Shown: piece by piece, positions 1 to 64,000 of the stretch | Numbering within the stretch: position 1 is the stretch's first letter | How the letters are laid out: each line of letters starts with the position of its first letter | NCBI GenBank assembly: GCA_963663895.2 | Contig: CAXXRD010000003.1 | Coordinates: forward strand, 96,001 to 160,000 | From: Dehalococcoidia bacterium | Lineage (GTDB): Bacteria; Chloroflexota; Dehalococcoidia; Bin125 | DNA length: 64,000 bases | Direction: 5' to 3' | The notes under the pieces: model-generated | The model's database searches: none | Seen by the model: the letters and a program-made list of their open reading frames with translations, nothing else | Told to the model about the DNA's origin: nothing | Position numbers and translations under genes: made by a program

Positions 1-1
1 C

Positions 2-499
2 CAGAACAACTGGCCCCACATGCTGCAGACGATCTGGAACAACGACGCGCGCTACCAGGAGTACTACAGCCTGATCCCGGGCGTGTACACGGCGGGCGAT
101 GTCGCGACGCGGGATGGCGACGGTTACTTCGCGGTGCTGGGACGCGCCGACGACGTCTTGAACGTGGCGGGGCACCGGATCGGCACAGCCGACGTTGAAA
201 GCGCACTGGTGTCACACCCCGCGGTGGGAGAAGCGGGCGTGATCGGAATCCCCGACGCGATCAAGGGCGAGGAGATCAAGGCCTTCGTGGTGCTGCGAGC
301 GGGATCCCAGCCGAGCGATACCCTCCACAAGCAGCTATTCGAGCAGGTGCGCAACACGCTGGGGCCGATCGCGACCCCCAAGGCGATCGACTTCGTACCC
401 GCGCTGCCGAAGACGCGGAGCGGCAAGATCATGCGCCGGGTGCTGAAGGCGCGGGAGCTGGGCATCGACCCCGGGGACCTGACCACCCTCGAGGACTAG
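2..499 (+). CDS. acs: Acetate--CoA ligase / AMP-forming acyl-CoA synthetase, C-terminal part (truncated by window edge)
   Basis: GD...DGY..LGRADDVLNVAGHRIGTADVESAL and LPKTRSGKIMRR motifs; C-terminal GDLTTLED. Confidence 0.9.
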   Translation, partial: QNNWPHMLQTIWNNDARYQEYYSLIPGVYTAGDVATRDGDGYFAVLGRADDVLNVAGHRIGTADVESALVSHPAVGEAGVIGIPDAIKGEEIKAFVVLRAGSQPSDTLHKQLFEQVRNTLGPIATPKAIDFVPALPKTRSGKIMRRVLKARELGIDPGDLTTLED

Positions 500-577
500 T
501 CAGTCTGGATCGGGGCGCCGCGCTAGTATGGGCGCCGTTGCTCCGAGCGCAGCGAACGCAGTGAAGGGAAGCGGCAC

Positions 578-1552
578 ATGGCGCCGACGGGCCGGCCGAT
601 TGAGTTTGGGATCCAAACCAACCTGCACCAGACGACGTTCGACGAGGTGCTCTCGACCTGGCAGGTCGTGGAGCGGGAGGGGTTGGACCACGCCTGGACG
701 TACGACCACCTGATGCCACTGTTCTCGAACCCGGAGGGCCCGAACCTGGAGGGCTGGACCACGCTGGCCGCGCTGATGGTGCAAGTGCCGCGCATCCGTG
801 CGGGGGTGCTGGTGCCCTGCAACCCGTTCCGGCCACCGATCGTGACGGCCAAGATGGCGGTCACGATCGACCAGTTGAGCGAGGGGCGCCTCGAGATGGC
901 GCTGGGGGCGGGCTGGTGGGAGCCGGAGTTTCGGCACTACGGGATCGAATGGGCACCGCTGCCGGAGCGGCTGGCGCAGATGGACGAAGCGATCCAGGTC
1001 ATGCAGTCGCTATGGACGCAGGACCGGACGACCTTTGAGGGGACCTACTACACGATCCGGGACGCACCGTTCCAACCGAAACCGGTGCAACAGCCGCACC
1101 TGCCTCTCTGGATCGGCGGCCGGGGGAAGAAGTACACGCTGCGCATGGCGGCGAAATACGCGGACGGCTGGAACGTTTGGACGCTGCCGCGCGAGGACTA
1201 CCTGGAGCGGCTCGCCCTCCTCGACCAGTACTGCGAGCAAGCGGGGCGGGACCCGAAGAGCGTGCGGCGCTCTCTGGCGGCACGGATGCGCATCGACAGG
1301 AGCAGCGAGGCGGCACGGGCGGCGATGCTGGCAGAAGGCACGGCTGGCGGGGAAGAGCTGCCGGAGGGCTTCGAGGAGTTGATCAACCAGGCGCTCGCAG
1401 GGTCACCGGAGGAGATCGCGGAGCAGATCGGAGAGTTTGCGGAGCTGGGCGTCGATCATATCGTCCTGCTGATGGACCCTCCCTACGATCAAGAAGGCCT
1501 GACCCGTTTCGCACGCGAGGTGGTGCCTCTGGTGCGCGCGGCGGGGTTGTGA
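578..1552 (+). CDS. LLM-class (probably F420-dependent) oxidoreductase
   Basis: WTYDHL, TIDQLSEGRLEMALGAGW, PKPVQQPHLPLWIGG, AAKYADGWN motifs of the luciferase-like monooxygenase family. Confidence 0.88.
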   Translation: MAPTGRPIEFGIQTNLHQTTFDEVLSTWQVVEREGLDHAWTYDHLMPLFSNPEGPNLEGWTTLAALMVQVPRIRAGVLVPCNPFRPPIVTAKMAVTIDQLSEGRLEMALGAGWWEPEFRHYGIEWAPLPERLAQMDEAIQVMQSLWTQDRTTFEGTYYTIRDAPFQPKPVQQPHLPLWIGGRGKKYTLRMAAKYADGWNVWTLPREDYLERLALLDQYCEQAGRDPKSVRRSLAARMRIDRSSEAARAAMLAEGTAGGEELPEGFEELINQALAGSPEEIAEQIGEFAELGVDHIVLLMDPPYDQEGLTRFAREVVPLVRAAGL

Positions 1553-1554
1553 TC

Positions 1555-2811
1555 ATGATGGCCGAAGCCAAGCCGGTCGACGGCACGACCCCGCAATACC
1601 TGCGCGACAAGTACGCGATCATCGGCGTGGGGGAGACCCCGTTCATGCGCGGCTCGGGCAAGACCACACGAGCGCTGGGAACCTGGGCGATCCGGAACGC
1701 GATCGCGGACGCCGGAGTTGATCCGGGCGAGATCGACGGAATGCTGTCGTATTCCATCGGAGACTCGACGGCGACTCCCTTCGTCGCCGGCGACCTCGGT
1801 ATCCGGTTGAATTTCTACATGGACTGTTTCGGCGGCGGGAGCAGCACGGAGGCCTTGCTCGGGCTGGCGATCGGCGCCATGGAAGCGGGCATGTGCAAGA
1901 TGGTGTGCATCTACCGGGCGATGAACGGCTACTCCGGAAGGCGGATCGGAGCAACCGGCCGGACGCCGGCGACCATCTCCGGCGACGGCTTGCACATGGC
2001 TCCCTATGGCTTCTTCAGCGCCGGACAGCGTTTCGCTTTCACCTTCATGCGCCACATGTACGACTACGGCACCACGCCGGAGCAGGTCGCCATGGTGAAA
2101 GTCATCCATAGCGAGCACGCCTCGAACAACCCCAAGGCGCTCTATCCCCGCCGCGTGACGGTCGACGACGTGCTCTCGAGCCGCATGATCGTAAAGCCGC
2201 TGCACCTGCTGGACTGCTGTCTGGAGACGGATAACGGCACGGCGATCATCGTGACCAACGCACGGCGCGCCTACGACTACCGGCACACGCCAGCGCGCGT
2301 GCTGGGGGTGGTGGGACGTTGCAACTGGCCGCGGATGGACATGCACTACCAGCACGGCCCGATCTCATCGTGGGCCGCTCGCTACGCCAGCAAGATCCTG
2401 TGGCCGAACGCGGGGCTGGGGCCGGAGGAGATCGACGTGACGGGCGCCTACGACGCCTTCACCTTCACGACGCTGCTGGGACTGGAAGACTTCGGCTTCT
2501 GTGAGAAGGGCGCCGGCGGGGAGTACGTCAGCAGCGGCGTCATGCGCCTGGGCGGCGCGCGCCCCAACAACACGAGCGGCGGGCATCTCTGCGAGGGCTA
2601 CACCCACGGGATGAACTTGGTGATCGAGAACGTGCGCCAATTGCGCGGCGAGATCGACGATTCCTGTCCTGTCGGCGCGAACGGCAATCCCGAGCACAGC
2701 TACGACTATCGCACAGGCGGCTGCCGCCAGGTGAAGGATGTGGCGGTGACGGCCAACATCGGCTGGGCGGGGCCGATCACATGCTCCGCGGCAGTCCTAC
2801 GGAAAGGATAG
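1555..2811 (+). CDS. Thiolase-superfamily protein, SCP-x/Ltp2-like (probable acyl-CoA retro-aldolase)
   Basis: AIIGVGET start, GGGSS where thiolases have a catalytic Cys, YDAFT and NTSGGHLCEGYTHG motifs; start reset to ATG 1555 just after the upstream stop. Confidence 0.82.
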   Translation: MMAEAKPVDGTTPQYLRDKYAIIGVGETPFMRGSGKTTRALGTWAIRNAIADAGVDPGEIDGMLSYSIGDSTATPFVAGDLGIRLNFYMDCFGGGSSTEALLGLAIGAMEAGMCKMVCIYRAMNGYSGRRIGATGRTPATISGDGLHMAPYGFFSAGQRFAFTFMRHMYDYGTTPEQVAMVKVIHSEHASNNPKALYPRRVTVDDVLSSRMIVKPLHLLDCCLETDNGTAIIVTNARRAYDYRHTPARVLGVVGRCNWPRMDMHYQHGPISSWAARYASKILWPNAGLGPEEIDVTGAYDAFTFTTLLGLEDFGFCEKGAGGEYVSSGVMRLGGARPNNTSGGHLCEGYTHGMNLVIENVRQLRGEIDDSCPVGANGNPEHSYDYRTGGCRQVKDVAVTANIGWAGPITCSAAVLRKG

Positions 2812-2813
2812 CC

Positions 2814-3332
2814 GTGACCGTCACCGGGACGTATTTGGGAATGAGCCTGGCGATTCCCGAGAACGATGAGCAGAACCGGGCGTACTTCCACTACTGCGCG
2901 GCGCATGATTTCCGGCTGCAGCGATGTGGCGGCTGTCATCTGCTGCGCTATCCACCCACGACGGGATGCCCTTGGTGCATGGGCACGGAGTCGGAATGGC
3001 ACCCCGTGGAAGGGAAAGGAGCGGTGCACTCGTACGGCGAGGTGCATCATGCGATCCAGCCGGCCTGGAAGGCCCACACGCCCTACCTGTTCCTCTTGGT
3101 CGACTTGGATACCCAGAAGGGCGCCCCCACGGAGCACGACGCGCTGCGCGTGCTGGCGAACCTCGTGACCGCCGATGGACAGCCGGCGCCGCCCGATCTC
3201 GTGAGGCAGGTGGGGATTGGAACGCGGGTGCGCATGGTGTTCGTAGACGCAGGCGAAGGGATCGCCATCCCTCAATGGACGATCGACCAGGATGCGGAAC
3301 AGCCCCCGCCCTGGCGCTACCCGCAGGAGTGA
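2814..3332 (+). CDS. DUF35 Zn-ribbon/OB-fold protein (thiolase partner)
   Basis: LQRCGGC...YPPTTGCPWC, EGKGAVHSY, IGTRVRMVF; directly follows the thiolase-like gene. Confidence 0.88.
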   Translation: MTVTGTYLGMSLAIPENDEQNRAYFHYCAAHDFRLQRCGGCHLLRYPPTTGCPWCMGTESEWHPVEGKGAVHSYGEVHHAIQPAWKAHTPYLFLLVDLDTQKGAPTEHDALRVLANLVTADGQPAPPDLVRQVGIGTRVRMVFVDAGEGIAIPQWTIDQDAEQPPPWRYPQE

Positions 3333-3736
3333 CGACGCGGCACCGTGGAGCCGGGCTAGGGCTCGGACTTGTCCTGTTGGTCGCGATGGCAGGCTGCTTC
3401 GGCGGCGAGCGGGGCGACATCACGCTGGGGTACGCGGTCGAGACCCGGCTCGCGCAGCAGCCCGTCACCGAACGAGTGGAGGGCTCAGTCACAGCGGGAC
3501 GTGAGTTTTTCGTGCGCTTGCAGGTCCCGGAGCCACGCGCCGAAGCGTTTGTGACGTTGCGGGCCGCGCGGCGGGTGGGAGGCTCATTCCAGCCGTTGAT
3601 CGAGTTCGACCAGCCCGTTTCGCCTCCCTGGCGAGTGGTAGTGATTCCGCTGACCTTGGAGCGGCGAGGGGAATGGTTGGTCTCAGTCTTCGCCAACTCA
3701 CGCAAGCTCACGGATGCCGAGGTGGACGTGGAGTGA
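3329..3736 (+). CDS. Hypothetical lipoprotein
   Basis: GTG overlaps upstream TGA; hydrophobic signal ending in lipobox-like MAGC; fills the gap before fhs. Confidence 0.6.
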   Translation: MTTRHRGAGLGLGLVLLVAMAGCFGGERGDITLGYAVETRLAQQPVTERVEGSVTAGREFFVRLQVPEPRAEAFVTLRAARRVGGSFQPLIEFDQPVSPPWRVVVIPLTLERRGEWLVSVFANSRKLTDAEVDVE

Positions 3737-3767
3737 GTGGTATCGTCGGCGCCGTAGGGAGACGCGT

Positions 3768-5393
3768 ATGCGAGCAATTACCGAGATCGGCGCAGAGCTG
3801 GGGCTGGCGCCCGATGATCTGGAGCAGTATGGGCCGTATAAGGCAAAGCTGAGCGCCGCCACTCTGGAGCGCTTGCGCTCCAAAGAACAGGGCCAGCTGG
3901 TCCTTGTCACTGGGATGACGCCCACAACCGCGGGCGAAGGCAAGACGACGACATCGATCGGGTTGACGCAGGGCTTACGGCGGCGCGGGGTTGGGGCGAC
4001 GGTGTGCCTGCGGGAGCCGTCGATCGGACCGGTGATGGGGATCAAGGGCGGGGGGACCGGCGGAGGTGGCGCGCAACTGCTGCCCGCAGATGAGATCAAC
4101 CTGCACTTCACGGGCGATCTGCACGCCGTGACGGCAGCCAACAATCTGCTGGCTGCGGCTGTAGACGCCTCGATCTTCCACGGCAACCCGCTGGGTCTCG
4201 ATGTACGCCGGGTGACGTGGCGGCGTTGCCTGGATATCAACGATCGCGCGCTGCGGCACGTCGTAGTGGGGCTCGGAAATGCGCCGGACGGCGTGCCGCG
4301 GCAAGAGGGATTCGCCATCACTCCCGCCTCGGAAGTGATGGCCATCCTATCGATTGCATCGGATTTCGAGGACCTGCATCGGCGGCTCGGCGCGGTGATC
4401 GTGGGTTACACCCGCGATTTCACGCCGGTGCGGTGCACGGAGATCGGGGTGGACGCCGCCATGGCGGTGCTGCTGCGTCAGGCGGTGCGGCCCAATCTGG
4501 TGCAAACCAGCGAAGGAGCACCTGCACTCGTGCACGGCGGGCCATTCGCGAACATCGCGCTGGGCTGTAACAGCATCGTGGCGACTCGGGCTGCGCTCGC
4601 GCTCTCCGAAGTCGTCGTGACGGAAGCAGGGTTCGGGAGCGATCTCGGGGCCGAGAAGTTCCTCAATGTCGTATCGCGCTTCGGCGAATTGCAGCCACAG
4701 GTCGCGGTGATCGTCGCAACCGCGCGGGCAATCAAGCGCCACGGCGGCCGGGATGCAGCGGCGTTGGAGGTCGAAGACTTGGAGGCGCTGGCGGTCGGAT
4801 TGGCGAACCTCGACGCACATATCGACAACATGGAGCAGCATGGGTTGACGCCGGTCGTCGCTGTGAATCGCTTCCCGAGCGACACCGACGCGGAGATCAT
4901 CACGGTAGTCGAGCACTGCGCCAAGCGGGGCGTGCGGGCCACGCCTCTGTCGCCGTACGACGGCGGCGAAGCGTGCCTGGATCTGGCGGACGCGGTGCAG
5001 GATGCTTTGGCAGCGGGTCGAGGGAGGCTGCAACCACTCTACGTAATGGAGCGCCCGATCAGGGAAAAGATCGATGCGGTAGCGCGAGCAGTGTATGGAG
5101 CGGATGGCGCGGTCTATCAGGGAACGGCGGAGCGGACGATCGAACGGGCAGAGCGCATGGGCATGGCGGCACTACCGATCTGCGTCGCCAAGACCCAGTA
5201 CTCGCTTTCGGACGATCCCGCCTTGATCGGCAGGCCAAAGGGACACGCCCTCCACGTGCGGGAGGTGCGGCCGGCGGCAGGAGCCGAGTTCCTCGTGATC
5301 ATTGCCGGAGACATCATGACGATGCCGGGACTGCCGAAGGTCCCTGCAGCGACGAAGTTCTCGACGGCAGAGGGGGCCGGACTTCCGGTATAG
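3768..5393 (+). CDS. fhs: Formate--tetrahydrofolate ligase
   Basis: TPTTAGEGKTTT, INLHFTGDLHA, HGGPFANIA, EAGFGSDLGAEKF, IMTMPGLPK. Confidence 0.96.
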   Translation: MRAITEIGAELGLAPDDLEQYGPYKAKLSAATLERLRSKEQGQLVLVTGMTPTTAGEGKTTTSIGLTQGLRRRGVGATVCLREPSIGPVMGIKGGGTGGGGAQLLPADEINLHFTGDLHAVTAANNLLAAAVDASIFHGNPLGLDVRRVTWRRCLDINDRALRHVVVGLGNAPDGVPRQEGFAITPASEVMAILSIASDFEDLHRRLGAVIVGYTRDFTPVRCTEIGVDAAMAVLLRQAVRPNLVQTSEGAPALVHGGPFANIALGCNSIVATRAALALSEVVVTEAGFGSDLGAEKFLNVVSRFGELQPQVAVIVATARAIKRHGGRDAAALEVEDLEALAVGLANLDAHIDNMEQHGLTPVVAVNRFPSDTDAEIITVVEHCAKRGVRATPLSPYDGGEACLDLADAVQDALAAGRGRLQPLYVMERPIREKIDAVARAVYGADGAVYQGTAERTIERAERMGMAALPICVAKTQYSLSDDPALIGRPKGHALHVREVRPAAGAEFLVIIAGDIMTMPGLPKVPAATKFSTAEGAGLPV

Positions 5394-5410
5394 GTCCCGA
5401 AAGCAACCCT

Positions 5411-6259
5411 CTAGCTCGTTGTCCCTGCCTCCGTTTCGATCGGGCGGTCGAGGGCGTTGCCGTACTCATGCCAGGAGCCGTCGTAAACCTGGATCTCGTT
5501 GTAGCCGAGGAGCCGAAGGACGAACAGTCCGTGCGCCGCACGGATGCCGCCCTGTCAGTAGGTCGTGACGCGTTTCTCCGGCGTCACGCCTAAGCCATCG
5601 AGCTCGGTACGGATCTCCGCCGGCGGGCGAAGCGTGCGCACAGGCTCGTTGAGGAGCTTCAACCACTCAAGGTGCACCGCGCCGGGGATGCGACCGCCGC
5701 GCTTCGTTCCGCGCTTGTTGGCGCCGGTCCATTCACCGTCGGAGCGAACGTCCCAGAGGATCACGTTGGGGTCCTCGGCCGCGCCGGCGACATCGGCGAT
5801 GCCGCAGGTCCAGTGGTTGCTCTGCGCGCCCGGCCTGTAACTCTTGCGCTTGGGACGGTAGTTCTCACGCGAGAGCGGTCGACCGTCCGCCACCCACTGA
5901 TCCAGGCCGCCGTCGAGCAGCATGGCGTTGGTATGACCGTAGCGATCAAGGGTCCACCAGAAGCGGGCAGCGAAGACGCCTCCGGAACCGTCGTAGGCAA
6001 CGATGGTGTCGTCATTGCCGATGCCCATCTTGCCGAGGTGCTCAGCAAACTTATCGCCGTCGATGCCGAAGAGATCGGTATCGTTGCCGTCGCCTTTCCA
6101 GTAGCGGGAGCGAGCGGCAACGGCACCGGGAATGTGGAGACGCTGGTAGGCCGGCAGCAGGTCGCAATCAACGACAACGACGTTGTCGTCAGCAACATGT
6201 TCAGCGACCCAATCGCTCGTGGTCAGAAGCTCGGGGTGGGCCCAGCCCTGGTCAGTCAT
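5411..6259 (-). CDS. Two-domain rhodanese/sulfurtransferase with selenocysteine (TGA 5557-5555) at the active site, 282 aa
   Basis: HIPGAV, LLDGG, DVRS..EW, GRIPGAVH; frame continues through TGA as VTTY-U-QGGIRAAH...LLGYNEIQVYDGSWHEY to TAG at 5413-5411. Confidence 0.88.
5525..5554 (-). promoter_or_regulatory. Putative bacterial SECIS element
   Basis: Directly 3' of UGA: CAG-GGCGGCA-UCCGUGC-GGC-GCACGGA-CUG; perfect 7-bp stem with a G-containing loop 17 nt after the UGA. Confidence 0.7.
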
Positions 6260-6312
6260 GGCGGCAACTCCCTACGCAAGGCTCAGTGACTCCTGGCACA
6301 CCGTAACTATAG

Positions 6313-6340
6313 AGGCAGGCAGGCAGGCAGGCGGGCGGGC
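6313..6340. repeat. Tetranucleotide repeat (AGGC)5(GGGC)2
   Basis: Read directly; lies just upstream of a minus-strand TATAGT -10-like box (6311-6306). Confidence 0.8.
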
Positions 6341-6408
6341 GCTGCGCAAGGTGTGTTGCTGCCTCGGACACGATCCCGTCTAGCTGCTACAGAGTCAGGA
6401 GAGCGGGT

Positions 6409-6954
6409 CTAGAGATCGGGGATCCAGGAGAGTGCATCGTCTGAGTGGCCATTGGAGGGCGGGCAGAGATGGGGCTCATCCTTGCCGGTTACGAGAGGGG
6501 TGTCACAGAGCGGGCAAAGGGGTCGGCCGGCAGCGACGGTATGCTCCGCTTGGACAGCGAAGAGGCGCGCCTGCTCCCGCGAGAAAGCTGCGCGCAGCGT
6601 GGGTTGCTGCGCGTCCGTATCGCCGAGGGCTACGGCGTAGAGGGCGAAGGCACCGTTACTCTCGTCATACCCAAGCGCGAGGCGAGCGATCTGGAAGTCA
6701 ATGTCCGGAGCTAAGGGGAAAACGGCAAGCGGGAGCGGATCCGGCCGGCCCCTTTCCCCCGGCCATCGATTCTGGGCGAGCACGCGGCGTACGGCGGTAG
6801 CCAGCGAGTCGACCTGCTCTTTCTCAAGCCAGAGCGAAGCGGACATCTCGTCGTGAGCGATCAAGCGGAGGCGAAACCGGCGCTGGCCGGGCTCGCCGAT
6901 CGCTTCGGCCTCAAGGGAGTTGAGCGGGCCGAGGTCGCGCTGGGCTTCTGCCAT
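6409..6954 (-). CDS. DUF3090-family protein
   Basis: AIGEPGQRRFRL, LWLEKEQV, VAAGRPLCPLC, HLCPPSNGH. Confidence 0.85.
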   Translation of the reverse strand: MAEAQRDLGPLNSLEAEAIGEPGQRRFRLRLIAHDEMSASLWLEKEQVDSLATAVRRVLAQNRWPGERGRPDPLPLAVFPLAPDIDFQIARLALGYDESNGAFALYAVALGDTDAQQPTLRAAFSREQARLFAVQAEHTVAAGRPLCPLCDTPLVTGKDEPHLCPPSNGHSDDALSWIPDL

Positions 6955-7279
6955 AGAAAAAGTCTATACCGCTGGGTGCATAGATCACCGCACCTTCTCG
7001 TGAGCAACCCTGAAATGCAACTCGGGTCGACCGAGACCCGGCGCGTAGCGGTCGCTCGTACGGCACAGAGGCAAGCAGGATCCTTTCCGGCAGCTGGTCT
7101 ACCGATCTCTCCGCCTCCAGCTGGCCGCCTGCTCACCGAGCGCGCACACCATCCTTCGAAGGCTCGACAGAAGCTGGACGGGCCTGCTTAATCTTGGATC
7201 ATCGCAGTGACGACTCGCCGAGCGAGGTACCGCTCCGGCAGAGCAGTTGAAGCAGAGCGGGAGGCGGAGAGCGTTACGA

Positions 7280-7717
7280 ATGACAGCAGAACAGCCCATC
7301 ACAACTGCTGAGCGACGTCTCGCAGCCGCCGCGCATCTCTGCGCGCTGCTGAGCGTGCTTCCGCTGCTGGGCTTGTTTCCAACCGTGGGGATCTACAACC
7401 GGCAGAAGAGAACGTCGCCGTGGGTAGCGCAGCAGGCGGTGCAGGCGGCGCTGTTCCAGGTGGTCACGTTCAATGTGATCTTGGTGCTCTTAGCGATCGT
7501 GATCCCGGTTGCGCTGGTTGGTTGGGGGACGCGGTATGACGGCGGTGACCTGGTGCTGGCGGTCGCGCTCACGGCGCTACCATTCCTTGCCGCGCATTAT
7601 CTGGCCCAAGGCCTGCTGGCCATGCGGGCGGCGCGCTCTCTCCGAACTGGAGAGAACTACCGCTATCGCTGGATAGGCAAACTGGTAGGTCCGGCGGTGA
7701 CAGAGCGCCAGCTCTGA
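7280..7717 (+). CDS. DUF4870-like membrane protein
   Basis: ERRLAAAAHL, SPWVAQQAVQAALFQ, three hydrophobic segments, GENYRYRWIG. Confidence 0.75.
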   Translation: MTAEQPITTAERRLAAAAHLCALLSVLPLLGLFPTVGIYNRQKRTSPWVAQQAVQAALFQVVTFNVILVLLAIVIPVALVGWGTRYDGGDLVLAVALTALPFLAAHYLAQGLLAMRAARSLRTGENYRYRWIGKLVGPAVTERQL

Positions 7718-8067
7718 GCGAGCGCGCCTGCTGGACGCATGCCGTGCAACCGAACCGGAATCGCGTGTCGCTCGCTTCAACTGGCAAAGCCGGTCTCGGA
7801 CACAGATGCGCTCGGGCACCTTCCGTTAATCTCGAGTAAAACACGTGGCGGTGACGTTGACCGGAGCGCGGCCTCCTTGTGAACTAAGCACGGGTTTCAC
7901 TGGCGGGTTGTTCGTGCGATTGGCATGTACGTCGTCACGAAGAACACCCTTCTTCCCATCTCCAATCGGTTGCAGCCACCTCTTCGTTTAGAGGGAGACG
8001 GGCCGAGCACGCGCGAGCCTTCGCCGCGTGCAGGAGGACGGCGTCTGCCGCGCCGGGAGGCGCCCTA

Positions 8068-8343
8068 ATGGCCATAGCGGTGAAGACCCAGACGGAGCAC
8101 TGCGTCCATCATTGGCTCGTCCGCCCACCGGAGGGCACAACGAGTTGGGCGCGCTGCCGAAAGTGCGGTAAACGAAAGCGGTTCAGCAACTCATTCCAGG
8201 GGCAGGACCGCACGAACAATTCGGACATCTTTGTCGATAACCCGGTCAGCTGGCGGCCGAACTGGCGATCGGCAGCGCCGACCGAGCCACGTGTGCGCGA
8301 GGCATATGAAGCGGCGCGGCTGGCAGGTTGGAGCGCTTCCTAG
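8068..8343 (+). CDS. Small putative Zn-binding protein (CxHHW...CxxCG..KxFxN), paralog of 25634..25825
   Basis: GGGAGG RBS; HCVHHWLVRPPEGTTSWARCRKCGKRKRFSN. Confidence 0.75.
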   Translation: MAIAVKTQTEHCVHHWLVRPPEGTTSWARCRKCGKRKRFSNSFQGQDRTNNSDIFVDNPVSWRPNWRSAAPTEPRVREAYEAARLAGWSAS

Positions 8344-8385
8344 CGCCCGTATTCCTGCTCGATCGGGGCTTCAGCAATAGGAGGC

Positions 8386-8430
8386 ATGCCAGTCACGCAC
8401 CGGTGGATGTATCGAAAGTCGGCCCGCTAA
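8386..8430 (+). CDS. Possible 14-aa small ORF MPVTHRWMYRKSAR
   Basis: AGGAGG immediately before ATG (very short spacing); lies between the Zn-finger gene and its terminator. Confidence 0.25.
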   Translation: MPVTHRWMYRKSAR

Positions 8431-8478
8431 TGGGCGGAGCCGCGTATCACTGAGGGATGGGGGTCTCGGGCTCCGTTT

Positions 8479-8510
8479 GAGCCGGTCCGCGCTGCGGGCC
8501 GGCTCTCTTT
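8479..8510 (+). terminator. Intrinsic terminator
   Basis: GAGCCGGTCCGC-gct-GCGGGCCGGCTC stem followed by TCTTT. Confidence 0.75.
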
Positions 8511-8625
8511 ATGGGAGCCGAGCGCTAGGTCTCACGCGCAACGCCAGGCGAAGTCACGAACGCTTGTCAAGGCCGACACCTCTTCGGGTGCAGACCGTGC
8601 GTGCCGAGAACCGTAGTATCGAATC

Positions 8626-8904
8626 ATGACGACCGACAATGACGGCGCTGCTGCCGACTATGAGGTACGGACCGTCCCTTTTGACGAGTGGACGGACTTC
8701 GACACGTTGGTGCACCGGACGGCGATTACCAGCGGTGACTTCGACTACGTGCTCAGCCCACTGTGTCCGGACTGCGGGACGCCGCTGAGACTCTCGTATG
8801 AAGACACGGAGACGGGGGAGTCCGTGTTGGAGGCCCTGATCTGCGACCAGTGCGCATTGTTCTGGCGGACGGCAGCCGCAGGTCCGGGATCAGCGGCGGG
8901 CTAG
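8626..8904 (+). CDS. Hypothetical acidic Zn-ribbon protein
   Basis: CPDC...CDQC; TAGTAT -10 box 6 nt before ATG (leaderless). Confidence 0.65.
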   Translation: MTTDNDGAAADYEVRTVPFDEWTDFDTLVHRTAITSGDFDYVLSPLCPDCGTPLRLSYEDTETGESVLEALICDQCALFWRTAAAGPGSAAG

Positions 8905-8945
8905 CGGTCGGGCGGTCCCGCCTCACGGAAGCACGAGGTTCACCG

Positions 8946-9968
8946 ATGGTGATCGTGATGAGCACCGAGGCCGCACAAGCCGATGTAGAACGCGTGCTCG
9001 CGTCTCTGGAAGAGCACGGCTGCCAGGGCGAGCTGACCGTGGGAGTGGAGCGGACCATTGTGACCGTTGTCGGCCCCCAGGCGCCGGAGCTGCCGCAAGA
9101 GATGCGCACGCTGCCGCGGGTCGAAAGCGTGGTGCAGCTTGGCAAGTCGTACAAGCTCGCGAGCAAAGATCTTGAGCGTGCGGCATCGTCCGTCGAGATC
9201 GGAAGTGTCTGCGTCAGCGAGGGAAACTTAACGATCATGGCGGGCCCGGGTGCGGTGGAGGAAGGGTATGACCTGGAAGCGCTGGCCGTAGCGCTAAAAG
9301 CAGAGGGGGTGTCTCTGCTGTGGGGGGGAGCGATGCGGCCGGGGCAGTCGCCGTACGCCTTCCGCGGCGCCGGTGAGGAAGGGCTGCAGCGCCTGGCTGT
9401 GGCAGGAGAAGCGGCGGGACTCGCGGTCGTGAGTGAGGTACCGAGCGTCGCCGAGGTGGCGACGATCGCGCCGTACGTCGACGTGATCGAGATCGGCCCG
9501 TTCAATATGCAGAATTTCGGGCTACTCGAAGCGGCAGCCGAGACCGGTCGGGCGATCCTCCTGCACCGAGGGCTCTCGGCAACCGTAGACGAGTGGCTGC
9601 TGAGCGCGGAGCACGTGCTGCACGCGGGGAATGAACGGCTGGTGCTCTGCGAGTCCGGCATTCGTTCCTACGATGCCTCCACACCCGCGACGCTTGATCT
9701 GTCGGCGATACCGGTACTCAAGGAGCTGACGCACCTGCCAGTCTTGGTAGACCCGGCGCGCGGAGCGGGGAGAGCGGATCTGGTGGAGCGGCTGGCCCTG
9801 GCGGCCGTGGCCGCGGGAGCGGATGGTTTAGCGATCGAGGTGCATCCAGCACCGAGTCAGGCACTCGTCGATGGCGCTCAGTCGCTGGCGCTGCAGCAGT
9901 ACGGGGAACTGGTGCAGCGCCTCGATCTGCTGGCACAGGCGCTGGGACGGCCCCTCCAGCGTGTCTGA
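8946..9968 (+). CDS. Type I-beta DAHP synthase homolog with N-terminal ACT-like domain; active site degenerate
   Basis: Collinear with AroF I-beta ([32 protein letters not shown]) but catalytic motifs substituted. Confidence 0.85.
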
Positions 9969-10076
9969 GCAACGGAGACATGATGCCGACAGCAGCCCTA
10001 TGGTCGGTGCAGACAGGCATAATGATCCTGTGAAGCAGGAAGGCGATAGTGCCAGCGAGACGAGAGAGGATCACGG

Positions 10077-10373
10077 ATGAGTATCACCGTGCGTATTCCC
10101 ACGCCGCTGCGGGGGATCACCCGCAACCAGGATGCCGTGACGGCGGAGGCAGTCGACATCGAGACGCTGATCGCGAATCTTGAAGAATCCTACGCAGGGA
10201 TCGCGGCGCGCTTGGTGGACGAGAAGGGCGAGTTGCGACGGTTCGTGAACGTGTTCGTGAACGGCGAGGACGTGCGCTTCTTGCAGGGACTACAGACAAC
10301 CCTCCAAGCTGGCGACGAAGTGAGTATCGTGCCAGCGGTAGCAGGGGGCAGCGTGGCCGGAGGCCGTTCATGA
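10077..10373 (+). CDS. MoaD/ThiS/CysO-family ubiquitin-like sulfur carrier with masked C-terminal GG
   Basis: ITVRIPTPLR, RRFVNVFVNGEDVRFLQGLQT, DEVSIVPAVAGG followed by SVAGGRS. Confidence 0.88.
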   Translation: MSITVRIPTPLRGITRNQDAVTAEAVDIETLIANLEESYAGIAARLVDEKGELRRFVNVFVNGEDVRFLQGLQTTLQAGDEVSIVPAVAGGSVAGGRS

Positions 10374-11143
10374 TCCGCACAGATGTCGACGGGCCGATCG
10401 TCACGTTGACGCTCGATCGGCCCGAGAAGATGAACTCGCTCAGCCCTGCGATGTTCAGCGAGCTGGCCCGCTTCTGGCCGGAGTTCGAAGCAGATGAGTC
10501 GCTACACGTGGCGATCGTGACCGGAACCGGACGCGCCTTCTCGTCCGGCCGGGATCTCGTCCGTACCAATGCGGCGCAAGACGAGCGGGAACGCTACGAC
10601 GGCGCCGATCCCGATGCCCCCTTCGCCATCGACCAGATCTCCAAACCCGTGATCGCGGCGATCAACGGCTGGTGCCTGGCGGCGGGGTTCGCACTGGCGT
10701 TGGCCTGCGACCTGCGGATCATGTCAGAGGGGGCCCGGATCGGAAGTGTGGCGCCGCGCCGTGGACTCCTATCTGCGGCCGGGCAGGCCCAGCGGCTCGT
10801 ACGGTACGTTCCGTTCGGGCTCGCGCTGGAATTGCTGCTGCGCGGGAACCACATTGATGCCCACGAGGCGCACCGGATCGGTCTTGTGAACGCGGTCGTG
10901 CCGCCCGATCAACTCCAGTCGACAGCGCGCGCTTGGGCGGAGGAGATCGCGTCGAACGCGCCGCTCTCGGTGCGCTACAACAAGCGTGCCGCCTACGAGG
11001 GCGGGCTATCCTCCAACGGAGCCTTCCAGCGAGGACTGGAGATCGAGGCGGAACTCTACCGCAAGATTCTGCGAACGGAAGATATGCAGGAGGGCGTGCG
11101 GGCCTTCATGGAAGGACGCGCGCCCGTCTACAAGGGTCGCTAG
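10370..11143 (+). CDS. Enoyl-CoA hydratase/isomerase (crotonase) family protein
   Basis: LDRPEKMNSL, AFSSGRDL, KPVIAAING, ACDLRI, EGVRAFMEGRAPVYKGR. Confidence 0.9.
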   Translation: MIRTDVDGPIVTLTLDRPEKMNSLSPAMFSELARFWPEFEADESLHVAIVTGTGRAFSSGRDLVRTNAAQDERERYDGADPDAPFAIDQISKPVIAAINGWCLAAGFALALACDLRIMSEGARIGSVAPRRGLLSAAGQAQRLVRYVPFGLALELLLRGNHIDAHEAHRIGLVNAVVPPDQLQSTARAWAEEIASNAPLSVRYNKRAAYEGGLSSNGAFQRGLEIEAELYRKILRTEDMQEGVRAFMEGRAPVYKGR

Positions 11144-11248
11144 CGCAAGGCCGTGCTCCCTTGCAGGCGACGGATCCCGCTCCGGCAATCAGGAAAAGCA
11201 ACCGAACCGCCCCTCTCCGCGTCCGTGCTGGAGCTACCTCGTAGCGCG

Positions 11249-12061
11249 CTAGGGATCGGGGTCCGTAGGAGATCCACCGGTATCATTCACCTCTTCTTCA
11301 TCAAGAAGAGGGATGAGCAAGATCTGGCCAACATGGATGATGTCGAACTCACCGATCTCATTGGCTTCAATGATCGCGTCAACGGAAGAGCCGAGTGCAT
11401 CGGCGATGTCGTAGATCGTGTCCCCGGCAACAACCTCGTAGAGGACCGTGTTGGGCGTTTCGCGCGGTGCATTCACAACCTCGATAGGACGGGCGAGCCC
11501 TGGTTGGGGGTTGGTCGGTGCTTGGATGTCGATAGGATCGCGGCTGGGATCCGCCGTCTCGGCAGCGGGATCGACGGTCGCCGCAGGCTCAGGAACGGCT
11601 GACTTTTCGAAGTCGATGACTCTGGCGTCGGGCGGCTGCTCGGCGACGGGAAGAGGAGCCGTGCCATCTCCTTGTCCGCCGACGGCGTCGCCGATAAAGA
11701 TGATGAGGGCGAGCACGCCAATCGCGCCGGAGACCAAGGTGACATGCACGGAGTCTGGGAGGACCCAGCGACCGCTCCCGTCGGGTCCAGGCAGGCCCAG
11801 GTAAAGCAGGCGAGAACGACGGGAGGGATTGCCACTGCGGAATGGCGCCCCTCGGGGGCTATAGCCGCTCGAGGCGGGGACCACGATGGAATTGGGGACG
11901 GTAGCGGAGTCGATCCACCAGACGATGAGCGATACGAACAGGGTCAGGAGCCCCAACACGAGGAGCCAGATGCCCGATCCCGGCCAACCAATACCGAAGA
12001 TGAGGAGAAGGAGAAAAGCGCCAGTGGCAAGAAAGCCTGCGCTTTTGACGTCGAGGCGCAC
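11249..12061 (-). CDS. Membrane protein with C-terminal LysM domain
   Basis: Three TM segments; YEVVAGDTIYDIA...IIEANEI...IHVGQILLIP. Confidence 0.85.
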   Translation of the reverse strand: MRLDVKSAGFLATGAFLLLLIFGIGWPGSGIWLLVLGLLTLFVSLIVWWIDSATVPNSIVVPASSGYSPRGAPFRSGNPSRRSRLLYLGLPGPDGSGRWVLPDSVHVTLVSGAIGVLALIIFIGDAVGGQGDGTAPLPVAEQPPDARVIDFEKSAVPEPAATVDPAAETADPSRDPIDIQAPTNPQPGLARPIEVVNAPRETPNTVLYEVVAGDTIYDIADALGSSVDAIIEANEIGEFDIIHVGQILLIPLLDEEEVNDTGGSPTDPDP

Positions 12062-12150
12062 GAGCGGCCTCCAAAAGGGCCACCGCCACTATCATATAGT
12101 CTACTCAGCTCTCGCAAGCGCACAAGCGAGATCGCCGATCGGGGAAAGCG

Positions 12151-12495
12151 ATGCCGATCTTCATCGCGCTCGGACAGGTCACGAGCCAGGGCGCACAGAA
12201 CCACGACCATCTGATCGCACGACACGAGGAAGCGGTGAAGCGCGCCACACAACTCGGCGGGCGCGTGCTCAGCTCCTATGCCACGATGGGGCGCTATGAC
12301 TTCGTGGTGACGCTGGACTGCCCGAACATGGAGACGGCGATGCGCATTCTGACCCGGGAAGCCGCCGGCGGAAACATCCGCTATGAAACGATGGCCGCGA
12401 TGCCCACGCGTGACTTCGCGCAACTCTTTCTGGACAAGGCGGCTTTGGAAGAGGAGCATCGCGTGCTGCGCTCTGGCCGGCGCAAGCAATCTTAG
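12151..12495 (+). CDS. GYD-domain protein
   Basis: LGGRVLSSYATMGRYDFVV...GNIRYETMAA. Confidence 0.82.
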   Translation: MPIFIALGQVTSQGAQNHDHLIARHEEAVKRATQLGGRVLSSYATMGRYDFVVTLDCPNMETAMRILTREAAGGNIRYETMAAMPTRDFAQLFLDKAALEEEHRVLRSGRRKQS

Positions 12496-12648
12496 GACGC
12501 TGGGCGGCGATCCCTTGTCCTTGGCCGCCCCCGAGCAGGAACCACTGTTCCCATGGACCCGTTGCGCGCGCGGAGAGCAGTGGGGCACACTTTGTCCCGT
12601 CTGGTACTCTAGGCGAGCCTCGCAGGGGGCACTCCTCAGGACGAAACG

Positions 12649-13422
12649 GTGATCCGCGCAGTCTCTCGCCATCGCTATGCGATCCGCCTCGGACGGGAAG
12701 TCGCATTAGTCATGGTGGCGTATTGGGCTTACTACCTGGCACGGGCGCTCACAGCAGGCCGTGTCGAAGACGCCTTCGATAACGCCCACATCATCGTTTC
12801 AACTGAGCAAGCGCTGGGGATCTTTGTCGAATTACCTCTGCAGATCGCTCTGCTCGGCTACGACCTGATCGTGCACTTTTTCAGCCTTTGGTACTTCTGG
12901 GGTCATTTCCCATTGATCGCGCTGTTCGGCGTATGGACGTTATTCCGGCACGGGGACGATTACCGTTGGGCTCGCAACGCGATCTTCATTGCGGGAGCGC
13001 TGGCACTGATCGGGTATGCGGCATTCCCGGTCGCGCCGCCGCGGCTGCTGCCTGCAGCGGGCTTCGTCGACACGCTGGATTCGGCTTTCGTCCTGAAATA
13101 CAGCGACTCAACCCTCGTGAATCAGTTCGCGGCGGTACCCAGCATGCACTTCGGATTCGCGGTGATCATTGGAGCGGCGCTGTACCGCATCCTCGGCGGA
13201 CGGCGCGGGGCCGCAGCGGGGCTGCTCATCGCGTCGCTGATGCTGACCAGCATCATCGTGACCGGCAACCACTATTTCCTGGACGCGGTGCTGGGGCTGC
13301 CTCCGGCAATCGCGGGAATGATGCTCGCGACGCGGATCGAGCGCTACCGCTACATTCCCCGTCTTATGGCCTGCCTACAACGATCCCTCCTTGGGGAGAG
13401 AAGGCGCGCACTCCGCGTCTAA
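12649..13422 (+). CDS. PAP2_3 / AUR1 (inositol-phosphorylceramide synthase)-like membrane phosphotransferase
   Basis: FPVAPPRL, GFVDT, NQFAAVPSMHFG, TGNHYFLD. Confidence 0.82.
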   Translation: MIRAVSRHRYAIRLGREVALVMVAYWAYYLARALTAGRVEDAFDNAHIIVSTEQALGIFVELPLQIALLGYDLIVHFFSLWYFWGHFPLIALFGVWTLFRHGDDYRWARNAIFIAGALALIGYAAFPVAPPRLLPAAGFVDTLDSAFVLKYSDSTLVNQFAAVPSMHFGFAVIIGAALYRILGGRRGAAAGLLIASLMLTSIIVTGNHYFLDAVLGLPPAIAGMMLATRIERYRYIPRLMACLQRSLLGERRRALRV

Positions 13423-13571
13423 CCCCTCTGGGTAATCTTCCAAGAGCAGGTGGCTCGCTCGTCAATAGGCCGGATCGGCTTACACTACGTATGGAGCCGG
13501 CCCGCTCTCGCCCCTGTGGGCGCTCGCTGCGCTTGGCTGAGTCCAGAGGGATGGCAGGGGAGGCGCGAACC

Positions 13572-14849
13572 ATGACCACCGCCGACGACGCTCCGCCTCT
13601 CAACGAGGAGATAGCCAACCTGGCGCTCAATGAGATCGAGGGCCCGCAGAGCCGGTCCCAAAGCGCGGACGTCTTCGAGCGCTTCAAGGGTTTTCGTCTC
13701 GTCGAACAGGTCCGCGCCTTAGGCCTGTATCCCTTCTTCTTGCCGATCGAGGTGAACGAAGGACCCGAGGCCATTATCGACGGCAAGCGAGTCCTGATGC
13801 TGGGATCCAACAACTACCTGGGCCTCACGCGGCACCCCAAGGTCTTGGCGGCGGCCAAGGAGGCGCTAGAGCGGTACGGCCCATCAATGACGGGCTCGCG
13901 GCTGCTGAACGGCACCAGCGTTATCCACGAACAGCTCGAGGAGCGGATCGCTTCGTTCTTGGGATGGGAAGCGGCGCTGATCTGTACGACGGGCTATCAA
14001 GCGAACCTCTGTGTGATCTCCGCCCTCGTTGATCGCGGCGTGACGGCGGTGATCGATAAGATGGATCACGCCAGCATCTACGACGCGGCGGCGCTGGCGC
14101 TGGGCGAGTCGGTACGGTTCCGGCACAACGATGTCGCACATTTGGAGGAGGTGCTCCGGGGACTCCCGGAAACCGCAGGGCGGCTGGTCATCGTGGATGG
14201 GGTCTACTCCATGGGAGGCGACATCGCGCCGCTGCCCGAGATCGCTGCCGTATGTCAGCACTACAAGGCGCGGCTGGTGGTGGACGACGCGCACGCCATC
14301 GGAACCGTGGGGGAGCGTGGCACGGGAACACCCAGCCACTTCGGGATCACCGAGGGGGTCGATATCGTCGTCGGAACCTTTAGCAAGTCGCTCGCCTCAG
14401 TGGGCGGGTTTTGCGCCGGGCCGAAGTACGTGCTGGAGCACATCAAGCATTTCGCTCGCCCCATGATCTTCACGGCGGCCCCTCCCCCGGCTTCGGCGGC
14501 AGCGGCGCTGGCGGCGATCGAGTGCATCGAAGAGGAACCCTGGCGGGTCGCGCGTGTGAAGGAGATCGGAGCGCGGGTGCGCGTGGCTCTCCGCGAGATG
14601 GGCTTCAATATCGGTGCAACGGAGACACCGATCGTTCCGATCATCATCGGCAGCGAGCTCAAAACTGCGCTGTTCTGGCGAGATCTACTGGACAACGGGA
14701 TCTACACGAACGCGGTGGTCGTGCCGGCCGTACCGCGTGGCCAATCCTCGCTGCGGACATCGTACGTAGCGACGCATAGCGACGAACAGATCGAGAGCGC
14801 GCTGGAGCGGTTCGGCGAGCTGGCACGCAAACACGGAATCATCGATTAA
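13572..14849 (+). CDS. Alpha-oxoamine synthase, serine palmitoyltransferase-like
   Basis: GLYPFF...GKRVLMLGSNNYLGLT, DHASI, VDDAH, GTFSKSLAS (PLP Lys); GGAGG before ATG 13572 (alternative starts 13491, 13551). Confidence 0.82.
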   Translation: MTTADDAPPLNEEIANLALNEIEGPQSRSQSADVFERFKGFRLVEQVRALGLYPFFLPIEVNEGPEAIIDGKRVLMLGSNNYLGLTRHPKVLAAAKEALERYGPSMTGSRLLNGTSVIHEQLEERIASFLGWEAALICTTGYQANLCVISALVDRGVTAVIDKMDHASIYDAAALALGESVRFRHNDVAHLEEVLRGLPETAGRLVIVDGVYSMGGDIAPLPEIAAVCQHYKARLVVDDAHAIGTVGERGTGTPSHFGITEGVDIVVGTFSKSLASVGGFCAGPKYVLEHIKHFARPMIFTAAPPPASAAAALAAIECIEEEPWRVARVKEIGARVRVALREMGFNIGATETPIVPIIIGSELKTALFWRDLLDNGIYTNAVVVPAVPRGQSSLRTSYVATHSDEQIESALERFGELARKHGIID

Positions 14850-14867
14850 CGGCGAGCAGGTGGCTGA

Positions 14868-15839
14868 GTGCGAGTGCTACTGACCGGGGCCAGTGGATTC
14901 ATCGGCGCACATACGGCGCGCGCGCTCAGCGAGGCGGGACATACCGTTCGAGCGCTCGTGCGGCCGACGAGCGATCGCTCCGGCCTGGCGGACCTGCCAA
15001 TCGAATACGCGGTGGGGGACTTGATCGGGGCTGGCCTGGCGACTGCCTGTGGGGGAATGGACGCGGTTGTGCACCTGGCCGGCCTGACGCGAGCACGCAG
15101 TGAAGCGCACTTCATGCGCGTGAATGGAGAGGGCACGGCGCTGCTCGCGGAGGCCGCTGCGAACGCGGGTGTGCGCCGATTCGTGTACGTTTCCTCGATC
15201 GCGGCGCACGGGCCTGCTGCCCACGACCAGCCGCGCGACCCGTCGGAGCCAGCGCGGCCGGTCTCGCCCTACGGACGCTCGAAAGCGGCCGGAGAGACTG
15301 GAGCACTGGCACGCGCCGACCGGATGGCGGTGCAGGTGCTGCGGCCGCCGCTCGTCTACGGCCCGCGCGACAATGCGCTTCTCCCGTTCTTCCGCATGGC
15401 ACGGTGGCGGATAGTGCCGGTGATGGGCCGAGGCGAGAACCGTCTGTCGCTCATCCATGCACGGGACCTCGCGGAGAGCATCCGGGCATTGCTGGAGAGC
15501 GAACCGGCCCCGGCGGCCTGTTTTCACGCGGCAGGACCCGGGAAGCCCCAGAGTTGGCGCGAGTTGGTAGAAGCGCTGGGAGGGGCGTTGGAGCGCTCGG
15601 TGAACGTGCTGCCCATACCCGCGGCCGGGTTCGTGGGGGCGGCGCTGGTAGCGGAGTCCGGTGCGCGCCTGAGCAAGGGACCGCCGATACTGGATCGTGG
15701 CAAGGTCACCGAGATGCGGCAGCGCTGGATCTGCGATCACGCAGCCCTCACGGCGGCCACGGGCTGGGAGCCGCGCTGTGCACTCGAGGTGGGGCTACGG
15801 GAGACTGCCGCTTGGTACCGAGCGCACGGGTGGCTCTGA
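14868..15839 (+). CDS. NAD(P)-dependent epimerase/dehydratase (extended SDR), possible ketosphingoid/oxidised-ceramide reductase
   Basis: TGASGFIG, VVHLAGLT, YVSS, YGRSK, RPPLVYGPRD. Confidence 0.82.
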   Translation: MRVLLTGASGFIGAHTARALSEAGHTVRALVRPTSDRSGLADLPIEYAVGDLIGAGLATACGGMDAVVHLAGLTRARSEAHFMRVNGEGTALLAEAAANAGVRRFVYVSSIAAHGPAAHDQPRDPSEPARPVSPYGRSKAAGETGALARADRMAVQVLRPPLVYGPRDNALLPFFRMARWRIVPVMGRGENRLSLIHARDLAESIRALLESEPAPAACFHAAGPGKPQSWRELVEALGGALERSVNVLPIPAAGFVGAALVAESGARLSKGPPILDRGKVTEMRQRWICDHAALTAATGWEPRCALEVGLRETAAWYRAHGWL

Positions 15840-16433
15840 ATGCCGTCTGGGAACGAGCGGCCATTGCTGTCATTCGACCTCGACGGCGTGCTGGCGGCGC
15901 CACCGTTGGGCCGCAACTTCACGATCCAGCGGCGGCTGGATCTACCCTCGCACGCCCTGGCCACCAGAACGGCGCCCGAGCCGGACCCACGCCCTTCACT
16001 CCACGACCGGCTACTGATCCAAACCTACTTTCGGATACGGTACCGGGGCCGGGAGCCGATGCCCGGGGCGCAGGCAGCGGTCGCCGCCGCTGCGACCCGC
16101 TACCGGGTGATCGTGCTAACCGCGCGCAACTGGAGGGGCCGCAAAGCAACGGAAGCATGGCTGAGGCGACACGGGATCCTGGAGCATGTGGAGCGGGTCG
16201 TGCTCAATAACACCGCCCTTGCGTCAGCAAGGTTCAAGGAGCGCGTGGTCCAGCAGCTCGGAGTGACCCGCCACGTGGAGGACGACGCGGCGACGGCGGC
16301 CCTGGTGGCGCGAGCGGGAATAGCGGTTGATCTGATCGACTGGCCAGGGAATCGCGGGCTGGCCTTCCCGGAAAGAGTAACGCGTCGCGCGAACCTCGCG
16401 GCGCTGACGCGGCCGCTCACAGATGACTGCTAG
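15840..16433 (+). CDS. HAD-superfamily phosphatase-like protein
   Basis: FDLDGVL (motif I), LTAR (II), FK (III), HVEDD (IV); abuts the upstream stop. Confidence 0.72.
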   Translation: MPSGNERPLLSFDLDGVLAAPPLGRNFTIQRRLDLPSHALATRTAPEPDPRPSLHDRLLIQTYFRIRYRGREPMPGAQAAVAAAATRYRVIVLTARNWRGRKATEAWLRRHGILEHVERVVLNNTALASARFKERVVQQLGVTRHVEDDAATAALVARAGIAVDLIDWPGNRGLAFPERVTRRANLAALTRPLTDDC

Positions 16434-16441
16434 GTCGTGTC

Positions 16442-16807
16442 ATGGCTGATGATCGTGCATTTGCCGTGCAGGCGCCGCCCGAGGTGATCTGGCGATTACT
16501 ACGCCAAGAGGCGCAGGAGGGGGTGGAAAGTGGGCGGGCGAGAATTCTGCATCAGGAGGCGCCGCGCCGCATGGTGCTAACGGTCCAAATGGGGTGGGGA
16601 CTACAGATCGAGTACGAGTACGGGATCGCAGTGAAGGAAGACCATACCGAGGTGTCGTGTCGGGTACGGCCGCACGGACTGCGGCACCGGATGGCAAACC
16701 TGATCTCGTTCGGACGGGGGACGACGCCGTACCAACTCGCGTTGGCACAAGGATTGGCGAATCTGAAGCAGGAGGCAGAGAAGCTCGCGGCAAAGCCATC
16801 GGGCTGA
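16442..16807 (+). CDS. SRPBCC/START-like protein
   Basis: VQAPPEVIWRLL start and C-terminal GLANLKQEAE helix. Confidence 0.62.
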   Translation: MADDRAFAVQAPPEVIWRLLRQEAQEGVESGRARILHQEAPRRMVLTVQMGWGLQIEYEYGIAVKEDHTEVSCRVRPHGLRHRMANLISFGRGTTPYQLALAQGLANLKQEAEKLAAKPSG

Positions 16808-16853
16808 AACTGAGCGGGGCCGGCAGGGTTCGCAAGCGGTGTAGTCTTGGATC

Positions 16854-17984
16854 ATGGCCGCTGATGGGGCACGCGAGAGACTCAACCAAGCGCGCGTCGT
16901 CCCCTTGCGGCTCGTCAGTCAACCGCGTCCGTCATCTCGATCGCTCGCGGCACTCCTCAGCGAGCTGACCGCGGCCGGCGAGTTGGCCGAGGAGCTGCCC
17001 AAGAGCCGGTTGCGCTGCGTGGCCTGCGGACACCGCTGCCTGATCCCGCCCGGTGCGGTTGGCGTGTGCAAGGTGCGCTTCAACCAAGACGGCATGCTGC
17101 GAGTCCCTTTCGGCTACGTCGGCGCGTTACAGGTCGACCCGGTAGAGAAGAAGCCTTTCTTTCATTTTCTGCCTGGATCGACGGCGCTTTCGTTTGGCAT
17201 GCTGGGCTGCGACTTCCACTGTGGGTACTGTCAGAACTGGGTGACCTCGCAGGCGCTACGCGACCCGCAGGCACAGAGCTCCGCGATGCCGGTAAGTGCC
17301 GGACAGCTTGCGCGGTTGGCGCGAGAGCGGGGCAGCCAGCTCGTCGTGAGCACCTATAACGAGCCACTCATCACCTCGGAATGGGCAGTAGCGATCTTTC
17401 GAGAGGCGCGGGCCTTGGGACTGCGAACGGCCTATGTCTCCAATGGCAATGCGACCCCGGAAGTCCTCGACTACATCCGACCGTACGTCGATGCATACAA
17501 GGTTGATCTGAAGGCCATGCGTGACCGGTCGTATCGCAAGCTGGGCGGACTCTTGGAGCATGTGCGCTGGACAATCCGGGCCGTGCACGAGCGTGGATTC
17601 TGGCTGGAGGTTGTGACCCTCATCGTGCCGGGCTTTAACGACAGCGACGAAGAGCTGCGGGACGCGGCGGAATTCCTCGCGGGCGTGTCGCCGGAGATTC
17701 CCTGGCACGTGACTGCGTTCCATCCGGACTACAAAATGCTGGGGCCTGAACGAACGCCGGTAGACACCTTGCGGCGCGCGCAGCGGATCGGCCGGGACGC
17801 TGGCCTGCAGTACGTCTACTCCGGGAACCTACCGGGGCAAGTGGGCGAGACGGAGCACACCCGCTGTCCGCGGTGTGCCTCGACAGTCATTCAACGATAC
17901 GGGTTCCAAGTGATCGAACGGCGACTCATGGCGGACGGCGCCTGTCCAGACTGCGGCGCTGTGCTACCGGGGATCTGGTCCTAG
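16854..17984 (+). CDS. amrS: AmmeMemoRadiSam system radical SAM enzyme
   Basis: CVACGHRC, DPVEKKPFFHF, GCDFHCGYCQNW, TYNEP, WHVTAFHPDY, YVYSGN. Confidence 0.92.
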   Translation: MAADGARERLNQARVVPLRLVSQPRPSSRSLAALLSELTAAGELAEELPKSRLRCVACGHRCLIPPGAVGVCKVRFNQDGMLRVPFGYVGALQVDPVEKKPFFHFLPGSTALSFGMLGCDFHCGYCQNWVTSQALRDPQAQSSAMPVSAGQLARLARERGSQLVVSTYNEPLITSEWAVAIFREARALGLRTAYVSNGNATPEVLDYIRPYVDAYKVDLKAMRDRSYRKLGGLLEHVRWTIRAVHERGFWLEVVTLIVPGFNDSDEELRDAAEFLAGVSPEIPWHVTAFHPDYKMLGPERTPVDTLRRAQRIGRDAGLQYVYSGNLPGQVGETEHTRCPRCASTVIQRYGFQVIERRLMADGACPDCGAVLPGIWS

Positions 17985-18032
17985 CTACCCTAGCGTCTGT
18001 CCGATCTGCGTGAGGACGCTTCGAGGCGGCCG

Positions 18033-18419
18033 CTAGTGGCGCCGGAAAGCACGGATCGTGCGCGTGATCCAGAAGACCGTCCAGCCTGCGAGAAGCAGCG
18101 AGGCGATCGTGATGCGCGTGCTGTCCACAACCTGATGGACTCGGAATTCGGTAGCAGTGACCTCGAGCGTCGCGACGGGACGAGCCTGGGCGCCCCCGCC
18201 CCCGCCGCCCCCGCCGCTGCGGTCCTCATCCGGTGCATCGCCCCAACCTCCGCCGAAGCCGTAGCCAGTCGAGACGGAGGCAAGGGGAACGATCAGCCGG
18301 CCTTCCACCTGCTGCACTGGTCCTACGACCGCGTCGGCGCTGGCGACTCCCGCCAGTCGCGAGACATGACGGCCGATCTTGCCGACGTGGTCAGTGTCCT
18401 GGTCCACCTCTTGCGTCAT
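18033..18419 (-). CDS. YtfJ/GerW-like protein with C-terminal membrane anchor
   Basis: VVGPVQQVEGRLIVPLASVSTGYGFGGG...GGGGGGGAQARPVA. Confidence 0.78.
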   Translation of the reverse strand: MTQEVDQDTDHVGKIGRHVSRLAGVASADAVVGPVQQVEGRLIVPLASVSTGYGFGGGWGDAPDEDRSGGGGGGGGAQARPVATLEVTATEFRVHQVVDSTRITIASLLLAGWTVFWITRTIRAFRRH

Positions 18420-18422
18420 CGC

Positions 18423-18713
18423 TCAGTCCTTTCTGGGAGAGAAGTGGCAGGCGACCCAGGCAACGATGATCCCAGCCAACACAAGCGCCAACGTCGCGCG
18501 GCCTGTGATGTCGCCTACGACTGCACGCACCACACGACCGTCGGAATAGTGCACGATCGCGCTCTGAGGACGAAGAATGCGGCACGCTCCCCAGGGCGCT
18601 TCGCAGAATAAGCCGATCGCCGTAACGTGCACGCTACCGAGGTCGGTCTCGATAGGATCACTCTCGAAGCGGCCAAGCTCGACCGTGGTTGCAGCGGGGA
18701 GAGAGATCTTCAT
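18423..18713 (-). CDS. Small membrane-anchored hypothetical protein (possible divergent YtfJ paralog)
   Basis: LRPQSAIV...VVGDITGRATLALVLAG parallels ARPVATLEV...VVDSTRITIASLLLAG in the neighbour. Confidence 0.5.
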   Translation of the reverse strand: MKISLPAATTVELGRFESDPIETDLGSVHVTAIGLFCEAPWGACRILRPQSAIVHYSDGRVVRAVVGDITGRATLALVLAGIIVAWVACHFSPRKD

Positions 18714-18808
18714 CTCACGGATCCTGCACAAGCGTTTGCCAAGTGCAACATAAGAATGGCAGAGCCAGCCTACCACGAGGGCCGCGCCCATGACGTGCCG
18801 GCGTCCGC

Positions 18809-19519
18809 CTAGCGAAAGCCCGGAAAGGGAAAGCGCCAACCAGGGAAACGGTCGTCGCGGCTGTCAGCGGGTAGAGCCCACTGTTCAAGCACGAAGATCA
18901 AGGGGATGCCGATCACGGCCGTCCAAACAAAGCCCCCGAAGGTGTCCGATGGCCAATGCACGCCCGCCGAGATCGAAGCCCAGGGTTGGAGAAGGCCCAC
19001 ACCAGCACCCCAGGCCGCGATCGGAGCGCGCAGCCAGAGCGGTCCCGGGATGCGCCAGCAAAGATAAACGACCACGACGCCGACCATCATGCTGCTCATG
19101 ACGTGGCCGCTGGGAAAGCTTGGGGAATCGAAGCTGCCGTGCTGCTCAAGGAACAGAATCGAGGTACGAGGCCGGTCGACGAGCAGCTTGATCCCGTGCT
19201 GGAGGCCGAATCCAATTGCAAAGCAGCCGCTAACGAGGGCAGTGCGGCGGCGTCCGAGCGCAAGGAGAACAATCACGGCGAGGATGAGCGTGATCGCAGA
19301 GGCCGGTGTGGAGCCGACGTCGCGCAAGAACTGGGAGAGCGCGCGACCAGGGAGATCATTCGCTTGAATCCACCGGCCGACGGCAGCATCGCCGGGAAAG
19401 CGGTCGTCGATAGCCGCCCACACCGACAGCGCGATCGCGCCGCTGAGCAGTGCCAGCCAGATGGCGGCGAGCCAGGTGCCACCGCCCAACCGGTGAACCG
19501 GACCGAAGTCGCAGCGCAT
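18809..19519 (-). CDS. PAP2-family phosphatase (undecaprenyl-PP/lipid phosphatase-like)
   Basis: KLLVDRPR, SFPSGH, AGVHWPSD; multiple TM helices. Confidence 0.85.
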   Translation of the reverse strand: MRCDFGPVHRLGGGTWLAAIWLALLSGAIALSVWAAIDDRFPGDAAVGRWIQANDLPGRALSQFLRDVGSTPASAITLILAVIVLLALGRRRTALVSGCFAIGFGLQHGIKLLVDRPRTSILFLEQHGSFDSPSFPSGHVMSSMMVGVVVVYLCWRIPGPLWLRAPIAAWGAGVGLLQPWASISAGVHWPSDTFGGFVWTAVIGIPLIFVLEQWALPADSRDDRFPGWRFPFPGFR

Positions 19520-19605
19520 CTCCGCATCCTATCGTCAGCTGGCTTCCCCGGAGGCGGCCGCGGCGCAAGGCGATATGCTGGAGGCGCGGGGGTACGCTGA
19601 AGCCA

Positions 19606-21465
19606 ATGCCGCGCACTACCCGCCATCTTGCCTCCAATCCCCCAGCGTCCCGGCGGACACCCTTGGCTCAGCGGATAAGCCGGCGGGCGCTGCTGCGTGC
19701 GTCCGCGGTTGCCACAGTCGGCGCGGCAGCGCTGGGCTTAGTAAGTTGCGGCGATGAGGACGGCGGCGAAGACAAAGGCGAAGCGGTACATGATCACGAG
19801 CCGCCCATAGCGATCGATACGGAGCTGGCAAGGACGCCGGCGCCGGCACGCGTGCTCGCGCCACCACGCCCGTCCGAAGGAGAACCGGAGCGAGGCGGAA
19901 CGCTACGCATGCATGCCGCACTCGATCTCCTGGACTCCTTCGACATCCATCGTTCGCGATTCCCGACTACGCAACTGTTCTCAGCGCTGCAGCAAAGCAA
20001 GCTGTTGCGCTATGTGGACATCAACGCAGGGCTGCTGGAGCCAGACCTCGCCGCGATCCCGGAGCTGCCGGACGAAACGACATATGTGATCGAGCTGCAG
20101 CCAGAGACACGTTGGTGGAATCGCAGTCCAACGCGCGGTCGCGCCTGCACGGCCGACGACGTTCGGGCCAACTTCGCGCGGCAGATCGCTGCTGCCGACG
20201 CGTCCGGAGCGCCCGATCCGCTATTCCAGCGTCAAGCCCAATACCGCACGATCGCGCGGATGGACGTCGTTGATGAGCGAACGCTGGTCATCAGCACCAC
20301 AGAGCCGGACGGGACTTTCCTAGGGACGGGACTTGCAGGCCCTTGGTCATTCATCCAAGCGCCGGAAGTGTGGGAACAGGGCGGGGACGCCCTGCGAAAC
20401 CAGCCGCTCCGCGCCTCTACCTACAGTGGTACGGGAGCGTTCCAAATAGACGCCTTCACCGCCGAGCGAGTGATGGCGTTCAAGCGCAATCCTCGCTACT
20501 TCCGAGTTGGCCTCCCATGGTTGGACACGATCGAATTGCGGCACATGATCGACCCGGCGGCGCAGGCGAACGCCTATTGGGACGGTGTTCTCGACCTCTG
20601 GACGCCGGCGGATCCGTTACAACTCGAGCCGTTGTTGCCGGATCTCCCAACCCATCGGATCGGAGAACGGTTCCTGCCGTTCACCATTCAACTCGCATTC
20701 TCGTTCTCGCAGGGATCGGCGCTGAATCCCTTCCGTGACCACAGAGTGGCGCGGGCCGTGCACCTCGCCTTGGACCGCCCGGCGATCTTGGCGCTTGCGT
20801 ACGGGGACTTCGGGCGCATCTGCGGTCCGGTCCCGCCCTTCGCGCTCGGCTGGGCGATGGAAGAGGAAGCACTCGCGGGAACACCAGGCTACCGACAGGA
20901 GAAGAGCGAGGACATCGCAGAAGCGCGCGCGCTGCTCAGCGCAGCAGCGTTCACGGGAGCCGTGCCCATCGCGGTACCGGACGTGTTCGAAGCGACCCAC
21001 CCAGGCGTCAGCGCGCTAGTCGCCGAGACTCTCACAGCCAATTTGGGACTGCCGGTGGAGGTGTCGATACTGGAGTACAGCGTGATCCTGACCGGCATGC
21101 GGGAGGGGAACCCGCCGGCAAGTCTGGGATGGGGTGAGCCGCCGATCGATGCGGACCCGACGGCAGACCTGCTGCGATCGATACATACGGCCGGGCCGGA
21201 TAACCGGGGGAGGCTGCAAGATCCGGCGATCGATGTGGGAATCGAGCGAATGCGGACCACGTTGGAACGTGAGGAGCGGCAACGGATCTTCCGTGAGGCG
21301 GTGCAGCCCCTGCTACTGGATCGCCCGTCTTGGCTGGTGAACGTCGGGATCGGCGTTCAGCGGACGATCAGCCGGCCGTCGATCCACCTACCGCGCTTCG
21401 GCTACGGCTGGGATGGTCACCATTTCGAACGGGCCTGGATCGAGGGAGCCGCAGCGCCCGAGTAG
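19606..21465 (+). CDS. Family-5 ABC substrate-binding protein, Tat-exported lipoprotein (no permease or ATPase genes nearby)
   Basis: SRRALL Tat motif and LVSC lipobox; RGGTL, EPDLA, TADDV, GTGAF, KRNPRYF..GLPWLD, PFRDHRV. Confidence 0.85.
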   Translation: MPRTTRHLASNPPASRRTPLAQRISRRALLRASAVATVGAAALGLVSCGDEDGGEDKGEAVHDHEPPIAIDTELARTPAPARVLAPPRPSEGEPERGGTLRMHAALDLLDSFDIHRSRFPTTQLFSALQQSKLLRYVDINAGLLEPDLAAIPELPDETTYVIELQPETRWWNRSPTRGRACTADDVRANFARQIAAADASGAPDPLFQRQAQYRTIARMDVVDERTLVISTTEPDGTFLGTGLAGPWSFIQAPEVWEQGGDALRNQPLRASTYSGTGAFQIDAFTAERVMAFKRNPRYFRVGLPWLDTIELRHMIDPAAQANAYWDGVLDLWTPADPLQLEPLLPDLPTHRIGERFLPFTIQLAFSFSQGSALNPFRDHRVARAVHLALDRPAILALAYGDFGRICGPVPPFALGWAMEEEALAGTPGYRQEKSEDIAEARALLSAAAFTGAVPIAVPDVFEATHPGVSALVAETLTANLGLPVEVSILEYSVILTGMREGNPPASLGWGEPPIDADPTADLLRSIHTAGPDNRGRLQDPAIDVGIERMRTTLEREERQRIFREAVQPLLLDRPSWLVNVGIGVQRTISRPSIHLPRFGYGWDGHHFERAWIEGAAAPE

Positions 21466-21519
21466 CGGTCGTCTACATGCCGCTACGAGCGCCCTCGCCG
21501 CGTGGCAGAGGAGTATTGC

Positions 21520-22686
21520 TTAGGCACCCATCACCGCGTCGGCTACGGCACGACCGAGGCCCTCTTCAAAGATCGACGGGATGATGCGGTCGGGAGTGGG
21601 ATCGCCCACGAACACGGCGATCGCCTCGGCGGCGGCGAGCTTATGCGCATCGGTGACCTTGGAAATCTTGCCGTCCAGTAGCCCACGAAAGATGCCCGGG
21701 AAGGCAAGCGCGTTATTGATCTGGTTGGGGAAGTCGGACCGGCCCGTTGCAATGACCGCCGCGCCGGCTTCCGCGGCGAGGGCCGGCATGATCTCCGGCG
21801 TGGGATTGGCCATCGGGAAGACAAGGGCGTCGCGATTCATAGTAGCGATCATCGCGGGAGTGACGAGGCCGGGACCACTCAGTCCGATATAGAGATCCGT
21901 ACCAGGAAGGATATCCGCGACCTGAGGAAGCGACCCGTCCGGATTGAGACTGCGACCACTCCAGCCGGCGACTTCACGCTTATACGGATTGATGTCCTCA
22001 CGCTCGGGTGTGATCAAGCCCTTGCTGTCGATGAGCGCTATCTCCTGCACGCCGTAGGAGTGCAGAAGTTGCGCCACAGCGATCCCGCTCGCCCCGGCCC
22101 CAGTGATAACGGTGCGGGTGCCAGCAGGCTCGCGGTTCGTGAGCTTGAGCGCGTTGATCACGGCAGCCAGCGCCACGACGGCGGTGCCGTGCTGATCATC
22201 GTGCATGATGGGAATGGCGACACGCTCTTGAAGCTTGCGCTCCACTTCGAAGCAACGCGGCGCGGAGATGTCCTCGAGGTTGACGCCGCCAAGTGAAGGC
22301 GCGATAGCAGCGACCGCGTCGACGATTTGGTCGGCCTCGTGGACGTCGAGCGCGATGGGGATGGCGTCGACGCCGGCGAACTCCTTGAAGAGGACGCACT
22401 TCCCTTCCATGACGGGAAGCGCTGCAGTAGGGCCGATGTTGCCGAGGCCAAGGACGGCACTGCCGTCGGTGACAACGGCGACGAGATTACCGCGGCCGGT
22501 CAGCTCCCAGACTAGCTCGGGGTGTTTGTTGATCTCCACGCACGGCGCGGCCACACCCGGCGTGTACACGACGCTGAGATCGTGCTGATTGCTTACGGCA
22601 GGACGGCTGCGATAGTCGATCTTACCCCGCCAGCGGCGGTGTGCATCGATCGCCTCTTGGTCGTACCTCGCGGCATCTACGTTCAT
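21520..22686 (-). CDS. NAD(P)-dependent malic enzyme (short type)
   Basis: YTPGVA, TDGSAVLGLGNIGP..ALPVMEGK, NLEDISAP, HDDQHGTA, MANPTPEI, TGRSDFPNQINN. Confidence 0.93.
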   Translation of the reverse strand: MNVDAARYDQEAIDAHRRWRGKIDYRSRPAVSNQHDLSVVYTPGVAAPCVEINKHPELVWELTGRGNLVAVVTDGSAVLGLGNIGPTAALPVMEGKCVLFKEFAGVDAIPIALDVHEADQIVDAVAAIAPSLGGVNLEDISAPRCFEVERKLQERVAIPIMHDDQHGTAVVALAAVINALKLTNREPAGTRTVITGAGASGIAVAQLLHSYGVQEIALIDSKGLITPEREDINPYKREVAGWSGRSLNPDGSLPQVADILPGTDLYIGLSGPGLVTPAMIATMNRDALVFPMANPTPEIMPALAAEAGAAVIATGRSDFPNQINNALAFPGIFRGLLDGKISKVTDAHKLAAAEAIAVFVGDPTPDRIIPSIFEEGLGRAVADAVMGA

Positions 22687-22901
22687 CGTTACGCCCCCTA
22701 TGCGTCCACAGACAGGCAGCGGCATTGATACCGATGCGCACTGCGAACCCCATAGGACCAGAGGACCACGACGACCGCAGGCAACAGAGGAATTATGGTA
22801 CCGCTCTCTCGGAGTAGCGCCAACGCGTCGAGCATTGTATCGCTGAGTTCCTGTGACCTCCCTCCTGTGTGGGTACTCTCATATCACTAGGAAAGGTTGT
22901 C

Positions 22902-23006
22902 ATGGCGGGACCAGGCAAGAGCGCACGGAACGGAATCAGCCTCGCGGAACTGCTCGCGATGTTCCCGGATGAGCGGATGTACCCGTCGCGCGGGCGTTGG
23001 GTATGA
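22902..23006 (+). pseudogene. IS1595-type transposase N-terminal remnant (34 aa)
   Basis: MAGPGKSARNGISLAELLAMFPDE resembles the recalled PGK..R.GISL.EL..MFPD start of IS1595 transposases; GAAAGG RBS; similarity ends before the Zn ribbon. Confidence 0.6.
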
Positions 23007-23189
23007 GCCCTCCATTGACGGGGCGCTCGATAAAAAGCGAGGGCTGTTCAAATTCGAGCGGCTTCACCAAAGCGCGCTGCTTCTTATTCAGACGCCTTGC
23101 AGAACAGAAAGGCGTCTCCGGTCAAATCGTCCGGTGGAAGACGTGGCCACCGCCCAAGTATGGCTGCTTGGCGCTTGGGCCAATTGCCT

Positions 23190-23363
23190 TTAGGCGCGAG
23201 GAGACGGCATCTTCTTCGGCGGCGTTCGCTCCCTTTCCACGTTCTGCTGGATCGCGCGCCAGGCGAGGCCGGGCGCGTCACAGATCAGCCACGTCACCCC
23301 GACCAGTACCATCGTTATGAGGGTGAAGGCGACGACCATGACTTTGCTGCTGGAGATGTTCAT
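23190..23363 (-). CDS. Possible 57-aa single-TM peptide
   Basis: MNISSSKVMVVAFTLITMVLVGVTWLICD...TPPKKMPSPRA; below the ORF-track cut-off. Confidence 0.35.
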   Translation of the reverse strand: MNISSSKVMVVAFTLITMVLVGVTWLICDAPGLAWRAIQQNVERERTPPKKMPSPRA

Positions 23364-23399
23364 ATCGCCTAGCGACGCTCGCGAGTCGCAGTAGGTCCT

Positions 23400-23501
23400 T
23401 CAGGATTTCCGTGTGGGCGGCTTCTTCGGCGGCGTGAGCACTGCCTGGACCAGCCTCTCCGGCGTCGTGGGGATTCGGAGGCCGGTGGGCTTCCTCGGCA
23501 T
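23400..23501 (-). CDS. 33-aa basic Pro-rich peptide, probably IS-associated
   Basis: GGGAGG RBS; MPRKPTGLRIPTTPERLVQAVLTPPKKPPTRKS. Confidence 0.45.
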   Translation of the reverse strand: MPRKPTGLRIPTTPERLVQAVLTPPKKPPTRKS

Positions 23502-23638
23502 GATCGCGCCTCCCTCTGTGCAACCCTACACAGCGCTCGTAAAACTGGCAACGCGAACTGGCGTTCTATCTGGCCGGGCACGCAGCTATATAATTTCCAA
23601 CGCGTCCCGCACGCCCGAGGCACGCTCGGACTCAAACG

Positions 23639-24028
23639 CTAGGATGGGTAGCTCTTCAGCTCGACGGTATGGCCATCCGGATCCGTGACGTAGACGGCGC
23701 TTCCGCTGCCACGGGCACCGTCAACCTGCGCCGGCCCGCGTATCACAGGCACATCGTGATCGTGCAGCCAAGTCACGAGATCCTCCCCCTGGAGCCCTTC
23801 GACTGCGAGACAGATGTGGTCGAGGGCCCGGCCTTGCGTACCGCTCGGAAGAAGGTCGATGAGCGATGTTCCAATTCGGACGGAAAGGAACGGGCGAGTG
23901 CCAGCGCGAAAATCGGCCTCGCGCTCCACGGAAAGCTGTAGGAGGTCACGATAGAAGCCCAGACTGCGGTCAACATCGGCGACGGGCAAGACGATGTGGT
24001 CCAGCGCAATTCCCTTGAGCACGGTCAT
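23639..24028 (-). CDS. VOC/glyoxalase family protein
   Basis: LDHIVLPVADVDRSLGFY, LDHICL, YVTDPDGHTVEL. Confidence 0.9.
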   Translation of the reverse strand: MTVLKGIALDHIVLPVADVDRSLGFYRDLLQLSVEREADFRAGTRPFLSVRIGTSLIDLLPSGTQGRALDHICLAVEGLQGEDLVTWLHDHDVPVIRGPAQVDGARGSGSAVYVTDPDGHTVELKSYPS

Positions 24029-24077
24029 GGCTACTCCCTGAATAAGGCCGGTTCAGTCCCAGCGATCCGCCACGGCG

Positions 24078-24530
24078 CTAGAACAGTGTGCCTTCAATGA
24101 TGCCACGATGAGCGCGCAGCACGAGCTTACCTTCCTCGCGCCGCTCGACGACCAGAGGCTTGCGACATGAGGTGCAAGGGGTCAACTCTTTGCGACGAAG
24201 CGCACCGGCGGGCGGCACGCGCGCGACGGCGGGCTTTTTGCAGTAGGGACAGGTAATTTCCCAGCGGAGGCAGGCCCGAATCAGCATCTGCTCGCTAGTA
24301 CCGCGGGAGACGACTAGGTCGTAGCGACAGTGGGGACACTGAGTAACGACGCGGCGCGGGCGGCCTTCGGGCGGAGGGACTCCAACTTGCGTGCGCCCCG
24401 AACAGTGCGGACAACGGATACGCTTCGTTTGCAGAGAGCGGGTTGGCGGGGTCGCGCCGGGAGAGGAGTTGCCTGCGATGGCGCTTGCGTCATCGGATTC
24501 GGGCTCGCGGTTCTCGTCGGGCAGAGTCAT
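24078..24530 (-). CDS. Hypothetical protein with two tandem Zn ribbons
   Basis: IRCPHC...VPP...CPHC then ITCPYC...VPP...CTSC. Confidence 0.65.
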   Translation of the reverse strand: MTLPDENREPESDDASAIAGNSSPGATPPTRSLQTKRIRCPHCSGRTQVGVPPPEGRPRRVVTQCPHCRYDLVVSRGTSEQMLIRACLRWEITCPYCKKPAVARVPPAGALRRKELTPCTSCRKPLVVERREEGKLVLRAHRGIIEGTLF

Positions 24531-24663
24531 AGCAGTCCCATGATCTTATCGGCTCGGTCGCTCGCAGGGTGATTGCCTAGTCCCGTGTACCACCGGCATG
24601 CACGCGAATCTCCGAAGCGCCGTTCCATGGACATCCCTCGAAAGAGGCCCGTACGATAGCCGC

Positions 24664-25548
24664 GTGAAAACGCGCATGGACGCTGTCCGCGGGCCGCTGC
24701 GCGACATCCCACCCACCTCTATCGAGGTTCGTGGCTCGCGTGGAACGCCTTACAATCCCCAAAAACCGCTACTTCTACCGGACGAACAGCTTAAGCGCGG
24801 GAAAAAATGGCCCCACCTCAGCCCCTTGGGGCGGGCGTTGGGGATCGCGCTGATAATAGTGGGAAGCGGGGTAGGAATTTTCTTCCTCGCGAGCGCCCTG
24901 ATCAGCGAGAGCAACGGAGGCGAGCCGCCAGCTGCGGACACGGCGACTGCTAGCGCGCCGGCTAGTACCGACAACGTAGTGGTGGAGGAAACACCGACGC
25001 CGGTCGAAGAGCCTGCCGGATCGGTGCGAGAGGGAGTGACGGCCGACGATGCGGCGGCCGGGGCTGCGGAAGAGGCAGCCGATCCCATCCAGGAGAGCTT
25101 GGTAGCGCCCGAGATCATTACCCCGCTCGATTTAGGGGGTGCGCCCGTACTGATCGAGCGCGGGGGCGCGACGCCCATTCCGTCCATCGAGTCCAACCCC
25201 ACCTTGTCCAACGGTAGTCCGTATGATCCGGCGGATCCGGCGCTGGCATTCTCGAGCGTATGGACGATCGGCACGGTCCTTGAGATTACGCGACTGCCGG
25301 GCGGGCCTCTCCTGAGTGCGGAGGAGGCGGCGGAACTCGTCGGGAAGACTATTCAGGTCACAGTGGTCGATACGGGTTCGTTCCCGACGGAGTTGCAACT
25401 GAGCCCGGCGGCCTACCACAACTTGGCGCTCCCGATTGAGCCGATCATCGCGCTACGAATGGAAGTCGTCGACGCGCCCGAGGGCAGCCTGGCGCCCCTC
25501 GCGGAGGGTGACGAAGAGACCGCAGCAGGGAGCACGCCGGAAGAGTAA
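24664..25548 (+). CDS. Single-pass membrane protein with acidic linker and extracellular domain
   Basis: One TM (ALGIALIIVGSGVGIFFLASALI); TACGAT 6 nt before in-frame GTG 24664. Confidence 0.65.
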   Translation: MKTRMDAVRGPLRDIPPTSIEVRGSRGTPYNPQKPLLLPDEQLKRGKKWPHLSPLGRALGIALIIVGSGVGIFFLASALISESNGGEPPAADTATASAPASTDNVVVEETPTPVEEPAGSVREGVTADDAAAGAAEEAADPIQESLVAPEIITPLDLGGAPVLIERGGATPIPSIESNPTLSNGSPYDPADPALAFSSVWTIGTVLEITRLPGGPLLSAEEAAELVGKTIQVTVVDTGSFPTELQLSPAAYHNLALPIEPIIALRMEVVDAPEGSLAPLAEGDEETAAGSTPEE

Positions 25549-25585
25549 CGCTGGACGAAGCCACGACAGCGGGGGACCGCAAAGA

Positions 25586-25608
25586 AGGCCGGGGATCCAC
25601 CCCGGCCT
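25586..25608. terminator. Intrinsic terminator between convergent genes
   Basis: AGGCCGGGG-atcca-CCCCGGCCT; TCTTT tail on the minus strand. Confidence 0.72.
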
Positions 25609-25633
25609 GTTCAGTGGCAGGCGCAGCGCGCTG

Positions 25634-25825
25634 CTAGCTCCGCCGCCTGCGGCCAAAGGGGACGCGCAGCTCCTCCCCGTAGTTCATAAAGCGCTTACTC
25701 ATGCCACACTTGACGCAGGTCCCACGGGAGTACTGGGCATCCGGGCGGGTAAGCTGCCAGTGGTGTGTGCAATTCCGTCTCATGGTACGCAGGGACACGC
25801 CCTCAGTTGCCGACCGCTGTGCCAA
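25634..25825 (-). CDS. Small putative Zn-binding protein (CxHHW...CxxCG..KxFxN), paralog of 8068..8343
   Basis: NCTHHWQLTRPDAQYSRGTCVKCGMSKRFMN; GGAAGGAG RBS before TTG 25825. Confidence 0.72.
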   Translation of the reverse strand: MAQRSATEGVSLRTMRRNCTHHWQLTRPDAQYSRGTCVKCGMSKRFMNYGEELRVPFGRRRRS

Positions 25826-25870
25826 GCCACCACTCCTTCCCTGACGGAGCTGAAGTGACAACGAGCCATC

Positions 25871-25966
25871 GGCTTCGCAGGAGTCGAGCTCTCAACCCGA
25901 AAGAGAACTCACCCTGAAGCCCCGCCACCGGCTGGGAGTGTAATCAAGGGAACGATATGTTTGCAA
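25871..25966 (-). promoter_or_regulatory. Sigma70-like promoter and structured 5' leader of the small Zn-binding protein
   Basis: TTGCAA-18 nt-TACACT (25966-25937); long imperfect hairpin GGCTTC..GAGTTCTC..GAGAGCTC..GAAGCC (25921-25871). Confidence 0.55.
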
Positions 25967-26028
25967 GCGGATTTACAGGTTGCCGCTCAGCAAGGACAGC
26001 CTGAGCGAAGCGACAGCCGGCCTGCCGC

Positions 26029-26481
26029 TCAGTCGGCGGGCGAATACTCATAGAGCGTGTGGTATTTCTCGCCGCCACGGATCGCTTGACGAAGATCCGC
26101 GCGGTCTAGCTGCTCAAGCTTTTCCAGCGCGGTTCGGCAGTCGCTCAAAGCGGATTCATCGTCCGCACAGCGGCCAAGGATGCGGTCGTAAAGACCAGCC
26201 TGGACGAAGCTGTCGACGCGCCCGCTCCAAGGCAGGAAAACGAAGGAGTCGGGATCGTTGAAGCCAGGCCGAAGCTCGCGAAGCTGGCGAATCCGCTCTT
26301 GGGGAGTGCGCACGGGCGTGACGACGCGGACGTAGGGGCCTGCCGAAGCGGAGCGACGGGCATCGACAAGTAAGCGGTCGGAGAGCCAAGCGAAACCGAC
26401 GACGACCACATCCGCTTCATCAATGACGCGCAAGGCGTCGTCGGAGTCGAAACTGCTGGAGCCTGACGGTTCGGACATCAT
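26029..26481 (-). CDS. Conserved-looking hypothetical protein
   Basis: Globular composition (RLLVDAR...GPYVRVV...LRELRPGF); TATACT 6 nt before ATG 26481. Confidence 0.7.
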   Translation of the reverse strand: MMSEPSGSSSFDSDDALRVIDEADVVVVGFAWLSDRLLVDARRSASAGPYVRVVTPVRTPQERIRQLRELRPGFNDPDSFVFLPWSGRVDSFVQAGLYDRILGRCADDESALSDCRTALEKLEQLDRADLRQAIRGGEKYHTLYEYSPAD

Positions 26482-26575
26482 GTGGACAGTATACCGCCCG
26501 TCACTCCTCTCAGCCTTGGTGGAGCGCCCCGAAAAAGTTTGACGCTGCGAAGGCAGCACTGCCAGCATTAATTGC

Positions 26576-28153
26576 ATGAGGCCAGGAACGGATGCGCGCA
26601 GTCCCGTGTATGGCTCCCAGGCAATGGCCGCCACCGGCCACCCTGCGGCGACCGCGGCAGCCGTGGAAGTGCTGGCGGAAGGCGGGAACGCGGTCGATGC
26701 CGCGCTTGCGGCCTCGGCAGTGCTTTGTGTGGTGCTCCCCCATATGACTGGGATCGGCGGCGACGGCTTCGTGCAGGTCGTAGAACCGGATGGCCGCGTA
26801 CTTGCCTATAACTCCGGCGGCACGGCGGGCAGCGGGGCGCGACCGGAACGGTACGGGGAAGCGGTCCCTCGCGACGGGCTGGGGTCGGCATGTGTGCCGG
26901 GATTGCCCGATGCGTGGGCAGCGTTGCACGAGGCGCATGGGAGCATGCCCCTTGATCGCTTGTTCGCGCGCGCGGTCGATCTCGCGCGGAATGGGTTCCC
27001 CCTGTCGGCCGGTGTTGCGGGCGCCCTAGCGGAGCACGCAGCACGGCTGGCGAAATCGGCCCCGGCAGCGGCGATCTTCCTAGCGAGCGGCCGCCCACCC
27101 CAGGCCGCCGAGCGGCTGCGCCAGCCCCAATTGGCGCAAACGCTCGAAGCGTTCGCGGCAGGGGGACGCGCCGCGTTCTATGGCGGACCGATCGGTGCGG
27201 AGCTAGCGCTGGCCTTCGCAGAGCAAGCCGCTGGTCTGATCTCCGCCGCCGACCTTCTGGCGCACGAGTGCGTCGTTGGCGAGCCGCTCCGGGCGCCCTA
27301 TAGGGACGTGGTCGTGACCGAGCAGCCCCCCATCTCGCAGGGGCACGTGCTCCTGCAGGAGCTCCTCCTCTTGGAGCCGTTCGACCTGGCCTCGCAGGGA
27401 CACCTCTCCAGCGATTCCATTCACACAATGATCGAGGCCAAGAAGCTGGCGTTCGCCGATCGTTCCGCAGCAGCTGGCGACCCCCGCTTCCTCAGCGTCG
27501 ATTGGGCGGACCTTCTCTCGCCCGAGCGCGCCCGGGATCGTGCGAGGACGATCGATCCGGAGCGCGCGAGCCTACAGTCCACCGCCGACAGTAAGCCCAC
27601 CGACACGACCCAATTCGCAGTTGGGGATCGCGACGGAAGAGCGGTCAGCTTCATCCAAAGCGTGTACCACCCGTTCGGCTGCGCGGCGGTGGCCGGAAAG
27701 ACCGGCGTGCTGCTCAACAATCGCATGGTGGGTTTCAGCCTGACGCCGGGTCACCCGAACGTAATGGCACCAGGCAAGCGGACGGTTCATACACTCAACA
27801 CATTCGCTCTGTTCCGCAACGGCGAATTTTGGCTGGCGGCCGGGACGCCGGGCGCCGACTTCCAGGTGCAAACGAATATGCAGCTCATCACCGGACTCGT
27901 CGATTACGGCCTCAGTCTCCAGGCAGCGATCGACGCGGCACGGTGGGGGCACACCGCAGAGCGTGAAGTCGTGGTGGAGGAACGGATCCCCGCGTCTGCA
28001 CTAGGGGATCTGGAACGGCGCGGGCACGTGCTCCAACGCCAAGGCGACTGGATCCCAGGGCTGGGGTCGGTGCAAGCGGTTGCGCGTCTCCCAAGCGGTG
28101 GCTGGGAGGGCGTCAGTGATCTGCGACGCGAAGGCGCCGCGATCGGTTTCTAA
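26576..28153 (+). CDS. ggt: Gamma-glutamyltransferase family protein
   Basis: GGNAVDAA, PHMTGIGGDGF, DTTQ nucleophile Thr, LNNRM, PGKRTVHTL, GTPGAD.Q.Q. Confidence 0.9.
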   Translation: MRPGTDARSPVYGSQAMAATGHPAATAAAVEVLAEGGNAVDAALAASAVLCVVLPHMTGIGGDGFVQVVEPDGRVLAYNSGGTAGSGARPERYGEAVPRDGLGSACVPGLPDAWAALHEAHGSMPLDRLFARAVDLARNGFPLSAGVAGALAEHAARLAKSAPAAAIFLASGRPPQAAERLRQPQLAQTLEAFAAGGRAAFYGGPIGAELALAFAEQAAGLISAADLLAHECVVGEPLRAPYRDVVVTEQPPISQGHVLLQELLLLEPFDLASQGHLSSDSIHTMIEAKKLAFADRSAAAGDPRFLSVDWADLLSPERARDRARTIDPERASLQSTADSKPTDTTQFAVGDRDGRAVSFIQSVYHPFGCAAVAGKTGVLLNNRMVGFSLTPGHPNVMAPGKRTVHTLNTFALFRNGEFWLAAGTPGADFQVQTNMQLITGLVDYGLSLQAAIDAARWGHTAEREVVVEERIPASALGDLERRGHVLQRQGDWIPGLGSVQAVARLPSGGWEGVSDLRREGAAIGF

Positions 28154-28254
28154 GCGCGCAAGTCGCTGGGTCGGCGAGAAATGGCCGGTATACTTCGGAA
28201 CGAAGCGCCGACATGCTGCGCTTCGAATAGGCTCGGGACAGAGAGGGAAGCCCG

Positions 28255-29088
28255 ATGCGGCGGTCGCCGATAGCAGTGGCGCAGGGAGCGTCGGAAGAGC
28301 AGCGAAACCTCTATCGCGAGCTGTTCCGACAGCAGAGCGATCGCCTCTGGAACGCGGATCGCGATGTCGACTGGAGCCTCGGACCCAAGATCCCGTCCGA
28401 AAAGCGTGAGCCTTGGCTAAAGCTCGTGAATGTTTTCTACGGACTCGAGTACATGGGCCTCGAAACCATTCAGGTGATGATGAGCAAGGCTACCCATCAA
28501 CTCCGCGACCCTAATCTCAACCTCTACCTGGCCGCCCAGTGCCAGGACGAGGCGCGGCATGCCTACGTGCTGGATCGCTATCTGGAGGCGGCCGACGGGA
28601 AGGGCATGCTCAGCGGGCTGGAATCCGGCCTGATCGACAAGTTCGGCACAATCGCCTCTTTCGGCTTCTTTCGCGTGGAGAATTGGCTGACGTCCACGCT
28701 CTTCAGCGAGAATTTCGCGGCACTGTTCCTGCAGATGAGCCGCGGCCTCCCGGATATCGACCCGCTGGCGGCGGATATCTTCCGATTCATCCTGCGCGAC
28801 GAAGTGCGCCACGTGAACTTCCTGCATACGGTGTTGCCAGGCCTGATTGGGAATCTCTCACGGATAGGACGGATCTACTTGTGGCAGAGCCAGCTCTTGC
28901 TCGTCAGCGCGGTGAGCGTTGGATTGCGGCGAGCGAAGCCGCACGCAGTCGCGATCGGCATTGACATCGAAGAGTTTAAGGACACGCTGACCGGCAATCT
29001 GGACGCACAGTTCCGCGACGCCGGAATCGACGAATTCCTCCAAGCGGCCGCGTACCGACGCGTGATGGATCGCTTTATCCCCACCTAG
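28255..29088 (+). CDS. Ferritin-like diiron-carboxylate protein
   Basis: E...QDEARH and E...RDEVRH iron-ligand pattern; W....DVDWS N-terminal motif. Confidence 0.78.
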   Translation: MRRSPIAVAQGASEEQRNLYRELFRQQSDRLWNADRDVDWSLGPKIPSEKREPWLKLVNVFYGLEYMGLETIQVMMSKATHQLRDPNLNLYLAAQCQDEARHAYVLDRYLEAADGKGMLSGLESGLIDKFGTIASFGFFRVENWLTSTLFSENFAALFLQMSRGLPDIDPLAADIFRFILRDEVRHVNFLHTVLPGLIGNLSRIGRIYLWQSQLLLVSAVSVGLRRAKPHAVAIGIDIEEFKDTLTGNLDAQFRDAGIDEFLQAAAYRRVMDRFIPT

Positions 29089-29126
29089 GATTTCGCCCCC
29101 AGCAGGCGATACGGATCGGAGCCACT

Positions 29127-30290
29127 ATGACCGACTTCGCCCTCACCGAGACCGAACGCATGATCAAGAAGGTGGCGCACGACTTCGCCGTCAAAGAGAT
29201 GGCGCCGCGCGCGCTCGAGTACGACGAGCGCGAAGAGTTTCCCTGGGACATCGCGAAGAAGGGCGCGGCTTTGGGCCTGCACGGCGAGCCGCTGGCGGGC
29301 CCAGATCTCGACGAAGGAATTGGAAGCCTGATCATCGGTGAAGAGCTCGCCTGGGGCTGTGGCGGCATGGCGCTCTCGATGCTGGCCGGAGGTCTCGCGG
29401 CGACGGCGATCAACCTGATCGGCACGGAGGAGCAGCGTGATCGCTTCCTTCCAATGGCGCTGCCGCATGACGACGAGTTCCGCATCGGCGCGCTGGCACT
29501 GACGGAATCCGAATCGGGCTCGGACGCCGGAAAGATGAAGACCATCGCCAAGCGCGACGGCGACGATTACATCCTCTACGGCCAGAAGCGCTGGATCACC
29601 GGCGGCGGGATCGCGGACCTCACAGTGGTGTTTGCCACGGAAGACCCGGAGACGGGCTGGAAGGGCGTCTCGGCATTCGCCGTGCCCAAGGAGGCGCCGG
29701 GATTAGAAGAAACGCACGTCTGGAAGAAGATGGGGCTGCGCTGTAGCCACACGGCCGATTTGATGCTCAACGAGGTCCGGGTTCCGGCCGACCACCGGCT
29801 TGGGCCGCCGGGTCCCGAACACCGCAGTGGCGGCCGGGGCGCGCTGGGAACGCTAACCGGCACACGGCCGCAGATCGGGATCATGGCACTCGGGATCGGC
29901 CGTTCGGCGTTCGAGTACGCGGCCACCTTCGCCAAGATGCGTCAGTCGTTTGGACAGCCGATCATTGAGCATCAGGGCGTCGGCTTCATGCTGGCGGACA
30001 TGGACATCGCGCTGGATGCGGCACGACTATTGTGCTGGCGTGCCGGGTGGATGCTGAGCCGCGGCGAGGAGCTCACCCTGGAAGAGGCAAGCAAGGCCAA
30101 GGCCTTTGCAAGCGACGCCGCAATGAAGGTCACCACGGATGCCGTCCAAGTACTCGGCGGCTCCGGTTACATGCGCGATAACCCCGGCGAGAAGTGGATG
30201 CGCGACGCCAAGGTCTTTCAAATCTTTGAGGGAACGAACCAGATTCAACGGCTGACCATCAGCCGCAACATCCAGGCGCGTCAGTTCTAG
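29127..30290 (+). CDS. Acyl-CoA dehydrogenase
   Basis: ALTESESGSD, GQKRWIT, KKMGLR, RQSFGQPI, QVLGGSGY, RDAKVFQIFEGTNQIQR. Confidence 0.95.
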   Translation: MTDFALTETERMIKKVAHDFAVKEMAPRALEYDEREEFPWDIAKKGAALGLHGEPLAGPDLDEGIGSLIIGEELAWGCGGMALSMLAGGLAATAINLIGTEEQRDRFLPMALPHDDEFRIGALALTESESGSDAGKMKTIAKRDGDDYILYGQKRWITGGGIADLTVVFATEDPETGWKGVSAFAVPKEAPGLEETHVWKKMGLRCSHTADLMLNEVRVPADHRLGPPGPEHRSGGRGALGTLTGTRPQIGIMALGIGRSAFEYAATFAKMRQSFGQPIIEHQGVGFMLADMDIALDAARLLCWRAGWMLSRGEELTLEEASKAKAFASDAAMKVTTDAVQVLGGSGYMRDNPGEKWMRDAKVFQIFEGTNQIQRLTISRNIQARQF

Positions 30291-30321
30291 GGCACCCGTC
30301 ACTCCTCGGTAGGCTGGCGAC

Positions 30322-30888
30322 ATGGGCGCCCGTTGGGAACGACGCACCAGCGAGTTGCTGGCCGATTACCAATTCTTCCGCGTGCGCCGCGACACCAGCG
30401 TCCACCCACGCCGAGGGTCGTCGCACGAGTTCTACGTGATCGAGTTCCCCGACTGGGTGAACATCCTCCCGATCACGGCGGAGGGGGAGCTGCTCATGGT
30501 GCGGCAGTATCGCCATGGAGCGCGGGAGTCCACGATCGAGATTCCCGGGGGCACGGTTGACGAGGGCGAGTCGCCCAAGGAAGCGGCGCTGCGGGAGCTG
30601 CACGAGGAGACAGGCTGGATCGCAGCGGACGCGGTGGAGCTGGGCTGGGTCTATCCCAATCCGGCGATCTTCGAGAACCGCTGCTATAGCTTTCTGGCCG
30701 AAGGCTTGGATCGGGAGGGCACGCCGCGTGGTGACGATGGAAGTGAAGCGATCGACGCGCTCGTGCGCATACCGTTGACCGAGGTTCCACGACTATTCGC
30801 GGAGGGTCAGATCACGCACGCGCTGACGGTGAGCGCCTTCCAACTGCACGCGCGCTATCACAAGAGGCCGCTCTGGGACGGCGGCTAG
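30322..30888 (+). CDS. NUDIX hydrolase (ADP-ribose pyrophosphatase-like)
   Basis: VRQYRHG, EIPGGTVDEGESPKEAALRELHEETG. Confidence 0.92.
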   Translation: MGARWERRTSELLADYQFFRVRRDTSVHPRRGSSHEFYVIEFPDWVNILPITAEGELLMVRQYRHGARESTIEIPGGTVDEGESPKEAALRELHEETGWIAADAVELGWVYPNPAIFENRCYSFLAEGLDREGTPRGDDGSEAIDALVRIPLTEVPRLFAEGQITHALTVSAFQLHARYHKRPLWDGG

Positions 30889-30889
30889 C

Positions 30890-31288
30890 CTAGGCGGAGC
30901 CTGCACCCGGCAGCGACGTGCGCCACTTGGTGATGTCGAAGCTGTCGGGCATCTCGATGCAGACCGTTCGGCATGCGGCGCCGAGGCTGCGGGTGATATG
31001 ACCGCGGCCCGTGACATCCTCGGCGAAGATGATGCCGCCATCGGGAACGCGGACGCTGCTGCCGTCCGCTGCCTCGATCTCGGTTTCGCCGCCCATGTTG
31101 ATGACGAACTGACGGCGCGGGGCATTGTGGTAGCCGAGGCGGAGATCGGCGCGCGTGTCACGAAAGAGCACGCCCGTGGCGCGCTCCAGCCGCGAGACCA
31201 GCCCTACGCCGGAGGACTCTAGGGGAATTTCGACCCGCTCGATCCGCGACTCGCCATCATCCCCCGGGTAGATCCGGATTACTTCCAC
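30890..31288 (-). CDS. Cupin-like protein, tandem copy 2
   Basis: YHNAPRRQFVINMGG, FAEDVTGRGHI, MPDSFDITKW. Confidence 0.8.
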   Translation of the reverse strand: MEVIRIYPGDDGESRIERVEIPLESSGVGLVSRLERATGVLFRDTRADLRLGYHNAPRRQFVINMGGETEIEAADGSSVRVPDGGIIFAEDVTGRGHITRSLGAACRTVCIEMPDSFDITKWRTSLPGAGSA

Positions 31289-31650
31289 CGTGTGATGTCG
31301 AAGCTGTCGGGCATGATGATGAAGAGCGAGTGGCGGGGGCCAGTGAGGCCGCGACTGATGTGGCCGTGGCCGGTGACGTCTTCGGCGAAGATGATGTCCC
31401 CGTCGCCGATGGTCACCTTCGAGCCATCCGCAACCTCAATTTCGGTTTGGCCACCCATGTTGACGACGAACTGGCGAGCCGGGGCATTGTGGTAGTCCAG
31501 GAAGAAGTCGGCGGGGGTCTCGCGGAAGATCACGCCAGTCACGCCTTCCATCTTGGAAACATGTCCAAGTTCTGAGGCCTCCATCGGCACCTCGATCGTC
31601 TCAAGGTGGGATTCGGTGTCCTCGCCGGTGTAGATTCGGTGAATAATCAT
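31279..31650 (-). CDS. Cupin-like protein, tandem copy 1
   Basis: RIYTGED.ESH, YHNAPARQFVVNMGG, FAEDVTGHGHI; GAGGAG RBS. Confidence 0.82.
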   Translation of the reverse strand: MIIHRIYTGEDTESHLETIEVPMEASELGHVSKMEGVTGVIFRETPADFFLDYHNAPARQFVVNMGGQTEIEVADGSKVTIGDGDIIFAEDVTGHGHISRGLTGPRHSLFIIMPDSFDITRWK

Positions 31651-31761
31651 GCCTGGGCTCCTCGGTCAGGGCGGGGTGTGCGGCTTTCCCGAGGATCATA
31701 GGGGAATTTTCCTGCCCCCGCCGGAGCGGCGCGGTTGATCGGGCGGCTGAGGCGGACGCCT

Positions 31762-33510
31762 TCAGCGCGGGTCGGGCGGCAGGACCCGCACGGTGATGAT
31801 GTCCGTACCGTGGTACTGCTGGTGCGTCACGGAGGCGGCATAGCTCCGCAGCAGCACCAGCGAGAGGTCCTGCTCGACCACGGTCAGCGTGTCGTGCTGC
31901 TGGATCTGCCGGATCTGATCCTCGAGGTTGGCGCCCGTCCCTCCGCCAATGAACTCCAGGTCCGCCGCGGCTCCCTCACTCGAGGCAAGCACCACCAGTT
32001 GCCGCTCCGTTGGCTGCTGCTCCTCGCCGTCCGAACTCAGATCCAGCGGCGCGAGCGTGAGGAGTGTCTCCTCCGCGACCGCGCCCAACCGCTCTTGCAT
32101 CGCCGTGTCCCACCCCCGGCGCTGCGCGAACCGAGTGAGGAACGCGTTGAGCTCCGGCAGGGCCGCGACGTCGAGCGGTGCCTGGAAGCGCAGACGCCGA
32201 GGATTCGTGAACTCCAAATACAGGATCATCACGATGGCGGCCAGCCCGCCCGTGGTGATGCCGCTCTTCAGCAGCGCCCCCCCAACCGGGCCCACGTCGG
32301 GCAGGGCGAACAGCTCGAACTGGAACGCCGCCGCGATCCAGAAGCACACCCCCGCCACCACGATCTTCTCATGGCGCTGCTCATGCTGGATGACCGTGCG
32401 CGCGCCATCGACGAACAGGGCACCCGTCACCATGATCAGGTACCCTGTCATCACGGGCCCCGGGATGCTGCTCAGCACCGCCGACACCTTGGGCAGGAAC
32501 GCCACTCCCAGCAGGAGAAGCCCAATGCTGTACCCCATCCGGCGGGCAGCGATGCCGGTGATCTGCGTGAACGGAATGATGGCCGGGTTGATGGCGTTGG
32601 GCACCGTGCCCGCCAGCCCGGCGAATAGGTTACTGGCCCCCGCCCCCGCCACGGCGCCCTGCACCTGCCGGAAGTCGGCGGCGCGGTCGTCTCGCCAGGC
32701 GACTCGCTGCATGGCGATCGCCGCGCCGTTCGCCTGGATGGCGATGATCACGCCGAGGAAGAGAAAGGCCGGCACCAGTGTCCAGAAGTCGACGCTGAAG
32801 TCCAGCGCCAGCCCGGGCGCCTCGCTCGGCAGCCCGACCCACGCGGCCTCGGTGATCCGCGCCGTGTCGTAGATGCCCAGCCCTCCGGCCACGAGGCAGC
32901 CCCCCACGATACCCGCCAGCGGTCCCCAGAACCGCAGGATCGCCGATCCGCGTAGCATGAGCGCCGCCGCCACCCCCAGCGTCGCGAGGGCGGTCAACGC
33001 CGCCGCATTCGGCTCCGCCCGTGTGGCCGTGTCGAGCAGGTCGAACACGACCGAGGCCAGAGTGATGGACAGGATCATCATCACCGTGCCGCCCACCGTC
33101 GGCGTGACGAAACGTCGCAGGAGGAACAACCAGCGGGAGGCGACCAGCTGGACCCCCGCCGCGACGAGGAGCAGCGTCGTGAGCGTGGCGGGGCCACCAT
33201 CCACCAGTGCGGTGATGCAGAAGGGGATGGAGAAGGCGGCGGTGAACATCGGCAGCACCGCACCCGCGCCCACGCTGCCTAGCCGCCGTACCTGAATGAT
33301 CGTCGAGAGCCCCACCACCACTAGAGAGGCGAAGACCATCCAGGTCACATAGGTGCCGCCTCGGTCCGCGGCGTTCGCGACGATCACGGGGGTCACCAGG
33401 AGCGTGGCGGCGGCGATCAGGCTGAACTGCAGGCCGTAGCCGAGCGTAGGCAGCAGGGGCGGCTGCTCGTCCGCCTCGTACCGCGGGCTCCCCGAAGCCG
33501 GCAGTGTCAT
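31762..33510 (-). CDS. NCS2 (xanthine/uracil) permease homolog with extra C-terminal soluble domain
   Basis: YEADEQPP..LGYGLQ, VGAGAVL, FVTPTVGG, TGIAARR, FLPKVSAVLSSIPGPV; about 140-aa soluble tail. Confidence 0.85.
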   Translation of the reverse strand: MTLPASGSPRYEADEQPPLLPTLGYGLQFSLIAAATLLVTPVIVANAADRGGTYVTWMVFASLVVVGLSTIIQVRRLGSVGAGAVLPMFTAAFSIPFCITALVDGGPATLTTLLLVAAGVQLVASRWLFLLRRFVTPTVGGTVMMILSITLASVVFDLLDTATRAEPNAAALTALATLGVAAALMLRGSAILRFWGPLAGIVGGCLVAGGLGIYDTARITEAAWVGLPSEAPGLALDFSVDFWTLVPAFLFLGVIIAIQANGAAIAMQRVAWRDDRAADFRQVQGAVAGAGASNLFAGLAGTVPNAINPAIIPFTQITGIAARRMGYSIGLLLLGVAFLPKVSAVLSSIPGPVMTGYLIMVTGALFVDGARTVIQHEQRHEKIVVAGVCFWIAAAFQFELFALPDVGPVGGALLKSGITTGGLAAIVMILYLEFTNPRRLRFQAPLDVAALPELNAFLTRFAQRRGWDTAMQERLGAVAEETLLTLAPLDLSSDGEEQQPTERQLVVLASSEGAAADLEFIGGGTGANLEDQIRQIQQHDTLTVVEQDLSLVLLRSYAASVTHQQYHGTDIITVRVLPPDPR

Positions 33511-33800
33511 CGCAACGCTCTCTCGTCCGGTCGCCCATCGCGGGCTGCGGGCCAGTACGACCCCGCGCGCTCTGGCGCCCCATTCTAGGGGCGGCGGCGG
33601 GATGCGGCAGTGCCAGGGCGCGGTTCACCGGGCGGGCGCAGTGCGCGGCAGCGTTGACCGCTTGCCGCAGGGAGGATTGTTGCAGCGTGGGGAAGCGGCG
33701 CCTCGCGGTACGCTGCGTTGACAGGGCAGTGCGCGGTCGCGATATTGACCGCTGGTGAGGCTTTTCTATCACCCTTCTATCATGCTGAGGAGGTCGCTGG

Positions 33801-34121
33801 ATGGGTAAGTATTTGCTGCAGGCGAGCTACACGCAGGAAGGTCTCGCTGGTTTGAGCAAGGAGGGGGGAACGAGCCGAAGGGCGGCTCTGACGGAGACCA
33901 TTGGGGGCGTGGGTGGCAGCTTGGAGTCGTTCTACTACGCCTTCGGCAAGGACGATCTCTTCATCATCGCCGATCTGCCCGACGACGCAGCGGCGACGGC
34001 CGTATCCCTCGCCCTCGGTGCCGCCGGCGCCCTCACGGTCAGTGTCACGGTGCTGATCACCGCGGAGACCGTGGACGAGGCCATCGCCAAGAGCGTGCCC
34101 TACCGTCCTCCCGGATCCTGA
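33801..34121 (+). CDS. GYD-domain protein
   Basis: YLLQASYT.EG..G, GGSLESFYYAFGKDD, YRPPG; GAGGAGG RBS. Confidence 0.88.
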   Translation: MGKYLLQASYTQEGLAGLSKEGGTSRRAALTETIGGVGGSLESFYYAFGKDDLFIIADLPDDAAATAVSLALGAAGALTVSVTVLITAETVDEAIAKSVPYRPPGS

Positions 34122-34311
34122 GCATCCTCTTCGCCGGAGCGAGAAGCGCCGCATCACCGCGCGGCCCAGATGCGACGCGGGCGGTCGCTTCAGTTCAGAC
34201 GCGTGATGGAGAGAGAGCCCGGCCTCCGGCGGCAATGCCTATGTGTGGGCGGCGGACAACGCGGGGGCGGTGAACAATCAGGCGCTCTCCTGAGATGGGG
34301 ATAGCGTGTGG

Positions 34312-35025
34312 CTAACGCTCTCGTCGGTCCGCGGCAACCTCTGAGGCCGGCGGGAGATCGAGGGCAGCGGCAAGGGCGTCCAGGCCGGGCACGGTGAGGG
34401 CGGCGCCGGCGGCAAGCGACCAAGGGACGCCCCGCCGGTTCACCCAGACACAGGGGATTCCGAGTCGGGTAGCAGGTTCAACGTCGTGATAGGGAGATGC
34501 GGCGATATGCAACAGCTCGGTCGGTCGTAGACCGAGTCGCGCCAGCGCCTCGGTCCAGTGGGCGGCGGCCGGCTTGTAGCTGCGCACGTCCTCGGCCGTG
34601 ACCAAAGCGTCGAAAGGGACTTCGAGCTTGTGGATACTTTGATGGAGAACGGCGTTCGTAATGTTGGAGAGGATCAGGAGCGGTTTGCCGAGAGCACGGA
34701 GGCGGCGCAAAAAGGGTGACGCGTCCGGGAAGGCAGGCCAGTCCGGAATGGAGGCGGCGAATCCACGGGCCTCGCAATCGCTCACACGGCCACCGAAGGC
34801 CTCTGCGGTTTGCTGCAGCGAACGAGCCAGGACCGTCTCATAGGGAAGGTAGGCGCCCGCTTCGATCTCCATCTCGATTCGCTCGCGTCTGAGGACGAAA
34901 GCGTCGAGATCGAGGCCATTGAGAGCTGGGATCGCCTGGAGCGCAGCATGGATCCCTGCATCCCAGTCGATGAGGGTGCCGTAGCAGTCGAACGTGAACG
35001 CACGGGCCGGGCGGGAGAGAGTCAT
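34312..35025 (-). CDS. Haloacid dehalogenase type II-like HAD hydrolase
   Basis: TFDCYGTLIDW, LSN, TAEDVRSYKP, LHIAAS.YHD. Confidence 0.88.
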   Translation of the reverse strand: MTLSRPARAFTFDCYGTLIDWDAGIHAALQAIPALNGLDLDAFVLRRERIEMEIEAGAYLPYETVLARSLQQTAEAFGGRVSDCEARGFAASIPDWPAFPDASPFLRRLRALGKPLLILSNITNAVLHQSIHKLEVPFDALVTAEDVRSYKPAAAHWTEALARLGLRPTELLHIAASPYHDVEPATRLGIPCVWVNRRGVPWSLAAGAALTVPGLDALAAALDLPPASEVAADRRER

Positions 35026-36205
35026 GGCTCCCTCTCGCCCCAGCCAATGGCGGCGTCGCCGTAGCGCTGTTTGATGCGGGCAACGGCGGTATCGAGCGCT
35101 GCCGTGTGCTGAAACTCCTCACCCGCCGTCGCCTCGACCTGATCGAAGAGGCCAAGCTGACCTGCGGGCTCGGGCTCGCTGAGATTGGAAACCCCAACTC
35201 CCACCAGCGGAACTGGCGCCCGGGCGTGAGTTCCCGCCTCAAGAGGCCCAAGGCTTCCGTCGCGATCACCGCTTCCTCATCAATAGGGAGGGGCAGGGTG
35301 TGGCGACGGGTGAACGTGGTGAAGTCCGCCAGCCGCAGCTTGACCTGAACGGTGCGAGCACGCAGCTTGCCGCTTTTGAGCTGCCGCGCGACGGACGCCG
35401 CCTGCTCGCGGACTATCTCCTCTAGGTGACCGCGATCGCGCGAGTCCTCTGCGAAGGTGGCCTCGGAAGAGATCGACTTGCGCTCTCGCCTGGGGTTGAC
35501 GGCAGAGTCGTCCGCCCCGATCGCCAGCTGATGGAACCACTCGCCACGGACACCGAAGCGATCGATCAGCCAGGGCAGGGGCCGCTCGGCCAGCTGGCCA
35601 ACAGTGGTGACGCCCGCCCGCTCCAGACGCGCGGCGGTCTTGAGGCCCACGCCCCAAAGATCACGTACGGGAAGCGGCGCCAGCACGGCACGCTCTTTGC
35701 CCGGTGGCACGACCGTGAGACCATCCGGCTTGTCCATGCCCGAGGCGATCTTGGCGAGCGATTTCGAGGTAGCGACGCCGCAGGAGACGGTGAGCCGCGT
35801 CTCGGATCGGACGGTACCCTTGATCCAGCGGGCGAGATCCTCCGGCGTTCGCCCGCTCTCCACACGCTGGCTGACATCAAGGAAGGCCTCGTCAAGGGAG
35901 AGCGGTTCGACGAGAGGAGTGAGCCGACGGAAGACCGCCATGACCTGGTCACTCACCTCGCGGTAGCGGCTGAAGCGAGGCGGAATACGCTGCGCCTGCG
36001 GACAGAGACGCATCGCTGTTTTCATGGGCATCGCAGAACGACAGCCGAAGTCGCGAGCCTCGTAAGAGGCAGCAGCGACTACGCCGCGCGCCTCGGGCGA
36101 GCCGCCCACTAAGATGGGCTTGCCGCGCAGTTCGGAGTGATCGCGCTGTTCAATGGAGGCATAGAAAGCATCCATATCCGCGTGGATGATGTGTCGGAGG
36201 GGCAT
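35022..36205 (-). CDS. dinB: DNA polymerase IV; 1-nt frameshift near 35207
   Basis: HADMDAFYASIEQRD, AASYEAR, SLDEAF, AKIASGMDKPDG; R(L)VGVGVSNL and QLGLF clamp motif continue in the ORF 35022..35204 frame. Confidence 0.92.
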
Positions 36206-36298
36206 GCCTGCACGGTAGCAGCCGCGCGAACCGCCGCGACGGCGGTCGATCGCGTCGCTGACGGGACATTCGCGGTACTAGTAACGACATAACGTATC

Positions 36299-36927
36299 AT
36301 GGGATTGTTGAGTTGGTGGAGCAGGCGGGCGGCGGGCGCTGATGCGTTTCAGCAGGCGGAATGGCTGCTCGAAGCGGCAAGACGGCTGAGCGAGCAAGGC
36401 GAGCGGGAAGCAGCCCGACGAGGAGGAAGCCGAGCAGCGAAGATGCTCGCGGCCGCCGAGCGGGCCGGATTCGGCGACCAAGCCCACTTGGACCTGCGCA
36501 TGGGAGAAGCCTTGCTGCTGTCGGGCAGACCCGAAGAAGCACGCGCACCTGCGCACCGGGCGGCGAGTGCGCGCCCATACGATGTCGATAGCCGGATCGT
36601 GCACGGACACGTGCGGCTGGCTCTGGGAGAGCTGCACGAGGCGGCACACGAGTTCGAGAGCGTGCTGGAGGAGTTCGGCGGCGACCCGGATGCCAAAGCG
36701 GGGCTGCTGGCTGTCGCGCTGGCGCGGGAAAGTGGATCGTCGAGGGAACGGAAACCGCGGCAGACTACGCGAAGGCGGGAGACGTCCTAATTAAGGCCTG
36801 GGACGCCGCCGATAGCGTCAAGGACCGTGTCCAGGCTCTGAAAGTGCTGCCCCCAGCGGGCGGCGACCCGCGGGTAGTCGAGGTAGTGGAGATGGCCGCA
36901 AAGCGACGGCACCAGCGGCGGCGCTAG
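36299..36927 (+). CDS. Tetratricopeptide-repeat protein; frameshift near 36730-36760
   Basis: TPR-like helices (LRMGEALLLSGRPEEA, HGHVRLALGELHEA); shifted frame continues DYAKAGDVLIKAW to TAG 36925-36927. Confidence 0.55.
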
Positions 36928-37044
36928 ATGTGGGTGACTTGACCGACCGCGGACCGCACACCAAGCAGAACGCTTTTCTCCGACAGCTGGCGTGAGAAAC
37001 GCCCCGCGCCCGGGCCGCTACATTGGAGGGGAGGAGGGTACGGC

Positions 37045-37350
37045 ATGGGGCTGATCGAGCGGCTGCGGCGGGCGACGCGCGGGCCGACGATCGGCCCCAC
37101 ACCCGCGGAGGTCGCGCGGGTGCGGCGAGCGCTCCGCATGGAGGCGCGGCGGCGGGGACAGCCCACGGGACTCTCCATGACGCAGCTGTTGGAGCACAGT
37201 ACGGAGCCGCTGCGGCAGGTCGACATCTACGCGGTGATCGCGCACCTCGCAGCCGAGGGGGAGGTGACCAACCTGCAGCAGCCCTCCGACGGCAACATGC
37301 GGTTCGACCTCACCGAGAAACTCACCAAGAAGAGCGATCACGCTCCCTAA
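37045..37350 (+). CDS. Hypothetical protein
   Basis: GGAGG-rich RBS, typical codon usage, fills the gap between genes. Confidence 0.6.
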   Translation: MGLIERLRRATRGPTIGPTPAEVARVRRALRMEARRRGQPTGLSMTQLLEHSTEPLRQVDIYAVIAHLAAEGEVTNLQQPSDGNMRFDLTEKLTKKSDHAP

Positions 37351-37451
37351 CGGCCCGCCCGTTGTTAGTTGATAGTGCGATCATAGGAAGGCGGCCCGAA
37401 CAGGCCCGCACGTCAAGGACGTCCGGCCAGTCAGGTATCTCTCTGTTCACG

Positions 37452-38216
37452 CTACGTGCGGGGAAGGCGCGCGGCGAAGCGCAGGCGAACGTAGTCGGCG
37501 GTCCAGCGGCCCGTCTGATCGCAGAGGCTCGGCCGAAGCCGCTCGATCACTTCCGCTAGAGCGCCGTCGCGGTCGCGGGGGTGGAGCTGCGAGAAGAAGC
37601 TCTCGCCGAAGGTGTCGAGCCAGCCCGCCATGTCCGTGGGGAGCGGAGTGGGGCGCGGGAATAGTGCGATGTTCTCGACGAGAAAGCCGCCAGTCTGGAG
37701 CTTGGCCGCGTAGGTCTCGGGCTTGGGAAAGTACCACGGCATCGGACCGCCGTCCTCGACGCCGCGCCGCGCCAAGACGGCCCGCAAGGCTTCAACGATC
37801 GTGGCGACGTTGTCGTGACCGCCAAACTCGGCCACGAAGCGGCCGCCGGGTTTCAGCGCGCGACGGACGCCCGCGATGACCGCGTCGGGGTCGGGCATCC
37901 AGTGCAGCGCGGCGTTGGAGAAGACGGCGTCGAACTCGGCCGAGAACGCGAGCCGTTGACCGTCCATCAGCCGCGCGTCCAAGCCCCGGCGCCGGGCCGC
38001 CTCCACCATGGCCGCCGCGCCGTCCACGCCGACGACCGTGCAGCCGACCTCCACGAGCTTCTCGGTCAGCGCGCCTTCGCCGCAGCCCAGGTCGAGGATG
38101 CGTTCGCCGGGTTGGGGGTCTAGCAGGGCAAGCGCGGCCAAGCCGAAGCCGGACACGAAACCGGCATGCTCGGTGTAGCGATCGGCTTGCCAAGATTGAT
38201 GTGGGTGAGCGGGCGT
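37452..38216 (-). CDS. Class I SAM-dependent methyltransferase; apparent ACG start
   Basis: WQADRY..HAGFV, ILDLGCGEG, FDAVFSNAALHW, LKPGGRFVAEFGG, WTADYVRLRF. Confidence 0.88.
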   Translation of the reverse strand, partial: TPAHPHQSWQADRYTEHAGFVSGFGLAALALLDPQPGERILDLGCGEGALTEKLVEVGCTVVGVDGAAAMVEAARRRGLDARLMDGQRLAFSAEFDAVFSNAALHWMPDPDAVIAGVRRALKPGGRFVAEFGGHDNVATIVEALRAVLARRGVEDGGPMPWYFPKPETYAAKLQTGGFLVENIALFPRPTPLPTDMAGWLDTFGESFFSQLHPRDRDGALAEVIERLRPSLCDQTGRWTADYVRLRFAARLPRT

Positions 38217-38749
38217 AAGCCACCTCCGGTCCTGCGGGCTCGGCCACGAGCCCGGATCAACGGCCTCGCTTATACGATCGCCCTATAGATGTTATGTATG
38301 ACTCCAGAGTGATATCGAGACGCTCCGGGCAACGTGGCGAGGCACGACGAGCGGCGCTTTTGCGGCTGCCACGGGTCGGAGATGGTCGCAGCCCGCGACG
38401 CGGAGCATGCGGCGCGCCAGGTACGAGGACACGAGGAAGAGCCAGGCACCGCCGAGCAGCCGCGTGCTTCACGCGCTCCATCTGCTTCGCCGTCCATTCT
38501 CCACGCCCGGCCCGCAGCTTCGCGCTCGCCGCCGGCGAGCGGGCCGCCATACGGCAAGGCTGGCGTCGTTGCAGTACCACCGAAGATCGCACTATAAATC
38601 GAACCCCTGCCTTACCGGCCGTCGGTGCCATCCACCGGAGCGCGCCGGGCATGGCCGGCAGCTATGGATACGCGCGCGGGCGCTGCAACGCTCGGGAGAG
38701 CTTGTTCGGTTGAACTTCGCACTACAGTCTTCCCTTGCGGCGCCCTACC

Positions 38750-39688
38750 CTACCCTACCGGCCTGGCTCTGGCATCGGCGACCGGTTGATTGAGACGAAC
38801 GATATCGAGCGGCTCTTCCACCGTGAGCGCGAAACGGCGGAGCAAACCGGCCAGCGCATTGCCGGGCCCGGTGACAGCGACGGTCCGCACGCCCTGATCG
38901 TAGGCGGTCTGCAGGGCGTCGACCCAGCGGACGGAGCGGCTGTACTGGCCGCGCAGCTCGGCGCGGAGGGCGGCCGGGGTTTCGATCAGCTGCCCGCAGG
39001 CGTTGCCGATCATCGGCCTGAACGACTCGCGCAGGGAGAGCGCTTCGATTAGCGGCTCCGCGGCGGCGTCGGATTCGCGAAAGTAGTCGGTGTGGAAGGC
39101 GCCGGCGACGCGCAGCGCCACGGCCTTCACGCCGCGCGCCACGGCCAGCCGCTGCGCCTCCCCGACGGCGCCCACGCCGCCGCCCACGACGAACTGATCG
39201 GCGGCGTTGCAGTTGGCGAGTGTGCATCCGGCGGCGGCGGCGATCTCCTCGGCGACGCGATGGCCCACGCCCGCCAGGGCGAGCAACGTGTTGGGCGCGG
39301 CCTCGCAGTCGCGGTCCATGAGACGGCCGCGCTCGTAGGCGAAGCGGACGCCGTCTGCAAAGGAAAGGGCGCCGCAGAGGACGGCGGCCGAATTCTGGCC
39401 GGACGAGTGCCCCAGGTAGAGATGAAAGGCGAGCAGGGCGCGCCCCTCTCGCTCGGCCCGCTCACGGTCGGCCTGGGCCCAGGCGACGAGCAGCGGCTGC
39501 ACCACGGAGGGCTTGGCGAGCTCCGCGGCCGGGGCGCTGAGGCCAAGCTCCCAAAGATCGACGCCGATGGCGGCGGAGGCGCGATCGAACACGGCCCGGT
39601 CATCGCGGTCAAGCGAGGCGACCGCGCCGGGCCTCTGCGATCCTTGCCCCGGACACAGCAGCGCGGCGCGGGGAGGAAGCGAGGACAT
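38750..39688 (-). CDS. fabD: ACP S-malonyltransferase-like acyltransferase
   Basis: PGQGSQ, QP, GHSSG, ERGRLM, GAFH, VRW, GPG; no other fab genes nearby. Confidence 0.78.
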   Translation of the reverse strand: MSSLPPRAALLCPGQGSQRPGAVASLDRDDRAVFDRASAAIGVDLWELGLSAPAAELAKPSVVQPLLVAWAQADRERAEREGRALLAFHLYLGHSSGQNSAAVLCGALSFADGVRFAYERGRLMDRDCEAAPNTLLALAGVGHRVAEEIAAAAGCTLANCNAADQFVVGGGVGAVGEAQRLAVARGVKAVALRVAGAFHTDYFRESDAAAEPLIEALSLRESFRPMIGNACGQLIETPAALRAELRGQYSRSVRWVDALQTAYDQGVRTVAVTGPGNALAGLLRRFALTVEEPLDIVRLNQPVADARARPVG

Positions 39689-39836
39689 CGGCGCTCCTGC
39701 TCTTGATGCGGCTGCGATCAGCGGACCAGCGGACGGGCGGCGACCACTGCAGGACCCGGCAACGGCCGCTCCCGCGATCGCTGGCGGGAATCCATCGCCC
39801 TACACTGAACCGTACAGGGATTTTGAGGGAGGGTGA

Positions 39837-41169
39837 ATGTCGAATCCGCGCAACCGCTGGCGGCTGTTGCTCCTGGCTCCGATCACGCTGCTCGCTATCG
39901 CCGGCTTCGCGCTGGGGATCGGCGTCAAGGGGCTGCTGGACGGCGACGCCTCGGCGACGGGCTCGGTGCGCGCTTTGCGAGGCGGCGGCTCCGGCCCGGC
40001 GGTGATCGACTTCCAAGCGAACGAAGAGCGCGAATCGCGCTTCGGGTTGCTGGACGAGGTCTACGACATCCTCAGCCGTGAGTTCGTGGAGCCGGACCGG
40101 GTCGAGCTGGGAGGGCTGCGGACGGCGGCGATCAACGGCGCCGTCGGCGCGCTCAACGACCCGCACTCGGTCTACATCGACCGCGAGACCTTCCACCTCA
40201 GCAGCGAGAGCATCAGCGGGCAGTTCGAGGGGATCGGCGCGACCGTCGATCAGCAAAGCGAGGGGATCTTCATCACGGGGACCTTCCGCGGCTCGCCGGC
40301 CGAGGCGGCCGGCATCCGCAGCGGCGACGTGATCCTGGCGGTGGACGGAGAATCGACCGCGGGCTGGTCGGTGCAGTTCGCGGTGGCGCGCATCCGCGGC
40401 CACGCCGGCACGGACGTGGTGCTGACGGTGCGGCACCGCACGGGCCAAGTGGAGGATATTACGGTCACGCGCGGCGTGATCGTGATCCCGAGCGTGCAAG
40501 CGATTCAGGTGCAGGACGCCGCCGGCCTCGCCGTCGAGGACCTCGCCTATATCGCCATCTCGCAGTTCACGGAGAACACCCGCGAGGAGTTGGTGGCGGT
40601 GCTGGAGGGCGCGCGGGCGGCCCAGGTGGAGGGGCTCATCATCGACTTGCGCGGCAACCCGGGCGGGCTGCTCACGGCGACGGTGGAGGTGACGGGCGAG
40701 TTCCTGGACGGCGGCGTGGTGCTGACGGAGGTCAACCGCCAACGGCGATGAGCAGGCCTTCAACGACCAGCCCGGGGGCGCCGCCCTCGATATCCCCCTC
40801 GTAGTTCTCGTGAACGGCGGCTCGGCCTCCGGCTCGGAGGTGTTCGCGGCGGCCCTGCGGGACTACGGGCGAGCCGTTGTCCTGGGCGAGCAGACGCTGG
40901 GCAAGGGGACGGTCAGCATCCCCCGTCACCTCTCCGACGGCAGCGTGCTCTACGTGAGCACGGCGCGCTGGCTCACGCCCGACGGCGAACTGATCGAGGG
41001 GGTCGGCTTGATCCCGGACTTCATCATCGAGCCTTCAGACATCGACTTCGAGCAGCGGCGCGACGTGCAGCTCTTCGCGGCGATCAACTACCTGCGCGGC
41101 CTGCCGATCGAGACGTCACTGACCGCGCCCCAAGGGGTGGCCCAGGATCCGGAGCGCACGGATCCCTAA
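39837..41169 (+). CDS. S41 carboxyl-terminal processing protease; frameshift near 40740
   Basis: LNDPHS.Y, FEGIG, PDZ, IDLRGNPGG, then VNGGSASGSE and GKGTV in the shifted frame. Confidence 0.9.
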
Positions 41170-41310
41170 ACCGGCGTGCCCCCGGCGGCCCGTGACGCGC
41201 GCCGGCGGCGCCAACGCCTGCGAGAGGCGGGGCGGACGCGCCCGCTGTAACCGGCAGGAGACTTGAGCGCATCCTGTCCAGGGCGCTCTGCCGGTCGTAG
41301 ACTGACGCCG

Positions 41311-41841
41311 ATGGCGAGGAGCAAGTCGAAGCGGAAGGGGCGGGCGCGGGACGGCGCCGGGGGCGGGGAGGCGGACGCCGCCGCCAAAGCGGCGGCGAAC
41401 TTCCGAACGATCGCGCGCAACAAGCGCGCCACCTTCAACTACGCCATCCTGGAGCGCTTCGAGACGGGGCTGGCGCTGACCGGGACCGAGATCAAGGCGA
41501 TCCGTGAAGGCAAGGCGAGCATCGCGGAGGCCTACGTGCGTCCACGCGCCCGCGAGCTCTGGTTGGTGGGGGCGACGATCGCCCGCTACGAGGCGGCCAG
41601 CCACGGCAACCACGACCCCACCCGGGACCGCAAGCTGCTGCTGCATCGCCGGGAGATCCGGGCGCTCACGGAGGGGGCGGAGCAGAAGGGACTGACGATC
41701 GTTCCGATCCACCTTTACCTCAAGCGTGGGCTGGCAAAGCTGGAGATCGGGCTGGGGCGGGGCAAGCGGCAGTACGACAAGCGGCAGGCGATCGCCAAAC
41801 GGGAGGCGGAGCGACGGATGCGGCAGAGCGTGCGCCAGTAG
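41311..41841 (+). CDS. smpB: SsrA-binding protein
   Basis: NKRATFNY, GLALTGTEIKAIR, RKLLLHRREI, GKRQYDKR; adjacent to tmRNA. Confidence 0.96.
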   Translation: MARSKSKRKGRARDGAGGGEADAAAKAAANFRTIARNKRATFNYAILERFETGLALTGTEIKAIREGKASIAEAYVRPRARELWLVGATIARYEAASHGNHDPTRDRKLLLHRREIRALTEGAEQKGLTIVPIHLYLKRGLAKLEIGLGRGKRQYDKRQAIAKREAERRMRQSVRQ

Positions 41842-41882
41842 CCGCGGCTGGCGAGAGGCGGCCCTATACTGGGACGGTGAAA

Positions 41883-42240
41883 GGGGACGAAAGGACTCGA
41901 CAGCGATCGGTTGATCGGTTTTGCGTGCCGAGGTGCCGTGCCCTCGTAAAACTGCGGCAGTTAAAATAACTGGCGAGAAAGAACTCGCTCTCGCTGCCTA
42001 ACTAGGCGGTGAGCGTTCCCCACCGCGCTCGGCCGGACGGCCGGTGGCGGGGCGTCAATCAGTCCGGCTGCTCGGTCTCTGATGCCGGGAAGAGACCGCT
42101 AAGACAAACTCCGGCTGGTCCAGGGGCCAGCCCGTCGGGCGACGGGCCTCGGGGCGAGACACCAAGCCCGACTACGCGCGTAGCAGATACCGGCGGCTCA
42201 TCGTCTGGACGGGGAGTTCGATTCTCCCCCGTCTCCACCA
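41883..42240 (+). ncRNA. ssrA: tmRNA; tag (A)GEKELALAA at 41972..42001
   Basis: 5' GGGGACG pairs with 3' CGTCTCC-ACCA (G3.U); T-arm GTTCGATT; ATAACT resume context; TATACT -10 at 41865. Confidence 0.95.
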
Positions 42241-42324
42241 CTTCCCTTCCGGATCGCCCACAGCGCCACTGCCGCACATCCCCCAGACCGCACCAAGCGG
42301 GGAGCCAGCAACACGGGCAGGTTT

Positions 42325-42711
42325 CTAGCGGTAGATCTTGCCGACGAGGGAACGGTTGCGGGCGACCACCGCATAGGCAAGCTCGCGCAGCAGCGACGGC
42401 CCGGGCAGGTCGACGGGGGCGAGGAGCCGGCCGCCGGGGAGGAGCCGCAGGAGGCGGGTCACGCTCTCGCCGCCGTGGTACTCGCGACCGTCCGGGGTGA
42501 TGCAGTGGGAGCTGGCGCGGATCTGCTCGGGAGTGAGCGCGCCCAGGATCTCGCCCGCCGGAACCTCGGCAAAGGGGATAAGCCGGATCTCGCGCCGGGC
42601 GCGGGCGGCGAGGGCGCGGGCCGTACGCGTGCAGAAGCCGCAGTCGCCGTCGAAGACGAACACGTAGCAGCCGGGAGGGCGAGCGGCCCGCGTCGGCCGG
42701 TGATAGCGCAT
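42325..42711 (-). CDS. DCC1/DUF393 thiol-disulfide oxidoreductase-like protein
   Basis: FDGDCGFC, YAVVARNR; start uncertain. Confidence 0.82.
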   Translation of the reverse strand: MRYHRPTRAARPPGCYVFVFDGDCGFCTRTARALAARARREIRLIPFAEVPAGEILGALTPEQIRASSHCITPDGREYHGGESVTRLLRLLPGGRLLAPVDLPGPSLLRELAYAVVARNRSLVGKIYR

Positions 42712-42754
42712 GGACAGCCTCGCAGTTGTGCTCCGCCCCGCCGTGGACGGCGGA

Positions 42755-44185
42755 TCAGATGGCCAGTATGGCGACTCCCGCCACCGCGACGCAGACGCCC
42801 AGCACGCCCCAAATAGTGACCCGCTCCTTGAGGAAGATCACCCCCAAGGGCAAGGCGAAGATGGTGGACATGGCGAACAGGACCGCAGTGGGGCCGGCGC
42901 CGATGTCCTTCACCGCGATGATGACCAGCATGGTGCCGAGACCGGTGGTGAGCGCCCCCGTCCCGCCGATCAGCGAGGCCGTGCCCTTGGGCGGGATCCC
43001 CGCCAGCGGCCTCCCGCGGCGCGCGATCGTAAACCAGACGATGAAGACGAGCATGGCGGGCCAGAGCTGCGCCAGGGCGACGGGGGCGACGTGGATGCCG
43101 GGAGCGACCACCCGCAGGATCGTCGCGTCGCCGGCCCAGCCCAGGGCGGTGATGCCGGCGATGGTGAGCCCGACGGCGAGGCGCGGCAGCGTGATCCCGA
43201 TCCCGGGAATCCGGACGCTCCCCGACACCGAGCGTCCTGCTTGCGCGTCGGCGGTCGAGCGCACAGCCGGGGACGCTGGTTTCCGGGACGCGGCGTTGGG
43301 CCACTGCAGACGGCGCGGCGGCGAGGCAGCCTGCACGATCCGCGCGCCGGCGCGCCCATGGAAAACGAAACGGTAGACGCCGCTGATGATGAGCAGAGCG
43401 AAGGCAAGCCGCAGGCCGCGGCGCGCGGGTCGCCCGGCCTGCCCAGTCCCTGCGGGGCGCCCGTGGAAAGCGCAATGGTAGACGCCGCTGAGGATGACGG
43501 CGGCGACGGTGAGCCCGACGGCGCGTCGCGGCAGCGTGATCCCGGTCCCCGGGATCCGGATCCCAGGCGCCGCCGGGCGCTCTGCTCGCGCGGCGGCGGC
43601 CGAGCGCACAATCGGGAATGGACGGCGTTGAGGCACAGCAACGGGCGGCTCTAGAGGACGCAGGGGGCGGGAGAGCGCGGTGGGGGGCTGGAGCGTAGCG
43701 GGGCGAAGCCACGGCGACCGCTGCGGCGGTGGCGGCGCTTGCCTGGCCTCCACGACGGCGCGGCCGTAGAAGGCAACGAGGTAGACACCGCTGAGGATGA
43801 CCGCCCCTCCTACAGCGTCACGCCAGCCGATCGCCTCGCCGAGGAAGATCGCGGGCAGGATGAAGGAGGCCACGCTGTAGAGGCCGATCACGGCGGTGTA
43901 GCCGCGGGTAAGCCCCAGGACCGCGAGCGTGAGGGTGTAAGCCGGCTCCGCCAGCACGTAGGCGGCCAGGCCCGCCAGCGCCAGCTGCCAGACGATATTC
44001 GGGTCCATGTGCCAAAAGTCGTCCTGCGCGCCCAGCGCGAACGTGGCGGCGATGATGAAGGTGACGGCGAAGATCGAGCGGAAGGTGACGATCGTGAGGA
44101 AGTCGATCTTGGCCAGCTTGGCCGTGAGGAAGGTGCCAGTCGCGGCCCAGATGACGGCATCGGAGAGGATGGCGACGACGCCCAT
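42755..44185 (-). CDS. EamA/DMT transporter with internally duplicated central region
   Basis: Two EamA halves (IFLGEAI, IFLKERVT); paralog of 44222..45295. Confidence 0.85.
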   Translation of the reverse strand: MGVVAILSDAVIWAATGTFLTAKLAKIDFLTIVTFRSIFAVTFIIAATFALGAQDDFWHMDPNIVWQLALAGLAAYVLAEPAYTLTLAVLGLTRGYTAVIGLYSVASFILPAIFLGEAIGWRDAVGGAVILSGVYLVAFYGRAVVEARQAPPPPQRSPWLRPATLQPPTALSRPLRPLEPPVAVPQRRPFPIVRSAAAARAERPAAPGIRIPGTGITLPRRAVGLTVAAVILSGVYHCAFHGRPAGTGQAGRPARRGLRLAFALLIISGVYRFVFHGRAGARIVQAASPPRRLQWPNAASRKPASPAVRSTADAQAGRSVSGSVRIPGIGITLPRLAVGLTIAGITALGWAGDATILRVVAPGIHVAPVALAQLWPAMLVFIVWFTIARRGRPLAGIPPKGTASLIGGTGALTTGLGTMLVIIAVKDIGAGPTAVLFAMSTIFALPLGVIFLKERVTIWGVLGVCVAVAGVAILAI

Positions 44186-44221
44186 GCTGTGCGCTCCGAT
44201 CCGTCTTCGGCCCGAGCGCCG

Positions 44222-45295
44222 CTAGAGGGCCAGCAGGGCGACGCCGCCGACCGCGACGGCGGCGCCGAGGACGCCCCAGATCGTGACGCGCTCCTTGAGG
44301 ACGATCGCGCTCAGCGGCATGGCGAAGATCGTCGACATGGCGAAGAGCACGGCGACCGGGCCGGGGCCGATCTCGCCGATCGCGAATACCAGCAGGATAG
44401 TACCGAGTCCCGTCGTGGCCGCCCCGGTGAGGCCGAGCACGAGTCCTGCCCGCGGCGTGAAGGCGCCTTGGAAGACGCGGCCGCGGCGGATCACGAGGAG
44501 CGCCAGCGCGATCACCAAAGCGCCGGGGGCGATCTGGATCACGGCCACCGCGGAGGCGTCGAAGGGATCGGCGATGGCGCGCAGCAAGGTCGTGTCGCCC
44601 GCCCAGGCAATGGCGGTGAGCAGCGCCACGAGCAAGCCGAGGAGAAAGCGCGGCAGGCGGATCGACGTGCCGGGGATGCGGACGGACGAGGACGGGCCGC
44701 CGGCGGCCGCGTCGGCGAGGCCGCTGCCGCCGCTGATGGGACGCAGCCCGCCGTCCGTCCGCCGCCGGGAACGCGAGAGCCAGCGCCGCCAGCGGGGCCC
44801 GCGATGCTCGGAGCGCGGCAGCGGCGGCTCCAGCCGCTCCTCCCCCACGCGCGGGGGTCGGCGGCGGCCGTAGAGGGCGACGATGTAGACGCCCGTGATG
44901 ATCACCACACCGCCCAGGGCCTCCTGCAGGCCGATCGGCTCGCCGAGGAAGACGGCGGGGAAGATGTAGGAGAACAGGCTGAAGAGGCCGATGACCACGG
45001 TGTAGCCGCGCGTGAGGCCAAGCAACCCCAGGCTGAGCACATAACCCGGCTCCGCCAGCACGTAGGCGACTAGGCCGCCAACGACGAGCTGCCACATCGT
45101 GTGGAAGCTCATCCCCCAGAGATCGGCCTGCGCGCCCAAGACGAACATAGCGGGAAAGACGAAGAGGAAACCGAATACGCTGCGAGAGGTGGCGACGGAG
45201 AGGAAGTCGATCCGTGCCAGCTTGGCGGTGATGATCGTGCCCGCGACCGCCCAAGAGCAGGCGTCGAGGAGCATGACGACCGCGCCCATGGCCAT
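44222..45295 (-). CDS. EamA/DMT transporter
   Basis: About 10 TM; VFLGEPI, IVLKERVT. Confidence 0.88.
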   Translation of the reverse strand: MAMGAVVMLLDACSWAVAGTIITAKLARIDFLSVATSRSVFGFLFVFPAMFVLGAQADLWGMSFHTMWQLVVGGLVAYVLAEPGYVLSLGLLGLTRGYTVVIGLFSLFSYIFPAVFLGEPIGLQEALGGVVIITGVYIVALYGRRRPPRVGEERLEPPLPRSEHRGPRWRRWLSRSRRRTDGGLRPISGGSGLADAAAGGPSSSVRIPGTSIRLPRFLLGLLVALLTAIAWAGDTTLLRAIADPFDASAVAVIQIAPGALVIALALLVIRRGRVFQGAFTPRAGLVLGLTGAATTGLGTILLVFAIGEIGPGPVAVLFAMSTIFAMPLSAIVLKERVTIWGVLGAAVAVGGVALLAL

Positions 45296-45451
45296 AGATC
45301 ACACCCTCAGGGCGCCTCTCGCCGCCTGCAAGCCGTCGCAATCAGCGTCGAAGGTATCACCAGACGGCGGCCGGTAGTGGCTCGAAGCGCCGGGAGTTGG
45401 CATCGTGGGCGAGCAGCGCCTCGAGGCAGCTTCCGATAGGAGGAACAAAAA

Positions 45452-46220
45452 GTGGATCTCAAACAGCGAGTCGCGTTGATCACGGGCGGAGCGTCCGGGC
45501 TGGGAGCAGCCGCGGCGCGGATGTTGGCGGAAGAGCAGGCGCGCTTGGTGTTGGTGGATCTCGACGACGCCAAGGGCGAGGCGCTGGCGAGCGAGCTGGG
45601 CGAGCAAGGGCACTACCTGCGGGGGTGATGTGACGTCGCCGGAGGCAATGGAGGCCGCCGTGAAAGAGGCGGTCGACAGATTCGGGCGGCTGGAGATCGC
45701 GATCAACTGCGCCGGCATCGGAGGGTCGCAGCGGGTCACGGGCAAGCGCGGGCCCGCACCCCTGGACTGGTTCCGTCAAATCGTGGAGGTCAACCTGATC
45801 GGGACCTTTAACACGACCCGGCTGGCAGCGACGGCGATGTTGGAGAACCAGCCGGGCGCCGACGGGGAGCGGGGCGTGATCATCAACACGGCTTCGATCG
45901 CCGCCTTCGACGGCCAGATCGGTCAGGCCGCCTATGCCGCGTCGAAGGGCGGGATCGCGGGAATGACGCTGCCGATCGCGCGAGACCTGGCGCGCCACGG
46001 GATCCGCAACGTGACGATCGCGCCCGGGCTATTCGACACGCCCCTGCTCGCGCGGGTACCGGACGAGGTGCGGCAGGCGCTGGGAGAATCGGTGCCGTAT
46101 CCATCGCGACTGGGCGACGCGCCGGAATACGCCCTGCTGGTGCGCCAGATCATCGAGAACCGCTACCTCAACGGCGAGGTGATCCGGCTCGACGCGGCGC
46201 TGCGCATGGCGCCGCAGTAG
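45452..46220 (+). CDS. 3-hydroxyacyl-CoA dehydrogenase type II (HSD10-like SDR); frameshift in G run 45621-45625
   Basis: GTG start [18 protein letters not shown]; [36 protein letters not shown]. Confidence 0.9.
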
Positions 46221-46285
46221 CCTTCCCGTCAGTGCTACGGTTGCCACAGGCGCAGGAGCCGGATGGATATCCGAGTTCCTTGAGC

Positions 46286-46324
46286 GTTAACTGTTCGTTG
46301 ATGGGCCGTTAATCCTTCCCTAAC
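46286..46324 (+). promoter_or_regulatory. PHO-box-like array upstream of pstS
   Basis: GTTAAC/GTTGAT/GTTAAT/CCTAAC at 46286, 46297, 46308, 46319 (exact 11-bp period). Confidence 0.7.
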
Positions 46325-46370
46325 CCCCTCTAGGAAGAGGGTTTATAGCCTTCTGGCCAAAGGAGGCTTC

Positions 46371-47530
46371 ATGAAACGAGCGATTGGCTATCGAAGGCCG
46401 GCCCGCCAGGCGGGCTCCATCCAGCAGATGCGACGGCACCCGTGGCTGCTATGGGTCGCAGCCATAGCGATCCTCTCGATTCGCGCTCGTCGCCCTGTGG
46501 CGGCGACGATGAAGAGGCTGCGCCCAGTTCAGCCCCAGCCGAGAGCACCACAGCGGCCGCCCAAGAAGCGACCCAGCCCGCCGACGAACCCGAGACGATG
46601 GCCGAGATGGATCTCTCGGAGCTCAGCGGGACCGTTGAGATCGACGGCTCCAGCACCGTCTTCCCCATCACCGAGGGGATCGCCGAGGAGTTCGGCCTCC
46701 TCAGCGACGTGCGGGTGACCGTGGGCGTCTCCGGCAGCGGCGGCGGCTTCCAGCGCTTCTGCGCCGGCGAGACCGATATCTCCAACGCCTCCCGCCCCAT
46801 CAAGGAGAGCGAGATCGAAGCGTGTGCCGCGAACGGCATCGATTTCATCGAGGTCCCCGTCGCCTTCGACGGCCTCACCGTCGTCGTCAACCCCGAGAAC
46901 GATTGGGCCGACCACTTCACCGTGGCCGAACTCCATCACATCTTCCGGCCCGACGACTACGCCGAGAGCTGGGCCGACGTGCGCGCCGGCTTCCCCGACG
47001 AGGAGATCGTCATCTTCTCCCCCGGCGTCGACTCCGGCACCTTCGACTACTTCACCGAAACCATCAACGACGACAGCGGCGTCCAGCGCCAGGACAACAC
47101 CACCTTCTCCGAAGATGACAACGTCCTCGTCATCGGCGTCGCCAACGAGTTCGGCGCGATCGGCTACTTCGGCTTCTCCTACTACATCAACAACCAGGAG
47201 AATCTCCAAGCCGTCCCCATCGACGGCGGCGCCGGCCCCGTCTCCCCCACCACCGCCACTGTCAACGACGGCTCCTACGCGCCCCTCTCGCGGCCGCTCC
47301 TCATCTACGTGAAGACCAGCAGCCTCGACCGGCCGGAGGTCGCCGCCCTCGTGGACTACTACCTCTCCGACGGCCGTCCCATCATCGACTCGCCCGAGGT
47401 GGGCTACATCCAGCTGCCCGATAACTTCTACGCCGCCATCCGTCACCGGGTCGCCAACCGCGTCACCGGCTCCGTCTTCCCCGGCGCCCCCGAGGGCGCC
47501 ACCATCGAGAGCCTCTACGGCGTGCAGTAG
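46371..47530 (+). CDS. pstS: Phosphate-binding lipoprotein PstS; indels in signal-peptide region near 46480-46495
   Basis: [52 protein letters not shown]; AAGGAGG RBS; lipobox LVAC once two extra bases are removed. Confidence 0.92.
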
Positions 47531-47545
47531 GACAATTCGCCGCCT

Positions 47546-47574
47546 GTCCGGCCGGGATGCAATCCCGGCTGGAC
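47546..47574 (+). terminator. Strong hairpin after pstS (terminator or stabiliser; no U tract)
   Basis: GTCCGGCCGGGAT-gca-ATCCCGGCTGGAC. Confidence 0.5.
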
Positions 47575-47748
47575 GACGGCACGCCCCCGGCGCCATCCTG
47601 CTCCAAGGCGCCGGGGCGGCGGCGTTTAACTCCGCGAATCACGATTCGAATCGCGCTCCGGTTTCCGAGCCAGTGAGAGAACGCGACAGAATCCGCCGTT
47701 GAGTCGCCGCCTGGCATGCTTGAATCGCGGGAGTGTACGCTTCTAAAC

Positions 47749-48156
47749 ATGGCAGCCACGCTCGCGATCCAGGCCTTTCCTCGTGCCCAGTCCCGTCTGC
47801 TGAGACGGCCTGTCTGGATCGCGACGATCCTCCTGTTTGCCTGGCTACCGGCGCTCTCCTATCTGGACCACCTGCCGGCTCCCGCCGTCTTCGACTCGGG
47901 AACGCCTTTCAATAAACACATACACCCCAGCTCCAAGGCCAACGGGCTGAATCCCGTACACGGTCCCACCAGCGCCAGCCACAGCGCGCACGGCCACGGC
48001 GACAGCGGCGGGTTGGGATCCGGTGCAGTGCCTCTGATGATCGCTGCGGCCACGCCGACCCCCGAGCTGCCGGCGCCGGTGCTGGCAGCAATCACCACGG
48101 CAACACACTGGGCTGGGCGGCCAGCGGTCCGGCCTCCGACGCCTCCGCCGCGATAG
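47749..48156 (+). CDS. His-rich exported protein ending RPPTPPPR (CutF/DUF2946-like candidate leader)
   Basis: TACGCT 7 nt before ATG; hydrophobic signal/TM, HIH and HSAHGHG, Pro-rich C-terminus; first gene of the copper cluster. Confidence 0.62.
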   Translation: MAATLAIQAFPRAQSRLLRRPVWIATILLFAWLPALSYLDHLPAPAVFDSGTPFNKHIHPSSKANGLNPVHGPTSASHSAHGHGDSGGLGSGAVPLMIAAATPTPELPAPVLAAITTATHWAGRPAVRPPTPPPR

Positions 48157-48252
48157 CTCCCTCACCCGCTTCGCGGAGCGGCCGTCCCGGCTGCACCTCA
48201 ACCCTGTGCATCCGCAAGGGTCCTGCCATTGCGACGAAAGAGTTGTTTGCTC

Positions 48253-48832
48253 ATGGAAGCGTTTCTGTTTGGATCGAAGTTGCGGAAGCGGCTGATGTTG
48301 CCGGCTTGCGGAATGCTGGCCGCGGCGGTGGCACTGGCTGCAGCCTGCGGCGGCGAGGTGAGCGAATCGGAGTTCGAGACGCTCCAGCAGGAGGTGACGG
48401 AGCTGCGCGGCCTGCTGGAGCATGCCGGCGAGAGGGCGGACCGAGCGCTGCTGGTGGCGTCGCTGCCGGCGCTCCAAGTGGCGCAGTTTCACTCCATGGA
48501 CGAAGTGATCAACAACGAGCGCCTGATCCACGCCACCCATCCCGGGATCGTGATCCGCGCCATCAATACCCTGCAGGCGCCGATCTGGCCGACCGATCTG
48601 GATGCGCACGTACGCGGGGTTTCTCGCCGCGCTGCAGACCCTGGAAGGACCGATCCTGGACGATGACGCGCAAGCCGCCGGGCGCCCAGCGCGGGTCGTG
48701 CACGCCCATGCCCACGCCTTCGAGGAATCGGTGAACGCCTTCCTGGCGGGAGAAGCGGTCCCGCCGCCGCCCGCGATCAGCGATTCCACGGAGCCCAGGC
48801 ACGATCATCAAGCCTCCCAAGGCCACGAGTAG
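48253..48832 (+). CDS. His-rich lipoprotein; frameshift near 48615
   Basis: Lipobox LAAAC, coiled coil, FHSMDE, then VHAHAHAF and HDHQ in the shifted frame. Confidence 0.6.
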
Positions 48833-48959
48833 GTCAGCGAGGAGCACGATAGGGAGGGCGAAGGGATGGCGGACGCAGAGGGCGCGGAACCCGGCCATCC
48901 CGACTCCGGGGACGGGAAAGACGAAGACGGCTAGGAAGGCGCGCACGACGGCTACGAAG

Positions 48960-49681
48960 ATGAGGACAAGCACGAAGAGACGGCCAGATCCGGCTGGGGC
49001 CGGATCGAGGGCGACGCCAGCCCCGGTCTGGCTCCTTCTCGGCATCGCCGCGATGGCAGTCGTGATCGGCGGCCTCCTGTGGCCCAGCCGGGCCGAGGGC
49101 GCACGCTCGCTACGTCCGCTCCGAGCCCGCGTTCGCCGCCGAGCTCGTGAAGGCGCCGGATCGCATCGACCTCTGGTTCAGCCAGCAGCTGTTCCGCCGC
49201 CAGGGCGCAAACACGATCCGCCTGCTGGACTCCACCGGGACGGAAAGACCCCTTGAGCGAAGCGCTGATCGACAGCGCCGACCGCCAGCACCTCTTCGCC
49301 AGAATCGTGGAACCGCTCCCGCCGGGTCGCTACATCGTCGAGTGGACCAACCTCTCCGCCGAGGACGGCGACACGGATTCTGGCCACTATCCTTTTTATG
49401 TCGCATATCTTCCCACGGCTGTCGACACAGCGAACGACCGTGCCCTCGCCGAAGATCTCTTGATTCCGTACCCCGGTAACGAGTCCGATCAAGGGCAAAT
49501 CGAAGCAGTTGAAGGGACGGAAGCGGATGCCCTCGGTCCCGTCACCCTGCCGCTGGCTGTGGAGCCGGACGAGGGCGGGATCGGTGCGGGGCCGATCGTG
49601 CTGGCGATCGTGAGCGCGTTGGCGGTGGCAGGGCTCGTTGGGAGCCGCTTGGTCAAGGCGAGGAGGGATCGGAGGCCGTGA
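48960..49681 (+). CDS. CopC-domain protein with C-terminal TM; frameshifts near 49098 and 49252
   Basis: Signal + AHARYVRSEP, IDLWFSQ, LPPGRYIVEWTNLSAEDGD.DSG.YPFYV spread over three frames. Confidence 0.75.
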
Positions 49682-50728
49682 AGACCCTCCTCGCAGCGGC
49701 GGCGCTGCTCGTAGCGGGAGTGACAACAGTCGCTTGCGGAAGCGAGGCACCTCCAATCGGGCAGAGCGCTCCATCTCCCCCGCCGACGCCGGCCGCCGAC
49801 GCAGGCAAGGCGCTCGGCGTACCCGGGCTCAGCGTCTACTCGGTCGGAGGGGACCTTCAGCTGGAACGGAACGGCGATCTGCGGAAACTGGTAGTCGCGC
49901 CCAGCTTGAACGTCTCATACCTATCGCCGCGGATCTCGCCCGACGGCCAAGCGGTGGCCTATGTGCGCTTGGCGATTTTCAGTGGAAGCGAGGCGGCCAC
50001 GGTGCTCAGCGACATTCGGGTAGCCGACCTCGAAGGCGGAGGGCGCGTCGTCGTCACGCCGAGAGGCGAGGGGGCGTTCGTGTGGGCGCCGCAGTGGTCA
50101 GCCGATCAGGGATCACTCGTTTACGCACACCAACTGAACCAACCGGACGCCGCAGGTCGCGCTTTCCAGGTCAACGTCGAGCGGGTCGACCTAACAACGG
50201 GCGAGAGCGAGATCTTGGTGACGAACGCGCGAGACCCAGCGCTCTCGCCCGACGGGCGGCTGCTGGTATTCGTCGACGACCCCGCGCTCGCACACAAGCT
50301 CTCGGTACTGAACCTAGAGACGGGCGAGCGGACGCCGCTCCTTGCGCTCAGCGACGGTCTGGCCGTGTTCCGCCTGCCCCAGTTCTCGCCCGACGGGGAA
50401 TGGATCGCGGTAGCGGCCTCAGGAGAGGGCCGGTTGGTGTCCAGCCGGCCGGTGCCCGCCGTGCTCAACCGCAGCAACGGCGTTCAGGACGTCTGGCTGA
50501 TCCGCCCCGGACGGCAGTGGACTGCACCGACTCACGGCCGTGCAGGAGGATCAGCCCGACTTCGCTTGGTCCCAAGACGGGCGGCACATTCTCCTGCGCG
50601 GAACATTCGGCATATATCTCGCCGAGGTGAGCACGCGCAGGACGCGTACGATCCTCGTGCCGGGCGAACTCCACGGGACGCACGACTGGCACGGATCGCT
50701 TCCGGTAGATCCGGCCGAGGCGCCGTGA
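49678..50728 (+). CDS. TolB-like (PD40 repeat) beta-propeller lipoprotein; frameshift near 50509
   Basis: Lipobox TVAC; SPDG repeats; true C-terminus (FAWSQDG...HDWHG) lies in ORF 50540..50728. Confidence 0.8.
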
Positions 50729-53115
50729 CCACTCGTGCGCCCCGCGCGCTCTTCGCACTGGTCGCGCTCGGCGGCCTCATCGCCTGGCTCTGGCTCTCCA
50801 CCGAGCCGGTCGCCGGGCACGCGTTGCTGGAGCGCTCGGATCCGCCGATCAACGCCACCCTGCGGGAGTCTCCGCGGCTCGTGAACCTGATCATGACGGA
50901 GCCCCTCCAGCAAGACTTCTCGGGGATGGAGGTGCTCGACAGCCTAGGGCGGCGCGTGGATCGCGGCGGCGTGCTCTTCAACCCCGAGGATGCCACGCAG
51001 ATGAGCACCCGGGTCGAGCCGCTCGATCCGGGGATCTACACCGTCGCTTGGCGAACGCTGTCCGAGGTAGACGGGCACACATGGACGGGGTCGTTCTCGT
51101 TCACGGTGCTGAATCCGGACGGGAGCACGCCAGCCGGGACGGTCTTCGCGCCCGACCTCTCACGGCCCGGACCGCCCGCGGGCGCGGACGCGGCCGTGCG
51201 ATGGTTCAGCTTCACGGCGCTCATCGGGCTGGTGGGCGGCGCGCTGTTCGCCTTGTGGGCGGCAGGCCCGGCCGCGCGCCTGGTTGGAGGAGCCGGGCCG
51301 CGCTTCGCGGAAGCGGCGCTGGGCTACGCCTGGGAGGGGGCGACCTTCGCGGTCGTGCTGCTGATCTGCACGACGGGTTACGACGCGGCCGCCGCCGCGC
51401 TGCGGCTCGGCGGGCTGGCATTCCTGGACGAGACGCTGTTCGACACCCGCAACGGGCTGTGGCTGCTGATCCGCTGGCTGCTCCTCCTGATGACGGCGGC
51501 GCTGCTACTGACGGTGCAATGGCGGCCACGGCTGCGGGCGTCACGAGAGGCGCTGCTCACGCTCCTGATCTTGGGCGCAGGGCTGATCGGAAGCTTCGCG
51601 AGCGTGAGCCACGGCGCGGCGCTGGACCAAGGCTGGATCTGGGCCACGTTGTTCGACGCGCTGCACCTGGCAGCGGCCGCCGTGTGGATCGGAATGCTCG
51701 CGGCGCTGGTATGGACGCTGTGGGCCACACGCCGAGCCGCGGAGCAACGGCAGCGGCGCACGTTCCAAATCGAAGCCGTGCGCCGCTTCTCCTGGGCAGC
51801 GGCGGGCTGCGTTCCGATCTTGATCACGGCGGGCCTCCTCAGCCTGCTGGCCGCAGTACCGGCCCTGCACGGCTTCATCGACACCTCCTGGGGCGTAGCG
51901 ATGCTGGTAAAGCTGGGGGTGCTGGCTCTCTTGTTCATGGTGGCGGCGACAAACGCGCTGGCGTTGCGCCCACGCTCACAGCGGGCGGGGACCGCAGGGA
52001 ACGAGACTTCGCGGCTAGAACGTCGCTTCCGAACGCTGATGCGGATAGAGCTGGGACTGGCGCTGGTCGTGCTCGCAGCAAGCGCCGCCCTGACGCAGCT
52101 ACCGTCGGCTCGGAGCGAGCTGCCGGCGGTCGCTGCGGTCCAGAAGGAGCGCGCGATCAGCGAGACGGTCGCGCTCAGCGACCTGACGGCGCGGCTGACG
52201 ATCGAGCCGAATCTTGTGGGCCTGAACCGCTACGCGGTGGAACTCGAAGGGGTAGGCGACGGACCGATCGATCCGGTGACGGAAGTCCGGCTCCACTTCC
52301 GCTACGAGGACCCGAGCGTGGGCCCCGTGATCATACCCGCGGAGCCGGAGGGCGGCCGCTACGTGATCGAGGGGGTGTTCTTCGGGCTGGCCGGCGCTTG
52401 GGATGTCGACATCGAGGTCCGGCGCGAACGCTCGGACGACGTCATCGGCGGGATCACGACCAACGTCGAGCAAGGATTCATCGAAGTGCTGCCCTTCGGG
52501 CAGGCGCAGCCAGGCGCCCTGAGCCTGCCGATCACGCAGTTCGACTGGAACGGGATCGGGGCCCTGTGGGCGGCGCTGGGAGCCGGTCTCCTGATCGCCT
52601 ACCGGGCGCCGCTGCGCAAGCGCGTATCGCCGCGCGCGGGCGATCTGTCGCTGGCGGCGGGGGCCCTGTGCATGGCGACGGCGGTGGTCCTCCTCTGGGG
52701 CTTGGAAGTGGAGCCGGGGCGGACGCAGGAGAACCCGGTGGAGCGGACCGCGGCATCGATCGCCAACGGCGCGGCGCTGTTCGCGACGAACTGCGCCCAG
52801 TGCCACGGCGAGGACGGGTTGGGGGACGGGCCGCTGGCAAGGACCTTGCCCGCGCCGCCGGCCAACTTCCGCGTGCACGTGCCCTTCCATCCCGACGGCG
52901 TGCTGTTCACCTGGATCAGCGACGGGATCCGCGGCACGGGGATGCCGGCCTGGAGCGACGCGTTGAGCGAGCAGGAGCGCTGGGACCTGGTGAACTTCCT
53001 ACGGGCGAACTTCGACCGGCCGCTGGACCCCCGGCTAGCGACGCGCCTCTCAAGCTACAGATGCTTGGTAGCGACGAGAAGATCCCGAGTACGGCCCTCG
53101 GCATCGATCACGTAG
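50725..53115 (+). CDS. CopC-CopD fusion with YtkA-like Ig domain and C-terminal cytochrome c
   Basis: GHALLERSDP, WRTLSEVDGH, SHG, LHLAAAAVWIG, RRFS, LVKL, GLNRY..GAWDVDI, CAQCH and GMPAW; real stop may be TAG 53036-53038. Confidence 0.88.
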   Translation: MTTRAPRALFALVALGGLIAWLWLSTEPVAGHALLERSDPPINATLRESPRLVNLIMTEPLQQDFSGMEVLDSLGRRVDRGGVLFNPEDATQMSTRVEPLDPGIYTVAWRTLSEVDGHTWTGSFSFTVLNPDGSTPAGTVFAPDLSRPGPPAGADAAVRWFSFTALIGLVGGALFALWAAGPAARLVGGAGPRFAEAALGYAWEGATFAVVLLICTTGYDAAAAALRLGGLAFLDETLFDTRNGLWLLIRWLLLLMTAALLLTVQWRPRLRASREALLTLLILGAGLIGSFASVSHGAALDQGWIWATLFDALHLAAAAVWIGMLAALVWTLWATRRAAEQRQRRTFQIEAVRRFSWAAAGCVPILITAGLLSLLAAVPALHGFIDTSWGVAMLVKLGVLALLFMVAATNALALRPRSQRAGTAGNETSRLERRFRTLMRIELGLALVVLAASAALTQLPSARSELPAVAAVQKERAISETVALSDLTARLTIEPNLVGLNRYAVELEGVGDGPIDPVTEVRLHFRYEDPSVGPVIIPAEPEGGRYVIEGVFFGLAGAWDVDIEVRRERSDDVIGGITTNVEQGFIEVLPFGQAQPGALSLPITQFDWNGIGALWAALGAGLLIAYRAPLRKRVSPRAGDLSLAAGALCMATAVVLLWGLEVEPGRTQENPVERTAASIANGAALFATNCAQCHGEDGLGDGPLARTLPAPPANFRVHVPFHPDGVLFTWISDGIRGTGMPAWSDALSEQERWDLVNFLRANFDRPLDPRLATRLSSYRCLVATRRSRVRPSASIT

Positions 53116-53630
53116 TCGAACAGAACGGCCTCGCGCTGGAAGCCCAACCGCCGGAAGACCGCCTGTGCAGCAGCTTGGTCGAGAGTCATCCGCGCCGTGA
53201 GCATGCGCAAGCCGAGTGTCTGGGCGATCGCTTCGATCTCGCCGGCCAGCAGGCGGCCTAGCCCCTGACCCTGCCCCTCCGGCGTGATCAGCAGGCGGAT
53301 CTCGCCAAGGTGGCGGGTCCAAGTCGTGGCGTTGTGCAGCAACGTACCTTCGCCGACGAGTCGGTCGTCGACGAAGGCGAGCACAGTAGTCGTGCGCCCT
53401 GCCTCGATAGCGGCGATCCAGGCATCGACCGCTGCCGGCTCGGTGATGGTGGCGGGGAGAAAGAGGAGGTCATTCGGCGGGATGGCGCGGGCGAACGTGA
53501 GGACGGCCTCGCGATCGTCCGCGTCCATGAGCCGCAGCTCTACGGAACGGCCGTCGGCAAGCGCGCCGCGTTTCGGGTAACGCGACAGGATCGCCTCGGC
53601 GCCCAGGGAGAGGATTGACGGAGTGGTCAT
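53055..53630 (-). CDS. GNAT N-acetyltransferase
   Basis: WTRHLGEIRL, GQGQGLGRLL, FRRLGF. Confidence 0.88.
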   Translation of the reverse strand: MTTPSILSLGAEAILSRYPKRGALADGRSVELRLMDADDREAVLTFARAIPPNDLLFLPATITEPAAVDAWIAAIEAGRTTTVLAFVDDRLVGEGTLLHNATTWTRHLGEIRLLITPEGQGQGLGRLLAGEIEAIAQTLGLRMLTARMTLDQAAAQAVFRRLGFQREAVLFDYVIDAEGRTRDLLVATKHL

Positions 53631-53718
53631 CGCCTGTCTCCTTGCACGGGACTGAACGTTGAGCGGTTCACCAAGACTCCGGTTCTCCAGCGTGACGCCA
53701 GCAACGGCCGGGGCCGGT

Positions 53719-55073
53719 CTAAGAGGTTTTCGCCGCCTTCGGTAGGGCCACGTCCTGGTCGATGGGATCACCCTTCACGGCGAACTGCTGCTGCTCCGTG
53801 GAGCCAGTAAGAGCTGTGGTGGAGCTCTGGCCCTTGGTCACCGCCTCAAGGATACGGTCGAAATAGCCGGTGCCGACTTCACGCTGATGGCGGGTGGCGC
53901 TGTAGCCGGCGGGCTCCGCCTCGAACTCCCGCTGCTGCAGATCGACATAGGCGCTCATACCGCGAGCGGTGTAGTCGTTCGCGAGTTCGAAGCTGTTGAG
54001 GTTGAGAACGTGCCAACCGGCCAGCGTGATGAACTGGAACTTGTAACCCAGCCCCCCCAGATCGCGCTGGAAGGCGTTGATGGCATCGCTATCGAGGTGG
54101 GCGTTCCAATTGAAGGAAGGGGAGCAGTTGTAGGCGAGCCATTTACCCGGATAGCGTTCGTGGATCGCGGTAGCGAAGTGCCGGGCCTGTTCGAGGTCGG
54201 GCGTAGAGGATTCGAACCAGAGGAGATCCGCGTAGGGAGCGTAGGCCAGCGAGCGGGCGATCGCGGACTCAATGCCCCCTTCGACCACGAAGTAGCCCTC
54301 GGGGGTACGGCTGCCGCCGATGAACGGGTGGTCGCGGGGATCGATGTCGGAGGTGAGAAGCGTCGCGCTGACGGCGTCAGTACGCGCCACGACCACCGTG
54401 GGAACGTCAAGCACGTCCGCGGCGAGGCGGGAGGCGATGAGCGTGCGGATGTGCTGGGCGGTGGGCACGAGCACTTTACCGCCGAGATGGCCACATTTCT
54501 TCTCGGCGGCGAGTTGGTCCTCGAAGTGCACGGCGGCGGCGGCCGCCTCGATCATCGCCTCCGTGAGTTCGAAGGCATGGAGGGGGCCACCGAAGCCCGC
54601 CTCTGCATCGGCGACGATCGGGGCGAACCAATCGCGCGAGTGGCGCCCCTCCGCCCGCTCGACCTGATCGGCGCGCTACAGGGCATTGTTAATACGCCGC
54701 ACTAAGGCGGGCGCACTGTTGACGGGATAAAGGCTCTGATCGGGGTAGGTCTGGCCAGCCAGGTTGGCGTCGGCGGCGACTTGCCAACCGCTGAGGTAGA
54801 TGGCGTCGAGGCCAGCGCGCACCATCTGCACTGCCTGGGCGCCGCTGAGCGCCCCGAAGGTGTGTAGATAGAGCCGCTCCTGGAAGAGCGCGCGCAGGCG
54901 CTCGGCGCCGTGGCGCGCGAGGGAGTGCTCAATAGGGATGGAAGGGCGCAGGCGCAGGACGTCGGCGGTCGTGTAGTCACGCCGCACCGCGAGCTCCTGC
55001 GCTTCCTCTGTCCAGCGGCGTTCGAGCGCGGCGATAGCATCCGTGCGATCGGTTTCGATTGTGGTAATGGAGG

Positions 55074-55077
<4 letters not shown>
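53719..55077 (-). CDS. aceA: Isocitrate lyase with in-frame TAG at 54678-54676
   Basis: [64 protein letters not shown], all in one frame. Confidence 0.92.
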
Positions 55078-56708
<1,631 letters not shown>

Positions 56709-56887
56709 GATCGAACTCGATTCACGGTTTAGGGCGTTGCTTGGGACATCTTGGCAATGCAGAAAGCCTAGCAACGCAGCGGTCGCGGTCTATACAAGCA
56801 GACACAAGTGGCAGGTAATGCCAGCGCAGCGTCTCTCCCAGCGGCCGCATCGGCGACCCGACGCAGGCAAAGCCGGGCGCAGACGCC

Positions 56888-58765
56888 CTAGCGCCGTAAG
56901 AATCGACGCAGGATCTCTTCGCGCGGAAGGCGCAGCAGCGTGGGGCGTCCGTGCGGACAGGTCTGCGAGCGCGCACAGTCCTCGAGTGCGCGCAGCAGCG
57001 CCCGTTGCTCCTCCGGTGCCAGCGGATCGCCGGCGCGCACGGCGCTGTGACAGGCGCTGGCCGCGGCGGCGGGGTCGAAGCGCTGTGGCTCCTCGGCGCT
57101 GAGCGAAGCGGGTGAGGCCTGCGCCAGCTCATCCAGCAACGCGGTGAGGCATCCGGCAGGGTCACGCGAGCGCGCGCGCTCGGAGTTCTCCCCGCCGAGC
57201 GCGCGCGCCAGCGCCGCCGGGAGGGCACGCAGGCGCAGCGCCCGCTCTCCAAAAGGCTCGACATCCCAACCCAGCGCCCGCAAGGCGGGAGCGAATTCGG
57301 TCAAGGCGCCGGCCTGGGCAGCGCTCAGCTCGATCGGGTCCAAATCCAGGAGCGCCTGCTGGGAAGCGGAGCGGGGGGCGGCCGCGGCCTCCAGCAACCG
57401 TTCGTAGAGCACGCGCTCGTGCGCCGCATGCTGGTCCACCAGATAGAGCCCGTCGGGTCCCTCCGCCACGAGAAAGGCAGCGTCGATCTGGCCGAGAACG
57501 CGCAACGGTGGCGAGGCGGCACCCGGCAACTCGGGCTGTCCCTCTGTAGCGATTGCCTCCGCGGGATCGGGCGCAGACCGCGGCCCGGGCCGCTCCAGGG
57601 TCGGCAGGCCGGCACGGTCCCAGGTAGAAAGCGGCCGAGCGGCGGATCGGGCCGCACTCGGCACCGCCGATGTCGCGGCGGCGATCGGCGTCAGCCCTGC
57701 GGAAGTCCGGCCTGTCAACAGCGCCTCACGCAGACTGCGCTGGATCAGTCCGAAGGCAACGTCTTCGTCGGACAGCTTGACCTGCGCCTTGGTCGGATGC
57801 ACGTTGACATCGACCCGCGCCGGGTCGACCTCAAGGAACAGGGCGACCAGCGGAAAGCGGCGCGCCGGCAGCAGCTCGCGATAGGCCTCCTGCAGGGCGT
57901 AGCTCAGGCGGCGCGATTGCACCGCGCGCCCGTTGACGAAGAGACGCAGCTCGCCGCGGTGGGCGCGCTGGTACTGCGGCGGTGCCGCCAACCCCTCCAC
58001 CCGCATTCCCGCCCGCGGCTGGGTTCCGGCAAAAGCGAGGGCCGCCTCCGCCGCGGGCGCACCCCAAAGCTCGGCGAGCACGGCCCGACGCTGGCCCTCG
58101 CCGCCGCTGCGCAACGCCCGCCGCCCCTCCATCGTCAGCTGCAGAGCCACGCGGGGAAGCGCCAGCGCCTGGTCGCCGCAGACGCGCGCGATCGCCGCTC
58201 GCTCCGCCCGATCGCCGCGCAGAAACTTCCGGCGGGCGGGCTGACGCGCGAACAGCTGCCGCACCTCCAGGGTCGTTCCGGGGGGCGCAGCTGCGGTTTC
58301 GAGTGCCTGGGCGCTGCCGCCACGCAAGCGGAGCCGGGCGCCAGCGCCCGAGTCGCTCCGTCCCGGACGGGGGTCGCGAGGCCGGCTAATACAGTCGACT
58401 TCCGCCACCGCAACGATGCTGGGCAACGCCTCCCCACGGAAGCCGTAGCTGCGCAGCGCCCAGAGGTCATCGGCCGCGGACAGCTTGGAAGTGGCATGTC
58501 GCTCGAAAGCGAGGGGCAGTTCGTCGGCGCCCATTCCGCGGCCATTGTCGGTCACGCGGATCCGCTCCAAGCCCGCCCCCTCGATCAGCACTTCGATCCG
58601 CGTGGCGCCCGCGTCGGCCGCATTCTCCAACAGCTCCTTGACGACCGACGCCGGGCGCTCAATCACCTCGCCCGCTGCGATCTGCGCGGCCACGGACGCC
58701 GGCAACCGCCGGATGGCGTTCCCGAACTCGGTTTCGGGCAGCGCAGCGGGCGCAGCTCTGCTCAC
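56888..58765 (-). CDS. mutL: DNA mismatch repair endonuclease MutL
   Basis: IAAGEVIERPASVVKELLEN, GFRGEAL, DVNVHPTK, DQHAAHER, CPHGRP. Confidence 0.97.
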   Translation of the reverse strand: MSRAAPAALPETEFGNAIRRLPASVAAQIAAGEVIERPASVVKELLENAADAGATRIEVLIEGAGLERIRVTDNGRGMGADELPLAFERHATSKLSAADDLWALRSYGFRGEALPSIVAVAEVDCISRPRDPRPGRSDSGAGARLRLRGGSAQALETAAAPPGTTLEVRQLFARQPARRKFLRGDRAERAAIARVCGDQALALPRVALQLTMEGRRALRSGGEGQRRAVLAELWGAPAAEAALAFAGTQPRAGMRVEGLAAPPQYQRAHRGELRLFVNGRAVQSRRLSYALQEAYRELLPARRFPLVALFLEVDPARVDVNVHPTKAQVKLSDEDVAFGLIQRSLREALLTGRTSAGLTPIAAATSAVPSAARSAARPLSTWDRAGLPTLERPGPRSAPDPAEAIATEGQPELPGAASPPLRVLGQIDAAFLVAEGPDGLYLVDQHAAHERVLYERLLEAAAAPRSASQQALLDLDPIELSAAQAGALTEFAPALRALGWDVEPFGERALRLRALPAALARALGGENSERARSRDPAGCLTALLDELAQASPASLSAEEPQRFDPAAAASACHSAVRAGDPLAPEEQRALLRALEDCARSQTCPHGRPTLLRLPREEILRRFLRR

Positions 58766-61731
58766 GTGCCCGTCCTCGGCTCAAAGGGCAACGCTGCCTG
58801 CTCGGCAGGCGCATCACCCAGCGCCTGGCGGGCCTGATCGCGCAAGGCGTAGAGGGCGGCGATCGCCTCGAGCGGGGTAATCGCGTCGACATCGAGTTCG
58901 GCCAGCTCCTCAGCGAGCTCGGCCCCGGCGCTGGCCACCGGGGCCGAGGATGACTCAGCCCGCAGGAAAGCCGGGGGGCGCTCAGGCTCACGCGCGTCGG
59001 CCTCCAGCGTCCGCAGCAGCTGGCCCGCGCGCGCGAGCAACGGCGCCGGCAGCCCGGCCATCGCCGCGACCTGCAGCCCGTAGGAGCGATCGGCCGCGCC
59101 CGGCTGCACCTTGTAGAGAAAGCGCAGATCCGCCGTCGACGGCGTCTGCAAGGAGGCGCCGTCGCCGCGCCCGGACCCCAAGGAAGCCCCTCCCTCGTCG
59201 ACCGCAACGTGCGCGTTGGCGACGCGCGGATAATCGCCCGCGAGCGCGGTGAGCTCGTGGAAGTGGGTAGCGAAGAGCGTGCGGGGTCCGCCCCCGCTCC
59301 CCCGGCGCCGAAACTCGACCAAGTACTCGAGCAGCGCTTGCGCTACCGCCAGCCCGTCGTACGTGCTCGTGCCGCGGCCGATCTCGTCCAACACCAGCAA
59401 GGAGCGTTCGCTGGCTGCAGCCAGAATGGCGGCGCTCTCCAGCATCTCCACCATGAAGGTGCTCTGCCCAGCAGCGAGGCGGTCGTGCGCGCCCACGCGC
59501 GCAAAAACACGGTCCACCAGCCCGATGCGAGCGTCAGCGGCCGACACGAAGCTCCCGCACTGCGCCATCAGCACGATCAGCGCCGACTGACGCAGGTAGG
59601 TGCTCTTCCCCCCCATGTTGGGACCGGTCAGGACCAGTACCTGCGGCGGTCCCGGAGCGGAACCGGCCTGCAGCTCCATGTCGTTGGGAACGAAGAGGCC
59701 GGAGGATCCGAAAGCGCCGGCGGCGGCTTCCACGATCGGGTGACGGCCTGCACGGATCGTCAGCGCGCCCGAGTGGTCCAAGCGCGGGCGGGTATAGTCG
59801 CGCTCCGCCGCCGCCTCGGCCAGGGCACAGTCGACGTCGAGGCGCGCGACGCCCCGCGCCAACGCCCGCACGGCGGCAGCCTGCGCGCCCAGGTCGCGCC
59901 GCAGCTGTGCGAGCAGCTCGCGCTCCCGGGTCACCAAGGCCTCGCGCGCTTCGAGCGCTTCGGTCTCGAGTGCGCGCAGCCGCGGCGTGACGAAGCGTTC
60001 GCCTCCCGCCAAGGTCTGGCGCCGCTCGTAGTCGGGAGGGACGAGCGCCAGCCCGCTCTTGCTGACCTCGAAGTAGTAGCCAAAGGTCCGGTGATAGCCG
60101 ATCTTGAGGTTGGCGATGCCGCTGCGCTGGCGCTCTTCCGCCTCGAGTTCGGCGATGGCGGCGCGGGCGGTGCGCAGCTGCGCGCGGAACGTGTCGCACG
60201 CGCCGTCCGCGCCGGGACGCAGCACCCCTCCCTCTTCTGCACAGGAGCCGGGACGTTCTTCAAGCCGCGCCGTGATCGCTTCCTGCGCAGCGGCGGCAGG
60301 GCGCAACTCCTCCGCGAACACCTCCCGCAACTCGGCCACGCGCGCGCCGGGCAACGAATCGGCCAGAGCCGTCCCCTCGCCCTCCGGTCCGTCCGACCCG
60401 TCGCCGACCTCCCCCAACGCCTGATCAACGATCCGGCCCAGCCGGGCGGCGGCGGCCAATCCCGCCCCCAGCCGCACCATCTCCGGTGGCGGCCCCAGCC
60501 CGGCAACCGTCCGGGACAGCAGCCGTGCCAAATCCGGAACGGCACCGAGCTCCTCCCGAACGGCCGCCCGCAGCAGCGGCCGCTCGCGCAACAGCTGCAC
60601 CCGGTCTAACCGCGCCTCGATCGGCACCAGCTCCAGAAGCGGCCGCGCCAAGCGATCGCGCAAGAGCCGGCGCCCGGCGGCGGTGCGGGTGCGATCCAGC
60701 ACCCCCAGCAGGGTGGTGGGCGAGCCCTCCCCGCCCTGCCCGGCAGCGCCGCCCGACCGATCCTCGAAGAGGGAGAGCGCGTGCAGCGTGGGACCGTCCA
60801 GGCGCATATAGGCCCCGGGCTCGTGCAAGCGCGGCCGCTCCAACTGCGCCAGCGTCCCTGCTTGGCTCTCCTGCAAGTAAGCGAGCAGGGCTCCGGCAGC
60901 GGCGAGCGCGGCGGGGCGCTCGCTCAACCCCAACCCCTCGATCGCGGCCAGACGGTAGTGCGCGAGCAGAGCAGCCGCGGCCGATTCTGGCTGAAACTGC
61001 GCTGGCGGGCGCGGCGTATGCGCCGGATCCAGCTCCGCCAGCGCCCGCGCCAGCGGCGGCGGCGCAGCGCTTTCCTGCCGCGGCTTCGCTCGGGCCGTTG
61101 CCTCGACAGGGTGCGGCGGCTGCGGCTGCAGGAGCTCTGTGGGCGCCAGCAACTCCAACTCGGCGGCGCAGCGCGCGGCCGCGTCCGCTCCCTTGAACTC
61201 GCAGCAGCGAAACTCGCCGGTGCTCAGGTCAGCCGCCGCGAGTCCCCAGCACCCTCCGGCGGACTCTTGGCGACCCCCGGCTTCCTGCCGGCGCCGCGAC
61301 TCCGGCAGCGCGACGAGGGCGGCGCAGTAGTTGCTGCGACCGCCCGCCAGCAGCGCCGGCTCAAGCGCCGTGCCGGGCGAGACGATCCGCACGACTCCAC
61401 GTCGTACCAAGCGCTTCGCGGCGTGGTCCTTCTCCGGCACTTTGTCTTGGATCTCGCCGGCCGCATTCAGCTGCTCGCAGATGGCGACGCGGTGTCCGTT
61501 GGCAACCAGCCGCGCCAGGTGGCCCTCGACGCTGGCCACGGGCACGCCGGCGAGGGGAACACGGATCCCTTTCCCCAGCGGCTTGCTCGTGAGCGTCACG
61601 CCCAATTCACGGCTGACCAGCTTGGCGTCGTCGTCGAAGGTTTCGTAGAAGTCGCCCAGCCGAAAGAACAGGATCGCGTCCGGGTGGCGCGCCTTGATCT
61701 CCAAATACTGGCGACGGACCGGGGTACTCAG
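58762..61731 (-). CDS. mutS: DNA mismatch repair protein MutS; apparent CTG start
   Basis: TPVRRQY, FRLGDFYE, TGPNMGGKST, STFMVEM, DEIGRGT, ATHFHEL, SYGLQVA. Confidence 0.96.
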   Translation of the reverse strand: MSTPVRRQYLEIKARHPDAILFFRLGDFYETFDDDAKLVSRELGVTLTSKPLGKGIRVPLAGVPVASVEGHLARLVANGHRVAICEQLNAAGEIQDKVPEKDHAAKRLVRRGVVRIVSPGTALEPALLAGGRSNYCAALVALPESRRRQEAGGRQESAGGCWGLAAADLSTGEFRCCEFKGADAAARCAAELELLAPTELLQPQPPHPVEATARAKPRQESAAPPPLARALAELDPAHTPRPPAQFQPESAAAALLAHYRLAAIEGLGLSERPAALAAAGALLAYLQESQAGTLAQLERPRLHEPGAYMRLDGPTLHALSLFEDRSGGAAGQGGEGSPTTLLGVLDRTRTAAGRRLLRDRLARPLLELVPIEARLDRVQLLRERPLLRAAVREELGAVPDLARLLSRTVAGLGPPPEMVRLGAGLAAAARLGRIVDQALGEVGDGSDGPEGEGTALADSLPGARVAELREVFAEELRPAAAAQEAITARLEERPGSCAEEGGVLRPGADGACDTFRAQLRTARAAIAELEAEERQRSGIANLKIGYHRTFGYYFEVSKSGLALVPPDYERRQTLAGGERFVTPRLRALETEALEAREALVTRERELLAQLRRDLGAQAAAVRALARGVARLDVDCALAEAAAERDYTRPRLDHSGALTIRAGRHPIVEAAAGAFGSSGLFVPNDMELQAGSAPGPPQVLVLTGPNMGGKSTYLRQSALIVLMAQCGSFVSAADARIGLVDRVFARVGAHDRLAAGQSTFMVEMLESAAILAAASERSLLVLDEIGRGTSTYDGLAVAQALLEYLVEFRRRGSGGGPRTLFATHFHELTALAGDYPRVANAHVAVDEGGASLGSGRGDGASLQTPSTADLRFLYKVQPGAADRSYGLQVAAMAGLPAPLLARAGQLLRTLEADAREPERPPAFLRAESSSAPVASAGAELAEELAELDVDAITPLEAIAALYALRDQARQALGDAPAEQAALPFEPRTGT

Positions 61732-61973
61732 AACGCCTCCCGCTCACACGTCCCGCTATGCGATCGCCTTACACGGTACCGCGTATACAGGGAAACGTGT
61801 ACCACGCGCCGACCCCGACTGACAAGGCGCCCGCCCGCGCTCCGCCGTGCGTGCGTCGATCCAGCCTACCAAGGCTCGCCTGTAATCGAACGCGCGCTCA
61901 CATAAAGGTGTGCGATGGACCCCATCGACCACGGCAAGCCGCCGCGGAACGGCGGCGTCCAGGAGTCAGCAGC

Positions 61974-63956
61974 CTAAACAGACGACGAAACCGGCTCGTG
62001 GACGGCGCGGGGGGAAGCCGCCGATGCAAAGCGATCCTCGACGACCACTGCTGCGGGCGCCAGCTCGCGGCAGAGACCGCACTGGATGCAGCGCGCGTCG
62101 TCGATCGCCCACCCCTTCCCCGAGGGCAGGCCGTCGATCGCATCAGTGGGGCAGAGATCCGCCGCCTCGGCCAGCGCGGGATGGTCCGGCCTGCTGATCC
62201 GGTGACGGATCAGGCCACGACAGCGGCGGGCCGGACAGCGGCGCTCACGCACGTGCGCCTCCAGCTCCTCGCGGAAGAAGCGCAGGACGCTGCGGACGGC
62301 ATAAGGAGTGAACTGTCCGTGCAAGCAGTTGGCGTTCTGCATCGTGCGGTCGATCGCGCCGATCCGATCGAGGTCGTCGTCACGACCACCGCCGGCAGCG
62401 ATGCGGGTCAGCAACTCCACCAGGCGCTGGCCGCCGCCGAAGCAGGTCGTGCAGCGACCGCAGGACTCGTCCTCGCAAAACTCGCTGAAGTAGAGGGCCA
62501 GGTCCAGCACGCAGGTACGATCGTCGAACAGGATGAGGCCGCCGGATCCCAGCAACAACGAACGCTCGCTGAAGGGGGCCCGCTCCAGCGGCAGATCAAG
62601 ATCGGCAGCGGGCAGAATGCCACCCAGGGGGCCGCCGGGCTGCACACCCTTCGCGGGACGGCCGTCCGGCGTGCCGCCGCCGGCCTCCACGAGCAACGCG
62701 GAGAGGGGCAGCCCGAAGGGCACCTCCAGCACGCCGGGGCGCGCGATGTGCCCGCTGATGCTGAACATCTTGGTACCAGCATCCGCTTGGACGCCGGCCT
62801 CGCGGTACCAGGCGGCGCCGTGACGCAGCACCAACGGCACGTTTGCGTAGGTCTCGACGTTGTTCACGTTGCTGGGCTGAGCGAAAACCCCGCGCTGGGC
62901 GGGGAAAGGCGGGCGGATCTTGGGCATGCCACGCAGCCCTTCGATCGAAGCGATTAGGCCGGTCTCCTCGCCGCAGACGTAGGAACCGGCTCCGCGCGTG
63001 ATCTCGAGGTCGAAGGCGAACCCGCTCCCCAGGATGTCGTCGCCCAGGAGGCCCCGCGCGCGCGCTTGGTCGATGGCGCGCTGCACGCGAGCGATGCTGA
63101 GTGGATACTCGTCGCGGATATAGACATAGCCGTAGCCGGCGCCGGTGGCACGGCCGGCGATGATCATGCCCTCAATCAGCGCGTGGGGGTCCGATTCCAT
63201 CTGCACGCGGTTGACGAAGGCGCCGGGGTCGCCCTCGTCGGCGTTGCAGACCATGTACTTGACGGGGCCGGGGGCGCCCTGCAGAAACTTCCATTTGCGG
63301 CCAGCGGGGAATCCGCCACCGCCGCGGCCACCGACGCCGGCCTCCTCGACAAGGTCGCAGATCGCGAGTGGCTCCATGGCCAAGGCGCGATCCAGCCCAG
63401 CGTAGGCACCGACCGCGAGTGCGTCATCGATCGATTCGGGGTCGACCACGCCCATCCACTGCATCAGGCGCCGCTGTTGACGCCGCCAGAAAGGATGATC
63501 GGCGAGCGCCGGCACGCCCTCGCTCTGATCCTCGGGACGAAGGGGAACGCCGGCATGCGTACCGGGCGGGGAGTCAGGGGAGAAGGGCACGGGCCAAGCC
63601 CGCCAGCCCAACGCCCAGCGGGAACGGGGGTCGCCCTCCGCAACGACGGCGGCCACGAACTCGCCCACCGCATCGGCCGGGACAGGGCCATAGAGCACTG
63701 GGGCCGCGCCCGGGCGCTGGACCTCGACCGTTGGCAGGGCGAAGGAAGCGCCCGTGGTGCCGGTCGCGACGATCGTGCAGTCCAACCGGCGAGCAGCGAC
63801 GGCAGTGCGCAGGGCGGCAAGGGTATGGTCGGCGCCGGCGGCGATGGAAGAGGTGCTGAGATCGACACGCAGCACCGTCCGCTCGGCATCGATCCCCTGG
63901 CGCTCGTCCCAACTGGCGCGGGCGGCGGCGCGCAAGGCAGCATAGCGCTCACTCAC
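61974..63956 (-). CDS. NuoF/HydB-like NADH-binding FMN Fe-S subunit
   Basis: GRGGGGFP.G.KW, CNADEGDPGA, GAGSYVCGEET, NNVET, ESCGRCTTC, C-terminal CIQCGLC; GTG overlaps the stop of an upstream gene cut by the window edge. Confidence 0.9.
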   Translation of the reverse strand: MSERYAALRAAARASWDERQGIDAERTVLRVDLSTSSIAAGADHTLAALRTAVAARRLDCTIVATGTTGASFALPTVEVQRPGAAPVLYGPVPADAVGEFVAAVVAEGDPRSRWALGWRAWPVPFSPDSPPGTHAGVPLRPEDQSEGVPALADHPFWRRQQRRLMQWMGVVDPESIDDALAVGAYAGLDRALAMEPLAICDLVEEAGVGGRGGGGFPAGRKWKFLQGAPGPVKYMVCNADEGDPGAFVNRVQMESDPHALIEGMIIAGRATGAGYGYVYIRDEYPLSIARVQRAIDQARARGLLGDDILGSGFAFDLEITRGAGSYVCGEETGLIASIEGLRGMPKIRPPFPAQRGVFAQPSNVNNVETYANVPLVLRHGAAWYREAGVQADAGTKMFSISGHIARPGVLEVPFGLPLSALLVEAGGGTPDGRPAKGVQPGGPLGGILPAADLDLPLERAPFSERSLLLGSGGLILFDDRTCVLDLALYFSEFCEDESCGRCTTCFGGGQRLVELLTRIAAGGGRDDDLDRIGAIDRTMQNANCLHGQFTPYAVRSVLRFFREELEAHVRERRCPARRCRGLIRHRISRPDHPALAEAADLCPTDAIDGLPSGKGWAIDDARCIQCGLCRELAPAAVVVEDRFASAASPRAVHEPVSSSV

Positions 63957-64000
63957 GAGCGCTGCTCCGCGGCACCGCGCCAAGGCGCGATCGGCAGATC

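Follow-up and report, generated by a model that had tools for sequence, protein, structure and literature searches.

Does the in-frame TGA that ends a called rhodanese frame in a Dehalococcoidia bacterium terminate a shortened protein, or is it read as selenocysteine (Sec) in the active site of a complete enzyme? The frame lies in the 64,000-nucleotide stretch of contig CAXXRD010000003.1 that was analysed here as a whole (the window). We found that it is very probably a real bacterial selenoprotein gene, predicted from its sequence and that of its relatives to encode a 282-residue tandem-rhodanese sulfurtransferase with SelB- and SECIS-dependent Sec insertion at UGA codon 235. The features of the locus, in window coordinates, are as follows.

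5411..6259, minus strand: predicted selenoprotein gene for a two-domain rhodanese-type sulfurtransferase; 282 codons plus TAG (5413..5411) when TGA is translated as U
5555..5557, minus strand: UGA codon 235, predicted to be read as selenocysteine; catalytic Cys column, with TGA/TGC/TGT alternation in relatives
5888..6217, minus strand: N-terminal non-catalytic rhodanese domain, residues ~15-124 (best PF00581 stretch)
5438..5797, minus strand: C-terminal catalytic rhodanese domain, residues ~155-274, limits approximate (alignment to 1UAR and 3HWI)
5528..5544, minus strand: putative SECIS apical hairpin of 7 bp, UCCGUGC (5544..5538), GGC loop (5537..5535), GCACGGA (5534..5528)
6409-6954, minus strand: DUF3090 gene (PF11290, E 1e-26) with a CxxC...C motif, 150 nt upstream of the rhodanese gene
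3714-5393, plus strand: formate-tetrahydrofolate ligase gene (PF01268, E 2e-223), convergent with the rhodanese gene

A tandem rhodanese with TGA at its catalytic residue

The coding strand of the rhodanese gene is the minus strand, which the original prediction had not stated. The called frame (6259..5555) gives 234 residues ending in ...EKRVTTY and is closed by the TGA at 5557..5555, the sole in-frame stop before the TAG. Translation with TGA read as U bore out the claim that another 47 residues can be read after VTTY-TGA; these follow residue U235 and begin QGGIRAAHGLFVLRLLGYNEIQVYDGSWHEY. The Pfam family PF00581 matched the protein in two stretches (116.7 bits against a cut-off of 22.2, E 7.4e-34), which identifies it as a tandem rhodanese. 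The Thermus rhodanese 1UAR aligned over residues 5-274 with an E-value of 4e-42. U235 falls in the column of the catalytic Cys in ...VVYCRIAERS... of 1UAR and ...IAYCRIGERS... of 3HWI, where the original prediction had placed it, and the active-site loop U-Q-G-G-I-R-A sits in the C-terminal rhodanese domain. Judged by alignment to these solved rhodaneses, the predicted fold and the catalytic column are fixed. There was no second copy of the rhodanese in its own genome, in which one match was found at E < 1e-40.

One alternative is that a nonsense mutation has cut off the catalytic loop, leaving a pseudogene or a genuinely truncated protein of 234 residues, and gene callers do give a 234-residue product here and truncated products in public records. 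Such a protein would be missing its catalytic loop and would end before the fold is complete, yet the 47-codon tail is open and is conserved as protein. The tail beyond U235 is conserved across 10 genes with TGA at this column (TGA forms), in which the invariant residues include Q236, G238, R240, A241, A242, H243, Y259, D260, and S262. These proteins share 38-61% identity with the one encoded in the window.

The pattern of truncation in public databases also speaks against a local nonsense mutation. We examined the best 120 of 1487 database homologs and found that 54 were shorter than 250 residues. Of these, 53 stop at the residue just before the active-site column and the remaining one a residue earlier. 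The 53 clusters cut at the catalytic column share 49-98% identity with the window's protein. The other 66 of the best 120 were full-length and 63 of them matched the Cys-motif pattern; the remaining three were P0083, with the Cys after Met, and P0061 and P0086, with out-of-frame tails. The closest public orthologs have been deposited as "rhodanese-like" proteins of 234-240 residues without the catalytic loop, and truncated public examples include MCY3887636.1, HJN92446.1, and PZC42108.1. The expectation that annotation pipelines would shorten this gene was borne out, also in 53 of the best 120 homologs. With the same-column stop recurring in these 53 clusters and in the 17 loci (18 genes) described below, we regard true truncation as very improbable.

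We then asked whether the TGA could be a sequencing or assembly error for TGC or TGT. The stretch was present in 20 runs from 13 studies, and the legible organism labels were sponge, coral, marine, or plain metagenome. Logan contigs from four runs, each of a different study, showed no other letter at 5555-5557 and no insertions or deletions over 5300-6303; the comparison left out 6304-6400 as repeat. These contigs are not copies of the window, because they differ from it at seven other positions. The independent assemblies thus kept the TGA at contig level, which supports the original prediction on the letters at this codon. Since orthologs bear the same TGA as well, an error at this codon has next to no probability.

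Summed over contigs, depth was some two orders of magnitude higher in the bin 5522-5558. For X1, X3, and X4 among the four runs, it climbed from ~7 to 560-3700 across about 5501-5568, and contigs tended to break there. Many other contigs, short and long, matched roughly 5501-5568 only. The most likely cause is a near-identical stretch of TGA and SECIS in many other genes of these communities. No RNA run was listed among those containing window 5300-6400, and two metatranscriptome runs from the same kind of sample and a related study contained almost none of its sequence words, a result neutral as to expression.

TGA and cysteine codons among relatives

The original prediction had suggested that orthologs might alternate between TGA and Cys codons at this position. 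We searched a sample of 401 genomes from the phylum, found a homolog at E < 1e-40 in 185 of them, and examined the best 30 loci. The catalytic column was TGA in 12 of these loci, including the window's, and TGC or TGT in 18; the single stops in the 18 Cys-form loci were their true terminators. A scan of species-representative genomes found TGA at 5 of 80 loci, representing six genes, and TGC or TGT at the rest. The value of 5/80 is not a frequency, because one of the two search patterns spelled Cys and so biased the search toward Cys forms. The five added loci came from four named Dehalococcoidia metagenome-assembled genomes (MAGs) and one Chloroflexota MAG. Two TGA-form rhodaneses stand in tandem in a Dehalococcoidia MAG (L051), at 1250-1312 and 2191-2253, each with a hairpin of 6/7 pairs. 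Three regular-expression matches (L062, L088, and L099) lie in other frames; these are false Sec forms and were excluded from the hairpin counts.

The alternation was thus found, with TGA set against TGC or TGT at exactly the catalytic column. Across all 17 TGA-form loci and their 18 genes, the stop at this column was always TGA and never TAA or TAG, which is a further point against truncation by chance mutation.

A maximum-likelihood tree, built with quick settings, contained 99 rows. We found that 17 of the 18 TGA-form genes fell within one well-supported set of 23 rows, together with six Cys forms, while the remaining TGA form (L050) stood apart among Cys forms. The program counted four changes between Sec and Cys. 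One of the rows is the false Sec row L088_Secb, so the tree implies at least three changes for real genes.

The selA gene was present in all 12 genomes bearing a TGA form in the phylum sample and was missing from several Cys-form genomes (G228, G300, and G159). This co-occurrence is consistent with Sec decoding but weak, because selA is already found in 308 of the 401 phylum genomes. Unpublished genomes entered the homolog tally (G227, G173, G145, and G344) and the selA tally (G227, G038, G145, G173, and G272). One locus from G227 (L044) is among the 18 Cys-form loci and was also used for the tree and for the codon table of Cys forms. None of the claims on TGA forms depends on the unpublished genomes.

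Sec machinery and the putative SECIS hairpin

The genome that holds the window is 2.37 Mb in five contigs, with 66.5% G+C and 91% completeness. A search of this genome confirmed that the organism has the means to decode Sec, as had been proposed: selA (497.9 bits against a cut-off of 267.9), full-length selB (327.5 bits, plus the C-terminal part, in a single 634-aa frame), selD (359.4 bits), and tRNA-Sec (71 bits with Rfam; anticodon TCA, i.e. UCA, by ARAGORN) were all found above their curated cut-offs. The selD gene (L010, contig C2:564495-565427) lies beyond the window and is a selenoprotein gene in its own right. Its one in-frame TGA encodes the U of CGGUASK and precedes a 6-bp hairpin whose AGAU loop is 17 nt from the UGA, a distance shared with the rhodanese gene.

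A genome-wide reassignment of TGA was considered and ruled out. Among 1692 open frames of at least 350 codons in this genome, 721 end in TGA, which is therefore a normal stop.

To characterize the hairpin, we analyzed the sequence just downstream of the TGA. The 7-bp stem with a G-containing loop had been described before, at 17 nt, and was recovered here as UCCGUGC/GGC/GCACGGA. It starts 10 nt 3' of the UGA, with 17 nt from UGA to loop, and falls within the codons for I-R-A-A-H-G. Bacterial SECIS elements, by the criteria of bSECISearch, reportedly have 16-37 nt between the UGA and the apical loop and a G early in the loop. The 10-nt spacer, the 7-bp stem, the GGC loop, and the distance of 17 nt agree with these criteria. 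The folding energy of the 66-nt stretch was -29.6 kcal/mol, against -20.7 +/- 2.7 in 200 dinucleotide shuffles (z -3.25), and none of the 200 shuffles folded as stably. No Rfam family matched window 5380-5700 at E up to 10, so the element falls under none of the curated Rfam families. The 13-nt core of the hairpin occurs four times in the genome, and a TGA precedes only the copy in the rhodanese gene.

The hairpin was kept in TGA forms only. At least 6/7 pairs were retained in 17 of the 18 TGA-form genes. Among 84 Cys-form matches the maximum was 5/7 pairs, reached by one alone, and none of the 11 Cys forms sharing the QxG[IV]RAAH peptide reached six pairs. The codon usage of the core followed the same division. 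The codons CGT GCG GCG CAC were found in all 16 TGA forms with the RAAH peptide, while CGT, GCG, GCG, and CAC were used by 3, 4, 7, and 10, respectively, of 15 Cys forms that share this peptide. Synonymous variation persists among TGA forms in the Gln and Gly codons that precede the core, so the invariance of the core codons does not merely reflect recent divergence.

We also compared the pairing with shifted alternatives. On the given structure 93.7% of cells were paired, against 15-71% when the partner strand was slid by 1-3 columns, and the RNAalifold consensus was the 6-bp core. One pair covaried, a compensatory change from C-G to G-C in 2 of the 18 sequences, which alters the protein from Ile...Gly (UCC/GGA) to Val...Ala (UGC/GCA). 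The contrast between Sec and Cys forms is the stronger argument, because the support for the hairpin within these 18 related sequences is mostly conservation with little covariation. These comparisons show that the hairpin is under constraint at the RNA level in TGA forms only.

The exception among the TGA forms was found in the Chloroflexota MAG SP22 (L053, 2191-2270). Its gene lacks the usual hairpin, with 3/7 pairs and the peptide IRAANS, and has an alternative 8-bp hairpin with a GUC loop 8 nt further downstream, so that one SECIS may have replaced another here.

These results bear on the possibility that a standard amino acid is inserted at the UGA instead of Sec, either Cys or Trp through near-cognate or suppressor decoding, or Cys carried on tRNA-Sec when selenium is scarce. 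Relatives do work with Cys at the same site, which lends this explanation some plausibility. It is nevertheless hard to reconcile with a complete Sec machinery in the genome, the presence of selA in every genome of the phylum sample that bears a TGA form, a hairpin constrained at the RNA level and placed at SECIS distance, and the use of TGA as a normal stop genome-wide. We consider such readthrough about as improbable as true truncation.

Decoding of UGA235 as Sec is the preferred reading, and the insertion mechanism is well supported, with actual selenium incorporation expected from it. SelB with GTP and Sec-tRNA(Sec) would bind the G+C-rich hairpin as the ribosome meets UGA235. Sec would be inserted at position 235, and 47 more codons would then be translated up to the TAG, completing the catalytic domain. 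The product would be a tandem rhodanese of the thiosulfate-sulfurtransferase type whose catalytic residue is Sec and not Cys.

Relation to known rhodaneses and biological meaning

Rhodaneses containing Sec have been predicted in bacteria before, as the original prediction had noted. The Sargasso Sea selenoproteome of 2005 lists a rhodanese-related sulfurtransferase of COG2897 type with three sequences (PMC1088965), and the GOS selenoproteome of 2008 lists eight sequences under cd01449 and one under COG2897 (PMC2398784). Rhodanese-related sulfurtransferases of the Sec COG2897 type are among the families listed in a 2022 review (PMC9312934), and a 2026 review describes a "form 4" with the motif UxxG (PMC13188914). 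Representatives of the published family are MQG53192.1 and MCY3690685.1. In the available portions of these sources, the family shares with the window's protein SseA/TST-type rhodanese domains, a marine microbial source, and a catalytic Sec, and the window's U-Q-G-G fits the UxxG motif of form 4 (PMC13188914). The novelty implied by the original prediction was therefore overstated, since the two-domain COG2897 form is already present in the accessible parts of all four sources. We assign the gene to this already predicted family; the assignment is suggested by domain type and motif, with a below-cut-off match to NF008557 as an indirect pointer. It is a new example of a Sec-rhodanese and not a new kind of system.

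The Sec COG2897 family is known by prediction only, and no experiment on a Sec-rhodanese is reported in the available portions of these catalogues and reviews (PMC1088965, PMC2398784, PMC9312934, and PMC13188914). The same portions of the published catalogues are silent on Chloroflexota and on sponge and coral hosts, and likewise on the abundance of the TGA-form clade and its near-invariant TGA and SECIS stretch in these metagenomes. A literature search found no paper joining selenocysteine, sulfurtransferase, Chloroflexi, and sponge. A paper on SAR202 genomics treats rhodanese without any word starting with "seleno" (PMC5864207).

The closest solved structures are rhodaneses of the Cys type. 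The Thermus 1UAR, the mycobacterial 3HWI, 3AAX, and 3HZU, and the Azotobacter RhdA 1E0C share the fold and domain order of the window's protein and align with almost all of it, with E-values of 4e-42 to 2e-35. The loop after the catalytic residue ends in Arg-Ala/Ser in the window's protein and the solved Cys types alike. The differences are that the window's protein has Sec followed by QGGIRA, whereas the Cys types have Cys followed by RIAERS or RIGERS, and that the window's mRNA, unlike that of Cys-type rhodaneses, carries the putative SECIS within the loop codons. The single-domain Sec forms of COG0607 and the family NF041203 (rhodanese_LYCAU, CxU) likewise have Sec in or close to the active site of a rhodanese domain. 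These are single-domain proteins with other motifs, in contrast to the two-domain protein of the window, which is not a member of NF041203 because it scored 19.2 bits against a cut-off of 115.

A second candidate for the protein's identity was 3-mercaptopyruvate sulfurtransferase (MST), represented by NF008557 and E. coli SseA (1URH), which also has two rhodanese domains and aligned with residues 11-277. Equivalence to this enzyme was ruled out, with 107.3 bits to NF008557 against a cut-off of 250. The loop of MST is CG[ST]GVT and those of thiosulfate sulfurtransferases are C-R/Q-x-x-x-R. The window's loop, U-Q-G-G-I-R-A, resembles the thiosulfate sulfurtransferase loops and not the MST loop.

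We analyzed the gene neighborhood for conserved partners. The stop codons of the formate-tetrahydrofolate ligase and rhodanese genes are 17 nt apart, and a DUF4870 gene is a further neighbor in the window. A short run of GGCA/GGCG repeats (ggcaggcaggcaggcaggcgggcgggcg) was observed at 6290-6335, in the gap that separates DUF3090 from the start of the rhodanese gene. A 55%-identical DUF3090 directly precedes a 54%-identical TGA-form rhodanese in a single further database cluster, in which one gene call fused DUF3090 and rhodanese into a 431-aa product (P0168). By tblastn of 1.5-kb flanks, the three window neighbors were absent from the other 29 phylum loci, and DUF3090 was likewise missing from the flanks of the other 109 loci. 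The 36 flanking frames of 10 TGA-form loci (omitting L025, a near-duplicate of L024) were unrelated housekeeping genes by Pfam, such as aconitase, DnaJ/DnaK, peptidases, and an MFS transporter. The rhodanese gene stands alone, with no conserved operon within the 1.5-kb flanks and no hint of a substrate.

The chemistry of the Sec form can be proposed by analogy. The selenolate may take a sulfane sulfur from thiosulfate or a persulfide, form a Se-S intermediate, and pass the sulfur to an acceptor; we hold the odds of this scheme to be about even. A more specific proposal, which we consider speculative and unlikely, is that the enzyme is more than a quicker thiosulfate sulfurtransferase and acts as a dedicated chalcogen relay in Chloroflexota associated with sponges and corals. 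It would then bind sulfur or selenium in a Se-S or Se-Se adduct and deliver it to one particular partner; the SelD of the same genome, which contains Sec, could for instance receive selenium in this way. If this were true, the pattern of TGA and SECIS would mark a selenium-dependent step in the sulfur metabolism of the symbionts.

The locus provides a clean example of a putative SECIS embedded in active-site codons, where it would constrain the protein sequence. The main importance of the finding lies in the annotation of rhodanese selenoprotein genes that gene callers shorten. Because the public records stop before the catalytic loop, metabolic reconstructions of these Chloroflexota assign an inactive enzyme to a gene that probably encodes a selenoenzyme.

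Follow-up and report, generated by a model that had tools for sequence, protein, structure and literature searches.

The gene considered here raises the question of what a protein with the fold of a DAHP synthase (DAHPS) may do once most of the residues that bind metal, PEP and E4P have been replaced. It lies in the window, i.e. the entire 64-kb stretch of DNA that was analysed. Its product had been regarded in a preliminary description as an intact pseudoenzyme that could act as a non-catalytic regulatory subunit or amino-acid sensor, or as an enzyme with a new substrate. The gene and its parts are as follows:

8946..9968, + strand: coding sequence of the putative DAHP-synthase-like pseudoenzyme (P0001), 340 aa, based on ORF and translation, Pfam, 1rzm match and AF2 model
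8946..9137, + strand: N-terminal ferredoxin-like (ACT-like) domain, residues 1-64 (PF18152)
9231..9950, + strand: (beta/alpha)8 barrel, residues 96-335, which holds the former active site

Fold and former active site

The reading frame extends from the ATG at 8946 to the stop at 9968 on the + strand and, according to its translation, encodes 340 aa with 0 internal stops. A longer alternative ORF starts from GTG 8850, but the relatives all begin at the MVIVM of 8946. Pfam assigns the product to DAHP_synth_1 (PF00793, E 1e-53) with a ferredoxin-like domain at residues 1-64 (PF18152, E 3e-14). The alignment with the DAHPS of T. maritima (1rzm) is gap-free over residues 1-335 (E 4e-79, ~40% identity), and residue numbering is therefore common to both proteins. 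The gene thus proved to be intact, full-length and without stops, as had been claimed. An AF2 model (pLDDT 90, pTM 0.80) superposes on T. maritima DAHPS 1vr6 with a TM of 0.89 and has the order beta-alpha-beta-beta-alpha-beta in its N-domain. Residues 131-140 and 241-250, formerly substrate loops, have the lowest confidence (~70).

Profile searches place the protein in the same family. Both NCBIfam DAHPS models are passed, i.e. NF006421 with 355 bits against a cut-off of 335 and TIGR01361 with 282.5 against 267.75. Membership in the KDO8P synthase or NeuB families is below the respective cut-offs (TIGR01362, 90.9 versus 314; PseI, 21 versus 340), the NeuB Pfam match being partial (32 bits), and the NCBIfam exception model for the BagF/FevY DAHPS of secondary metabolism is likewise not reached (260.9 versus 700). 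Judged by alignment and model, the window protein is a full-length type I-beta DAHPS homologue with a complete predicted DAHPS fold, which shares its two-domain architecture and its length with the type I-beta enzyme of T. maritima (1rzm, 1vr6, 3pg9).

In contrast to that enzyme, the window protein has hardly any of the expected ligands. In T. maritima numbering, C102, H272, E298 and D309 are metal ligands, R126, K131, Q182, R186, K207 and R237 are PEP ligands, and R133, T134 and D309 are E4P ligands (PMC6362186). The sequence of the window protein at these twelve positions (102/126/131/133/134/182/186/207/237/272/298/309) is G W R G Q E F H S R E D. Measured by this ligand set, 2/12 are kept (E298 and D309) and 10/12 are replaced, namely by G102, W126, R131, G133, Q134, E182, F186, H207, S237 and R272 for C, R, K, R, T, Q, R, K, R and H, respectively. 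Within the same set, the metal site retains two of its four ligands (Gly, Arg, Glu, Asp) and the PEP site none of its six (Trp, Arg, Glu, Phe, His, Ser), while at the E4P positions Gly133 and Gln134 are replacements and Asp309 is kept. Of 149 diverse representatives chosen at 50% identity, 132 retain at least 11 of these twelve ligands.

The motifs from which the pseudoenzyme had first been recognised are all in place, i.e. AGPGAVE at 99-105, the counterpart of RGGAxKPRTS at 126-135, IGPFN at 183-187, LLHRG at 205-209, CESG at 235-238, TPATLD at 246-251 and DPAR at 269-272, and the metal Cys and metal His are gone as stated (G102 and R272). The loss was also said to centre on the PEP, E4P and metal ligands. 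This agrees with a comparison over the 91 positions with an invariance of 95% or more among 79 canonical relatives; of these, the window protein differs at 8/10 ligand positions versus 12/81 others (Fisher one-sided p = 5e-5). Going by these residues, the protein cannot be an ordinary DAHP synthase, and DAHP formation would not be expected from it.

A conserved clade with shifted constraint

Among the 120 best matches listed, 41 (51-96% identity) have no Cys102 and carry replacements in the same ligand motifs; the other 79 are canonical. Cys102 is absent in 40/40 clade sequences compared, and the members keep one to three of the twelve ligand positions. Genome contigs were scanned with two patterns from the clade alignment, GVERTI[IV]TV and CE[SA]GIR.., which do not match canonical genes. 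Nine of 80 genome loci fell into the clade, all of them in Chloroflexota/Dehalococcoidia MAGs. The clade has a support of 100 on a stem of length 0.52-0.60, and in two trees it groups with canonical Chloroflexi-type DAHPS (SH-aLRT 81 and 92). From the compared sequences, then, the substitutions are shared by one monophyletic Chloroflexota clade and are not private to the window genome.

The canonical DAHPS of Chloroflexi/Dehalococcoidia (e.g. P0050 and P0116), which are the nearest relatives in both trees, have the same architecture at 43-47% identity. A search with canonical P0050 provided a Chloroflexi-type reference set of 117 sequences among the 120 matches listed. At least 11/12 ligands are intact in all 117, of which 105 read CRKSTQRKRHED and the rest differ only at 133/134.

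The reading frame is intact in 10/10 genomes that differ by up to ~45% in protein sequence. Between the window gene and its closest relative (L001), dN/dS is 0.062, and 16 neighbouring genes span 0.031-0.255; other unsaturated pairs give 0.10-0.21, and all 44 computable pairs stay at or below 0.50. With a conserved clade and a dN/dS of 0.062 within the range of the neighbouring genes, the substitutions are therefore neither private nor accompanied by neutral evolution, and the earlier view that they do not reflect random decay stands.

Where selection acts can be read from the 91 canonical-invariant positions: 68 are unchanged in the clade, seven have been switched to another residue and 16 are variable, among them R126, R186, K207, R247, H272 and E298. 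Some pocket sites have been switched and are fairly fixed (G102 90%, R131 88%, Q134 78%, E182 95%, S237 82%, A271 80%), and E236, H300, D309, Q312 and S313 are kept. Since several pocket positions have been switched to fairly fixed residues, the pocket may conceivably bind a small ligand or even have become catalytic in a new way. Pairwise identity in the clade is 0.715 for the N-domain versus 0.633 for the barrel, whereas the canonical set has 0.661 versus 0.832. Divergence of the N-domain relative to that of the barrel accordingly amounts to 0.78 in the clade, as against 2.02 for the canonical Chloroflexi-type sequences. Constraint has moved from the catalytic barrel to the N-terminal regulatory domain in this clade, the reverse of what is found in canonical enzymes.

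The regulatory domain itself has not remained as it was. Eight sites in the N-domain and linker are switched and fixed, reading 'CETITRLS' in 10/10 genomes; the clade-fixed residues of the N-domain are C26, E29, T31, I38, T40 and R54. Canonical Chloroflexi-type sequences have His29, Ser31, Gly40 and Glu54 at 97-100%, in place of which the clade has Glu29, Thr31, Thr40 and Arg54. Positions 29 and 31 are those that we take to contact Tyr in the T. maritima enzyme. Hence, the statement that the ACT-like domain is preserved holds in that the domain is present and forms the most conserved part of the clade, but not for the eight switched positions.

Neighbouring genes and possible functions

The gene is accompanied by the following features:

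8068..8343, + strand: small1, a conserved neighbour of 91 aa with a CxHH...CxKCG and an FxGRDRxNNSDIF motif
8479..8505, + strand: terminator-like hairpin in the small1-small2 interval, 12 pairs followed by a T-rich tail
8626..8904, + strand: small2 (92 aa), which carries the zinc-ribbon-like motif CPDCG...CxxC and lies 41 nt upstream of the pseudoenzyme gene
10077..10373, + strand: ThiS/MoaD-family ubiquitin-like protein (SAMP1-like), the downstream neighbour (PF02597, E 8.5e-17)

Both small genes recur in 9/9 clade loci, small2 directly upstream of the pseudoenzyme gene, with dN/dS values of 0.255 (small1) and 0.169 (small2). For the two proteins, nothing usable was found in Pfam (down to E 5), NCBIfam, PADLOC or ESM Atlas, and small2 has no Pfam, NCBIfam or PADLOC family. 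The small2 family comprises 85 database clusters, of which all five with an organism name are from Chloroflexota, and it is wider than the clade; its AF2 model is poor (pLDDT 67.8). The SAMP1-like protein scores 60.1 bits with NCBIfam SAMP1 (cut-off 60) and 54 with moaD_arch (cut-off 49.5). It ends in ...AVAGG plus a variable tail, with 0-7 residues after the GG in 9/9 clade loci. A rhodanese gene also lies near the pseudoenzyme gene. In none of the 71 non-clade loci were small1, small2 or the SAMP-like protein found. These conserved neighbours say little about a functional association, since synteny among the nine related genomes extends over >15 kb.

The putative terminator faintly suggests a transcription unit that begins with small2 and includes the pseudoenzyme gene, three terminator-like sites having been found in the region against 2.2 expected from shuffles. 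A promoter scan gave no sites, and no riboswitch or leader was found near it, Rfam matching only a tmRNA over the whole window. No aromatic-pathway gene is located near the pseudoenzyme gene in 10/10 genomes, and tblastn with three canonical DAHPS as queries matched only the pseudoenzyme gene in the 64-kb window, which thus yielded no canonical DAHPS. A reading as a defence system was rejected, as PADLOC matched none of the six local proteins.

Taken together, the best-supported reading, to which we assign a probability of about 0.58, is that of a pseudoenzyme which is kept by selection and whose function would have shifted from catalysis to the binding of a ligand or partner. It would be a paralogue of the type I-beta DAHPS of Chloroflexota regulated by a ferredoxin-like domain, and would no longer bind metal, PEP or E4P. 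Selection would maintain a folded two-domain protein, in which the remodelled ACT-like domain may sense a ligand, probably no longer Tyr or Phe, or latch onto a partner, while the barrel may act as an oligomerisation scaffold. In this way, the pseudoenzyme could regulate or scaffold another protein. Candidate partners would be a canonical DAHPS encoded elsewhere or the co-directional neighbours, i.e. the small Zn-ribbon protein and the SAMP/MoaD-like protein. The earlier proposal of a non-catalytic regulatory subunit or sensor survives in its non-catalytic part, which is consistent with the 2/12 ligands kept. Sensing of Tyr or Phe is weakened by the eight switched sites of the regulatory domain and linker, as well as by the lack of a nearby aromatic-pathway gene in the ten genomes.

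Alternatively, the barrel may have been neo-functionalised to act on a new substrate in a reaction that requires neither PEP nor metal and is possibly tied to the SAMP/MoaD-like sulfur carrier. Such an enzyme would be in line with the strong purifying selection, with the fairly fixed new pocket residues (G102, R131, Q134, E182, S237, A271) beside the retained E236, H300, D309, Q312 and S313, and with the ThiS/MoaD-family gene that is always downstream and the rhodanese gene nearby. However, six former ligand positions (126, 133, 186, 247, 272 and 298) vary freely within the clade, and the earlier suggestion of an enzyme with a new substrate is disfavoured for this reason. Moreover, the barrel overall evolves faster than the regulatory domain, the pocket displays no new conserved constellation of Lys, Cys or His, model confidence is lowest in the former substrate loops, and synteny is uninformative among these related genomes. 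A new enzymatic activity thus appears rather unlikely.

A still more doubtful possibility is a regulatory subunit that senses Tyr/Phe and assembles into mixed tetramers with an active DAHPS encoded elsewhere in the genome. The full-length fold with its N-terminal regulatory domain has been retained, the position of the clade as sister to canonical Chloroflexi-type DAHPS is what a duplication would produce, and in 15 loci of Actinomycetota a degenerate gene directly follows a canonical one. Yet, the window contains no canonical paralogue, and aromatic-pathway genes are absent nearby in all ten genomes. In addition, the regulatory signature itself has changed (29 His to Glu, 31 Ser to Thr and six more switched), whereas a degenerate Acidobacteriota-type group keeps the canonical one.

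It is very improbable that the protein still works as a DAHP synthase by means of an unusual active site that needs no metal. The NCBIfam cut-offs for DAHPS are passed (NF006421, TIGR01361), and the sister family KDO8PS includes non-metallo forms, as seen from PDB entries on an engineered path from the metallo to the non-metallo form. However, the replacements comprise not only the metal Cys and His but also all six PEP and both E4P-specific ligands, and Cys102 has become Gly, not Asn as in the non-metallo KDO8PS variant C11N of the PDB list. Furthermore, the ligand positions are near-invariant in 132/149 diverse representatives. The least credible option, a recently inactivated gene turning into a pseudogene, would explain the lost catalytic residues, but is contradicted by the intact frame in 10/10 genomes at up to ~45% protein divergence, dN/dS values of 0.06-0.21 in unsaturated pairs, the retention of 68/91 family-invariant positions and the confident AF2 model.

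Degenerate relatives in other phyla and wider meaning

The window clade is not the only DAHPS-like lineage with a degenerate active site. In the genome scan, which is biased by its motifs, 65/94 ORFs in 78 loci keep at most 8/12 ligands, and in a list unbiased by motif 11/149 representatives are degenerate. Such proteins are fused to a chorismate mutase (CM) in nine loci of Acidimicrobiia and to a prephenate dehydratase (PDT) in three loci of Spirochaetota. Their genes adjoin a chorismate mutase gene in 12 loci of an Acidobacteriota-type group (group B) and directly follow a canonical DAHPS gene in 15 loci of Actinomycetota. Because the degenerate forms are fused to or adjoin CM, PDT or canonical DAHPS, our analysis suggests that dead DAHPS domains may be retained as partners of other proteins.

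These lineages resemble the window clade in that they, too, have lost the metal Cys, Lys131/Lys207 and Arg237, and group B even has C102G, K131R, R237S and H272R in common with it. Unlike the window clade, they keep the canonical signature of the regulatory domain and an aromatic-pathway context, and they are found elsewhere in both trees. An independent origin of the window clade and group B is not claimed here: the trees separate the two, but an AU test, for which the grouping was chosen after the tree had been seen, does not reject a single clade (p = 0.376).

Characterised systems offer partial parallels. The histidyl-tRNA-synthetase paralogue HisZ is inactive and serves as a regulatory subunit of ATP phosphoribosyltransferase. 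It illustrates by analogy how an enzyme paralogue without catalysis can be kept as a ligand-sensing subunit in amino-acid biosynthesis, although its fold and pathway are unrelated to those of the window protein. In the fusions and complexes of DAHPS with chorismate mutase from Geobacillus (5j6f) and Listeria (3nvt/3tfc), the DAHPS barrel is a regulatory or scaffolding partner of another domain. The DAHPS-chorismate mutase bienzyme of Prevotella nigrescens is another case of such partnering (PMC8408635). The Acidimicrobiia fusions and the Acidobacteriota-type neighbours mentioned above fit this pattern. In the characterised cases, however, the DAHPS part is catalytically active, whereas the window protein has neither a fused nor an adjoining CM or PDT.

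Tentatively, and with considerable doubt, dead DAHPS paralogues might be regarded as a recurrent regulatory class of bacterial proteins that has gone unrecognised and spans five or more phyla (Chloroflexota, Acidobacteriota, Actinomycetota, Spirochaetota and Rhodothermota). The Chloroflexota clade would then be the most derived and stand outside aromatic metabolism, its ACT-like domain re-tuned to a new ligand or partner, and it could control an unrelated process together with the Zn-ribbon and/or the SAMP/MoaD-like protein.

A full-text literature search did not find a description of a DAHPS pseudoenzyme. Automatic annotation wrongly calls this apparent pseudoenzyme an active enzyme, JGI naming the clade members P0013, P0025, P0026 and P0030 '3-deoxy-7-phosphoheptulonate synthase'. 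Since the NCBIfam cut-offs are passed as well, metabolic reconstructions may credit uncultured Chloroflexota with the entry step of the shikimate pathway, a step that, as far as its residues indicate, this one pseudoenzyme gene cannot provide. Degenerate DAHPS-like proteins are common and often joined to chorismate mutase or prephenate dehydratase. Among them, the window clade would be a clean natural example of how an enzyme of central metabolism turns into a pseudoenzyme, in which the shift of constraint from barrel to allosteric domain is measurable. Once found, its ligand and partner would constitute a new regulatory module on a well-studied allosteric scaffold.

A DAHPS fold without most of its ligand residues

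The gene at 8946-9968 (+) is, on translation, an intact open reading frame of 340 codons, whose DAHP-synthase (DAHPS)-like product is very probably a pseudoenzyme that does not make DAHP. A longer reading frame is possible from a GTG at 8850; a start at the MVIVM encoded from 8946 is shared by every relative, the T. maritima enzyme included, and there is a GAGG 9 nt upstream of it. Pfam assigns residues 1-64 to a DAHPS ferredoxin-like domain (E 3e-14) and residues 94-321 to a DAHP synthetase I barrel (E 1e-53). Among solved structures, T. maritima DAHPS (1rzm/1vr6) comes closest (E 4e-79); the two sequences align gap-free over residues 1-335 of each, and residue numbers are therefore common to both proteins. 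AlphaFold2, with 40 clade sequences as input, gives a confident model (mean pLDDT 90.0, pTM 0.80) in which the N-domain is predicted as beta-alpha-beta-beta-alpha-beta and leads into a barrel of eight strands. The model superposes on 1vr6 with a TM of 0.89, and its confidence is lowest (about 70) in the former substrate loops (131-140 and 241-250). Automatic annotation calls the protein a DAHPS (NF006421, 355 against a cut-off of 335; TIGR01361, 282.5 against 267.75), and four clade members were named '3-deoxy-7-phosphoheptulonate synthase' by JGI.

PMC6362186, whose Aro1A numbering plus 66 gives T. maritima numbering, assigns C102, H272, E298 and D309 to the metal, R126, K131, Q182, R186, K207 and R237 to PEP, and R133, T134 and D309 to E4P. 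The pseudoenzyme carries G, W, R, G, Q and E at positions 102, 126, 131, 133, 134 and 182 and F, H, S, R, E and D at positions 186, 207, 237, 272, 298 and 309, which leaves only E298 and D309 (2/12); all seven motifs listed in the preliminary description were found at their expected places. Of 91 positions with at least 95% invariance across 79 canonical relatives, the pseudoenzyme deviates at 20, namely at 8/10 ligand and 12/81 other invariant positions (Fisher one-sided p = 5e-5), and this concentration at ligand sites is not chance. The clusters at 50% identity that are nearest to the query supplied 149 representatives, of which 132 retain at least 11 of the 12 ligands, six retain 9-10, and 11 retain at most eight (one of these only through gaps); elsewhere, then, these residues tolerate little change.

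A Chloroflexota clade under purifying selection

The 120 matches listed from a search of 5.8 billion proteins split sharply into 41 clade-type sequences (P0002-P0041 and the fragment P0088; 51-96% identity), which are devoid of Cys102 and share the motifs xGGxxRPxQSPY, IGPxN-like, LL[HR]R and CE[SATG]GIR, and 79 canonical ones with at most 50% identity to the pseudoenzyme. A genome scan returned 80 loci, nine of which (L001-L008 and L012; 55-96% identity) belong to the clade, all titled Chloroflexota, Chloroflexi or Dehalococcoidia MAGs. The ligand substitutions are thus conserved clade-wide and not private to this genome, an alternative that the preliminary description had raised. Both maximum-likelihood trees support the clade at 100, on a long stem of 0.52 and 0.60 changes per site, and group it with canonical Chloroflexi/Dehalococcoidia-type DAHPS (SH-aLRT 81 in the 82-row tree, 92 in the 68-row tree), a pattern that gene duplication within the phylum and a subsequent burst of change would be expected to leave.

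Neutral evolution, also considered at the outset, does not fit the pairwise Nei-Gojobori estimates: against the closest relative, L001, dN/dS is 0.062 (dS 0.31), within the range of 0.031-0.255 for 16 neighbouring genes of the same pair. Further unsaturated pairs give 0.099 (L007-L008) and 0.18-0.21 (L004, L007, L008, L012), and the ratio is at most 0.50 in all pairs with a computable dS below 2.5 (44/45), with values of deeper pairs inflated by saturation.

Within the clade (40 sequences), 68 of the 91 canonical-invariant positions are retained, seven have switched to a new prevalent residue (P68S, C102G, K131R, Q182E, G198A, R237S, S271A) and 16 are variable, including R126, R186, K207, R247, H272 and E298. 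While a few former ligand positions have been re-fixed, the drift at most of them reads as the signature of an abandoned active site. Constraint has shifted between the domains: in 117 canonical Chloroflexi-type sequences of similar phylogenetic depth with intact ligands, pairwise identity averages 0.661 for the N-domain and 0.832 for the barrel (divergence ratio 2.02), whereas the clade shows 0.715 and 0.633 (ratio 0.78), the canonical sets being the matches nearest to the query or to P0050, a canonical Chloroflexi/Dehalococcoidia DAHPS, and not a balanced sample. Eight N-domain and linker sites are switched and fixed (L/F26C, H29E, S31T, V38I, G40T, E54R, I65L, P68S) and spell 'CETITRLS' in 10/10 genomes. 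One lead is that His29 and Ser31 of the T. maritima enzyme reportedly contact the inhibitor tyrosine. Selection thus seems to act on the regulatory domain and the overall fold rather than on barrel chemistry.

Neighbouring genes and possible functions

The genes around the pseudoenzyme gene are arranged as follows.

8068-8343, co-directional row: small1, a small ORF with a CxHH...CxKCG motif
8479-8505: terminator-like hairpin between small1 and small2
8626-8904, co-directional row: small2, a small ORF with a CPDCG...CxxC motif
8946-9968, +: pseudoenzyme gene, between small2 and the SAMP-like gene
10077-10373, co-directional row: ThiS/MoaD-family SAMP-like protein, reaching the NCBIfam SAMP1 and archaeal MoaD cut-offs
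10370-11143, co-directional row: enoyl-CoA hydratase

The order small1, small2, pseudoenzyme gene, SAMP-like gene is kept in 9/9 related loci and the enoyl-CoA hydratase gene occurs in 3/9; gaps, taken by hand from coordinates, are 17-162 nt before the pseudoenzyme gene and about 70-146 nt after it. Adjacency alone carries little weight, since synteny among the related genomes extends over more than 15 kb (FTHFS, rhodanese, DUF3090, LysM, GYD, PAP2 and a BioF/serine-palmitoyltransferase-like enzyme). The small2 family comprises 85 clusters (all five with an organism name being Chloroflexota), of which 11 agree exactly with clade members in the length of their longest contig; others lie on long contigs to which no clade member corresponds, and the family therefore extends beyond the clade.

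The SAMP-like protein and its homologues (L001-L008, L012) share an invariant AVAGG end followed by 0-7 variable residues, because of which it would need C-terminal processing before use in most genomes; no E1-like or JAMM gene was found among those ORFs of the window that were scanned. The window also codes for two GYD-domain proteins (12151-12495 and 33801-34121), the first conserved in 8/9 related loci. A row at 12649-16433, found in most of the nine related loci, encodes a PAP2 phosphatase-like membrane protein, a BioF/serine-palmitoyltransferase-like PLP enzyme (its top NCBIfam model, serine palmitoyltransferase, scores 456 bits, under the cut-off of 640), an HpnA-like epimerase/reductase and a HAD-like ORF, and looks like a lipid (sphingoid-base-like) module. 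It is followed at 16854-17984 by an AmmeMemoRadiSam-system radical SAM enzyme (TIGR04337, 282 bits, cut-off 220).

Farther away, the SmpB gene (41263-41841) precedes a tmRNA gene (41883-42240; RF00023, 145 bits), the sole Rfam match in the window. A C-terminal-processing peptidase (PDZ and Peptidase_S41) occupies two ORFs (39837-40751 and 40810-41169) that divide the S41 domain at profile positions 69/94; the gene may carry a frameshift or be truly disrupted, or the sequence may contain an error. Isocitrate lyase also appears as two ORFs (53719-54555 and 54676-55077, - strand) adjoining malate synthase (55074-56774); they match profile positions 352-525 and 4-116, the part between these being absent, and this glyoxylate-shunt gene may be broken or interrupted. 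Base composition differs between about 1-900 plus 37000-47500 and 1000-36000: G+C rises from about 0.63-0.66 to 0.69-0.72 past about 38 kb, and ORFs at 37-47 kb, like the first two of the window, have a third-position G+C of about 0.9 as against about 0.75. Acquisition of DNA, high expression of the genes or a join made in assembly could each account for this.

As for function, we infer, with a probability of roughly 0.6, that the pseudoenzyme acts through binding. The ACT-like domain, re-tuned, would hold on to a partner or serve as a ligand sensor, and the barrel would be the oligomeric scaffold, as it is known to be in the characterised type I-beta DAHPS in general. Another protein would thereby be regulated or stabilised. 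The main alternative, albeit an unlikely one, is that the pocket has been remodelled for a new enzymatic activity, to which the re-fixed residues G102, R131, Q134, E182, S237 and A271 and the sulfur-carrier neighbour could point. The version of the preliminary description, in which the protein senses Tyr/Phe as part of a mixed tetramer that includes an active AroF, is less probable still, as the 64-kb window holds no canonical paralogue, no other DAHPS homologue and no aromatic-pathway gene, and the regulatory-domain signature is changed in the clade.

Other degenerate DAHPS-like lineages

The genome scan is rich in degenerate DAHPS-like genes because one of its patterns, CE[SA]GIR, lacks Arg237: in this biased sample of 94 ORFs from 78/80 loci, 65 keep at most 8/12 ligands, five keep 9-10, 20 keep at least 11, and four are too gappy to score, a less biased frequency being the 11/149 representatives. 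Four arrangements recur.

Acidimicrobiia/Spongiisociaceae MAGs, 9 loci (L024, L031-L033, L035, L042, L046, L048, L049; e.g. L035:9968-11029): degenerate barrel with fused C-terminal chorismate mutase (CM_2), 2-3/12 ligands, motifs AGPR, LLERG, CEAGIR and VAPSAA
Acidobacteriota, Bryobacteraceae, Limnocylindrales and one MAG titled Heliobacteriaceae, 12 loci (L011, L015, L016, L021, L025, L026, L034, L036, L040, L041, L047, L050): small chorismate mutase gene directly upstream
Spirochaetota, 3 loci (L009:10001-11938, L013:8817-10748, L023:10001-11950): degenerate ferredoxin-like-domain DAHPS (1-2/12 ligands) fused to prephenate dehydratase (PDT) and ACT, ~645 aa
Actinomycetota, 15 loci (L055-L057, L060-L062, L064, L065, L069-L073, L079, L080; e.g. 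L073:9902-10756 and 10756-12396): intact short DAHPS gene followed immediately by a ~540-aa degenerate copy, often with a few-base overlap

The Acidimicrobiia fusion is possibly a chorismate mutase in which a dead DAHPS domain has been retained for scaffolding or regulation. Just upstream of the tandem in L073, a gene for a tryptophan-halogenase-like FAD enzyme hints at a biosynthetic cluster. The Acidobacteriota-type group sits apart from the window's clade in both trees, and an AU test did not reject a single clade for the two (p = 0.376). This group keeps the canonical regulatory signature 'FHSIGEVP' where the clade reads 'CETITRLS'; unlike the other degenerate lineages, the clade has lost the aromatic context, and its regulatory domain has been rebuilt.

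Canonical DAHPS genes likewise lie beside chorismate mutase or PDT genes (L043, L052), hence this context is inherited, and the retention of dead copies within it is the point that matters. No description of catalytically dead DAHPS paralogues was found in full-text literature searches, whose coverage lacks most subscription journals; here a very well-studied allosteric enzyme has very probably given rise to a pseudoenzyme.

What the first reader, a model, noticed from the sequence alone, without database searches (positions are those of the whole stretch)
12649..16807. Candidate sphingolipid biosynthesis cluster in a probable Chloroflexota genome
Seen: co-oriented AUR1/IPC-synthase-like phosphotransferase, alpha-oxoamine synthase with SPT-type GLYPFF and GTFSKS motifs, extended SDR, HAD phosphatase and START-like protein; no bio genes nearby. 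Known: bacterial ceramide synthesis uses Spt, a GNAT-like ceramide synthase and an SDR reductase, and AUR1-type enzymes add phospho-head groups. Inference: a route to phospho-headgroup sphingolipids or related long-chain lipids in a phylum not well known for them. No ceramide synthase gene is visible in the cluster.
Basis: partly seen in the sequence, partly recalled or inferred. Interest (0 to 1): 0.7.

Follow-up and report, generated by a model that had tools for sequence, protein, structure and literature searches.

The report
Sphingolipid-type lipid operon variant in Chloroflexota
Five co-oriented genes in a probable Chloroflexota genome look like a lineage-specific version of the bacterial sphingolipid pathway that lacks the usual neighbouring ceramide synthase gene, in a phylum already reported to carry such genes.

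Summary
Window 12649-16807 (+) carries five tightly spaced genes:
- a PAP2_3 membrane protein with AUR1-type catalytic motifs;
- an alpha-oxoamine synthase (AOS);
- an extended SDR;
- a HAD-fold phosphatase;
- a 121-aa SRPBCC/START-fold protein.

The AOS scores higher against serine palmitoyltransferase (SPT) models and SPT structures than against BioF, Kbl, ALAS or CqsA. It is 31-32% identical to E. coli BioF and Kbl. It nests in a well-supported clade whose other members usually have a GNAT-like (bCerS-like) gene and a homologous SDR beside them.

The window belongs to a separate Chloroflexota subclade of 59 of the 136 AOS sequences treed. AOS-SDR-HAD-SRPBCC is conserved in the five closest genome loci. 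The HAD and SRPBCC families occur nowhere else among the 80 loci. No bCerS-like gene lies in the 64-kb window or in those five loci. PAP2_3 shares contigs with the AOS in the nearer relatives.

Best reading: a variant long-chain-base (sphingoid) lipid pathway with a phospho-head-group transferase. Whether and how the base is N-acylated stays open.

Spt-like genes in Chloroflexota are already in print (218 MAGs, Ding et al. 2024). This is therefore a new variant of a known kind, of moderate interest.

The parts
12649..13422 (+). PAP2_3-family integral membrane protein (257 aa), AUR1/IPC-synthase-like candidate phospho-head-group transferase
   Evidence: Pfam PF14378, 134.9 bits. The motifs FPVAPPR (126), PSMH (164) and NHYFLD (207) are present. 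S165, H167, H208 and D212 are invariant in 24 of 24 homologues. A profile search of the PDB finds only AUR1 chains, weakly (E 0.029), aligned over PSxH and HYxxD; FPxAPP appears only in a separate segment HMMER scored negative (-3.6 bits). NCBIfam PI-DHC synthase scores only 21.4 bits against a cut-off of 480. Kyte-Doolittle windows overlap into about six hydrophobic regions.
13572..14849 (+). Spt-like alpha-oxoamine synthase (425 aa; alternative start at 13551)
   Evidence: NCBIfam SPT-CFB 456 bits > SPT-betaP 399 > bioF 372 > Kbl 338, all below their cut-offs. Best PDB matches are SPT entries 8guh/3a2b at 371 bits; KBL scores 239 and BioF 207. Identity is 32% to E. coli Kbl, 31% to E. coli BioF, and 50% to Myxococcota and Gemmatimonadota homologues that have a GNAT-like neighbour. 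Trees.
14868..15839 (+). Extended SDR (323 aa), candidate 3-keto reductase (CerR-like)
   Evidence: Pfam Epimerase, 3Beta_HSD and NmrA. GxxGxxG and YxxxK are present. Homologues at 28-50% identity lie within 3 kb of the AOS in 34 of 80 loci, and 25 of those loci also hold the GNAT-like gene.
15840..16433 (+). HAD-superfamily phosphatase-like protein (197 aa)
   Evidence: Motifs I (DxDGV), II (T), III (K) and IV (DDD) are invariant in 6 of 6 orthologues. AlphaFold pLDDT is 80.4. Foldseek matches HAD hydrolases at TM about 0.5-0.6. The ESM Atlas gives NT5C-type neighbours as a lead only. The HMM hits only the window and L001-L005 among 81 sources.
16442..16807 (+). 121-aa SRPBCC/START-fold protein of a small, unnamed family
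   Evidence: No Pfam or NCBIfam hit. Only 23 representatives at E<=1e-3 among 1.84 billion proteins. AlphaFold pLDDT is 90.7. Foldseek matches polyketide cyclases, PYR1, CoxG and START proteins at TM 0.43-0.67 among the top ten. The HMM hits only the window and L001-L005.

Best explanation
This is a Chloroflexota-specific variant of the bacterial sphingolipid (long-chain-base) pathway.

Inferred steps, none of them shown:
1. The Spt-like AOS condenses L-serine, or a close analogue, with a long-chain acyl-CoA or acyl-ACP to give a 3-keto long-chain base.
2. The adjacent cytoplasmic extended SDR reduces the 3-keto group.
3. The AUR1-like PAP2_3 membrane enzyme transfers a phospho-head group from a glycerophospholipid donor to the 1-hydroxyl of the base or of its N-acyl derivative.

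The HAD phosphatase and the small SRPBCC lipid-binding protein are specific to this subclade. In the five relatives their reading frames overlap by 4-8 nt. I take them as accessory proteins: a phosphatase acting on a phosphorylated precursor or intermediate, and a carrier for the hydrophobic base. Their substrates are unknown.

The N-acyl step (bCerS) is either encoded elsewhere in the genome or absent. In the second case the product would be a lyso-type sphingoid lipid.

What is shown: gene identities, motifs, folds, phylogenetic placement and conserved order. What is inferred: all chemistry.
For: AOS is nearer to SPT than to other AOS classes:
- NCBIfam SPT-CFB 456 bits against bioF 372 and Kbl 338.
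- PDB SPT entries 371, 299 and 280 bits, against KBL 239, cysteate acyltransferase 233, BioF 207, ALAS 197 and CqsA 136.

Phylogeny:
- In an 83-row tree rooted on E. coli BioF and Kbl, the window plus L001-L005 form a clade (SH-aLRT 99).
- That clade sits inside a 27-row clade (98) in which 10 rows have a GNAT-like gene in the locus. Those rows are Chloroflexota, Acidobacteriota, Myxococcota and Gemmatimonadota.

Synteny:
- 28 of 80 loci hold a GNAT-like gene of about 390 aa, usually in the order AOS-GNAT-SDR.
- 34 of 80 hold an SDR homologue within 3 kb.
- The order AOS-SDR-HAD-SRPBCC is conserved in L001-L005.

PAP2_3 link:
- PAP2_3 genes lie beside the AOS cluster in 9 other loci from Gemmatimonadota, Nitrospirota and Thermodesulfobacteriota.
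- 11 AOS relatives at 65-95% identity share the longest-contig length of a PAP2_3 orthologue. Three of these contigs are only 26.9, 39.9 and 43.2 kb long.
- The catalytic motifs PSxH and HYxxD align with AUR1.
- An AUR1 homologue (BT_1522) is needed for phosphoinositol dihydroceramide in Bacteroides (passages of PMC9246714).

A glycosyltransferase occupies the same slot in another Chloroflexota locus, L076. This shows that head-group enzymes do join this gene pair.
Against: - No bCerS-like gene lies in the 64-kb window or in L001-L005. Ceramide itself is therefore not accounted for.
- The AOS is below every curated SPT cut-off: 456 against 640, 399 against 500, and 328 against 670.
- One non-SPT entry named AONS/KBL (8s1y) scores as high as one group of SPT structures, at 280 bits.
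- My trees hold no biochemically characterised SPT.
- The sister relation to the GNAT-bearing Chloroflexota clade is weakly supported (SH-aLRT 80).
- PAP2_3 is missing from the five closest genome loci. It is separated from the AOS by 128-149 nt. It matches AUR1 only at E 0.029 and the Bacteroides PI-DHC synthase model at 21 bits. PAP2-family proteins can also be plain phosphatases.
- No inositol-phosphate synthase or CDP-alcohol transferase was seen among the 67 window ORFs scanned.
- One AOS of the window's clade (P0009) shares a 2,966-bp contig length with a GNAT-like protein. This may be coincidence. If it is real, bCerS linkage exists inside the clade.
Confidence: 0.5

Rival explanations
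1. The AOS has drifted to another amino-acid or acyl substrate after losing the bCerS neighbour. Together with the SDR, HAD and SRPBCC proteins it would make a non-sphingolipid long-chain amino-ketone or amino-alcohol: a 1-deoxy base, a sulfonolipid-like or phospho-amino-acid-derived base, or a CqsA-type signal.
For: The window's clade is set apart by a long, fully supported branch (59 rows, support 100). Within the 81 sources searched, it alone carries HAD and SRPBCC partners and it lacks GNAT-like neighbours. The AOS is below all SPT equivalog cut-offs. AOS enzymes of other specificity, cysteate acyltransferase and AONS/KBL, still score 233-280 bits. A phosphatase in the operon would fit a phosphorylated substrate; this last point is inference.
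Against: The SPT models and structures are the best matches. The SPT-clade motifs are kept. The SDR partner is the same family as in GNAT-bearing clusters. An AUR1-like transferase is linked in the nearer relatives.
Confidence: 0.25
2. Only AOS-SDR-HAD-SRPBCC is a functional unit. The PAP2_3 gene is an unrelated neighbour, for example a lipid-phosphate phosphatase of envelope metabolism, and adds no head group to the AOS product.
For: PAP2_3 is absent from L001-L005, where the AOS follows the LysM gene directly. The gap before the AOS is 128-149 nt, against 0-18 nt inside the core. Similarity to AUR1 (E 0.029) and to the PI-DHC synthase model (21 bits) is weak. Contig-length matches on megabase contigs show only the same genome and not adjacency.
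Against: Three of the matches are on contigs of 27-43 kb and one on a 3,068-bp contig. The matches are spread over the base of the 59-row clade, so the link looks ancestral, with one loss. PAP2_3 genes also flank AOS-GNAT-SDR clusters in 9 loci of three other phyla. The residues shared with AUR1 are the catalytic ones.
Confidence: 0.2
3. The AOS is an ordinary BioF (biotin) or Kbl (threonine breakdown) enzyme, and the neighbours are coincidental.
For: Some public annotations call its homologues 8-amino-7-oxononanoate synthase. The bioF model scores 372 bits.
Against: That bioF score is below its cut-off of 426 and below two SPT models. Identity to E. coli BioF and Kbl is 31-32%, and both are far outgroups. 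No bioA/B/D/C and no tdh were found among the 67 ORFs scanned. The AOS has conserved linkage to a lipid-type SDR.
Confidence: 0.03

Closest known systems
Bacterial ceramide pathway Spt - bCerS - CerR (Caulobacter crescentus model; passages of PMC11087976 and PMC11324152 seen; the founding paper, Stankeviciute et al. 2022, not held)
   Same: It has an SPT-type AOS followed by an NAD-binding extended SDR of the epimerase/NDUFA9-like kind. Homologous AOS and SDR genes sit with a GNAT-like acyltransferase in 25 of 80 related loci.
   Different: No bCerS-like gene lies in the window or in the five closest loci. No dedicated ACP or acyl-ACP synthetase lies beside it. The SDR starts directly with its Rossmann motif and so has no signal peptide, whereas Caulobacter CerR is reported to be periplasmic. 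The HAD and SRPBCC genes are extra.
Spt-like 'clade B' proteins of environmental bacteria, including 218 Chloroflexota MAGs (Ding et al. 2024, PMC11334938, passages)
   Same: The phylum is the same and the argument is the same: phylogenetic clustering plus co-localised CerR and bCerS. That paper also notes Spt-like genes without bCerS or CerR nearby.
   Different: I could not place the window in their tree, and their supplements were not consulted. The passages I read do not mention the HAD/SRPBCC/PAP2_3 operon form.
AUR1 (fungal IPC synthase) and Bacteroides BT_1522 phosphoinositol-dihydroceramide synthase (PMC9246714, passages)
   Same: It belongs to the same Pfam family, PAP2_3. It shares the PSxH and HYxxD motifs (FPxAPP lines up only in a segment HMMER scored negative). 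BT_1522 shows that bacteria use this family for sphingolipid head groups.
   Different: Similarity is very weak: E 0.029 to AUR1, and 21 bits against a cut-off of 480 for the BT_1522 model. The protein is shorter (257 aa against 401-449 aa for the AUR1 chains). No inositol-lipid genes were seen nearby. Donor and acceptor are unknown.
Solved bacterial SPT, PDB 3a2b/8guh (organism recalled as Sphingobacterium multivorum)
   Same: The match is full-length (residues 35-417 against 7-389) at 371 bits, with PLP-lysine motif GTFSKS identical.
   Different: The window protein has about 28 extra N-terminal residues and falls below the NCBIfam cut-off of that SPT type (456 against 640).

Membership tests
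Serine palmitoyltransferase (bacterial Spt, alpha-oxoamine synthase family) | Fold-type I AOS with a PLP-binding lysine and the His/Asp PLP contacts | tested here: met
   Aminotran_1_2, E 5e-57. HASI (166), DDAH (238) and GTFSKS (268) are present and invariant in 24 of 24 homologues.
Serine palmitoyltransferase (bacterial Spt, alpha-oxoamine synthase family) | Reaches a curated SPT equivalog cut-off (NCBIfam) | tested here: not met
   SPT-CFB 456.1 against 640, SPT-betaP 398.7 against 500, SPT-alphaP 327.8 against 670. These models are lineage-specific.
Serine palmitoyltransferase (bacterial Spt, alpha-oxoamine synthase family) | Closer to characterised SPT than to BioF, Kbl, ALAS or CqsA | tested here: met
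   The SPT models rank first and second. The SPT structures rank first to third. E. coli BioF and Kbl are distant outgroups at 31-32% identity.
Serine palmitoyltransferase (bacterial Spt, alpha-oxoamine synthase family) | Condenses L-serine with long-chain acyl-CoA/ACP to give 3-ketodihydrosphingosine | not testable with these tools
   Needs an enzyme assay or heterologous expression with LC-MS.
Bacterial ceramide gene set (Spt + bCerS + CerR) | CerR-type reductase linked to Spt | tested here: inconclusive
   The SDR is 36-50% identical to SDRs in AOS-GNAT-SDR loci. No Caulobacter CerR sequence was available for direct comparison.
Bacterial ceramide gene set (Spt + bCerS + CerR) | bCerS (GNAT-like N-acyltransferase) present | tested here: not met
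   An HMM of six GNAT-like neighbours finds no hit at E<=1e-3 in any six-frame ORF of the 64-kb window or of L001-L005, but finds hits in 28 of 80 loci. The rest of the genome could not be searched. That the GNAT-like family is bCerS is itself inferred from position.
AUR1 / IPC-synthase-type PAP2_3 phosphotransferases | Pfam PAP2_3 above the gathering score | tested here: met
   134.9 bits against 27.
AUR1 / IPC-synthase-type PAP2_3 phosphotransferases | Catalytic Ser-x-His and His-x3-Asp motifs | tested here: met
   S165, H167, H208 and D212 are invariant in 24 of 24 homologues and align with PSLH and HYFVD of AUR1.
AUR1 / IPC-synthase-type PAP2_3 phosphotransferases | Significant overall similarity to a characterised IPC or PI-DHC synthase | tested here: inconclusive
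   The profile matches AUR1 chains at E 0.029-0.035. The NCBIfam PI-DHC synthase model gives 21.4 bits against 480.
AUR1 / IPC-synthase-type PAP2_3 phosphotransferases | Transfers a phospho-head group to ceramide or a sphingoid base instead of hydrolysing | not testable with these tools
   Needs an activity assay.
HAD-superfamily phosphatase | Motifs I-IV and a Rossmannoid HAD fold | tested here: met
   D13, D15, T94, K133, D148 and D149 are invariant in 6 of 6 orthologues. The model matches HAD hydrolases at probability 1.0 and TM about 0.5-0.6. Pfam hits are below cut-off.
SRPBCC / START / Bet v 1 fold | Helix-grip fold with a long C-terminal helix over a beta-sheet | tested here: met
   The model has pLDDT 90.7 and element order beta-alpha-beta5-alpha-alpha. 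Nearly all of the listed Foldseek matches are SRPBCC-type proteins; the top ten have E 3e-4 to 7e-4 and TM 0.43-0.67. There is no sequence-family match.

The most novel reading that the evidence does not exclude
The 59-row Chloroflexota AOS clade marks a bCerS-independent lipid route. In it a HAD phosphatase and a minimal SRPBCC carrier have taken the place of the ceramide synthase. The products would be non-acylated or unconventionally acylated phospho-sphingoid lipids, or sphingoid-base phosphates, made by single-membrane bacteria. The AUR1-like enzyme would then act on a free long-chain base and not on ceramide.
Probability: 0.2. Interest if true: 0.7.

Novelty: new variant of a known kind. 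Interest (0 to 1): 0.4.

Why it matters
Chloroflexota are abundant in sediments, soils and other habitats, and environmental lipidomics has begun to assign sphingolipids to them from gene presence alone. This operon form separates a large Chloroflexota subclade from the canonical Spt-bCerS-CerR arrangement. It names three untested partner proteins: an AUR1-like transferase, a HAD phosphatase and a START-fold protein. If the partners are functional, the products and head groups may differ from ordinary ceramides. That would affect how Spt-like genes are read as markers of 'sphingolipid producers'. It would also give concrete candidates for expression and lipid analysis.

Tried and rejected
- **BioF/Kbl reading.** Rejected.
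- **Looking for a bCerS elsewhere in genomes of the window's clade.** I matched longest-contig lengths between the AOS hit list and a GNAT-like hit list. The list shows only the best 120 hits, all at least 63% identical to the L006 protein, so a divergent copy could not appear. Inconclusive.
- **The listing of cluster members for names of the nearest relatives.** The database was switched off.
- **Stankeviciute et al. 2022 (PMC8891067).** Not held. What I say about bCerS and CerR rests on passages in PMC11087976, PMC11324152 and PMC11334938.
- **PDB search with the GNAT-like protein.** Nothing meaningful was found.
- **Promoter and terminator scan of 11900-18100.** It found 0 promoter-like sites and 1 terminator-like site, inside the GYD gene. 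Uninformative.
- **Rfam and tRNA scans.** They gave only the tmRNA.
- **Ideas from memory, left untested.** These were a link to the long-chain 1,2-diol lipids of Thermomicrobia; the HAD as a phosphoserine phosphatase feeding the AOS; and the HAD removing a terminal phosphate after transfer of a phosphorylated head group. The last idea is weakened because L001-L005 keep the HAD without PAP2_3.
- **Literature searches.** Searches returned no paper describing an Spt-like gene with HAD, START-fold and PAP2_3 partners in Chloroflexota. These are narrow word searches and not proof of absence.

Full report
**The genes.** ORF listing shows five co-oriented genes on the + strand that fill 12649-16807 exactly. 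The gaps between them are 149 nt (128 nt if the AOS starts at 13551), 18, 0 and 8 nt.

Pfam and NCBIfam give the following:
- PAP2_3 (PF14378, 134.9 bits) for 12649-13422.
- A class I/II aminotransferase of the alpha-oxoamine synthase (AOS) type for 13572-14849.
- An NAD-dependent epimerase-type extended SDR for 14868-15839.
- Only sub-threshold HAD-type matches for 15840-16433.
- Nothing for 16442-16807.

The last two genes were settled by structure. In the HAD-like protein, motifs I-IV are invariant in 6 of 6 orthologues. Its AlphaFold model (pLDDT 80.4 from a 6-sequence alignment) matches HAD hydrolases. The 121-aa protein belongs to a very small family, with 23 representatives at E<=1e-3 among 1.84 billion proteins. 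Its model (pLDDT 90.7) matches SRPBCC/START/polyketide-cyclase folds.

**Is the AOS an SPT?** The NCBIfam bit scores, with cut-offs in brackets, rank as follows:

| Model | Bits | Cut-off |
|---|---|---|
| SPT-CFB | 456 | 640 |
| SPT-betaP | 399 | 500 |
| bioF | 372 | 426 |
| BioF/Kbl family | 342 | 535.4 |
| Kbl | 338 | 460 |
| SPT-alphaP | 328 | 670 |

No equivalog cut-off is reached.

Against the PDB the scores are:
- SPT entries 8guh/3a2b, 371 bits over the full length.
- A second SPT, 299 bits.
- An entry named AONS/KBL and a further SPT group, about 280 bits each.
- KBL, 239 bits.
- Cysteate-C-fatty acyltransferase, 233 bits.
- BioF, 207 bits.
- ALAS, 197 bits.
- CqsA, 136 bits.

In an alignment with E. 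coli BioF and Kbl taken from the K-12 record, the window protein is 31-32% identical to them. It is 50% identical to Myxococcota and Gemmatimonadota homologues. No bio genes or tdh were found among the 67 window ORFs scanned.

**Relatives and gene order.** The protein search found close homologues at 99% down to 56% identity. The few that carry names are called Chloroflexi or Dehalococcoidia MAG proteins.

One scan of genome contigs with an alignment of 24 of these kept 80 loci out of at least 594 matches. Local tblastn and HMM searches over all six-frame ORFs of these loci and the window show:
- An SDR homologue lies within 3 kb of the AOS in 34 of 80 loci.
- A GNAT-like gene of about 390 aa lies in 28 of 80 loci, usually as AOS-GNAT-SDR. 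Pfam Acetyltransf_1 is weak or absent on it, and it has no NCBIfam model.
- 25 loci have both the SDR and the GNAT-like gene.
- The HAD and the SRPBCC families occur only in the window and in L001-L005, always in the order AOS-SDR-HAD-SRPBCC.
- In those five loci the last two reading frames overlap by 4-8 nt.
- In the loci checked (L001-L003, L005) a LysM gene sits upstream on the other strand, as it does in the window.
- The window and L001-L005 have no GNAT-like hit at all.

I take the GNAT-like gene to be the bacterial ceramide synthase (bCerS) because of its position. The literature says that Spt, bCerS (an acyltransferase) and CerR (a reductase) are often clustered. I could not compare it with a characterised bCerS.

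**Trees.** An 83-row tree (IQ-TREE quick search, E. coli BioF and Kbl as outgroup) puts the window with L001-L005 (SH-aLRT 99). That group sits inside a 27-row clade (98) that also holds the following:
- Chloroflexota with the GNAT-like gene (L006-L009, L011).
- An Acidobacteriota locus.
- Myxococcota, including three Sorangium genomes.
- Two Gemmatimonadota loci.

The sister relation to the GNAT-bearing Chloroflexota is weak (80).

A 136-row FastTree built with the 120 protein hits resolves three Chloroflexota clades. The window's clade has 59 rows (support 100). This tree has no characterised SPT in it, so it shows descent from a bCerS-linked lineage and does not show enzyme activity.

**The PAP2_3 gene.** Its homologues keep S165, H167, H208 and D212 in 24 of 24 aligned sequences. 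A profile of them finds only AUR1 chains in the PDB. The match is weak (E 0.029) but lines up PSxH with PSLH and HYxxD with HYFVD. FPxAPP lines up only in a separate segment that HMMER scored negative (-3.6 bits). The NCBIfam model of the Bacteroides phosphoinositol-dihydroceramide synthase gives only 21 bits.

L001-L005 have no PAP2_3 gene in their 21 kb. However, 11 AOS hits at 65-95% identity share their longest-contig length with a PAP2_3 orthologue. Seven of these contigs are 0.17-3.4 Mb long and so show only the same genome. Three are 26.9, 39.9 and 43.2 kb long. One is 3,068 bp long, a length short enough to coincide by chance.

On the tree these 11 rows lie over the base of the 59-row clade. 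A nested 25-row subclade that holds L001-L005 has none. The simplest reading is an ancestral link with one loss.

PAP2_3-family genes also sit beside AOS-GNAT-SDR clusters in 9 loci of Gemmatimonadota, Nitrospirota and Thermodesulfobacteriota. In one further Chloroflexota locus, L076, an MGDG-synthase-like glycosyltransferase lies between the AOS and the SDR. Head-group enzymes thus join this gene pair repeatedly.

**Mechanism.** The best-supported account is a long-chain-base pathway:
1. The Spt-like enzyme condenses serine with an acyl thioester.
2. The SDR reduces the 3-keto group.
3. The AUR1-like enzyme transfers a phospho-head group.

The N-acyl step is the gap. It may be encoded elsewhere, which I could not test, or it may be missing. 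The HAD and the SRPBCC protein are a coupled pair specific to this clade. Their substrates are unknown, and a phosphatase plus a lipid carrier is the most I can say. All chemistry here is inference.

**Comparison with what is known.**
- Spt-like proteins in Chloroflexota are in print. Ding et al. 2024 report 218 Chloroflexota MAGs, and they note Spt-like genes without bCerS or CerR nearby (passages). A 2025 paper repeats this (passages).
- A bacterial AUR1 homologue for sphingolipid head groups is known in Bacteroides. A HAD hydrolase is proposed in an alternative inositol-lipid cluster there (passages of PMC9246714).
- The Caulobacter model places bCerS before CerR, with CerR in the periplasm (passages). 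Here the SDR has no signal peptide.

What I did not find in print is this operon form, with HAD, START-fold and PAP2_3 partners and no bCerS. I did not read the supplements of these papers, and their trees may already contain this clade.

**Verdict.** This is a new variant of a known kind, of moderate interest (0.4).

**Left unchecked.**
- The rest of this genome and the contigs of its nearest relatives.
- Any direct comparison with characterised bCerS, CerR or SPT sequences other than through PDB and NCBIfam scores.
- Names of the nearest relatives.

Noticed in passing
window 53719-55119 (-): The isocitrate lyase reading frame is cut by an in-frame TAG near 54673-54675. Both halves match Pfam ICL, and the junction reads NNAL*RADQV. 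It lies next to malate synthase at 55074-56789 (-). It could be a pseudogene, a sequencing error or read-through; this was not resolved.
   Followed up: partly
window 39837-41169 (+): A PDZ/Peptidase_S41 (CtpA-like) protease is split over two overlapping frames, 39837-40751 and 40726-41169. This looks like a frameshift.
   Followed up: no
window 18809-19519 (-): A second PAP2 gene lies 2 kb downstream of the cluster on the other strand. It is classic PF01569 and not PAP2_3, with a weak match to undecaprenyl-diphosphatase models.
   Followed up: no
window 12151-12495 (+) and 33789-34121 (+): There are two GYD-domain genes. The first lies 153 nt upstream of the PAP2_3 gene.
   Followed up: no
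window 16854-17984 (+): An AmmeMemoRadiSam-type radical SAM gene (TIGR04337, 282 bits against a cut-off of 220) starts 46 nt after the cluster. It is not conserved there in L001-L003, where a DUF4015 gene follows instead.
   Followed up: partly
L076 9421-10647: In another Chloroflexota MAG an MGDG-synthase-like glycosyltransferase lies between the AOS and the SDR, where other lineages have the GNAT-like gene.
   Followed up: partly
window 11249-12061 (-); L001 8924-9781, L002 9012-10013, L003 8955-9827, L005 8993-9826 (-): A LysM-domain protein is the conserved upstream neighbour of the AOS block, on the opposite strand.
   Followed up: partly
window 41251-42240 (+): SmpB is followed directly by the tmRNA gene, with tag peptide GEKELALAA.
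   Followed up: no
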